Both the position numbers and the translations under genes were made by a program. From assembly GCA_043803405.1 (NCBI GenBank), contig JAZDKB010000033.1:1-41363 (forward strand): a DNA stretch of 41,363 nt, in the 5' to 3' direction. Origin of the DNA: Spirochaetota bacterium (lineage in GTDB: Bacteria; Spirochaetota; UBA4802; JAFGDQ01). Below are positions 1 through 41,363 of the stretch, one piece after another (position 1 is the stretch's first letter; the number at the start of each line of letters is the position of its first letter). The notes below the pieces were generated by a model. It worked only from the letters and a program-made list of their open reading frames with translations, searched no databases and was not told the origin of the DNA.

Positions 1-139
1 TATCTGATTTACTGTTAAATTCTTAAAATCTATCTGCTTTAACAGTTCTTCTACTATTTCTTTTCCTTCAGCCATTTTCTTCTCCTCTGTCTTCAATTAT
101 TTATTCTATGGCTGTTTACACAATCTTTTTTACACTCTC
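1..139 (-). mobile_element. IS256-family insertion sequence, left end and transposase N-terminus (truncated by window edge)
   Basis: Reverse complement begins GAGAGTGTAAAAAAGATTGTGTAAACAG, an IS256-type terminal repeat. RBS AGAGGAG and ATG at 75 encode MAEGKEIVEELLKQIDFKNLTVNQI. Identical to 41224-41362. Confidence 0.8.
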
Positions 140-280
140 ACTGCGACATTGTGAAAGCCACATTAGTCTCTGTTCAGGACTCAGCCGCTCGAATTCAGTA
201 TGCCCGTCAAAATCCGAGTCCGGAATATCCTTAAGGAATTCAATGAAATTATCCGTATTGTTTTGATTAACTGTCTTCAT
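116..280 (-). pseudogene. small hypothetical protein interrupted by the IS at codon 47
   Basis: Manual translation MKTVNQ...DFDGHTEFERLSPEQRLMWLSQCRS runs into the IS end at 139 and stops inside it. Confidence 0.5.
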
Positions 281-283
281 AAA

Positions 284-385
284 TCAATGCTCGACCCCAT
301 GCAGCACAAGAGCTACTCCGCCGCCTATAATAAAATCTACATTACATTTTGAAAGAGTTTTAATTATTTTCAGTAAATGATTCAT
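284..385 (-). pseudogene. truncated nucleotidyltransferase-like N-terminal fragment (33 aa)
   Basis: Manual translation MNHLLKIIKTLSKCNVDFIIGGGVALVLHGVEH* resembles the 'IIGGxAxxxHG' start of minimal nucleotidyltransferases. It stops before the DxD motif. Confidence 0.5.
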
Positions 386-615
386 CTTTTAACGGATATA
401 TGCAGTTTTAAGAAGTATCAATATAAGAGAATGAATTGTCAATATTAATCTTAATTTTGTTTTTGTTATCAAATAAACAGCACAGCCGGACAAAGACTGG
501 ACAAATAAAAGATCATATAAATACATAGTCAGGTTTTTATCTTGAAATTTTAAAATATTCAAATAGAGTGAATAATTAATTTTATATTATTGATAGTTAG
601 CACAGGAGTCCTTTC

Positions 616-993
616 ATGAAGAAAGAAATAATAAATACAAATAATGCACCTGCGCCCGTAGGGCCGTATTCGCAGGCTGTAAAAGCAAACGGTTTTATTT
701 TCGTATCCGGGTGTATACCGTTAACTCCGGATACGAACGAAATAGTCAGTGATGTAAAAGAAGCTGCAAGATTGGTATTTTCAAATTTAAAAAATATTCT
801 TGAAGCAGGCGGCTCAGATTTCAGCAAGGTTGTAAAAGTAACAATATTTTTATCCGACATGTCCATGTTTCAGGAAGTAAATAAAATATACTCGGAGTTT
901 GCTGTTGAGCCATTTCCGGCGCGCTCAACTATTGCTGTAAAAGAATTGCCGGGTTCTGTCTGTATAGAAGCGGATGCAATTGCGCTGGCATAA
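616..993 (+). CDS. ridA: RidA/YjgF enamine-imine deaminase
   Basis: APAPVGPYSQAV, FVSG, VVKVTIFL and PARS motifs. RBS AGGAG. Confidence 0.92.
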   Translation: MKKEIINTNNAPAPVGPYSQAVKANGFIFVSGCIPLTPDTNEIVSDVKEAARLVFSNLKNILEAGGSDFSKVVKVTIFLSDMSMFQEVNKIYSEFAVEPFPARSTIAVKELPGSVCIEADAIALA

Positions 994-1070
994 AAGTGAA
1001 TTGATTATTGAAATCAGCATCGCATATTAAAAAAATTTATTTAAAAATTTAATTTTAGATGATAATTTTA

Positions 1071-1129
1071 TTGACAGAAATCGGGGGGTTTGTTTAATTA
1101 CTACTAATTATATTGATTTAATAGTAATT
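1071..1129 (+). promoter_or_regulatory. sigma70-like promoter with overlapping inverted repeat (possible operator) upstream of metY
   Basis: TTGACA at 1071, TTTAAT at 1093, and inverted repeat AATTACTA-N18-TAGTAATT at 1096-1129. Confidence 0.45.
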
Positions 1130-1155
1130 ATATAATAATTACCGGGGGATATTTT

Positions 1156-2460
1156 ATGAAGGATAAAAACGCTGCATTAAAATTTGAAACCCTTGCGCTT
1201 CACGCCGGGCAGAAGCCTGATCCGACAACCTTATCGCGGGGAGTGCCTGTATACAGGACAAGCTCTTATGTATTTAAGAGCATTGAACATGCTGCAAATC
1301 TTTTTGCGTTAAAAGAACTCGGTAATATTTACACAAGATTAATGAACCCGACGCACGCTGTGCTTGAAGACCGCATAACGGCGCTTGAGGGCGGGGCAGC
1401 TTCGGTCGCAGTCGCGTCCGGTACAAGCGCGATACATTATGCTGTCATTACAATTGCCGGACATGGAGATGAGATAGTATCTGCCAATAATCTTTATGGC
1501 GGCACATACACTATGTTCGATGCTATTTTCCAGCAGTTCGGCATTATTACGAAGTTTGTCGATCCGAAAGATCCAGGGAATTTCGAGAAGGCGATAACAA
1601 AGAAAACGAAGCTTATATTTATTGAAACTATCGGTAACCCGGTTCTGGATTTTACCGATATAAAAGCTGTGGCTGACATAGCGCACGCGCATGGTCTGCC
1701 GTTAATAGCAGATGCGACCTTCACTACACCTTACCTGCTTAAGACAATTGATTACGGCGCAGATATAGTGATCAATTCGCTTACAAAGTGGATAGGCGGG
1801 CATGGTTCCGCCATAGGCGGAATTATGACGGATTCCGGACGCTTTAACTGGAAAAGCGATAAGTTCCCGCTGCTTAACGATCCCGATCCGAACTATCACG
1901 GGCTAAGATGGGCGCACGATCTTCCTGAGCCGCTTGCCCCTATTGCATTTGCGCTTCGTTTCCGTACAGTGCCGCTACGGAATCTCGGCGCAGCAATATC
2001 GCCGGACAATGCGTGGATATTCATTCAGGGAGCGGAGACCCTGCCGTTAAGAATGCAGAGACATTCTGAAAATGCTTTAAAGGTTGCGGAATTCATGAAG
2101 AAAGATAAGCGGGTCGCATGGGTGCGCTATCCTGGTCTTAAGGATGATCCGTCATATACGACAGCGTCGAAATATCTTAAGAACGGATACGGCGGAATGG
2201 TTGTGTTCGGCATAAAAGGCGGATTCGAAGCAGGCAAAAAGTTCGTGGAAGCATTGAAGCTCTTTTCGCATTTGGCGAACGTGGGCGACGCAAAGTCGCT
2301 TGTGCTGCATCCTGCTAGCACATCGCATTCGCAGCTTACTGAGCAGCAGCAGAGAGACAGCGGCTTAACGCCCGATCTTATCAGGCTCTCGATAGGCATT
2401 GAGCATATTGACGATATACTGTCGGATATTGAACAGGCTTTGGAAAAGGCAGTTGAATAA
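1156..2460 (+). CDS. metY: O-acetylhomoserine aminocarboxypropyltransferase (sulfhydrylase)
   Basis: FETLALHAGQ, GNIYTRLMNPT, SLTKWIGGHG (PLP Lys) and HLANVGDAKSL. Confidence 0.93.
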   Translation: MKDKNAALKFETLALHAGQKPDPTTLSRGVPVYRTSSYVFKSIEHAANLFALKELGNIYTRLMNPTHAVLEDRITALEGGAASVAVASGTSAIHYAVITIAGHGDEIVSANNLYGGTYTMFDAIFQQFGIITKFVDPKDPGNFEKAITKKTKLIFIETIGNPVLDFTDIKAVADIAHAHGLPLIADATFTTPYLLKTIDYGADIVINSLTKWIGGHGSAIGGIMTDSGRFNWKSDKFPLLNDPDPNYHGLRWAHDLPEPLAPIAFALRFRTVPLRNLGAAISPDNAWIFIQGAETLPLRMQRHSENALKVAEFMKKDKRVAWVRYPGLKDDPSYTTASKYLKNGYGGMVVFGIKGGFEAGKKFVEALKLFSHLANVGDAKSLVLHPASTSHSQLTEQQQRDSGLTPDLIRLSIGIEHIDDILSDIEQALEKAVE

Positions 2461-2503
2461 GTATAAAAGATATATATATAATATCTTAAAAATAGGTTTT
2501 GTT

Positions 2504-2643
2504 TACTGATAAAATGAAATACATAACAAAATTTTCTGCGGAATCAGGTCTTCACCGTTATTTTTTTAATGTTTTTGAGCATCATTGCTTCAGACCTGAA
2601 AGGCGTCCTCAAAAATTTTGTTATGTATTTCATTTTATCAGTA
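2504..2643. repeat. MITE-like element with perfect 32-bp inverted arms
   Basis: TACTGATAAAATGAAATACATAACAAAATTTT at 2504-2535 and its exact reverse complement at 2612-2643. Inner TCAGGTCT/AGACCTGA pair. Confidence 0.8.
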
Positions 2644-2700
2644 TTTTATCGCTAATTACATCTGAGTAGTCATTAAAAATTATTATGGAGGATAATAGTT

Positions 2701-3669
2701 ATGACAAATATATATGATGATAACAGTTTAAGCATAGGCAATACGCCGCTGATAAAAATAAACAGGATTGCAGCAGGGCTTCCTGCGACAATACTTGTTA
2801 AGATAGAAGGCCGCAACCCGGCCTATTCTGTAAAGTGCCGCCTGGGCGCAGCAATGATCTGGGCGGCAGAGAAACAGGGCAGGTTGAAACCCGGCAACAA
2901 AGACGTTACCATAATAGAACCGACGAGCGGGAACACGGGCATTGCGCTCGCCTATGTTGCAGCAGTGCGCCAGTATCCGCTGATCCTTACGATGCCGGAA
3001 ACAATGTCGATTGAGCGCAGAAAGATGCTCAAGGCTTTTGGAGCGGAACTTATCCTTACAGAGGGAGCAAAAGGAATGCCGGGTGCAATAGCCAAGGCAG
3101 AGGAAATTGCTAAAAGCGATCCCAAAAAGTATTATATTCCGCAGCAGTTTAATAATCCTGCTAATCCGGAGATACATTTTAAAACTACCGGGCCGGAAAT
3201 ATGGAACGATACTGACGGCAAAGTTGATATTTTCGTAGCCGGCGTGGGCACAGGCGGGACTATTACAGGTGTAACCAATTACATTAAGAATGAAAAGAAA
3301 AAAGCGATCCGGTCTGTTGCAGTTGAGCCGGCCGCATCGCCGGTGCTGACTCAGATCCGTAACGGGGAGCAGCCCAGGCCGGGGCCGCATAAGATTCAGG
3401 GCATTGGCGCTGGTTTTAAGCCCGATGTGCTTGATCTTTCCCTGATTGACGAGATCGCGGCAGTATCAAATGAAGAAGCAATTGAAATGGCAAAGCGGCT
3501 TCACAGGGAAGAAGGCATCACAGTCGGGATATCGAGCGGCGCTGCAATGAGCGCTGCTGTAAATATTGCGGCTAAGAAAGAGAATAAGGGGAAAATTATC
3601 GTTGTAATTTTACCTGACTCCGGCGAACGCTATCTTTCCAGTGTGCTTTTTGAAGACATCAGCGCGTGA
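2701..3669 (+). CDS. cysK: cysteine synthase A
   Basis: [15 protein letters not shown] (PLP Lys), [22 protein letters not shown] and DSGERYLS. Confidence 0.95.
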
Positions 3670-3721
3670 TTCTGTCAGGGAATCTTTTCGAGTATAATAT
3701 AAAGTAAATATTGCAATTAAT

Positions 3722-3814
3722 AATTTACCACAGAGTCACAGAGTTTTTTCTTGGTTGTTATCATAAAAATAATTATTATAACTTCTTTGTGACTCCCTGC
3801 CTCTGTGGTAAATT
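3722..3814. repeat. REP-like inverted repeat (ACCACAGAGxCACAGAG type)
   Basis: AATTTACCACAGAG at 3722-3735 and CTCTGTGGTAAATT at 3801-3814. Inner GAGTCACA/TGTGACTC. Confidence 0.7.
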
Positions 3815-3874
3815 TACTTTGAATTTATCCGGTCAGGAAAGCAGTTTTTGATTATAGTCGGATTATGGTGAATT

Positions 3875-5017
3875 ATGAAATACAATACAAAAATACTGCA
3901 CGGAGCAGCGGACAGGGATCCTTTTACGGGCGCTCTCAGCATCCCGATTTATCCTGCTTCGACGTATCATCAGAAGGACGTGAGCAAGGTACAGGAATAT
4001 TTGTATTCGCGTTCGGGGAACCCTACGCGAGGCGCACTCGAGGAAATAGTTGCTTCTCTTGAAGGCGGCGCAGCAGGGTTCGCGTTTGCCTCCGGAGTTG
4101 CTGCGATCACGGCAGCAATAACAGCTGTTGCCGGATCAGGCGACCATATAATCGCTACAAAGGATATTTACGGCGGCACATACCGCCTGCTCACAAGCTA
4201 TCTAAACAGGTTTGGCATAACTCATACTTTCGTGGATACTTCCAATCCGGAAGAAGTTAAGCAGGCGATACAAAAAAATACATGCGTGTTGTTTCTGGAA
4301 AGTCCGTCAAATCCTCTTTTAAAGATAATCGATTTTGAAGCAATGGCTGAAATAGCAAAGAAACATAATCTTGTAAGTATTCTTGACAATACATTTCTTT
4401 CACCGTATTTTTTTCGTCCTATTGAATTCGGCATCGATATGAGCATTCACAGCGCTACAAAGTTTCTCGGAGGACACAGCGATCTGATTGCCGGCGCTGT
4501 AATAACGCGGACAAAGGAACTGGGGGATAAAGTACACGCTGTGCAGAACACTACAGGCAATATGCTTAGTCCGGAGAATTCGTGGCTTCTTATGCGTGGG
4601 ATAAAAACACTTCGCGCACGCATGACAATACAGGCTGAAAGCGCGATGAAAATTGCGGACTGGCTTAACAAACAAAAGTGGGTAAAGAAAACATATTATC
4701 CGGGGCTGCCGGATCACCCCGGGCATGATATTATTAAAAGACAGGCAGACGGGTTCGGCGCTGTGGTTTCATTCGAAACGGACAGCGTTGAACGCGCTTT
4801 CGCCATAATGAAGAACGTCCGTTACTGGACTGTAGCAGTATCGCTTGGAGGCGTTGAATCGATCCTCTCGTATCCGGCAAGGATGTCGCATTTTGCGATA
4901 CCTGTGAAAGAGAGGCTTGCTCTTGGAATTTCAAACGAGCTTCTGCGTTTATCTATCGGGCTTGAGGACGCGGAAGATCTGATTGAAGATATTGAGCAAA
5001 GCGCGGAAATGATTTAG
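3875..5017 (+). CDS. cystathionine beta-lyase / gamma-synthase family PLP enzyme (MetC/MetB-like)
   Basis: YSRSGNPTR, ESPSNPLL, HSATKFLGGHSD and AVSLGGVESI. Confidence 0.9.
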   Translation: MKYNTKILHGAADRDPFTGALSIPIYPASTYHQKDVSKVQEYLYSRSGNPTRGALEEIVASLEGGAAGFAFASGVAAITAAITAVAGSGDHIIATKDIYGGTYRLLTSYLNRFGITHTFVDTSNPEEVKQAIQKNTCVLFLESPSNPLLKIIDFEAMAEIAKKHNLVSILDNTFLSPYFFRPIEFGIDMSIHSATKFLGGHSDLIAGAVITRTKELGDKVHAVQNTTGNMLSPENSWLLMRGIKTLRARMTIQAESAMKIADWLNKQKWVKKTYYPGLPDHPGHDIIKRQADGFGAVVSFETDSVERAFAIMKNVRYWTVAVSLGGVESILSYPARMSHFAIPVKERLALGISNELLRLSIGLEDAEDLIEDIEQSAEMI

Positions 5018-5089
5018 CGTATAATAATGATGTTTATTTTATAGATTGTTTCGGAATGTAGGGATAACAAAAATTAATGATAGGGGTGA

Positions 5090-5402
5090 GGCTGCCTCAC
5101 GCTAATTATTTTAGTTGTAAATTGGATATGCTCCCAGCCCCCTAACCCCCTGAAGGGGGCATAATTTGGAAGAAATTGAATCGACAATATTTATTTTTAG
5201 TGATTAAAAAGTTTAAAGCAACGAATAAAGAGTAAAAATATCAGATAATGTAATACATCTGATTAAAGATATAAGATATAATATGAATATTTTCCCGAAT
5301 GTGCCCCCTTCAGGGGGTTAGGGGGCAGAAAGGGCAATGACGATTATATGCAAGTATGGTTGCCAAAAGCAAATAATAACAGATATTTAGCATGAGACAG
5401 CC
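5090..5402. repeat. nested inverted-repeat element (MITE-like shell around a REP doublet)
   Basis: Outer arms GGCTGCCTCACGCTAA (5090) and TTAGCATGAGACAGCC (5387) match 14/16. Inner perfect 25-bp arms GCCCCCTAACCCCCTGAAGGGGGCA at 5137-5161 and 5302-5326. Confidence 0.75.
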
Positions 5403-5516
5403 CAGGGGGATATGGGTGAGGACATTCCCAAAAGAGCACTTCATATTTATGAGATGGTTTTAATATATTTATGAATTACTATAAAAAAACAAACAAAGGC
5501 AAAGGGATAGTATCAG

Positions 5517-6503
5517 ATGATTAAATTTTTAAATGAATTAATGAATAAAGTAATCGGCGGGCACGAGATAGATAAAGACGAAGCCATGTCCATTTTATCA
5601 GTGAAGAATGAAGATGTTCCGTTTTTGCTGGGATGTACTTCTGCGATCAGGAATCGTTTCTGTGGGAACACACTGAATTTCTGCGCCATACTGAACGCGA
5701 AGTCCGGCAATTGCGTTAATGACTGCGCTTACTGCGCCCAGTCAAGCTATCACCGCGCCTCGGTGAAAACTTATCCGCTGGTGAGCGCAGACGAAATGCT
5801 GAACGCTGCAGTCCAGGCGCATCAGATAAACGCTTCCTGCTTCGGGATCGTTACAAGCGGCGAGACTGTATCCAGTACTGCCGAACAGGAGATCATGGTT
5901 AGAAGCATATCATTAATAAAGTCGCGATACCCGGAAATGGATGTTAGTGTTTCCATAGGAAAAATAACCAGGCAGTTTCTGAGACAGCTGATTGATGCAG
6001 GCCTGAATACAGTGCACCATAACCTGGAAACCTCGGCGCGTCATTATGCAAATATCTGCACAACACGTTCTTTTAACGAGAAACTGGATTTTTTAAATTT
6101 GTTAAAAGATGAAAAGGTTAAGGTTTGCTGCGGAGGTATTCTGGGTTTAGGCGAAACTTTAGAGGATCAGGTTGACATGGCTTTTACTCTCCGCTCACTT
6201 AGAGTGAACAGGGTGCCGCTGAATTTTTTAAATCCGATACCTGGCACAAAACTTGAAAACATGAAACAGAAAACTCCGCTGGAAAATTTAAGATCGATTG
6301 CCCTTTTCAGGTTCGCGCTTCCGGAGAAACACATTCAGGTTTGCGGAGGCCGTGAACTAAATTTCAGGTCATTACAGCCTGCCATTTTCTGGGCAGGTGC
6401 CGATGGCATGATGGTCGGGAATTATCTGACAACCGCGGGGCAGGACCCGAAAGCCGATTTGCAGATCATCAATGATTTGAATATGACGGTTGTTTCTAAT
6501 TAA
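5517..6503 (+). CDS. bioB: biotin synthase (radical SAM)
   Basis: NAKSGNCVNDCAYCAQS (CxxxCxxC), HHNLET, CCGGILGLGE, VPLNFLNPIPGT and GNYLTT. Confidence 0.95.
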   Translation: MIKFLNELMNKVIGGHEIDKDEAMSILSVKNEDVPFLLGCTSAIRNRFCGNTLNFCAILNAKSGNCVNDCAYCAQSSYHRASVKTYPLVSADEMLNAAVQAHQINASCFGIVTSGETVSSTAEQEIMVRSISLIKSRYPEMDVSVSIGKITRQFLRQLIDAGLNTVHHNLETSARHYANICTTRSFNEKLDFLNLLKDEKVKVCCGGILGLGETLEDQVDMAFTLRSLRVNRVPLNFLNPIPGTKLENMKQKTPLENLRSIALFRFALPEKHIQVCGGRELNFRSLQPAIFWAGADGMMVGNYLTTAGQDPKADLQIINDLNMTVVSN

Positions 6504-6686
6504 TCCTGATAAACAATAGCATTTAGGCTTGAAATAGTGTTTCGGAATGTTCCGCATAGATCGCGGAACATTCCGCTAAGAGCGTGGGACATCCTGCTAA
6601 GAATATCGGAGTGTACTGCCAGGAAGGCAGGCAGTGGTTCACTGTATTTTCCTGTAACAATAAAACAAAAAACAACACAGAGATTC

Positions 6687-8456
6687 ATGAATACAAATTC
6701 AGTTGGAACAGTAAAAACAGAAATTATAAAGATAAATCTGCCCGCGGAAGGCTTTAAGCCTGAGAAAGGCGGCGTGCTGCCTGAGCTGCATGTCGCGTTC
6801 GAGAAATACGGCGCTTTGTCTGCAAATAAAGACAACGTGATACTGATATGCCATGCGCTGTCGGGTGACGCGCACGCTGCAGGGTTCCATGAACAGGAAG
6901 GAAACAAGCAGGGCTGGTGGGATGTAATGATAGGCCCGGGCAAAGGAATTGATACTAATAGATTCCACGTGATCTGTTCGAATATTCTCGGCGGATGCAA
7001 AGGGACAACCGGCCCGTCATCAATAAATCCTGAAACAGGCAGGCAGTATGCGGCCGATTTTCCGGAAATTACGATCGGGGACATGGTGCGTGTGCAGAAG
7101 CTTCTGCTGAACGAACTCGGCATTGACAGGCTGTTCGGTGTAATAGGAGGCTCTGCCGGCGGGCTGCAGGTGCTGGACTGGTGCGTGCGATACCCGGACA
7201 CTGTTGCGAACGCGGTGTGCATTGCTTCTGCCGAACATCTTTCCGCGCAGGCGCTCTCGTTCGACATCATAGCAAGAAACATTATAATGGCTGACCCGAA
7301 ATGGAACAGCGGGCAATACTACGACAGTGAAATGCCGGAAAGCGGGCTGTCGCTCGCGCGAATGATAGGACACATCACTTATCTTTCAAAGGAATCGATG
7401 GATGAAAAATTCGGCCGCGAAAGACATGACGGGCAGGACAAGGGAATATTCGATACGGACTTCCAGGTTGAAAGGTATCTCGATCATCAGGGTGAAAGCT
7501 TTGTGGAAAGATTCGATGCGAACTCGTTTTTGTATATCACATCGGCAATGGATTCGTTTTCAATCTCCGAGTCCGGAGCATCGTTCGAAGAGGCGTTCGC
7601 AGGAGTAAAGACAAAATTCATGATACTTTCAGTGTCTTCCGACTGGCTATATCCTGCTGAACAGTCAAAGGAACTTGCCGGGAAGCTTTTGCGCGCGGGG
7701 AAGACGGTGACATATTGCAACCTGAGTTCGCCGTACGGGCACGACGCGTTCCTGCTCGAGAACAGCGACCTTTCCAATCTGATATCATCGTGTTTTTCCG
7801 GGTATGATAGTCTCAGCTGCGACGGTTTGCTAAATGATCCGGATGCTGAAAGGGATTACGGCATCATAAGCCGCATGATTAAAAGAGGCAGCAAGGTGCT
7901 CGATCTGGGCTGCGGGGACGGCTCTGTTCTTTGCAAAGCCGGACTGGAAGGCGCGTTCAGCGGCCAGGGTGTGGATGTTGATTTTAACAAAATAATCGAA
8001 AGCACTAAAAAGAATGTTCCGGTTTTTCAGATGAATATTGATGAAGGACTGGATATGATACCGGACAACTTTTATGATTACGCGATCCTTAACAGGACGC
8101 TTCTTGAGGTTCACAGGCCTTATCTTGTGCTAGGCGAGATGATACGCGTCGCACGCACAGGCATCGTTTCTTTCACGAATTTCGCGAGCTGGAGGCACAG
8201 GCTGAGGCTAAATATACGCGGCCGCATGCCTGTATCAAAGGAACTGCCGTATAGCTGGTACGATACGCCGAATATACATTTTCTTACCCTGAAGGATTTC
8301 AGGGTCTTCTGCAACGAAAAAGGAATTGAAATACTGGAAATAACATGTATTCCTGACGGTATTATCAGCAGGATTTTTATTTTAATCGGGCTGAAAAATC
8401 TCGGCGCAGACCGCGTTATTGCAGGAATTAAAAGGAAGATTAGTCAAGTTGGATGA
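6687..8456 (+). CDS. metX: homoserine O-acetyltransferase fused to a MetW-like methyltransferase domain
   Basis: LICHALSGDAH, GGSAGG nucleophile elbow and GHDAFLLE. C-terminal VLDLGCGDG...PYSWYDTPNIH is MetW-like. Start moved to ATG 6687 because the 50 extra codons from GTG 6537 overlap a hairpin-rich leader. Confidence 0.88.
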   Translation: MNTNSVGTVKTEIIKINLPAEGFKPEKGGVLPELHVAFEKYGALSANKDNVILICHALSGDAHAAGFHEQEGNKQGWWDVMIGPGKGIDTNRFHVICSNILGGCKGTTGPSSINPETGRQYAADFPEITIGDMVRVQKLLLNELGIDRLFGVIGGSAGGLQVLDWCVRYPDTVANAVCIASAEHLSAQALSFDIIARNIIMADPKWNSGQYYDSEMPESGLSLARMIGHITYLSKESMDEKFGRERHDGQDKGIFDTDFQVERYLDHQGESFVERFDANSFLYITSAMDSFSISESGASFEEAFAGVKTKFMILSVSSDWLYPAEQSKELAGKLLRAGKTVTYCNLSSPYGHDAFLLENSDLSNLISSCFSGYDSLSCDGLLNDPDAERDYGIISRMIKRGSKVLDLGCGDGSVLCKAGLEGAFSGQGVDVDFNKIIESTKKNVPVFQMNIDEGLDMIPDNFYDYAILNRTLLEVHRPYLVLGEMIRVARTGIVSFTNFASWRHRLRLNIRGRMPVSKELPYSWYDTPNIHFLTLKDFRVFCNEKGIEILEITCIPDGIISRIFILIGLKNLGADRVIAGIKRKISQVG

Positions 8457-8550
8457 CTTTATTATTATTGGATAATGAAGATTATCCCGGAAAGATTTGA
8501 TTACTAAAAAAATCAACCAAGTTGAGAAGATGATTTAGGGAAAGGAATAT

Positions 8551-9000
8551 ATGAAACTATCAACGCGTTCGAGATACGGTATGCGTCTTATGCTTGCACT
8601 TGCGCTTAGCGATAAAAAAGGCCCGGTTTTTCTAAAGGACATAGCGCGCTCTGAACAAATATCAGAAAAGTATCTCAGCCTAATAATGATCCCGCTTAAG
8701 GCAAAAGGCCTTGTAAACACATTCAGGGGGGCGCATGGCGGATATGTTTTAAGCAGGCCGGCATCGGAGATTAAGCTCCTGGATATCATTGAACCGCTGG
8801 AAGGAGAAATTACTCTTGTCGATTGCGTTAAAAAGCCGGATATATGCGGCAGATCGGACGAATGCGCAACGCGCGATGTCTGGGACGAGATGAGCTCTTT
8901 GCTGTCGGACTTTCTCGGAACATATACCCTGGAAGATTTAATAAAAAAACATAATAAAAGAAAAAAGAATGCGCGCCCGGGAACGGATTATTCGATATAA
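8551..9000 (+). CDS. Rrf2-family transcriptional regulator (IscR/CymR-like, three Cys)
   Basis: MKLSTRSRYG, ISEKYL, RGAHGGYVL and C-x6-C-x5-C. Confidence 0.92.
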   Translation: MKLSTRSRYGMRLMLALALSDKKGPVFLKDIARSEQISEKYLSLIMIPLKAKGLVNTFRGAHGGYVLSRPASEIKLLDIIEPLEGEITLVDCVKKPDICGRSDECATRDVWDEMSSLLSDFLGTYTLEDLIKKHNKRKKNARPGTDYSI

Positions 9001-9010
9001 AAAATTTAAC

Positions 9011-9835
9011 ATGTTAAAAATTAATATTGAAGATAAACTCGAAAAGCTTAAAAATAATATTGTAAGATACGATAAAGCCGCTGTCGCTTTTTCAGGCGGC
9101 GTTGATTCCGCGTTTCTACTTGCCGTGTGCGCAGATATTCTTAAGAAAGATAAACTGGTCGCGATAACCGCTTCCTCGGAAACATATACCGCATTGGAAC
9201 TTGTTTCCGCAAGGGAGTTCGCAAACAGGATCGGCGTGCGTCATTCTATTTTACAAACCGATGAGCTAAGCGATCCGGTCTTTTTGTCCAATCCGGAAGA
9301 CCGCTGTTATGTATGTAAAAAAAGTTTCTACTCAAAGGCGATTGCTTTTATAAAAGATATGGGCATAAGCGTACTTCTTGACGGAACAAACGCAGACGAT
9401 TCGTCCGATTACAGGCCGGGTTACGCTGCAGCGCGCGAACTCGGCATAATAAGCCCCCTGATGCAGGAAGGATTCACCAAGGATGATATACGTACTTATT
9501 CGAAGAAGATGAATTTGCCGTCGTGGGATAAGCCTGCAAATCCATGCCTCGCGAGCAGGATACCTTACGGTAACGCGATCACCAAAGAGAAGCTGCAAGC
9601 AATTGCAAAAGCTGAAGAATTTATCCGGTCACTGGGGTTTAATATAGTCCGCGTCCGGCATCATGACAGATTAGCGCGCATCGAGATACCGGCGTCTGGT
9701 CTGCTTCGCTTTATGCAGGATGATAATAGAAAGCAGGTTGATCAGTATCTGAAAAGCCTTGGCTTTATCTGGATCGCTGTGGATATTGAAGGATACAGGA
9801 CAGGCAGTTTAAACAGTGCAATCGGGGGCGTATAA
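9011..9835 (+). CDS. larE: ATP-dependent sulfur transferase, LarE family
   Basis: AFSGGVDS PP-loop, NPEDRCYVCK, DYRPG, CLASRIPYG and RVRHH. ATG 9011 chosen as start. Confidence 0.88.
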   Translation: MLKINIEDKLEKLKNNIVRYDKAAVAFSGGVDSAFLLAVCADILKKDKLVAITASSETYTALELVSAREFANRIGVRHSILQTDELSDPVFLSNPEDRCYVCKKSFYSKAIAFIKDMGISVLLDGTNADDSSDYRPGYAAARELGIISPLMQEGFTKDDIRTYSKKMNLPSWDKPANPCLASRIPYGNAITKEKLQAIAKAEEFIRSLGFNIVRVRHHDRLARIEIPASGLLRFMQDDNRKQVDQYLKSLGFIWIAVDIEGYRTGSLNSAIGGV

Positions 9836-9916
9836 GCATCTTCAATTATAAGTATCCTTATCTATAGTCATTGACTTATAAAAATATTTTATAATTATTT
9901 ATTGTGATTTAATAAA

Positions 9917-10990
9917 ATGAAAATTGCAGTAGGAATGAGCGGCGGCGTGGATTCATCCACGGCAGCGCTGATATTAAAAGAGCAGGGACACGAGGTTATC
10001 GGCATATCCATGGCGCTCTGGGACGGAAGCGAAAAATGCAGCGGCAAAGGGAAGCATTCATGTTACGGCCCGGACGAGAAGGAAGATATTGCAGAGACAA
10101 AAAAAGTATGCGATTCGATCGGCATTCCTTTTTTTGTTTTAGACTGTTCAAAAGAATATAAAAGTACTATAATAGAATATTTCAAGAGTGAGTACATGTG
10201 CGCGCGGACGCCAAACCCGTGCGTTCTGTGCAATTACAAGATCAAGTTTGACGCGCTCTTGAAGAATGCGCAGATGTCCGGCATCAGTTTCGACAAGTTT
10301 GCCACAGGCCATTACGCGAATGTTGAGCATGATAAAGAATCCGGCAGATACCTGCTAAAGAAAGCGTCCGATAAGCGTAAAGACCAGACTTACTTTTTAT
10401 ACAGGCTGTCTCAAAGCCAGCTATCGAACGTAATGTTCCCTCTGGGCGATTTGACAAAGGAAGAGGTTCGTGGTTACGCGCGCGAAAAAGGATTGCGCGT
10501 TGCCGAAAAGGAAGAAAGCCAGGATTTCTACGGAGGAGATTACCGCGAGCTTCTCGATATGCAGGACGAAGAAGGAGACATTGTGCTCACAACAGGCGAA
10601 GTTGTAGGCAGGCACAGGGGGCTGTGGAACTATACACCGGGGCAAAGGCGGGGCATGGGCATTGCGCATCCTGAGCCTCTTTACGTTATCCGGCTTGACA
10701 GTAAAACAAACACAGTGGTCGCAGGAATAAAAAGTGAAATTATTATTACGGATTTTATTGTGAATGATTTGAACTGGATAGCAGTTGAAAAACCCGAAGC
10801 GTCTTTTAAGGCGCAGACAAAAGTCAGGTCTTCACAAAATTATTATGATTCATTTATCGAAATTATAAACGATAAAGAAGTAAAAGTCACATTAAAGGAT
10901 GCCGGAGCGGCAATCTCTCCCGGTCAGTCCGCAGTATTTTACAGCGGCGACATCGTGATCGGCGGCGGCATAATAGACAGGGTGGTTTGA
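9917..10990 (+). CDS. mnmA: tRNA 2-thiouridine synthase
   Basis: MSGGVDSS, TPNPCVLCN, ATGHYA, KDQTYFL and PGQSAVFY. Confidence 0.93.
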   Translation: MKIAVGMSGGVDSSTAALILKEQGHEVIGISMALWDGSEKCSGKGKHSCYGPDEKEDIAETKKVCDSIGIPFFVLDCSKEYKSTIIEYFKSEYMCARTPNPCVLCNYKIKFDALLKNAQMSGISFDKFATGHYANVEHDKESGRYLLKKASDKRKDQTYFLYRLSQSQLSNVMFPLGDLTKEEVRGYAREKGLRVAEKEESQDFYGGDYRELLDMQDEEGDIVLTTGEVVGRHRGLWNYTPGQRRGMGIAHPEPLYVIRLDSKTNTVVAGIKSEIIITDFIVNDLNWIAVEKPEASFKAQTKVRSSQNYYDSFIEIINDKEVKVTLKDAGAAISPGQSAVFYSGDIVIGGGIIDRVV

Positions 10991-10992
10991 TT

Positions 10993-11784
10993 ATGGGCAA
11001 TGAATACCGGGCTAACAGATACTCCAGGCAGATACTTATCCCGGAGATCGGTGAAAGAGGGCAGGAGCGCCTGGGCAAATCAAGCGTGCTGATCGCTGGC
11101 TGTGGCGGGCTGGGCACTGTTCTTGCGAACAGCATGGTAAGGGCAGGCGTAGGCAATGTGCGGATAGTAGACAGGGATTTTGTTGAACTGGACAACCTGC
11201 CAAGGCAGGTTCTATTTGACGAAGAAGACATGAAAAAGAGGACTCCCAAAGCTGTCGCTGCCTCGGATAAGCTGCGCCTGATAAATTCGGAAATCAGTAT
11301 AGAACCGGTAGTGGCTCGCCTTACTTCGGATAATATTGAATCGTTGATGAAGGATGTAGATCTGGTGCTCGACGGCACGGATAATTTTGAGACCCGCTTT
11401 TTAATAAACGAAGCAAGTATTAAACTCGGCATTCCGTGGATTTACGCAGGTGTGGTTTCTACTGTCGGCATGAGTTTCAGTATAATACCCGGCAGTACCC
11501 CGTGTTTTAAATGCTTTATTGATAAAGTTCCGCAGCCGGGCACCACACCGACCAATGCTACAGCAGGCGTGCTTGGAATGGCAGTCAATATTACAGCTTC
11601 AATCGAAGCCACTGAGGCTATAAAAGTACTTATAGGGGATTACGATTCGCTTATTAAAAAGCTTGTTTATTTTGATGTATGGTACGGCACATGGAAACTG
11701 ATCGATCTAAAGAAAGGCAGTAATCCATGTTCCGTTTGCGATGAACGGCGATTTGATTTTCTCGGGCATGGAATAGATTCTTAA
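10993..11784 (+). CDS. ThiF/MoeB-family adenylyltransferase
   Basis: RYSRQI, GCGGLG, VDRDFVELDNLPRQ, DGTDNF and two CxxC motifs. Confidence 0.9.
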   Translation: MGNEYRANRYSRQILIPEIGERGQERLGKSSVLIAGCGGLGTVLANSMVRAGVGNVRIVDRDFVELDNLPRQVLFDEEDMKKRTPKAVAASDKLRLINSEISIEPVVARLTSDNIESLMKDVDLVLDGTDNFETRFLINEASIKLGIPWIYAGVVSTVGMSFSIIPGSTPCFKCFIDKVPQPGTTPTNATAGVLGMAVNITASIEATEAIKVLIGDYDSLIKKLVYFDVWYGTWKLIDLKKGSNPCSVCDERRFDFLGHGIDS

Positions 11785-11868
11785 AAAAATGCTTTATTTT
11801 TTTATAATTTTCGATAATATTATTATCTGAAACAAGATAGAATAATATTTCCCGCAATAAAAAAGAGA

Positions 11869-13359
11869 ATGAAAAAATCAATGCCGGTTTGCGTCAAAAA
11901 GATAATTATCATACTGATTCTATTTTTATTTATTCCGCCTCTGTATTCCCAGCAGGCTATTGACCCCAAGAAAACTTCCGAAAGGGGAGTGCAGTTCGGG
12001 CAGCAGAAGCGTTATGATGAAGCATTGAAGGAATTTGATGCCGCATTAAAATTATACAATACTTCTTCTTCCAAAACATATCACAACAAAGGATGGGTCT
12101 ACGAATTAAAGGGGGACATCCCGAACGCGCTGGCATCTTATGAGGAAGCTGTGAAAAGAAATCCCGCCCAGGTGCCTTCTCTGGAGAGAGTGGGTTACCT
12201 GTATTTCCAGACAGGAAAATATGACGAGGCTGTGCTCATGGGAGAACGGGTTATCAGCCTGGATCCTAAAAACACTGAAGTAATAAAATGGCTTCCGGAA
12301 GCTTATGCATTGAGAATGAAAAAACAGCGTGAAGCGCTTATAGCAAAGCAGGAAGAGGAAAAAAAGAAAAAAGAAGAAAAAAAGGCTGAACCTGCAAAGG
12401 AAGAAAAAAAAGAAGAAGAGCCTCAGAGATATTTTTACGGCACGTTCGATTGTATGATGCGAAGCGCTTATTATTTTAGAGACGGAGAAAAATCAAAGGG
12501 ATATCATTACGTAACTACGCCGGGCCTATATATGAACGTGCCCGAGATGCTGCATCTGAATGCGACGCCGTCTAAAATATTCGAATTCGATCTCGAGGCA
12601 GGGCGTCCTTATCTTGGAGCGCTCTCCCCGAGTCTTATTATTCACACGGAAAAACTTGAAATAATAACGCACCTGGGGAAATACGCGCTCGGGATCGGCG
12701 GCATGGGAAATCATTACAGAAGTACGTTTGCATTCGCTGACGGGGAAGAGCATACGCTTCACGATTTTAAAACAGGCTTTATTTTCGGTTTCGAAGATGA
12801 CGACGCCGCTCTTTTATTCAGGCTTTATCCACGCTCTCTTCCGCACGACGGCGACGGTTCGTCCGGAAAGACGCTGGATGTGGATTATGCCCAGCTTGAC
12901 TATAAATACAAAATTGATAAGCTCTTAAATTTTTACTCATGGTTTTCTGCCAGGGATTATTATTATTTTGATCATGAAGCCGAGATATCGAATTACTGGG
13001 GGGTTTATGAACTCGGATTCGGGGTCAGCCTTGGAAAATACAGGGATGTAGGGAAGCTTTTAAGCTATATAACCGTAAGCCTTGATTATACGGAGAGATT
13101 TTATATGAGAGACCTGAATAACGACAAGCCGTATAATTTCGCAAACGGCCAGGGCTGGTTCGGTGCTAACGGCGACAAGTGGTTCAAGGGCGATCCGTTT
13201 TCGGGCTACCGCGCACCCGGACACGTAGTGTCGTTAAAAATGGAAGAAGGCATAACGAATAATTTTTTTATATATCAGAAAATAATAGTGGAACTTGTGG
13301 ACAGAAGAGAAGATCATGACGAATACAATCTGTTGTTCGGGATAGGCGCAGTATATTAA
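11869..13359 (+). CDS. secreted TPR protein with probable C-terminal outer-membrane beta-barrel
   Basis: Signal peptide, about 3 TPR repeats, an E/K-rich linker, then amphipathic beta-strands ending LLFGIGAVY. Confidence 0.7.
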   Translation: MKKSMPVCVKKIIIILILFLFIPPLYSQQAIDPKKTSERGVQFGQQKRYDEALKEFDAALKLYNTSSSKTYHNKGWVYELKGDIPNALASYEEAVKRNPAQVPSLERVGYLYFQTGKYDEAVLMGERVISLDPKNTEVIKWLPEAYALRMKKQREALIAKQEEEKKKKEEKKAEPAKEEKKEEEPQRYFYGTFDCMMRSAYYFRDGEKSKGYHYVTTPGLYMNVPEMLHLNATPSKIFEFDLEAGRPYLGALSPSLIIHTEKLEIITHLGKYALGIGGMGNHYRSTFAFADGEEHTLHDFKTGFIFGFEDDDAALLFRLYPRSLPHDGDGSSGKTLDVDYAQLDYKYKIDKLLNFYSWFSARDYYYFDHEAEISNYWGVYELGFGVSLGKYRDVGKLLSYITVSLDYTERFYMRDLNNDKPYNFANGQGWFGANGDKWFKGDPFSGYRAPGHVVSLKMEEGITNNFFIYQKIIVELVDRREDHDEYNLLFGIGAVY

Positions 13360-13437
13360 AAGTTATCTTAAAAATAGCTGGTGCTTAATAATTTTGAGTT
13401 GAGTTTTAAAATTTCGTCAGGAGATTTGTATAATATT

Positions 13438-13647
13438 ATGTCAAAGTTTAAGCTGATCCTTCTTTTTATTTTTATTTTATTTTTAACGATTATAGTGCTT
13501 CAGAATCCGAATGCAATTTCGCTCCGATTTTTAATGTGGAACTTTGAACTCTCTCCGTTTGCCATTCCGGCCATTATTGTTATAAGCATAATTCTTGGTT
13601 ACCTGCTTGCTTCAATTAAGCTCCGTAAACGAAATAAAAAAGAATAG
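13438..13647 (+). CDS. LapA-like small membrane protein
   Basis: TM-'LQN..ISLRFLMW'-TM-basic tail pattern. RBS AGGAG upstream. Confidence 0.65.
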   Translation: MSKFKLILLFIFILFLTIIVLQNPNAISLRFLMWNFELSPFAIPAIIVISIILGYLLASIKLRKRNKKE

Positions 13648-13872
13648 ATTGACAATCCCGCGATTCGATTCTATTCGCATATAACCTTCGTGTAACCTTA
13701 AAAAAGTGCTTGCCTTTGAAAGTGTTGCTTTCATACTTATTGATACATACAATTTTTAATTTTTTTTCGTGTCCTTTCGGAAATATGATTATATAATATT
13801 GAAGCATAAAGACTGGCATTAGCGGCTGTGAGCATAAAGAAATTTCTAATTTGCCGGAAAAATCAATAATGA

Positions 13873-15156
<1,284 letters not shown>

Positions 15157-15159
15157 CAG

Positions 15160-15183
15160 GCTGCCCCATGCCGGCAGCTTTTT
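15160..15183 (+). terminator. intrinsic terminator after purA
   Basis: GCTGCC-ccatgcc-GGCAGC followed by TTTTT. Confidence 0.6.
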
Positions 15184-15296
15184 GGCAGACTGAGATATTC
15201 ATAAATATTCAAAGATCTATTTTAACAGAACGGCATTCTTGAATCTGCCGTTAATTATCTGCTGCGTTTTATTCCTGAATTCGCTTTTATAAAAAA

Positions 15297-16049
15297 ATGC
15301 ATAAGATACAAATAATCAATTTAAGAAAATCTTTTTTCGGCAGGGAAGTGCTGTGCGGTGCTGACCTGGCAATTAATGAAGGTGAAATATTTTCCATAAT
15401 CGGGAAAAGCGGCTCAGGGAAATCCGTAATATTAAAACATCTGATCGGCCTGCTAAAACCGGACAGTGGGGAAATAATTGTCGATAATCAAAGTTATTCG
15501 GACGCCGATGAGCAGGCAAAAATAAAGATCGGTTATAAATTCGGAGTCCTTTTTCAGGGCGCTGCTCTCTTTGATTCAATGAATATTTATGATAACGTAG
15601 CGTTCGGTTTGCGAAGAATGAAAACGCCGGAGCCGGCAATAAAGACTACAGTGTCCGAAATGCTTGAACAGGTAGGACTACGTAATATTGACGATAAATA
15701 TCCGCACGAGCTCTCGGGCGGAATGCAGAAAAGGGCGGGGCTTGCAAGGAGCCTGGCTCTTAAGCCCGAGATAATGCTGTACGATGAGCCAACAACAGGC
15801 GTTGATCCCATTACAGCAAGCGCTGTGGACGATCTTATCCTTAAGATGCGCGATAAATTCGGAGTAACATCAGTAGTGGTAACGCACGATATGAATTCCG
15901 CTTATAAAATATCGGACAGAATGGCCATGCTGCTCGACGGCAGAATAATTTTTTGCGGAACTCCCCATGAAATTAAAAATTCCGATGATCCGTATATAAT
16001 GCAATTTATAGAAGGAAGGGCAGGCGGGCCAATCCAGGCCGCGGAGTAA
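15297..16049 (+). CDS. ABC ATPase, MlaF/Mkl family
   Basis: GKSGSGKS, FQGAALFDSM, LSGGMQKR, YDEPTTGVDPI and VTHD. Confidence 0.9.
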   Translation: MHKIQIINLRKSFFGREVLCGADLAINEGEIFSIIGKSGSGKSVILKHLIGLLKPDSGEIIVDNQSYSDADEQAKIKIGYKFGVLFQGAALFDSMNIYDNVAFGLRRMKTPEPAIKTTVSEMLEQVGLRNIDDKYPHELSGGMQKRAGLARSLALKPEIMLYDEPTTGVDPITASAVDDLILKMRDKFGVTSVVVTHDMNSAYKISDRMAMLLDGRIIFCGTPHEIKNSDDPYIMQFIEGRAGGPIQAAE

Positions 16050-16083
16050 AGTTTATCATAAAAGTACTCATGTAAACTATTAT

Positions 16084-16118
16084 TGTCATTCCGGGGAGTC
16101 CGAAGGACGACGAGGAAT
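16084..16118. repeat. REP-like element (GTCATTCCG...CGACGAGGAAT type) between convergent genes
   Basis: TGTCATTCCGGGGAGTCCGAAGGACGACGAGGAAT, with ATTCC/GGAAT and GTCC/GGAC stems. Confidence 0.5.
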
Positions 16119-16125
16119 AGGCTCT

Positions 16126-16941
16126 TTACTGTTTTCTTTTAAACGACTCAAGGCGAAAGTCCTGCAGAATTTCTTCAGCTTTTTCTTTAACCTTTAGGAT
16201 CGCGCCATAAGGGGTCATGCCGGAAAAGACAGCCAGTATTTTTTTCTTTGCGCTGCTCTCAATATAAAGCTTATCGAATTTAAGGGGATTATCCCATTCC
16301 TTGTCCCTGATGCATATCAGTTTGTCTGTAAAATCGACAACCTCATGCAAAAGAAACGCGGTTTCCTTTAAATAAGCATTCTTGTTTTTTTCAATATCGA
16401 TTTCCCTGACATCCTTTCTGGAAAGCAGCAGAATATGGTCCTCTATCTTTTTCGGATGCCTTTTGCTCTTTGAAACTGCAAAATCCGAGAACCGGTTATC
16501 AAGACTCTGGAGAATATCTTTATTATTGTAATCCTTTACAATTATCCATAAAACCGAAAAATAATATATTATAAATTCCGACAAAGCTCCGTATAGATAT
16601 GTTATTTCCAGATCCGCATGAGGATGAAATTGTATTTCACTGTATTTCTTTATCCTTTCAGTGTTTTCTTCCATTATACGTTCAACTTTTCTGGAAAACG
16701 CGTTTTCTCCGTTTTTGCTTCCCTTCTTTTCATCATCCAGTTTCTGTTTTATTTTTTCGAAATTGGTAATTTCAGCCAGAATAAAAGCTTCCAGATTCAT
16801 CCTTTTCCTTAAGGCTGTCTGCAATCTGTCTTCAAATGCGTCCAGGTTAAATAGCCTGGATTTATATTCAATAGCTGATTCTTTATATTTATCTTTTAAC
16901 TTATTTATTAATAGGTCGACTTCTTTGCCGGATAATCCCAT
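16126..16941 (-). CDS. hypothetical helical protein
   Basis: 271-aa ORF with protein-like composition and AAAGGAG RBS. No motif recognised. Confidence 0.8.
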   Translation of the reverse strand: MGLSGKEVDLLINKLKDKYKESAIEYKSRLFNLDAFEDRLQTALRKRMNLEAFILAEITNFEKIKQKLDDEKKGSKNGENAFSRKVERIMEENTERIKKYSEIQFHPHADLEITYLYGALSEFIIYYFSVLWIIVKDYNNKDILQSLDNRFSDFAVSKSKRHPKKIEDHILLLSRKDVREIDIEKNKNAYLKETAFLLHEVVDFTDKLICIRDKEWDNPLKFDKLYIESSAKKKILAVFSGMTPYGAILKVKEKAEEILQDFRLESFKRKQ

Positions 16942-17302
16942 GCCTGATTTGCTCCTTTGTAAAAAGGCGTTCTTGCGGTAATATCATTTATATAATAATA
17001 CCGTAAGGCTACAGAAAATGTGTAAATCAATGAATAATAAAAAATCAAGAAATAATTTAAAAAATATCTTGCAAATTTTGAATGTTATGATTATAGCTAA
17101 TAAATATCAATTCTAAATATTCTATAATAATCCCCGAATCCTTAAAGGGTTTTCAAGTATAATAGTCTCTTTTATGCGGTTAGGGGGCTATACTCCGAAA
17201 AATATATTTTTATTTCAGGGAAAAATGCACCGCTGCCTGCGGCAGTGAATTATATTAATTTTGCTGACAGTTAGGTTTTTCCGTCTGCTTAAGAGGACAA
17301 AC

Positions 17303-18337
17303 ATGGGTATTACTTACAAAGATTCAGGAGTCGATGTTGAAGGCGGAAATAACTTCGTAAAAAAAATTGCTCCGATAGTTAAATCAACATTCAGTAAAAA
17401 TGTCATTACTGATTTAGGAGGATTCGGAGCGCTTTTTTCGGGATCATTCCCGGATTTAAAAGATCCTGTCCTTGTATCAGGGACGGACGGCGTTGGCACC
17501 AAGCTGAAAATAGCGCAGATGATGAACGTTCACTATACAATAGGAATCGACGCTGTCGCCATGTGCGTTAACGACGTGCTTACACTCGGAGCAAGGCCGC
17601 TGTTTTTTCTGGATTACATCGCCTGCGGGAAACTGAACGAAGCCGTACTTGTGGACGTTGTAAAGGGAATGGCGGAGGGCTGTAAAATCGCAGGCTGCAG
17701 CCTTATTGGCGGCGAAACCGCTGAGCACCCAAACATTATGGCCGAGGATGATTACGACATTGCAGGATTTTCTGTCGGTGTTGTAGACAGGGAAAAAATT
17801 TTAAATTACGATGATATTACAAAGGGAGATGTTCTCATAGGACTTTCTTCTTCAGGCATACATTCCAACGGTTATTCTCTTGTCAGAAAATTATTTTTCG
17901 ATATAAAAAAATACGGCATTAATACAAAATTAAACGACCTGCCAAAACCTTTGGGAGAAATTCTCCTTACTCCGACAAGGATATACTGCAAACCGGTTAT
18001 AAATTGCTTTAATAAAGGCCATAAAATCAAGGGCATTGTGCACATTACAGGCGGCGGATTTTATGAAAATATTCCGAGAATTCTGCCCGGTAAAGCAGCG
18101 GTTAAAATAAATAAGGCAAAGCTTACTATACCTCCGATTTTTAACGTGATACGTAAAGAAGGCGGCATAGAAGAAAAAGAAATGTTCACTACGTTTAATA
18201 TGGGAACCGGGCTCATCCTGGTAGTCGATAGAAATGATGCCGATAAATCTCTGGAGCTTCTGAATAATTCCGGAGAGGAAGCAGCGATAATCGGAGAGAT
18301 CATTGATTATAAAGACGTAAAAGTAGTTATCAGTTAA
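17303..18337 (+). CDS. purM: phosphoribosylformylglycinamidine cyclo-ligase
   Basis: TYKDSGVD, TDGVGTK, GGETAEHP, HSNGYSL, HITGGG and TFNMG. ATG 17303 follows RBS AGAGG. Confidence 0.97.
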   Translation: MGITYKDSGVDVEGGNNFVKKIAPIVKSTFSKNVITDLGGFGALFSGSFPDLKDPVLVSGTDGVGTKLKIAQMMNVHYTIGIDAVAMCVNDVLTLGARPLFFLDYIACGKLNEAVLVDVVKGMAEGCKIAGCSLIGGETAEHPNIMAEDDYDIAGFSVGVVDREKILNYDDITKGDVLIGLSSSGIHSNGYSLVRKLFFDIKKYGINTKLNDLPKPLGEILLTPTRIYCKPVINCFNKGHKIKGIVHITGGGFYENIPRILPGKAAVKINKAKLTIPPIFNVIRKEGGIEEKEMFTTFNMGTGLILVVDRNDADKSLELLNNSGEEAAIIGEIIDYKDVKVVIS

Positions 18338-18443
18338 ATATATCCGGCCGCTGATTATGTTCCTGCGGCCTGTAATTAAGTCCTCATCTTTCACATCTTA
18401 CTTAGTTGTCATGATTGTGCAATGAACGGAGGCTTGTACATAA

Positions 18444-21400
18444 ATGGGCGCTAACCCGACTCTTATTTTACTGATTGAAGATCAAAAAGATCATATTGAT
18501 CTCATCAGTCAAAGTTTTCAGGCTCACCGGAATCAATACAGCCTTGCTTTTGCACGTAATTTAACGGAAGCAAAGGCATTCGTTAAAACTTCCGAATGCC
18601 ATATTGCCATAGCGAATCTAATCCTCCCGGATGGAAGCGCGCTTGAGCTCCTTAAAGAATCCGACGGAAACATGTCTTTCCCCATGGTAATTATGGCTGA
18701 CAGTACTGAGGAATCCATGGCTGTTGAAGCTATAAAGGCCGGAGCTTTTGATTTTGTAATAAAAACAGAAGGATCGTTGCGCGGAATACCGGGGATTGCA
18801 GAACGCTGTATCCGCGAATGGGCGCACATAAAAGAACAAAAAAAATCCGAGGCAGCGCTTCGGGACACGGAAGTAAAATATTCCGAAATTATTGAAAATT
18901 CCAATGAGGGCGTAGTAATATTACAGGATGATGCGATAAAATTCATCAATAAAGCCGGTGCGCAAATATCCGGTTTTGAGGTTGAAGAATTATGGGATAA
19001 ACCGGTAATGCCCCTGATTGATCCGTTTTACAGGGCGCTTTTTTCCGATACCCTTGGGTATTTTTTGGCCGGGAATAAGGTACAGCGTAAACTTGAAATT
19101 AAAATCATTCGCAAAGACGGCATCCTGAGAGATGTTGAATTAAGCGGTACATTAATTCAATATAGAAATAAACCTGCCGGCCTGGGGATATTGCGCGACA
19201 TTACAGAGCGCAAGGCTGTTGAAAAAGCACTGGTCGAATCCGAAGAGCAATACCGTTCTTTTCAACACAGCACTCCTATTGGTCTTGTAAGGACGAATCC
19301 CGAAGGCAAAATACTGTACGCAAATCCCATGATGGCTAAAATATTCGGCTACGGATCCGTTGCCGATATTATGAATGTAAATACGAACTCCCTGTATATA
19401 GATCCTCAGGTTAGAAAAAAGCTTCTGGAAAAAATAAAAAGTGACGGCGCGGTTGTTAACTACGAAGCGCAAATGAGAAAAAAAGACGGCACCATATTCT
19501 GGATATCGACAAGCTTAAATGCGTCTTATAATGACTCTAATGATGTAGTTTTACTGGACGGATATCTAAAGGACATTACTGAGCGCAAGGAAGCAGAAGC
19601 AATATTAAGAAGAAAAGAAGAACTGTATTCAACCCTGTTTCAGCACAACCCTATCCAGACAATTGCAGTGGATCAGAACTGCAGGATAATAGCATTTAAT
19701 AAAGCAAAAGAAGCGTCGGGCGACAGGCTGCCGAAAATAAACGATGTTATGTACAAAAATTATGCGGGCCGTCACAGTATTGATATGCACGGGGAGCTTA
19801 TGCGCTGTATGACTACCGGCGAAATGCGCGAGTTTCCCGAACAGAAATATAATAATAAAATATTATCCATTAAAATATCTCCGTTTGAGAATGGGGCCAT
19901 TATAACCAGCCAGGATATAACGCTTCAGAAAAAATCCGAACATGAGCTTAAAAAAAGCGAAGAGAAAATAAGGTTAATTACGGATAACATGCTTGACCTG
20001 GTATCCATGTGCGACAATGAAGGCAGGCTTACCTTCATTAGCCCTTCGCATGAACGCATACTGGGACACAGCCATAATGAGAATATCGGCAAGCCGGTTT
20101 TCGGGAACGTACATCCGGACGACCTTGAGCGCGTACTGGAAAAATCCGACATGCTGAAAAAATTATCTCTGCCCGACTCGTTTATTTACAGGCAAAAGCA
20201 TAATGACGGGCATTATCTGTGGCTGGAAACCTATGCCCACAGCATTTTTAATTCAAACGGAGAATATATAGGATCGGTTTTTTCATCAAGGGACATTACA
20301 TCGCGCAAAATCGCAGAAGAAAAAATTGAGCATTTGAATGAGCTTCTTTATGCCATCAGAAATGTCGATCTGCTTATAGCTCACGAAAAAAATACCGGAA
20401 GACTTCTTCAGGGAATCTGCGACTGCCTTATCAGGTCCAGAGGCCATACAGGCGCATGGATTGCAGCAACAGACAGCTTGAATTCTTATTTTGCGGCATC
20501 TGACTCAGGGTTAAGAACCAAATTTTCCAACTTTTTTAAAATTCAGAAAAACATTCATTCACTTAACTGTTATGACTTAATAAAGAATACATCCAGCCCG
20601 TGCGTTATTGGCGATAATTCATTCTGTAAAGATTGCCGCTTTGAAGAAGAGGATGATACTGTCGGCAGGGTGGTTATTCGTCTCGAATACAATGACAAAA
20701 TATACGGCTTAATGAATGTAGGCGTGCTGCGGGAAATTCTGAACGAAGAGCAGGAGAAATCCCTGCTGGAAGAAGTAGCCGGAGAAATCGCTTTCGGGTT
20801 ATACAATCTCGATCTTGAAAGAGAAAGAAAGGAACTCCAGAAGCAGCTTTACAGATCCGCAAGGCTTTCTGCAGTGGGACAGCTTGCCGCGGGCATTGCG
20901 CACGAGTTCAACAACATGCTTTCCATAATACTCGGTCACACACAGCTTTCCCTGGAAGAAGATTCGGTTGATGAGATTAAGCAGTCATTAAAGGAAATTG
21001 AAAAAACAACGAAACGCGGAAGCAATATTGTAATTAAACTGGCAGCGTTCGCAAAACCGAAAGAGCCCGAGTTTAGAGTTCAGGATGTTGAAAAGATAAT
21101 CGACGACGTAATTCAGCTGCAAGTAAGGCAACTACAACTAGCATCCATAAAAATTGAAAGAAAATATGCCGCGAAACTAAAAGTATCCTTTGACCGCGGA
21201 CAGATGGAACAGGTGTTTCTAAATCTTTTAATTAACTCAATCCATGCCATTAAACCCAAAGGAAGGGGGGAAATACTCATAGCTACCGCAGATGTAAAAG
21301 GAGAAATGGAAATAAGATTTTCCGATAACGGTACAGGCATGGACAAAGAAACAAAAGCAAAGGTGTTTGACCCGTTTTTTACAACAAAAGGAGCATGGGC

Positions 21401-21974
21401 AAAAGACGGTATGGGAATATCGGGAACAGGCCTTGGCCTTTCAATAGCACATTCCATCATTAAACAGCACAACGGCACTATTACCGTAAAAAGCCAGAAA
21501 AACAAGGGTACGACATTTATTATTAAGCTCCCTTCGGGTACATCCGGTCATGTTGCGGAGGAGCGTCCTGTTTACAATGTAACCCAGAATGATATTGAAA
21601 AAATAAATAAAATGCGCATTCTGCTTGTCGATGATGAAAAGGAAATGACGGATATATTTAAGCATGTTTTCCAGAAAGCAGGATTCAGGAATTTTAAAAT
21701 AGAAAATATAGGGGGGAAGGCGGTATCCATATTTAAGGAATTTAAGCCTGATATCGTGTTCCTTGATATAATAATGCCCGATATGAGCGGGGAAAAGATT
21801 TTTAAGGAAATCCGAACGATCAATCGCATTACTCCGATAGTATTCATGAGCGGGAAAGTCGATTCCGAAAAAGACCTGTATATTGAAAACGGCGCATTTG
21901 ATTATATACAAAAGCCTTTCGAAATAAATGAAATATACAATATTCTAAGTAAAATAATAAAGTCAGCGAATTGA
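18444..21974 (+). CDS. hybrid sensor histidine kinase (REC-multi PAS-GAF-HisKA-HATPase-REC)
   Basis: Repeated DITERK PAC motifs, H-box AGIAHEFNN, DNGTGM, FDPFFTTK, GTGLGL, and C-terminal REC with FLDIIMP. Confidence 0.92.
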   Translation: MGANPTLILLIEDQKDHIDLISQSFQAHRNQYSLAFARNLTEAKAFVKTSECHIAIANLILPDGSALELLKESDGNMSFPMVIMADSTEESMAVEAIKAGAFDFVIKTEGSLRGIPGIAERCIREWAHIKEQKKSEAALRDTEVKYSEIIENSNEGVVILQDDAIKFINKAGAQISGFEVEELWDKPVMPLIDPFYRALFSDTLGYFLAGNKVQRKLEIKIIRKDGILRDVELSGTLIQYRNKPAGLGILRDITERKAVEKALVESEEQYRSFQHSTPIGLVRTNPEGKILYANPMMAKIFGYGSVADIMNVNTNSLYIDPQVRKKLLEKIKSDGAVVNYEAQMRKKDGTIFWISTSLNASYNDSNDVVLLDGYLKDITERKEAEAILRRKEELYSTLFQHNPIQTIAVDQNCRIIAFNKAKEASGDRLPKINDVMYKNYAGRHSIDMHGELMRCMTTGEMREFPEQKYNNKILSIKISPFENGAIITSQDITLQKKSEHELKKSEEKIRLITDNMLDLVSMCDNEGRLTFISPSHERILGHSHNENIGKPVFGNVHPDDLERVLEKSDMLKKLSLPDSFIYRQKHNDGHYLWLETYAHSIFNSNGEYIGSVFSSRDITSRKIAEEKIEHLNELLYAIRNVDLLIAHEKNTGRLLQGICDCLIRSRGHTGAWIAATDSLNSYFAASDSGLRTKFSNFFKIQKNIHSLNCYDLIKNTSSPCVIGDNSFCKDCRFEEEDDTVGRVVIRLEYNDKIYGLMNVGVLREILNEEQEKSLLEEVAGEIAFGLYNLDLERERKELQKQLYRSARLSAVGQLAAGIAHEFNNMLSIILGHTQLSLEEDSVDEIKQSLKEIEKTTKRGSNIVIKLAAFAKPKEPEFRVQDVEKIIDDVIQLQVRQLQLASIKIERKYAAKLKVSFDRGQMEQVFLNLLINSIHAIKPKGRGEILIATADVKGEMEIRFSDNGTGMDKETKAKVFDPFFTTKGAWAKDGMGISGTGLGLSIAHSIIKQHNGTITVKSQKNKGTTFIIKLPSGTSGHVAEERPVYNVTQNDIEKINKMRILLVDDEKEMTDIFKHVFQKAGFRNFKIENIGGKAVSIFKEFKPDIVFLDIIMPDMSGEKIFKEIRTINRITPIVFMSGKVDSEKDLYIENGAFDYIQKPFEINEIYNILSKIIKSAN

Positions 21975-22253
21975 TGCAATGGCCGTCCGAAGCTAACCGC
22001 GCATTGATCATTAATTATTAGCCCGGGATATGTAAATTTATTTTTCTTTACTCAAAAAAATATATTTTGCTTGACGAACGAAAAATTTTATGATTAAATA
22101 ACGTCATTCGCCACCGCTCAAAGATAGCGATGAGCACATACAAGTTGAATTTTTTTAAGGACATTTTCCGAAGCATTGTTTTTAAAATAGTTTAGTAGTT
22201 TTTTAAATGCATACATAAAAATATGTTTAATTCTCAATAGAGAGATAACTACT

Positions 22254-23594
22254 ATGACAAGCAAATGTTCTCTTGCCTATGAGGAGGTCCTCTCCACAGG
22301 CCGCCTTAATTCCGACAATTACACATTAGCAGATTTTCACAGCCTGGAAAGTAACGACATTTTTGCAAAGACAATCCCGCAATACTGGTATATTTACGAT
22401 TATAAAGAGAAGGGGTATTACTCGCATCAGCGCCCGCTTTTATCTGCGTGCAAAAACCGGGTGACAGTCAAAGATCCATGGACAGGCGAAATTCGAGAGA
22501 TGATTATGATGGCTTCTAATAATTATCTTGGACTGATTACTCACCCTAAAGTTATTGAAGCAGGCATTGATGCTTATAAAAAATACGGAACTGGCGCAAG
22601 CTCTGCTCCCCTTCTTAGCGGCACATTCGACATTACACGTGAAGTTGAGCTGAAGATAGCCGGGTTCAAGGGCGCCGAAGACGCCCTTGTCTTTTCAACA
22701 GGCTATTCCGCTAATGTCGGAGCAATAAGCGCGCTGCTTAGACCGGGTGATGTGGCTATTGTAGACAAGCTTGACCATGCAAGCATTCTTGACGGATGCA
22801 GGCTTTCGGGAGCGGAAATGGCAGTGTTTAAACACCAGGACATGAACAGCCTGGAAAAGTGTTTAAAAAGATGCGAGGGAAAATTTAAAGGCAAACTGAT
22901 AATAGTTGACGGCGTTTACGGAATGGACGGCGATATTTGCCCGCTGCCCGAAATTAAAAAACTTGCAGACCGTTATGGCGCAAAGGTTATGGTTGACGAT
23001 GCACATGCCACAGGCGTAATAGGGAAAACCGGCAGGGGGACAGCGGAGCACTTTAATATGGAAGGCGAAGTGGATTTAATATTGGGCACACTTAGTAAAT
23101 CCCTGGGAGGCGTTGGAGGATTCGTAGCTTCAACAAAAGAAGTCATTAATTACCTGCGTTTTTACAGCCGCTCGTACTTTTTTTCCGCAGCACTGCCGCC
23201 GTCTATATGCGCAACAGTTAAGGCAGCCATAGAGGTAATGGAAGCTGAACCGGAGCGCGTGCAGCAATTACAAAATAATGTTAAATATCTTCATGACACA
23301 TTATCCGGTTCAGGCTTTAATGTAAGCCCGCCCGGCACGGGAGCTCTATCGGTAATAATAGGCGATGAGCTATTAATGAGAAAGATAAGTAAAAGAATTC
23401 ACGACCTGGGTCTGTATATTAATCCATTGCCGTTCCCCTCTGTAAAGAAAAACGAAGCGCGGTTCAAATTCAGTCTAATGGCCACACATACCAGGCAAGA
23501 TCTGGACGAAGCAGCAGATATATTTAAAAAGGCCTGCGGCGAATTCGGGATGTCTAACGAAAGAATTCCTGTAAAGGAAAGACATTCTGCTTAA
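22254..23594 (+). CDS. alpha-oxoamine synthase family PLP enzyme (AONS/KBL/SPT/CqsA-like)
   Basis: SNNYLGL, HASILDG, DGVYGMDGD, VDDAH and GTLSKS (PLP Lys). Has an N-terminal extension. Confidence 0.88.
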   Translation: MTSKCSLAYEEVLSTGRLNSDNYTLADFHSLESNDIFAKTIPQYWYIYDYKEKGYYSHQRPLLSACKNRVTVKDPWTGEIREMIMMASNNYLGLITHPKVIEAGIDAYKKYGTGASSAPLLSGTFDITREVELKIAGFKGAEDALVFSTGYSANVGAISALLRPGDVAIVDKLDHASILDGCRLSGAEMAVFKHQDMNSLEKCLKRCEGKFKGKLIIVDGVYGMDGDICPLPEIKKLADRYGAKVMVDDAHATGVIGKTGRGTAEHFNMEGEVDLILGTLSKSLGGVGGFVASTKEVINYLRFYSRSYFFSAALPPSICATVKAAIEVMEAEPERVQQLQNNVKYLHDTLSGSGFNVSPPGTGALSVIIGDELLMRKISKRIHDLGLYINPLPFPSVKKNEARFKFSLMATHTRQDLDEAADIFKKACGEFGMSNERIPVKERHSA

Positions 23595-23823
23595 AATATA
23601 CGGAAAGCAGATACATGATGCAAAATATAGTAGCCACAATGATGAGTAATGACATTAGACATTTATTTACAATTAATTCGATTGATTTCAAAAGATATAG
23701 AGAGATAAGGCTGATATAATTGTATTCAAAGGTAAATACCATGACGGCAATCAGGATAAACTTTCATGGATAGTGAATTCTAAATTTCTTAAAAATATAT
23801 AAATTACACTTAGTTAATCTTAA

Positions 23824-24951
23824 ATGGAAGTTAAGGTTTACAAAAGCATAACAGAGATTCCCGAACCAGATTGGGACAGCATTGTAGGCAGAAACCGCAT
23901 CATTTGCACCCACCGATTCCTTGAAGCAGTTGAAAAATCCAATATAAACGACTGTAAATATTATTATCCTGTGGTTTACGACAATAACAAGATTATTGCC
24001 CATGCATGCGCTTATTCAATAAGTATGGAGCTGGATATATTTGCGGAAGGGATAACAAAAAAAATTATTAATGTAATACGCAAGGTCTGGAAAAATTTTT
24101 TAATAATAAAACTTTTTGAATGCGGAACACCGATTGCATTGGGGAATACTATTTCTTTTGCAGATCAAATTGATAAAAAACAATACCTTCCGTTTATAAT
24201 TAAAGCAATTGAAGTAATTGCTAAAGAAAAAAAAATTAGTATAATTTTATTAAGGGATTTTAATAATAATGAATTATTTTTTTTTGACAATTTAATTAAT
24301 TTAGGATATGGAAGGACATTTAATTTACCAACTGCTCTTTTGCAAATAAAGTGGGATACTTTTGAAGATTATTTAAAAAGTATGCGTAAGCATTACAGAC
24401 AAAACATTCGTGCAAATAAAAAAAAATTTAAGGATAGCGGAATAGAAGTTCAACTTATAAATAGCTTTTCGCAATATTCGGTTGAATTTACAAAACTCTG
24501 GAAAAATTTATTTGATAATGCAAAGGAATACAGGCGTGAAATTTTAACTCCAGCTTTCTTCGAAAATATGGATAAATATCTTGGACAACAAAGCATGACT
24601 TTAGTCTTAAAAAAAGATGATAGATTAATTGCTTATATATTATTACTGTTTAATAATAATATATTAGTGCCTTTATTCGCTGGCCTGGATCATTTAATGA
24701 ATAAACAATATAAACTTTATTTTAATTTATTTTATAATGTGATTGAGATAGGAATTAGAGAAAAAATGAAATATATTGATTTCGGAATTACAACACTCGA
24801 ACCGAAAAAACAAATAGGCTGCGAAATAACAAATCTATATATGTATATGAAGCATTTGAATCCAATTATAAATATTCTAATGAATAAGATATTTAATATA
24901 TTCACTCCAAAGGTTAGATTATTATGTAAGAAAGTATTTAGGTTAAGCTAA
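23824..24951 (+). CDS. FemAB-like / GNAT-family N-acyltransferase
   Basis: SITEIPEPDWD..HRFLEAVE, WDTFEDYLKSMRKHYR, LYFNLFY and IDFGITT..PK..IG. Confidence 0.8.
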   Translation: MEVKVYKSITEIPEPDWDSIVGRNRIICTHRFLEAVEKSNINDCKYYYPVVYDNNKIIAHACAYSISMELDIFAEGITKKIINVIRKVWKNFLIIKLFECGTPIALGNTISFADQIDKKQYLPFIIKAIEVIAKEKKISIILLRDFNNNELFFFDNLINLGYGRTFNLPTALLQIKWDTFEDYLKSMRKHYRQNIRANKKKFKDSGIEVQLINSFSQYSVEFTKLWKNLFDNAKEYRREILTPAFFENMDKYLGQQSMTLVLKKDDRLIAYILLLFNNNILVPLFAGLDHLMNKQYKLYFNLFYNVIEIGIREKMKYIDFGITTLEPKKQIGCEITNLYMYMKHLNPIINILMNKIFNIFTPKVRLLCKKVFRLS

Positions 24952-25051
24952 TAATATCTATAATTAAGAACATTTATATTTGAAGAAAAATTCAATCTAT
25001 TCTTGTTGCATCAGTTATTTAAAAAACCATTCATTTATATAAAATTTTAAT

Positions 25052-26704
25052 ATGAATTTCGATCCGCAAAAAACTAAAATGGAAGCTAACGTTAGAGTAA
25101 TGCGTCATATTATAATTGCTTTTGAGAAAAAATATGGACGGAAAGAACTTATTAAATTTATTGAAAGGACTGGATTGCCGCTAGAATATTTTGATGATGA
25201 AAACAATTGGATTAGTCATAAATATTTAAGAGATTTACTAAAAGCCTTGGTTGACTATTCGGGAGACCCAAACATACCTTATAAATTTGGTTTAACTACT
25301 GCAACAAACCTAAGTTGGGGCGTTATTAAAACAATATTAAAATCTTTTAGTTCCTGTAGCTATGCATATAAGAAGGTTGTTTCATTAAGCCCAAGATGGG
25401 GGAAAGTTGCATCCTTAAAATATCTTAAGTTTAAGAAGAATAATGCAATTCTTAAAATAAGCATGCTTTATAATAACAAACAAGATAAATATAACTGTTT
25501 AAACATCCAGGGTCAATTAGCTTCCATTCCTACGATCTGGGGCCTTCCTCCGGCAGAAATAAAAGAACTACAATGCGCGGCAAAAGGCGCGGACTCGTGC
25601 ATTTATGAAATCAAATGGAAAAATGTACCGAAAAAAAAGAAAGGGCTTTATGCTTTTTTTGTTGGAGCAGCTATTTCCGGTTTTCTGTATTTACTTTCTT
25701 TAACAGGAATATTTGAACTGTCTCAGTTATCCGGATTGAATTTTTTCCTTCTGCCTGTAATTATTTTCCTGCTGTGGATAGCATCTTTAAAAAAAGAAAT
25801 AATTAAGGAAGGTTATAAAAAAACAGAAGAGCAAAATGATGAAATTGAAAAAATACTAATAGAAATAGAAAAATCCAATACTTATTTACAGGAAAAAGTA
25901 GAAGAAAAAGTCGCATCGCTTACGGAAAACATAGAAGACCTGAAAAAAAAGATAGCTTTTCAGCAAAGTAATGAGGACCAGTCAATTCGCACGGCAAAGA
26001 TGAACTCCATAGGCCAGCTTGCAGTGTATATGGCAAATGTGCTTAGAAAACCGCTGGATAAAATACACACCAATGTTCAGAGCCTGCTAAAAGATTTCTC
26101 AAACAATGAAGACGTAACAGACAGCCTTGAAGGAGCCGAAAGGGCAGCCCAAAGATGCGAAAAAATTATCGCTCATCTTTTATCTTTTTCGGAAAACGGA
26201 AGCAGTCCTCCTGTGCAGGAAGTCGACCTTAATATAATAATTAATGAATGCATAGCAAAGGCTAACGAAGAATTCGGCAATTCCGGTATAAAAATATCCA
26301 GCCAGGCGGAAAACGGCCTGCCGAAAGTAAAGGCGGATTATTCGGTAATTGAGCAGGTTCTTATGATAATAATTACGAACGCTGCGGACGCAATTCTGGA
26401 CGCAATGAATAAAGGCGATAAAGATGAAGGAAAAATTTTAATTAAAACCGGTTTAAAAAACACAGGCATGGCGCTTGTTGAGATTTCCGACAACGGATGC
26501 GGAATGCCGAAAGATGTAATGGCAAAAATATTCGATCCGTTCTTTTCCACAAAAACGTCCAGCAGAAAAAAGGGCATGGGCCTTACTTTAAGCTACAACG
26601 CAGTAAAAAAAGCAGGCGGGAGCATTGAAGTAAAAAGCGCTCCGGGCGCCGGAACAACATTCTCCATATATTTGCCTGTTATGGAAGCAATAAAAACAAA
26701 TTGA
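25052..26704 (+). CDS. membrane sensor kinase-like protein (HNOX/V4R-like N-terminus, 2 TM, coiled coil, degenerate HisKA, HATPase)
   Basis: ENNWIS and E-x-QCAAKGADSCIYEIKW (V4R-like), two hydrophobic helices, DNGCGM and FDPFFSTK. Confidence 0.85.
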   Translation: MNFDPQKTKMEANVRVMRHIIIAFEKKYGRKELIKFIERTGLPLEYFDDENNWISHKYLRDLLKALVDYSGDPNIPYKFGLTTATNLSWGVIKTILKSFSSCSYAYKKVVSLSPRWGKVASLKYLKFKKNNAILKISMLYNNKQDKYNCLNIQGQLASIPTIWGLPPAEIKELQCAAKGADSCIYEIKWKNVPKKKKGLYAFFVGAAISGFLYLLSLTGIFELSQLSGLNFFLLPVIIFLLWIASLKKEIIKEGYKKTEEQNDEIEKILIEIEKSNTYLQEKVEEKVASLTENIEDLKKKIAFQQSNEDQSIRTAKMNSIGQLAVYMANVLRKPLDKIHTNVQSLLKDFSNNEDVTDSLEGAERAAQRCEKIIAHLLSFSENGSSPPVQEVDLNIIINECIAKANEEFGNSGIKISSQAENGLPKVKADYSVIEQVLMIIITNAADAILDAMNKGDKDEGKILIKTGLKNTGMALVEISDNGCGMPKDVMAKIFDPFFSTKTSSRKKGMGLTLSYNAVKKAGGSIEVKSAPGAGTTFSIYLPVMEAIKTN

Positions 26705-26809
26705 ATCTCACTTCTCACGGAAATTTGTAATGGTTTATTGTAATTTAAAAAGTTTTGAGTGAGGGCAAGCAGCTCCTTATTCAAATTATATTTTCTTTAA
26801 AAGCAAACA

Positions 26810-28462
26810 ATGTTGATCAATCCTGAACATACTAAAATAGAGCTTAACACAAGGACGATTCGCCATATAGTAATAGCCTTTGAGAAGATGTATGGGAAAA
26901 AGGAATTAACTAGATTCTTTAATAAAACCGGACTGCCGGTTGAATATCTTACAGATGAAAACAACTGGATAAGCTATGATTATTTTATAAAGGTACTTAA
27001 TGATCTGGTTGAATATTCAGGTGATCCTGAGATAACATTTAAATTCGGCTTAACTACTGCTGCAAACTCAAGCTGGGGTATTATTAAAACAATACTAAAG
27101 TCATTTACTTCATGTACTTATGCGTATAAAAAAGTTATAACCTTAAACCCAAGATGGTCAAAAGCAGGAACATTTCAATTCGTTGAGTTTAAAAAAAATA
27201 AAGCAATAATTCAAATGAAAATAACTAAAGGTTATAAGCAAGACAAATACAATTGTTTGAGTATTCAGGGCCAGCTCGCTTCCATTCCCACAATCTGGGG
27301 GCTTCCGCCGGCGGAGATCAAAGAGACACAATGCTCAGCAGAAGGAGCGGACAGTTGCATATACGAACTAAGCTGGAAGAACCCGCCAAAGAAAAAAACA
27401 GGCCTGTATTCTTTTATAGCAGGAACAATACTATCCATCATACTCTATTTAACAACTCTGACAGGGAAGATAGACATATCCCGGTTCTCAGATCTAAATT
27501 ATATAATACTCCCTGTGCTTGTAATGCTTGGCAGCATAGCCATAGGCAAAAGAGCAATACTTAAAAGGAACTTCAAAAAGACGGAAGAATATAATAATGA
27601 GATAGAAAAAAATCTTATAGAAACAGAAAAGTCAAACGAGATACTGCAGGAAGGCGTGGAAAGAAAAGCGGCACAGCTTACAGGCAATATAGAAGACCTG
27701 AAACAGAAGATAGCTCATCAGAAAAAGAATGCTGATCAAATGCTGCGAAGTGAAAAGATGGACTCAGTAGGACGCATTGCAGTGAACATGGCAAACGCCC
27801 ACAGAAAGCTTCTGGATACTATACACGCAAATCTTGAGAGCCTGTTAAAAGACAGCAGAAACGATGAATCAGTATTGGACAGCCTTAAAGGCGCGCAAAG
27901 AGCGGCAAATAAATGCGAGGATATAATAGACCACCTGCTGTCTTTCCAGTCTGAGGAAAAGAGCATTGCAGCAGAAGAAATTGACCTTAACATAATACTT
28001 AACAATTGCATTGCAAAAGCACAAAAAGAATTTGCAGAATATAGATTTACAATATCCGGCAAACTAAAGAAGAATCTGCCTAAAGTAAAAGCAGACTATT
28101 CTTTAATAGAACAGGTATTCATGATAATAATATCGAACGGGGCAGACGCAATACTGGAAAGAGAGAAAGAGAGCAAAAAGAAAGCCAAAAAAGACGGAGA
28201 AATACTGATCAAAACTAGCTTAAAAGGCAGCATGGTTTGTACTGAAATATCGGATAACGGAACGGGAATGACTAAAGACACGCTGTTAAAGGTATTTGAC
28301 CCGTTCTTTACTACAAAGGCCACGAGCAGAAAAAGAGGTATGGGTCTTACGCTTAGCTATAATGCCGTAAAAAAAGCAGGCGGGTACATTGACGTGAAAA
28401 GCGCTCCAGGCACGGGAAGCACGTTCTTTGTGTATTTGCCTGCTACGGAAACAATAAAATAA
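26810..28462 (+). CDS. tandem paralogue of the preceding sensor kinase-like protein
   Basis: Same 550-aa length and architecture. Shares IQGQLASIPTIWGLPPAEIKE and GMGLTLSYNAVKKAGG. Confidence 0.85.
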   Translation: MLINPEHTKIELNTRTIRHIVIAFEKMYGKKELTRFFNKTGLPVEYLTDENNWISYDYFIKVLNDLVEYSGDPEITFKFGLTTAANSSWGIIKTILKSFTSCTYAYKKVITLNPRWSKAGTFQFVEFKKNKAIIQMKITKGYKQDKYNCLSIQGQLASIPTIWGLPPAEIKETQCSAEGADSCIYELSWKNPPKKKTGLYSFIAGTILSIILYLTTLTGKIDISRFSDLNYIILPVLVMLGSIAIGKRAILKRNFKKTEEYNNEIEKNLIETEKSNEILQEGVERKAAQLTGNIEDLKQKIAHQKKNADQMLRSEKMDSVGRIAVNMANAHRKLLDTIHANLESLLKDSRNDESVLDSLKGAQRAANKCEDIIDHLLSFQSEEKSIAAEEIDLNIILNNCIAKAQKEFAEYRFTISGKLKKNLPKVKADYSLIEQVFMIIISNGADAILEREKESKKKAKKDGEILIKTSLKGSMVCTEISDNGTGMTKDTLLKVFDPFFTTKATSRKRGMGLTLSYNAVKKAGGYIDVKSAPGTGSTFFVYLPATETIK

Positions 28463-28476
28463 ATATATATTGAAAT

Positions 28477-28878
28477 TTAATTACAATTTCCGGCGACTGT
28501 AACGCGCACGGCAGTTAGCGGCGTGCCTTGCAAAACAAACGTAGCCGTGTCATTATCGATGAATGTCCATGTGCCGGAATAGCTGTGGCCGCTCTCATCG
28601 ACGCTTAGTGTAGTTCCGTCAAATCTGTATGTTATCGGATCGTCGGCGTCAATGCAATAAACAGAATTCTCATAAGAGAGATCATACCCGCCGCCTTTTC
28701 CGTCAAAACTAACGCCGTCACTATACGTAGATGTGATCCACCAGTTTCCTTCAAGCTCAGCTTCGTGTCCCCCTGATTGGGACTGGCTGCTGCTATCGTC
28801 ATCTGACGAAGAACACGAAAAAGTGATCATCAGGATTGTTAAAGAAATAATAAGGAATATAATATTATTTTTTTTCAT
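28477..28878 (-). CDS. small lipoprotein
   Basis: MKKNN-hydrophobic-TFSC lipobox, Ser/Asp linker, and an LEGNW beta-rich domain. Confidence 0.75.
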   Translation of the reverse strand: MKKNNIIFLIISLTILMITFSCSSSDDDSSSQSQSGGHEAELEGNWWITSTYSDGVSFDGKGGGYDLSYENSVYCIDADDPITYRFDGTTLSVDESGHSYSGTWTFIDNDTATFVLQGTPLTAVRVTVAGNCN

Positions 28879-29001
28879 AAAGATATTTCCTGTTTCTTTT
28901 GAAATCATCTTTTGTTATTCCGTCAATACATTTATAGCTTCCCGGTTTTGTTTTAATGTTTGCACATAAGCACCCTTTTGTTTTTCTGTTTAATTTGAAC
29001 T

Positions 29002-29712
29002 TCAATTACTTGCGGCAGTATTGCTTTCATATTGGTCGTTTAGTCTGAACAGCACGCTGAGTTCAATAAAGGTTTCGTACTCTCTTCCTTTTATTTCTTC
29101 CCAGTATGTATTACGATCAATACCTGCATCTCCGGAATGATATTTGTATCTGAATCCTCCGTCAATGCCTAGAGATAATTTATAATCAAAATGTATATTG
29201 ATCCCTGCTATAAGTCCTATTGAGGCAAATGTTGTAGACAAATAATTACTATCCTCATCCGGATATGTTGATTCTGTTTTTACATCATATGTTCCGTCAA
29301 AAAATCCAAACCCGAACTGGGGGCCGGCCCAAATCCTGAACATTGGTGTGCGGATAAATCCAAAGCAGAAATTATTATATATAGAATATTCGTAGCCGTC
29401 AACATTCGGAATATCTGAATGATTATTATACATTTTTACTTTATTCACTCCGATTTGCAGCCTGTAATTAAATAGCCTGTCATTGGCAATGCCTGTATCG
29501 AATATGAATCCTGTGCCGATTTTGTATCCGTTTGAATTGAATCTGACGTCCGGTACCTGGTGATAGTAACTGTAGTATTCCGAGTTATATTCCCACTGGT
29601 AATAGCTGTAGGAACCTGTAACATATCCTCCCATCCCGATTGCTTTAACCGGCGATGATAATAACATGATGCTTGCTGCTGCAAATAACGCGAAAAATAG
29701 TTTGTTCCTCAT
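29002..29712 (-). CDS. outer-membrane beta-barrel protein
   Basis: Signal peptide ending VKA and alternating aromatic beta-strands. Start placed after RBS AGGAGG. Confidence 0.75.
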   Translation of the reverse strand: MRNKLFFALFAAASIMLLSSPVKAIGMGGYVTGSYSYYQWEYNSEYYSYYHQVPDVRFNSNGYKIGTGFIFDTGIANDRLFNYRLQIGVNKVKMYNNHSDIPNVDGYEYSIYNNFCFGFIRTPMFRIWAGPQFGFGFFDGTYDVKTESTYPDEDSNYLSTTFASIGLIAGINIHFDYKLSLGIDGGFRYKYHSGDAGIDRNTYWEEIKGREYETFIELSVLFRLNDQYESNTAASN

Positions 29713-29737
29713 AATAAAAAACCTCCTTTTGTTTTTC

Positions 29738-29771
29738 TGCACATAAGCAGCAAAAGGAGGCGAATCGTCAC
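29738..29771 (-). promoter_or_regulatory. conserved bipartite upstream element, copy A
   Basis: GTGACGATT-cgcctccttttgct-GCTTATGTGCA, 25 nt before ATG 29712. Confidence 0.75.
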
Positions 29772-29789
29772 AAAAAAAATTTAAAAAAA

Positions 29790-31538
29790 TTATTCGAATG
29801 TTAAAGCTATAAATGCCGGAGCCAATATACCTGTTTTTATTCCGAAGAAAGTTCTTATGGGGGCAATATTGCCGTTTGCAGTTCTCCTGTATACCGTGAC
29901 TGAGCTGCTTGAATTATTTGCATAAATCACGCTATTTGCCACAAAAATTTCGTTATTCACAGTATCTACTGCAACCCCCTTTGGATATGCAAGGCCCGTG
30001 TTTGCACCGGAGATGGTCCTTACCGGAGCCGCATTGCCGTTTGCTGTCCTTGAGTAAATCTTGATGGAGCTGTCAGATGACCAGTTTGCCACGATAATTT
30101 CGTTATTCACTGTGTCTATGGCTATGCCAACCGGAGATGAAATGCCAGTGCCTGTTCCTGAGATAGTTCTTACCGGTGTCACATTACCATTTGCCAGCCT
30201 ATTATACACTGTTACAGAGTTATTGTTATAATTTGTAATATAGATTTCATTATTTACCGTATCTATGGAAATCCCATTCGGCCTGTTTAGGCCCGTGCTG
30301 ATTCCGGAAATTATTCTCGTTGGTGTCACATCGCCGTTTGCTGTTCTCTCATATACCGTGACAGAATTGTTCCAGTAATTTACTATAAAAATTTCATTGT
30401 TCACTCTGTCTAAAGCTATTCCGTTTGGGTGTGAAATGCCGGTGTTTGTCCCGGAAATAGTCCTGATGGGCACATTTCCATCTGCTGTCTTATCGTAAAC
30501 TATGACGGAGTCATTATCAATATCTGTAATAAAAATTTCGTTATTCACAGTGTCTATGGCAATACCATACGGATATGAAAGGCCTGAGCTATCACTGGAG
30601 ATTATTCTAACTGGGGTCACATTCCCTGTTGCTGTTCTTGTGTAAACCGAAATGGAGCTATTGGAATTATTTGCCACAAAGATTTCATTATTGACCTTAT
30701 CAATGGCTATGCCTTCCGGTAATGAGATACCGGTATTTGCTCCGGAGATAGTCCTGGCTGGTGCTATATCGCCGTTTGCCGTCCTCCCATATACCGTGAC
30801 TGAGTGTCCCCAGTAATTTACTACCATAATTTCGTTATTCACTGTATCTATGTCTATATTGTATGCAAATGAAAGGCCCGTGCTTGTTCCGGAAATGGTC
30901 CTGTCCGGGGTAACGTCCCCGTCTGCCGTTCTAGGATAAACAGTAATGGAATCGTTACTTCTGTTAACCACCAGGATTTCATCATTCACTGTGTCAACAG
31001 CTATTCCATACGGATCATAAAGGCCGGTAGTTGCCCCATAAATAGTCCTGATCGGAGAAACGTCGCCGTTTGCTGTCCTTTCATAAACTATTATTGAGCT
31101 GTTACTTGTTACAAAAATTTCGTTATTAACTGTATCGATCGCTATGCCAGTTGGAAATATGAGGCCCGAATTCCATCCGCAAATGCTCCTTATTGGGGCA
31201 ATATTTCCGTTTGCAGTTCTTGTATAAACAGTAATAGAACTGCTGGACTCATTTGTCACAAATATTTCATTATTCACTGTGTCAATAGCTACTGAGGTTG
31301 GTTCTGACAAATGTGTAAGAGAACCAAAATTTTTCAAGGGCTCGATATTCCCGGTTTTAGATGCGTCAAATACGGATACATTGTGAAAAGCTGTATTGAC
31401 TACATAAAGCTCTTTTGCAGATGATCCGCCGCCGGAATTGTTATTATTACTGATGCTGTTGCTGCTGCTTCCTCCGCATTGGATAAAAACAAAAACAGCC
31501 AGTAAACAAGCTAAAAAAATTTTAAAATTTATTTTCAT
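29790..31538 (-). CDS. lipoprotein with NHL-like beta-propeller repeats
   Basis: FIQC lipobox and 10 repeats of about 49 aa, 'P.GIAIDTVNNEIFV.N...SITVY.RTANG'. Confidence 0.85.
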   Translation of the reverse strand: MKINFKIFLACLLAVFVFIQCGGSSSNSISNNNNSGGGSSAKELYVVNTAFHNVSVFDASKTGNIEPLKNFGSLTHLSEPTSVAIDTVNNEIFVTNESSSSITVYTRTANGNIAPIRSICGWNSGLIFPTGIAIDTVNNEIFVTSNSSIIVYERTANGDVSPIRTIYGATTGLYDPYGIAVDTVNDEILVVNRSNDSITVYPRTADGDVTPDRTISGTSTGLSFAYNIDIDTVNNEIMVVNYWGHSVTVYGRTANGDIAPARTISGANTGISLPEGIAIDKVNNEIFVANNSNSSISVYTRTATGNVTPVRIISSDSSGLSYPYGIAIDTVNNEIFITDIDNDSVIVYDKTADGNVPIRTISGTNTGISHPNGIALDRVNNEIFIVNYWNNSVTVYERTANGDVTPTRIISGISTGLNRPNGISIDTVNNEIYITNYNNNSVTVYNRLANGNVTPVRTISGTGTGISSPVGIAIDTVNNEIIVANWSSDSSIKIYSRTANGNAAPVRTISGANTGLAYPKGVAVDTVNNEIFVANSVIYANNSSSSVTVYRRTANGNIAPIRTFFGIKTGILAPAFIALTFE

Positions 31539-31567
31539 AAAAAAATTCCTCCTTGTTTTCTTTTTTC

Positions 31568-31601
31568 TGCACATAAGCAGCGTGAAGTGCTGAATCGTCA
31601 C
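31568..31601 (-). promoter_or_regulatory. conserved bipartite upstream element, copy B
   Basis: GTGACGATT-cagcacttcacgct-GCTTATGTGCA, 29 nt before ATG 31538. Confidence 0.75.
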
Positions 31602-31736
31602 AAAATTTTTTTGCGTTCATCCGAAAAATATTTTTCTGAATAATTCTTTCTTATTATTTCTTCTTTTAAGAGACCAATATATCCGTTACGATTTAGTGTA
31701 CTCATTTTATTTATCCTTAAATTTATTGATCTGCCG

Positions 31737-33602
31737 TTAGAATGTCGTAGCTAAAAAAGTAGGACCGCTTAATCCTGTTATTATTCTTTTTGGAGCAGCG
31801 TTACCGTCGTCCGTTCTCATATAAACTGTAATGGAGTTATTCTTTTTATTTACCACGAAAATCTCATTGTTCGCTGTATCTATTGTTATGCCGTATGGTA
31901 TTAAAAGGCCGGTGCTCGTCCCGGAAATTACTCTTTTCGGCGTAACACTGCCGTTATCCATTCTATTATATGCTTTAATGAAATTATTTTGATCAAGTAA
32001 ATTTGAGTCTGTTACAAAAATTTCGTTATTGATTGTATCTATAGTGATGCCGTAAGGAGAATTAAGATTGCCAGAAATTTCCCTTGCTGGAGTTACTTCA
32101 CCGTAATTCATTCTGCCAAAAACTTTGATGGATTTGGTTCCAAAATCTGTCACAAAAATTTCATTGTTTATTGTGTCGACTGCAATACCTATTGGCCATG
32201 AAAGGGTTGTAGCAGTTCCGGAGATAGCCCTTTTAGGGGCGATATCACCATTATCCATCCTTTCATAAACTGTGATGGAATTATTGCTGCGATTTGCCAC
32301 GAAAATTTCATTATTGACTACATCAACTGCTATACTCTGTGGATATGAAAGGCCGGTATTATCTCCGGAGATGATTCTTTTCGGTACTGCATCACCAGTG
32401 TCTGTTTTCCCGTACACTACGATGGAATTGTTTTTTATGTTTGTCATAAAAATTTCGTTATTCACATTATCAACTGCTATCCCATATGGGAATGAAAGGT
32501 TATAACTCGCGCCGGAAATATTTCTTTTTGGAGCAATATCATTTGTATCCTCCCTCCCATATACTGTGATGGAGTTGTTGTCATAATTTGCTACGAATAT
32601 CTCGTTATTAATTGTATCTACAGCCAAAGCGTCTGGTGATAGAAGATTTGTATGTGAACCTGTGATTGTCCTTTTAGGAATTGCATTATCGCTGTCTGTT
32701 ATCCCATAAACAGTGATGGAATTTATTGTGGAATTCATATCATGGTTTGTCACAATAATTTCGCCATTCACTGTATCTATGGCTATTCCATACGGTTTTA
32801 TTTGGCCAGTGCCCTCTCCCAGTATTTTTCTTTTAGGAACAGCAGTATCGCAGTCTGTTCTTCCATAAACCAGGATAATATTGTCGCCGCTGTTTATTAC
32901 GAATAACTCGTTATTGATAGTATCAACTGCTATACCATTCGGACTCTGAAAGCTGGTGCTTGTACCGGAAATTATCCTTTTCGGAGAAATGTCCCCGCTG
33001 TCAGTTCTTCCAAAGACTGTAATAGAACAAAGCCCATAACTTCCTCCATTTATTACAAAGATCTCATTATTAGTAGTATCAACTGCTATGGCGCATGCAT
33101 TGTAAGAACTGGTATTCGATTTAGAAATAGTTCTTTTTGGAGCCACATCGCCGTTATCTGTTCTTCCGTATACAGTAATGGAACTGGAGGCGTTTGATAC
33201 AAAAATCTCATTATTTACATTATCAATTGCAACACCAGTTGGATATGAAAGGGCTGTTTTTGTTCCAACAATTGCTCTTATTGGAGCAATATTGCCTGTA
33301 TCATCTCTTTTATATACAGTTATGGTGTTGCTATAGCCATTTGCTACAAAGATCTCGTTATTCACAGAATCTATGGAAACTGAATTCGGGTTTGTCAAAC
33401 ATGTAAGAGATCCAATAGTCTGCAGCGGCGCAGCACTTCCGGTTTGTGTCGCGTCATATAATGATATGCTTTGTGAAGTAGAGTTGACTACATAAATGCC
33501 TCTGAATGGTGTTGTTTGGTTTCCGCTTTTGCTTCCTCCGCATTGAATAAAAACAAAAATAGCGAGTAAACAAGCTGCAATAATTTTAAAATTTATTTTC
33601 AT
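31737..33602 (-). CDS. paralogous lipoprotein with NHL-like beta-propeller repeats
   Basis: MKINFK..FIQC lipobox and 11 'D..NNEIFV' repeats. Confidence 0.85.
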   Translation of the reverse strand: MKINFKIIAACLLAIFVFIQCGGSKSGNQTTPFRGIYVVNSTSQSISLYDATQTGSAAPLQTIGSLTCLTNPNSVSIDSVNNEIFVANGYSNTITVYKRDDTGNIAPIRAIVGTKTALSYPTGVAIDNVNNEIFVSNASSSITVYGRTDNGDVAPKRTISKSNTSSYNACAIAVDTTNNEIFVINGGSYGLCSITVFGRTDSGDISPKRIISGTSTSFQSPNGIAVDTINNELFVINSGDNIILVYGRTDCDTAVPKRKILGEGTGQIKPYGIAIDTVNGEIIVTNHDMNSTINSITVYGITDSDNAIPKRTITGSHTNLLSPDALAVDTINNEIFVANYDNNSITVYGREDTNDIAPKRNISGASYNLSFPYGIAVDNVNNEIFMTNIKNNSIVVYGKTDTGDAVPKRIISGDNTGLSYPQSIAVDVVNNEIFVANRSNNSITVYERMDNGDIAPKRAISGTATTLSWPIGIAVDTINNEIFVTDFGTKSIKVFGRMNYGEVTPAREISGNLNSPYGITIDTINNEIFVTDSNLLDQNNFIKAYNRMDNGSVTPKRVISGTSTGLLIPYGITIDTANNEIFVVNKKNNSITVYMRTDDGNAAPKRIITGLSGPTFLATTF

Positions 33603-33631
33603 AAAAACATTTCTCCTTGTTTTCTTTTTTC

Positions 33632-33665
33632 TGCACATAAGCATCCCGAAGCGCCAAATCGTCAC
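33632..33665 (-). promoter_or_regulatory. conserved bipartite upstream element, copy C
   Basis: GTGACGATT-tggcgcttcgggat-GCTTATGTGCA, 29 nt before ATG 33602. Confidence 0.75.
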
Positions 33666-33705
33666 AAAAAATTATTGTCCAAACAATTGCCAACACATTA
33701 ATTTG

Positions 33706-34932
33706 TTAATGTGTAAATACTACAATAGATGTCATTAGATATATACTAGTCCCAGTCCCAGGGTTGATGTCTTTAACCATAACAGTGCCAGCATCAGTGC
33801 CGTCAGTTTTCCATAGTTCGCCGCCATGACTGCCGTCATTGGCAATAAAGTAAACTGCACTGTTGAATACAGTAAATCTATAGGGGTTGCTAACTCCTGT
33901 GATATTAATATCTTTCAGCATAACAGTGCCAGCATCAGTTCCGTCGGTTTTCCATAGTTCAATTCCGTGAGTACCATCATCGGCATGAAAGTAAAGGGCG
34001 CTGTTGAATACTGTAAATCCATTAGGGCTGCTACTTCCTGTGATATTGATATCTTTAACCATAACAGTGCCCGCTTCATTTCCATCTGTTTTCCATAGTT
34101 CACTGCCGTTTTCGCCATCATCAGCTACAAAGTAAAGAGTGTCATCTAATATGGTAAATCCTCCAGAAGCGATGTCTTTTAACATAACAGTGCCGGTTTC
34201 AGTGCCGTCAGTTTTCCAGAGTTCATAACCGTTGGTTTCATCATAGGCTGAAAAAAAAAGAGCACCATTGAATACACTAAATCCACCGACATGGCTATCC
34301 CCCGTAATATTGATGTCTTTTAACATAACAGTGCCAGCATCAGTACCGTCAGTTTTCCATAGTTCGTAGCCATGTGTGCCGTCATTTGCACTAAAGAAAA
34401 GTTCGCCGTTGAATACAGTAAATCCACCAGGATAACTATCCCCTGTGATATTGATATCTTTAACCATAACAGTGCCAGCTTCAGTGCCATCGGTTTTCCA
34501 GAGTTCAACGCCAAGTGCGCCGTCATTTGCTTGAAAGTAAAGAGCACCGTTGAATACAATAAATCCACCGGGATAGCTATTCCCAGTGATATTGATATCT
34601 TTAACCATAACAGTGCCAGCATCAGTGCCGTCAGTTTTCCATAGTTCACGGCCGTGCGTACCGTCATTAGCATTAAAATAAAGAGCACTGTTGAATACTG
34701 TAAATCCACAAGGATAGCTGTCTCCAGTGATATTGATATCTTTAACCATAACAGTGCCGACATCAGTGCCGTCAGTTTTCCATAACTCATAGCCATGTTC
34801 TCCATCAGTTGCGCTAAAATATGCGAAACTGGTTGCACTTGATGAATTATTACTTTTACTGCCGCCGCATCCCGCGAGCGCAATTACTGCTATTATCATT
34901 ACCATAATTGCAGTTTTAATCTGGTTTTTCAT
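33706..34932 (-). CDS. ELWxxDGT-repeat lipoprotein
   Basis: LAGC lipobox and 8 ELWKTDG repeats of about 47 aa. Confidence 0.9.
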   Translation of the reverse strand: MKNQIKTAIMVMIIAVIALAGCGGSKSNNSSSATSFAYFSATDGEHGYELWKTDGTDVGTVMVKDINITGDSYPCGFTVFNSALYFNANDGTHGRELWKTDGTDAGTVMVKDINITGNSYPGGFIVFNGALYFQANDGALGVELWKTDGTEAGTVMVKDINITGDSYPGGFTVFNGELFFSANDGTHGYELWKTDGTDAGTVMLKDINITGDSHVGGFSVFNGALFFSAYDETNGYELWKTDGTETGTVMLKDIASGGFTILDDTLYFVADDGENGSELWKTDGNEAGTVMVKDINITGSSSPNGFTVFNSALYFHADDGTHGIELWKTDGTDAGTVMLKDINITGVSNPYRFTVFNSAVYFIANDGSHGGELWKTDGTDAGTVMVKDINPGTGTSIYLMTSIVVFTH

Positions 34933-34960
34933 ATTATTCCTCCTTTTGTTTTCTTTTTTC

Positions 34961-34994
34961 TGCACATAAGCAGCGGAAGAAGGCAAATCGTCAC
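34961..34994 (-). promoter_or_regulatory. conserved bipartite upstream element, copy D
   Basis: GTGACGATT-tgccttcttccgct-GCTTATGTGCA, 28 nt before ATG 34932. Confidence 0.75.
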
Positions 34995-35069
34995 AAAAAA
35001 AATTTGAAATTTCTTGAATCCTTATCCTTTTCGAATTCATTTTTGGTTATTAAAGGATAGGGTAGGTAT

Positions 35070-35101
35070 AGTTCTCCCCGCAGCAGGCTGCGGAGAGAAC
35101 T
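35070..35101 (-). terminator. GC-rich hairpin (terminator or REP-like) after the 48-aa-repeat gene
   Basis: AGTTCTCCCCGCAGC-ag-GCTGCGGAGAGAACT. The single mismatch is a G-U pair on the minus strand. Confidence 0.55.
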
Positions 35102-35124
35102 TAATAAAGCAGAATATCAATAAG

Positions 35125-37102
35125 TTATTTTTCCAGTTCTGCAAAATATGACCATGGTTTGTTATTTATGTTTGTAAATCTTCCCCCCTGCATATACAGT
35201 ACTTCCGCAAACTACAATGGTAAAGACAGAATTATTAGCATTCGGATCCCAGGAAGTAGCATTACCTGTTATTGCGTCAAGTGCTGCAAAATAATTCCTT
35301 GTCTGTCCTCCTATGCTAGTAAAAAATCCTCCTGCATATACAGTGCTGCCGCTTACAGCAATAGTATAGACAATATCATTAGCATTCGGGTTCCAGGAAG
35401 CAGCATTGCCTGCTGTCGCGTCAATAGCTGCAATATAATTCCTTGTCTGTCCTCCTATGCTTGTAAAATATCCTCCTGCATACACAGTGCTGCCGCTTAC
35501 AGCAATAGTATAGACAATATCATTAGCATTCGGGTTCCAAGAAGTTGCATTACCTGTTGCTGTATCAAGTGCTGCTATACAATTCCTTGTCTGTCCCCCT
35601 ATGCTTGAAAAGCCTCCCCCTGCATACACAGTATTTCCGCTTACTGCAAGGGTACAGACAGAATTACTAGCATTCGGGTTCCAGGAAGTAGCCTTGCCAG
35701 TTGCTGCGTCAATAGCTGCAATATAATTTCTTGTCTCTCCTCCTATGCTTGTAAAGCCTCCCCCTGCATACACAGTAGTTCCGCTTACTGCAAGGATTAT
35801 AACAAGACTATTAGCATTCGGATCCCAGGAAGTAACATTGCCTGTTGCCGCGTCAATAGCTGCAATATGATTTCTTGTATCACCTCCTATGCTTGTAAAA
35901 TCTCCTCCTGCATAAACAGTACTTCCGCTTACAGCAAGGGTAAAGACACCACCATTAGCACTCGGGTTCCATGAAGTAGCCTTGCCAGTTATCGAGTCAA
36001 TTGCCGCTATATAATTCCTTGTATCATTTCCTATGCTTGTAAAATCTCCTCCTGCATAAACAGTACTTCCGCTTACAGCAAGGGTAAAGACACCACCATT
36101 AGCATTCGGGTTCCAGGAAGTAACATTGCCTGTTACTGCGTCAATAGCTGCAATACGATTTCTTGTCTCTCCTCCTATGCTTGTAAAATCTCCTCCTGCA
36201 TACACAGTATTTCCGCTTACTGCAAGGGTACAGACAGAATTACTAGCATTCGGGTTCCAGGAAGTAGCATTACCTGTTGCTGCATCAAGGGCTGCTATAC
36301 CATTCCTTGTTTCTCCACCTATGCTTGAAAATGCACCTCCTGCATACACAGTACTTTCGCTTGCTGCAAGGGTCATGATAGGATCACTAGCATTCGGGTT
36401 CCAGTCTGTAGCATTGCCTGTTGCCGCGTCAAGTGCTGCAATATAATTCCTTGTCTGTCCTCCTATGTTTGAAAACCATCCCCCTGCATACACAGTATTT
36501 TCGCTTACTGCAAGGGTAAAGACAGTATTACTAGCATTCGCATCCCAGGAAGTAGCATTACCTGTTGCCGCGTCAAGTGCTGCAATATAATTCCTTGTCT
36601 GTCCTCCTATGTTTGAAAACCATCCACCTGCATACACAGTACTTTCACTAACTGCAAGGGTATTGACTTGTTCATTAGCATTAGGGTCCCATGCTGCGTC
36701 AACAGATCCATTGGCCAATATATGGGCAATATTATTCCTTGCGTAATCCCCTGCATAGGTAAACCATCCGCCTATATACCAGCCCCCTTTCCCGTCCGGC
36801 GCTGTAGCATAAATCTCGCCGGATATCATTGGGAATGCTGATGCCTTTTGCCCTGTAACAGTATCTATCGGTACTCCGCTTCCTGTTACAGGCCCAACAT
36901 ATGTAAACTCACCGCCTATGTATATTGTGCCGTCAGGTCCGATTGCTGTTGCCCATACAGTGCCGTTTGTGATATATCTTGCTTTTTCAGAGTTGCTTCC
37001 CCCACCAGTATTTGAGCTGTTCTCGCTGCTTCCTCCGCATCCCGCGAGCGCAACTGCTGCTATTATCATTACCATAATTGCAGTTTTAATCTGGTTTTTC
37101 AT
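35125..37102 (-). CDS. lipoprotein with 48-aa 'VYAGGxFTSIGG' beta-propeller repeats, with a frameshift near the C-terminus
   Basis: LAGC lipobox, 11 VYAGG repeats and 2 YIGG repeats. The ORF as written stops at 35162, but the repeat continues in another frame to 35125. Confidence 0.85.
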
Positions 37103-37128
37103 AATTAACCTCCGAATTATTTAATGTT

Positions 37129-37162
37129 TGCACATAAGCAGCTAAAAACCGTGAATCGTCAC
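37129..37162 (-). promoter_or_regulatory. conserved bipartite upstream element, copy E
   Basis: GTGACGATT-cacggtttttagct-GCTTATGTGCA, 26 nt before ATG 37102. Confidence 0.75.
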
Positions 37163-37588
37163 AAAAAATTATTAAAAATTTGTAAAATATTTTATGTTTT
37201 ATGCATTATAAAAAATATGGATAACTACGACGTGGATAACAAAGAAGTTTAAAAGTTTATATATAAAGTATAAAGCTGGGGTATTAAGCCGCCGGAAAAA
37301 TCGGCGGTATTGTATTCAATTTAAATAGCATAAATTATTTTCTTATGATAACGTTATTTTTATAAATTCCGAACAAAGATTTATTGTCGTTTTTCGCTCC
37401 CAGAAAAGACAATTTAGCAACTCTACTATATATTTAATAACGTTCCAGAAGCGTATCAGATTTTGTCATCTGATAAGAATGCGACTGAGTAGATTCAAGC
37501 AATAACTAATCCTCTCAACTGCCTATTAACTTGCCTTGAGACCTTACTCTTTAATGTTTTTTGCCTTTTCTCCACTAGAATTTATCAA

Positions 37589-38863
37589 TTATAATTCCTG
37601 CTGATTTTTTTCCCTGCTATCCCTATCAATAATCTTCAGCATTCCGAAACATACACTTTGTTCACCATCAACTACCATTCTAATACAATATTTGCAGTTG
37701 TCTTCTTCTTTAGAAACAAACGAACCTATCTTGACGTCATTTACAAAGTAAGAATAATTATTACCTCTTACTTCGACCTTTAAACGTTGAAATTTATCCG
37801 AATTAATATTTGTCTTTGGATTATTAGTCCATGGAATCATGATCGAATCAATTTTATTATTTATTAATTTATATGCCTTTGCGCCGCCATTCCTGGAAAT
37901 TAAAAAATTATATTTATTTAATCTGTCAGAACCGGCAAGAGAAAAGCCAAACCCCTGATCCTTTATACCCGACTTCCAAATAGCATCACATATAATATCG
38001 TAATTTTTTTTTCTTTCAAGGCTTGGGTCTAGCCAGTGGTGAGCAGAAATGATATCATCTTTAAAATTATCAATATTAAAACCAAATTGATTAATATACA
38101 TTTTATAATTATTAAAATTGCCGTCAGGCCAGCCATATCCCTTTTCAAATGTCTCCAAATAAAATGGTTCCGGCTCCATACTCTTACCGATAGAAGAAAG
38201 CAAGTCAGCTGATTCTTTCCGCACTCTTTTAATTCTATCATTAGCAGCAAGCCACTGTAGAATGTTTACAGTATCACTGCTTATTTGATGCTTAACCTTT
38301 GTTAGTTCTGTAATAGCCTTAATCCGTGTGCCTGAATCAGTATCAATCAACGCATCCTGTAAACAGCTAACTATTTTTTCATTTAAAAATTTATTCGTAT
38401 TATTTTCCGATAAAACAGGTATTGGATGAGTACCTACTGTTGTGAATATATAATATGTTAAATAAGTAATCGTTGTTGTTGATTTTAGATAATAATTAGT
38501 ATCAGTAGAAGATGATGCTGATACATATATAGGTTGGATAGTTACACAACTAGTCATATCCTGCAATACATTCACGGAGATATTTTTTATATAATCTTTA
38601 TGCATAAAAATGAATTCATATTTTCCGGGAGCTTTGGCAATCCTGTATTCCTGTTTGCCTATTGCATCTTCTACTTCCTTAATCTCATTGTTGTTATCAA
38701 TCCTGTAAATATTAAAACGATTCAAATTACAGTAAAACGAAATATATCCCTTAGGACTGTTTTGCCCAATATCATCTTTTATATAAACCGAGCTGCACGA
38801 GATTATTGTTATAAAAATTAATGTTACCATTAAATATATTGAACCGCTAAATTTCTTTTTCAT
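37589..38863 (-). CDS. multidomain lipoprotein (beta domain, HEAT-like repeats, lectin-like beta-sandwich)
   Basis: IISC lipobox, DALIDTDSGTRIKAI (HEAT-like) and RLKVEVRGNNYSYFVND (ConA-like). Confidence 0.7.
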   Translation of the reverse strand: MKKKFSGSIYLMVTLIFITIISCSSVYIKDDIGQNSPKGYISFYCNLNRFNIYRIDNNNEIKEVEDAIGKQEYRIAKAPGKYEFIFMHKDYIKNISVNVLQDMTSCVTIQPIYVSASSSTDTNYYLKSTTTITYLTYYIFTTVGTHPIPVLSENNTNKFLNEKIVSCLQDALIDTDSGTRIKAITELTKVKHQISSDTVNILQWLAANDRIKRVRKESADLLSSIGKSMEPEPFYLETFEKGYGWPDGNFNNYKMYINQFGFNIDNFKDDIISAHHWLDPSLERKKNYDIICDAIWKSGIKDQGFGFSLAGSDRLNKYNFLISRNGGAKAYKLINNKIDSIMIPWTNNPKTNINSDKFQRLKVEVRGNNYSYFVNDVKIGSFVSKEEDNCKYCIRMVVDGEQSVCFGMLKIIDRDSREKNQQEL

Positions 38864-38881
38864 AAAGATTGTCCTCTATAT

Positions 38882-39292
38882 TTATTCCATATTTTTTGAA
38901 TTTATTGATTTTGTATGATTATCAATAACTGATATATAAAATTGTATTTTATTATTATTAAGTTTATAAGTTAATGAATAATTTTTCCCAGGTTCAAAAT
39001 TATAAACGAGTTTAATGGGGTCAGACCATGCAGTATCAAAAAGGAACATGCATATAAAGAAATGTTCACCAGGGCCAAACTCAACTGAATGATTAGTACT
39101 GAAATTTTTCCATTCTACATATTCTAAATAGGTGTCGAAATGAAATATGGAAACTCGTCTTGGTAAATATAATTTGACTTTTTTTTCAACAGGAAGATCT
39201 TTCGGTCCGTAATATCCGTGAAACTCACTTTGAGTAGATTGACAGCAGATAAAAAATAATAATAAAAATATTAAATAATGTATTTTTTTCAT
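38882..39292 (-). CDS. small putative lipoprotein
   Basis: MKK-hydrophobic-CC signal, with FGPGEH and FEPGKNY motifs. Confidence 0.7.
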   Translation of the reverse strand: MKKIHYLIFLLLFFICCQSTQSEFHGYYGPKDLPVEKKVKLYLPRRVSIFHFDTYLEYVEWKNFSTNHSVEFGPGEHFFICMFLFDTAWSDPIKLVYNFEPGKNYSLTYKLNNNKIQFYISVIDNHTKSINSKNME

Positions 39293-39365
39293 ATAAAGTT
39301 ACTTCCCTTATTTATATAAATATGTCAGCAAAGTTTTAAAATTAACAATATCCTTCCCGGTTATC

Positions 39366-40028
39366 TTAATGCGCATCTAAAAGAAGCTTATCTTTTTCGA
39401 TATCAGTATAGAGATTTCTTATCATGTTTCTCAGTGTATTAAAATGTACTCTCTCATTCTCAACAGAAAACCATGTTCCCCAATCCGCCTCTGGCCCAAC
39501 AAATGCTGGTAATACGAAAATGCCACCCCATAAGCTGGTATAATCATAGTATTGATAAGATTTTAATTCATTGCCTTTGGAATCATTTAGGGTTGCAGTT
39601 ATGTAGTAATCATTTTGCATTCTCATGGGAATTATGCCAAGTGTAAGTATACATAATGTCATACTTGTAATTACACCTGCAGAAATATGCGGATGCCTAT
39701 ACATCTTAATCATAATGCTATAATCCATTTGTTTATTCCTGGTTTGGTCGGTCGTGTATTTGCTGAACATCTGGGATTCTTTTGTGGTCTTTTCTATGAT
39801 TTCAATTAATTGCAAACTTTCTTCATCATAAGCGATTTTAAAATCAGCATATCTCCTGATTTTTATGTCTAAATATACTGATGGTTTTTTTGTAAAAGCG
39901 GATTTATCCGCGAACTGATTTACCGTGTGTAATTGTTTTCCAGGATAAACAGCACAATTGAAAAATACAGGGAAAGCCAATATTGCAATTATGCTGAATA
40001 AAAGTCGTTTTATCTTTAATTGTTTCAT
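39366..40028 (-). CDS. putative lipoprotein
   Basis: FFNC lipobox, internal hydrophobic LTLGIIP segment, RBS GAGG. Confidence 0.75.
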   Translation of the reverse strand: MKQLKIKRLLFSIIAILAFPVFFNCAVYPGKQLHTVNQFADKSAFTKKPSVYLDIKIRRYADFKIAYDEESLQLIEIIEKTTKESQMFSKYTTDQTRNKQMDYSIMIKMYRHPHISAGVITSMTLCILTLGIIPMRMQNDYYITATLNDSKGNELKSYQYYDYTSLWGGIFVLPAFVGPEADWGTWFSVENERVHFNTLRNMIRNLYTDIEKDKLLLDAH

Positions 40029-40185
40029 CTCAATTAACCTCTTGTTTCTTTGAAATAATGAAATTGCTTATTTAGTTATATATGAAAGCATCCTGTAATG
40101 CTAAATCGCCCAAAAAAAATCGACACTATCTATTTTTATAAATAAAATCTCAAAAGATAAATTTTAGATTAGAGGTATGTTTTTT

Positions 40186-40683
40186 TTATTCTTTTTTACG
40201 ATGCATAATAAATTTTATCCCGTCATTTTCATTTCTTGTTAATATCCTGTAGTTATACGCACCTGCAAATGTATCATCATCTTTTCTTTTCATTACTACG
40301 GTATAGAATTGATCGCCGCCATAAGTTCTCCTTCTTTGTATTGCACTTAAAAGGCCACTGTTTGATGTGCTTTCTAATATATTTCTTGCTGCATTACTTA
40401 AAGGGACTAAAATGTAAATCATGTCCCCGCTGATTCTGCCTATACATTCATTGCCTCCTAAACTGCCTTTAATATCCACTTTATCCTGTTTAAATTCGCT
40501 TTCTCCCCATACGTCATCGTTCCATATACCTTCTGATTTTACCCTGGGATCCGGTGGATTTTTCTTACTCGAAAGCCAGTCATAGAATTCATAAGTTTCC
40601 AATTGCGGGGTTTGTGTTCCGGCACACGATATAGTTAAAAATGCAATGCATAGAATAATGAAAATATTTGATTTATTTAGCAT
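40186..40683 (-). CDS. putative lipoprotein
   Basis: TISC lipobox, RBS AGGAGG. Confidence 0.75.
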   Translation of the reverse strand: MLNKSNIFIILCIAFLTISCAGTQTPQLETYEFYDWLSSKKNPPDPRVKSEGIWNDDVWGESEFKQDKVDIKGSLGGNECIGRISGDMIYILVPLSNAARNILESTSNSGLLSAIQRRRTYGGDQFYTVVMKRKDDDTFAGAYNYRILTRNENDGIKFIMHRKKE

Positions 40684-40713
40684 AATAAATGGCCTCCTTT
40701 GATTTTTAATTTC

Positions 40714-40747
40714 TGCACATAAGCATCCCGAAGCGCCAAATCGTCAC
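40714..40747 (-). promoter_or_regulatory. conserved bipartite upstream element, copy F
   Basis: GTGACGATT-tggcgcttcgggat-GCTTATGTGCA, 30 nt before ATG 40683. Identical to copy C. Confidence 0.75.
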
Positions 40748-40971
40748 AAAAAAAATTGAAAAAATTTTACTATTTTTTTATTGACATCTCTTTTAGCTGT
40801 TTGTAAGTTATCCGATCTTCATTTTTTAGTTCTACGTGCAAAATTCGGGATTTTCCGAAACCAGAACCGGATGTTTGGCAAAACAGGCCGTAAGCCGGTA
40901 CCTCATCAGAGATTAAAAAAAATAACCAGGTTTTTAGGCGTAAAATAATCATGGTTCAATGAACCGGAATG

Positions 40972-41202
40972 ATGATTATTTGTGAAGTTATAATGATTAT
41001 TTGAGAACTTATAATCATTATTTTGCAAGTTATGATGATAACTTATGAAGTTATAGTCATAAGTTGTGAACTTATAGTCATAACTTGTGAAGTTGTAATC
41101 ATAACTTGGCAAGTTATAAGGATAACTTATGAACTTATGATCATAAGTTGTGAACTTATAATGATTATTTGTGAAGTTATGGTCATTATTTTACAAAATA
41201 TC
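40972..41202. repeat. 21-bp degenerate tandem repeat, about 11 units
   Basis: Units such as atgattatttgtgaagttata, atgataacttatgaagttata and gtcataagttgtgaacttata. Confidence 0.85.
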
Positions 41203-41223
41203 CTAATTCCGGGGGAGAAAATG

Positions 41224-41363
41224 GAGAGTGTAAAAAAGATTGTGTAAACAGCCATAGAATAAATAATTGAAGACAGAGGAGAAGAAAATGGCTGAAGGAA
41301 AAGAAATAGTAGAAGAACTGTTAAAGCAGATAGATTTTAAGAATTTAACAGTAAATCAGATAA
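41224..41363 (+). mobile_element. IS256-family insertion sequence, left end and transposase start (ATG 41288, truncated)
   Basis: GAGAGTGTAAAAAAGATTGTGTAAACAG terminal repeat and MAEGKEIVEELLKQIDFKNLTVNQI. Inverted copy of 1-139. Confidence 0.8.

Follow-up and report, generated by a model that had tools for sequence, protein, structure and literature searches.

A two-block element repeated ahead of spirochaete surface-protein genes as the likely promoter of an apparently unclassified ECF sigma group

The window analyzed here is a 41,363-nt stretch of DNA from a Spirochaetota bacterium that makes up an entire contig (C33, JAZDKB010000033.1), its ends cut at IS elements. It carries an array of surface-protein genes, most of them headed by the same element of two conserved blocks, for which a preliminary description left two readings: the promoter of an envelope regulon belonging to an uncharacterised sigma factor, or the junction site of an integron-like cassette array. 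Which of these is the element, and what would read it?

The six-copy element and the genes behind it

All six copies claimed in the preliminary description were recovered on the minus strand at their exact positions, with both blocks invariant and a 14-nt spacer (6 exact matches, Table 1), while the same pattern gave 0 matches in 100 shuffled windows. The window has no further match, even when up to 3 mismatches are allowed; the preliminary description had found no copy in the housekeeping half. The T-tract upstream and the ATG 25 to 30 nt downstream were likewise seen at each of the six copies, and a Shine-Dalgarno-like stretch was found at all of them. The array has no excess of sigma-70 consensus sites (57 versus 51.4 ± 6.2 expected), and the element falls on none of them.

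Table 1. Features of the array and of the right end of the window
Feature	Position	Strand	Remarks
Element copy 1 (inferred -35 block, 14-nt spacer, -10 block, start region)	40714..40747	-	T-tract just upstream
165-aa predicted lipoprotein, no family	40186..40683	-	behind element copy 1
220-aa protein, lipoprotein-like N-terminus (from sequence)	39366..40028	-	no element copy
136-aa protein, lipoprotein-like N-terminus (from sequence)	38882..39292	-	no element copy
424-aa protein, lipoprotein-like N-terminus	37589..38863	-	no element copy; HEAT match weak, below cut-off
Element copy 2	37129..37162	-	exact match
646-aa DUF5122 beta-propeller lipoprotein, 144-bp repeats	35162..37102	-	domain search
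Element copy 3	34961..34994	-	exact match
408-aa ELWxxDGT-repeat lipoprotein	33706..34932	-	TIGR04534, 530 bits
Element copy 4	33632..33665	-	exact match
621-aa NHL beta-propeller lipoprotein	31737..33602	-	domain search
Element copy 5	31568..31601	-	exact match
582-aa NHL beta-propeller lipoprotein	29790..31538	-	domain search; stop 18 nt ahead of next element copy
Element copy 6	29738..29771	-	exact match
236-aa exported protein, no family, putative outer-membrane barrel	29002..29712	-	C36 paralogue also element-headed
Half copy, right block only	28961..28971	-	ahead of array's last gene
Last array gene, 143 aa, lipoprotein-like N-terminus	28477..28908	-	lipocalin match weak, below cut-off
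21-bp tandem repeat, ~10 copies	40972..41191	.	repeats of this kind also on C6 and C26
8-bp target-site duplication (41216-41223) and left end of IS256-like element	41216..41363	.	

The genes behind the six copies had all been described as exported, and a heuristic call agreed, assigning a lipoprotein-type signal to 5/6 and a cleavable-type signal to 1/6. Domain searches recovered the propellers as well, namely two NHL proteins, the ELWxxDGT protein, and a DUF5122 protein. The putative outer-membrane protein belongs to no Pfam or NCBIfam family, and the sole homologue found is its paralogue on contig C36. Three genes between the first and second copies have no element of their own (positions 37589-40028). 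Genome-wide, exported-looking ORFs lie behind the element in 15/19 cases, versus 706/2297 background ORFs, in a set of 23 element sites of which 10 are the training set of the site scan.

The array also bears traces of its history. Both blocks are constant across copies although identity of the spacers drops to 6-8/14, and the spacers of copies 1 and 4 are identical at 14/14 positions ahead of unrelated genes. The 15 nt before the right block of the half copy repeat exactly the end of copy 6 with its leader, and the half copy belongs to a run of 21 nt that recurs unchanged in copy 2 with its leader. The signal-peptide DNA of the DUF5122 gene is identical at 64/66 positions to that of the next, unrelated gene, and the two NHL genes are 47% identical. 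Heads consisting of promoter, UTR, and signal peptide are thus mixed among unrelated genes, which suggests that the array grew by copying heads. Recombination between these repeated heads probably shaped the array; together with duplication, it would place promoter-leader-signal-peptide heads on different gene bodies.

A candidate sigma operon and its upstream site

The window encodes no sigma factor, as had been noted, and it is one whole contig. The target-site duplication at its right end pairs it with the start of contig C30 (8/8 bases), and four other IS ends in the genome pair likewise. This join, drawn from the duplication and not from read-through, places the best-matching sigma/anti-sigma operon approximately 10 kb upstream of the array on the same strand; the C30 sigma, along with a partner predicted to be its membrane-bound inhibitor, is likely at the head of the window's gene island. 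A single DNA run, which covered 12/30 bins and those thinly, listed no joint and is uninformative for either the promoter or the cassette model; it gave one low-depth bridging record, from 35407 to 28252, away from any element copy.

The C30 sigma protein (170 aa) passes TIGR02937 (46 bits versus a cut-off of 42.9) and matches PF04542 over its cut-off and PF08281 weakly (17.2 bits, under the cut-off). Its structural model (pLDDT 90.7) matches ECF sigmas by fold, as does its sequence, and by size, domains, and fold it is a member of the ECF (group 4 sigma-70) class. The genome holds 19 sigma-70 region-2 matches, 8 of which form one family of approximately 170 aa, 43-64% identical to the C30 protein. 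In this family a linker motif is invariant, and the recognition helix differs from the usual ECF pattern. All eight genes (8/8) overlap a downstream gene whose product is a membrane protein outside any known family; a hydropathy peak is present in 6/8 of these partners. Among relatives, the next gene overlaps the stop codon of the sigma gene or directly adjoins it in 57/62 loci, and its product has a hydrophobic stretch at residues 40-100 in 51. The predicted complex of sigma and partner N-terminus scored 0.77 versus 0.01 for the best control (partner pLDDT 86), with runs agreeing in at least 96% of contacts. The mark used, which 116/157 solved pairs and 2/215 mismatched pairs reach, applies to a model and not to a measurement, and the score may mirror likeness to solved ECF/anti-sigma pairs. 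The N-terminus itself had no meaningful match in Pfam or among solved sequences. Zinc-binding, DUF4384, and DUF4349 domains of the ECF25 type were not found in the C30 partner or in the first 100 residues of 52 members, nor was DUF2207 found in those 52 N-termini or in the full C30 partner protein. In the C18 paralogue, the periplasmic part of the partner looks FecR-like by eye. The downstream partner is predicted to be a membrane-anchored anti-sigma.

Scores of at least 139 bits occur only inside the family's own order, and in 255 genomes from elsewhere in the phylum none exceeds 61 bits. In a species-wide, pattern-limited scan, 0/46 loci were titled Leptospira or Turneriella, some MAG titles reading uncultured Leptospiraceae or Leptospirales, and all titled hosts except one are spirochaetes. 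Phage contigs yielded just distant generic sigmas (23-45% identity over short or weak stretches). The family seems to be restricted to this uncultured order and absent from cultured spirochaetes and from the portions of the 2021 classification text available to us.

The preliminary description had proposed looking for a copy ahead of an ECF sigma/anti-sigma operon, and such copies exist, before the C30 operon and before close homologues elsewhere. In this genome, there are at least 8 copies beyond the six. The site upstream of the C30 sigma differs at one base from the left block of the array, has identical spacing, and retains the first six bases of the right block. With a matrix trained solely on the six window copies (sites scored at 8 bits or more, spacer 14), the element was found before 12/18 sigma homologues of at least 53% identity in other genomes, versus 1-3/18 with other spacers and a background of 1.1% of shuffles and 28/1919 ORFs of the own genome. 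The match weakens with distance (6/44 homologues below 53% identity), and this conserved two-block site upstream of the sigma gene is of the kind that autoregulation entails. At 17 bits, the own genome has 24 sites at spacer 14 versus 1-14 at others. In relatives, the 12 kb on either side of the sigma genes showed no excess of spacer 14 at a loose 13 bits (19 sites versus 7-18). In other genomes, the element occurs singly ahead of sigma genes; it also lies upstream of a conserved gene of 125-133 aa in 5 loci, and Atlas and Pfam searches gave no lead on this 125-aa target. The exact 20-base form was found in 0/60 relatives and a looser form in 6/121, with 1-2 copies each, so that among these 121 the high copy number is seen in this genome only. 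A metagenome-wide scan with the core pattern returned 24 matches, 2 directly ahead of genes of the sigma family and 22 not tied to sigma, many of which look like chance; the strict pattern returned 0 stretches.

That the copies are passive remnants of recent 5'-end duplications with no selected function, or a structured RNA leader, is extremely improbable. Some spacers, leaders, and signal peptides are indeed near-identical between units and the large copy number was seen in this genome alone, but the blocks stay fixed while the spacers diverge, and orthologous genes of other genera retain the element upstream. As for an RNA leader, an Rfam search gave 3 matches, all to miRNA models and far under the gathering score, and the element has no stable fold as DNA.

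The link between element and sigma extends to single positions. Residue 60 of the sigma, in region 2.4, and the first base of the right block were scored in 26/69 loci as Ala-G 13, Thr-A 10, Ala-A 2, and Thr-G 1 (p = 1.7e-4, inflated by kinship). By this count, the base that opens the right block goes with the amino acid at this region-2.4 position. The Ala-type helix of the C30 sigma is shared by its C7 and C27 paralogues, so that sequence alone does not single out C30.

We also considered whether the element is the operator of another regulator, or a promoter of a different sigma, with the ECF genes as merely co-regulated targets. At the C30 sigma, L035, L127, and L149, only 0-3 nt separate the sixth right-block base from the ATG, too little for an ordinary leader; such overlap of element and start codon at these four loci would fit a repressor site, and the genome encodes 11 other sigma-70-family proteins. 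Against this stand the non-palindromic two-block form with ECF-type spacing, the base change that follows a residue in the sigma's own -10-reading helix, and the array's lack of sigma-70 site enrichment; nor was any element seen by eye before the other sigma genes whose upstream DNA was displayed. We regard this reading as highly improbable.

Cassette junction or promoter

The integron-like reading holds that the element is a site-specific recombination site that builds a cassette array, its promoter activity being secondary. The units stand head to tail, their heads are mixed among unrelated bodies, the half copy resembles a junction scar, two copies flank HEPN/MntA-type pairs both on C30 and in G058, the element site is not syntenic in three relatives, and the genome does encode an integron integrase (453 bits versus a cut-off of 265). 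However, that integrase lies on C9 and is followed by repeated sites of approximately 130 nt with attC-type ends, unlike the element; their attC-likeness was judged by eye, the automatic attC search did not pick them out, and one delimited site forms a long stem with a z of only -1.1. None of the 5 tyrosine recombinases is on C30, C33, or C36. An attC site is an imperfect palindrome that forms a bottom-strand hairpin, and the element is neither: just 4-8/34 bases are self-complementary and DNA folding gave z values from -1.43 to +0.64. Its spacer sequence varies, and in other genomes it stands alone before sigma genes and covaries with the sigma residue. The junction reading of the preliminary description is thus not supported and is very unlikely, although it persists in a weaker form, as the probable recombination between repeated heads described above. 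Its envelope-regulon reading gained support, a candidate sigma family now being identified.

Lying before both surface-protein genes and ECF sigma genes, the element is a likely ECF promoter. We are rather confident that it serves an order-restricted, apparently unclassified ECF group and would be read mainly by the C30 paralogue that likely heads the island. The left block and the preceding T would form the -35 element, with the T-tract as an UP element; the first G of the right block would be at about -11, and transcription is predicted to start at the last A of this block or one base after, giving leaders of 25-30 nt. The first ~70 residues of the partner would keep the sigma bound until a signal from the periplasm sets it free, by proteolysis if other ECF systems are a guide. 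Once released, the sigma would activate its own operon together with all units of the island and a second array on C36, with coordinated output of surface propeller lipoproteins as the outcome.

A more speculative extension, which we consider possible and rather doubtful, is that the heads are a working capture module. Head recombination with no dedicated recombinase would swap in surface-protein bodies that are born exported and ECF-controlled, the eight paralogous sigmas, as a new group, would divide the arrays via a one-base -10 code, and in some lineages the promoter would overlap the sigma's own start codon, so that inhibitor and effectors are made and the sigma is not.

The underlying mechanism is ordinary ECF biology. 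For this ECF group, the analysis supplies a candidate promoter and regulon, a predicted anti-sigma domain with no known family, and a residue-base covariation, all testable without culturing the organism. The sigma/anti-sigma pair could give the ECF toolbox an orthogonal switch, and a sigma-headed island in which each gene has its own promoter and heads are exchanged would be a clear example of rapid regulon expansion.

Comparison with known systems

With integron attC arrays the locus shares head-to-tail variable genes, a repeated element, and interspersed toxin-antitoxin pairs. It differs in that the element shows neither a hairpin nor attC-type ends, the array contigs carry no integrase, and the repeat is at the 5' end of genes and promoter-like.

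The preliminary description recognised no consensus in the element, and neither the element nor the family matches any of the ECF group descriptions compared, in the portions available to us. A literature search, with most subscription papers outside its coverage, found no description of this system, and the right-block sequence did not occur in the papers text-searched. In the accessible text, the closest printed promoter pair is that of the autoregulated ECF22 (-35 TGTGATTTT, -10 GCGAAT(C/A)AT; PMC7826278), whose left block begins in a similar way and whose right block opens with the same two bases; both blocks differ from those of the element at several bases. As described there, ECF22 occurs mostly in Bacteroidetes and Proteobacteria, Spirochaetes being absent from the list, and DUF2207 and four helices are usual in its anti-sigmas; the absence of DUF2207 and the spirochaete hosts (all but one of those titled) do not fit that description. 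The -35 hexamers printed for ECF118, ECF41, and ECF103 are similar or identical to that of the element, but their -10 elements (GAAAACC/AACC, CGTC, and TCT, respectively), taxa, and regulators (zinc finger, SnoaL extension, and DUF4179) differ (PMC7826278).

The groups ECF208, ECF229, ECF242, ECF246, ECF16s14, ECF25s3, and ECF252s5 share the phylum with this family, going by the descriptions available, and ECF208 has a single-pass anti-sigma with no Pfam domain, like the partner predicted here. ECF208, ECF229, ECF242, and ECF246 are described there from Leptospira or Turneriella, names that none of the 46 loci bear in their titles, and the 255 genomes outside the order gave no strong match to the family; the promoters of these groups are given as not conserved, not extracted, or different. 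For ECF208, ECF229, and ECF242 in particular, the printed promoter is not conserved or has ATTC at -35, whereas the site here is a conserved, different two-block one. The anti-sigmas of ECF16 and ECF252 have six or two helices in these descriptions, and the GGAAC/GTC motif printed for ECF25 covers s1/s2 only and differs from the element, s3 being the Spirochaetes subgroup.

In its general design, the system resembles RpoE/RseA, SigW/RsiW, and AlgU/MucA, in which a small two-domain sigma is made with a co-translated single-pass membrane partner that binds it via its N-terminus, a binding that is predicted here. An upstream two-block site at fixed spacing and envelope targets are also shared with systems of the RpoE/RseA type. 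Unlike in these, the anti-sigma N-terminus matches no known family, the sigma has an invariant linker motif, there are eight paralogues in one genome, and each tandem target has its own promoter copy.

The element and the genes behind it

A re-scan of the window bore out the six element copies of the preliminary description, at the same positions, with both blocks invariant and a 14-nt spacer, and each copy was indeed found 25 to 30 nt upstream of an ATG, a Shine-Dalgarno-like stretch being present (Table). No further copy was present in the rest of the window when up to 3 mismatches were allowed, and none of 100 shuffled controls gave a match. The six-copy element is a real feature. Among the gene labels proposed earlier, 2 NHL propellers (domain search), the ELWxxDGT protein (family model), and the small lipoprotein stood; the other propeller is of the DUF5122 type (domain search), and the supposed OMP is an exported protein without a family, whose sole homologue found is a paralogue on contig C36. 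Three array genes lack a copy, and the last gene is preceded by the right block alone (half copy).

Elsewhere in the 3.98-Mb assembly (54 contigs, the window being C33), a seventh exact copy and an additional copy with a 15-nt spacer lie on C30, and a second array with 3 close copies lies on C36. A matrix made from ten known copies detected 23 sites of at least 14 bits genome-wide, ten of which are its own training set and the weakest of which are probably noise. By a heuristic signal call, 15 of the 19 ORFs behind these sites look exported, compared with 706 of 2,297 background ORFs. One site lies directly upstream of a 170-aa sigma gene on C30.

Features and their coordinates (contigs of the same genome unless stated; L-numbers are loci, those of the 125-133-aa gene in other genomes)
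Feature	Location	Observation
Element copies	window, minus strand: 29738, 31568, 33632, 34961, 37129, 40714	
Array genes without element	window 37589-40028	three genes
21-bp tandem repeat family	window 40972-41191; C6:47177-47351; C26:10178-10361	IS256-like element inserted directly beside the window repeat, separating it from a 160-aa ORF on C30
Block left of array	window 22254-28462	by eye, an aminotransferase-like gene, a GNAT-like gene, and a paralogous pair of histidine-kinase-like genes; the block as a whole is conserved in relatives G001, G004, G006
Low-GC stretch	window 24001-26000	GC down to 28%
Inverted repeats	window 2504-2643; 5137-5326	arms 32 bp (100%) and 41 bp (85%); between sulfur-metabolism-like genes
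C30 sigma gene	C30:8501-9013	
C7 sigma paralogue (L030)	C7:52030-52560	no ATG/GTG/TTG start; in-frame ATT a few bases past a strong Shine-Dalgarno stretch
Lipoprotein-like gene run	C7:30000-43700	long; two weaker element copies; 14-18 kb from C7 sigma; possibly a third array
Outward-facing element pair	C44:19403-19608	two A-type copies (right block begins with A), identical spacers, ~130 bp apart, ahead of divergent lipoprotein-like genes; looks like an inverted duplication
Integron integrase region	C9:269625-282264	integrase, then co-oriented genes with attC-like sites
Reverse transcriptase-like ORF	C9:277583-279034	group II intron type (by eye); adjoins an attC-like site
125-133-aa gene	L085:3914-4312; L084:10209-10583; L086:3974-4348; L083; L065	product cytoplasmic-looking, no family; near sigma genes; in relative G058 shortened by a nucleotidyltransferase/HEPN-like pair

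A sigma factor family downstream of the element

The C30 sigma passes the ECF-superfamily model, its structure is predicted with a pLDDT of 90.7, and its top fold and top sequence matches are both ECF sigmas. Among the 19 sigma-70 region-2 matches in this genome, 8 form one family, with 43% to 64% identity to the C30 protein. Of 60 relatives sampled, 35 carried the family. Sampling across the phylum gave full-length matches of at least 139 bits for 29 of the 45 genomes from this order and for none of the 255 outside it, where the maximum was 61 bits. Several homologues appear to start at CTG or TTG, and one (L108) lies on a contig labelled as an archaeal MAG, where it is probably mis-binned.

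Using a matrix from the 6 window copies alone, we scanned within 90 nt upstream of the sigma homologue genes. The element (at least 8 bits, spacer 14) was found at 12 of the 18 homologues of at least 53% identity, compared with 1 to 3 of 18 at spacers 11–13 and 15–17, and in 1.1% of shuffles and 28 of 1,919 ORFs of this genome as controls. Homologues below 53% identity had it in 6 of 44 cases. In a quick tree, a 13-member sigma clade (support 97) containing the C30, C19, C7, and C27 paralogues had the right-block hexamer upstream in 12. Across all metagenome contigs, the 18-base core gave 24 matches, two directly upstream of this family; the remaining 22 are not ahead of it, and many of them look like chance. 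The element also precedes an LVIVD-repeat lipoprotein gene in relative G003 and, in five loci of other genomes, a conserved 125–133-aa gene that was not found in this genome.

In all 8 paralogues, the ATG of the next gene overlaps the sigma stop codon, and relatives show an overlapping or abutting next gene at 57 of 62 loci. An N-terminal part of about 70 residues and a hydrophobic stretch are common to the encoded proteins, and their periplasmic parts vary; this N-terminus gave no meaningful match to Pfam or PDB sequences. Co-folding of the C30 sigma with its partner's N-terminus scored 0.77 in three runs versus 0.01 for the best control, a mark reached by 116 of 157 solved pairs and 2 of 215 mismatched pairs (contact agreement at least 96%, partner pLDDT 86). 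The model supports binding of the C30 sigma to the predicted anti-sigma N-terminus, and its score may reflect resemblance to solved ECF/anti-sigma pairs.

We then compared sigma residues with the first base of the right block, omitting this base from the score, which left a usable site in 38 of 69 loci. Where the base was G or A (26 loci), Ala60 occurred with G in 13 and with A in 2, and Thr60 with A in 10 and with G in 1; the p-value is inflated by kinship, and one joint switch of residue and base is nested within the Ala clade. Alignment to SigR puts residues 60 and 63 where the usual ECF helix has its Ile and Asn, positions that we take to be I77 and N80 of RpoE. In the available text of Todor et al. 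(bioRxiv 2020.06.23.168245), these RpoE residues are cited as reading −11, and a pyrimidine-purine step is reported for one of the two positions where transcription likely starts. By that register, the left block would span −34 to −26 and the closing CA of the right block would fall on a likely start position. At the C30 sigma and at three homologous loci (L035, L127, and L149), the sigma ATG lies 0 to 3 nt past the sixth base of the right block. At the latter three, the transcript would lack the sigma start codon, so that the anti-sigma and effectors would be made and the sigma would not; for the C30 sigma, a leaderless transcript is just possible. Because it lies upstream of sigma homologues and its right-block base tracks sigma residue 60, the element is very probably an ECF promoter, one of the two readings originally offered.

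Mosaic heads

The second of these readings, a recombination site assembling an integron-like cassette array, appears highly improbable. The genome does contain an integron integrase, on C9, but the sites repeated behind it have attC-type ends (by eye), unlike the element. Moreover, the element is self-complementary at only 4 to 8 of 34 bases, its DNA folds no more strongly than shuffles, and tyrosine recombinases were absent from C30, C33, and C36. This argues against a dedicated junction site; what survives of the proposal is mosaicism of the heads (promoter, leader, and signal peptide). Copies 33632 and 40714 have identical spacers and unrelated genes behind them, the genes at 34961 and 37129 have 64 of 66 signal-peptide bases in common with unrelated bodies and different spacers, and the half copy consists of pieces of two other heads joined. 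Head duplication and recombination could explain this mosaicism without a dedicated enzyme.

Island order and relation to known ECF systems

C33 terminates on either side in the left end of an IS256-like element. On the right, its 8-base flank matches the reverse complement of the flank at the C30 start at every base; 4 other IS ends pair alike and 4 flanks are unpaired. The C33/C30 pairing thus likely places on one strand the sigma, the anti-sigma, a CsgG-like protein, lipoproteins of the RCC1 and Ig/FGE-sulfatase types, a HEPN/MntA-type pair lying between two element copies, an ELWxxDGT protein, the IS, and the window array, with some 10 kb likely separating the sigma from the edge of the window. 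Array expansion looks lineage-specific because the kinase genes on the array's left side are followed in three relatives by other genes, with no array, and because a loose element pattern, which would under-count more degenerate sites in relatives, gave 14 copies in this genome versus 1 to 2 in 6 of 121 relatives.

The element's block pair is absent from the group descriptions in the available part of Casas-Pastor et al. 2021 (PMC7826278), a part that takes in each of the 12 places where Spirochaetes are named. The nearest motif is that of ECF22, whose taxa and anti-sigma, as described in that part, differ from those of this family, and the Leptospira ECF groups (PMC7826278 and PMC12655853, excerpts) differ in host and promoter. 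By these partial descriptions, the sigma family is probably unclassified, and the working of its system matches the standard type of ECF/anti-sigma systems.
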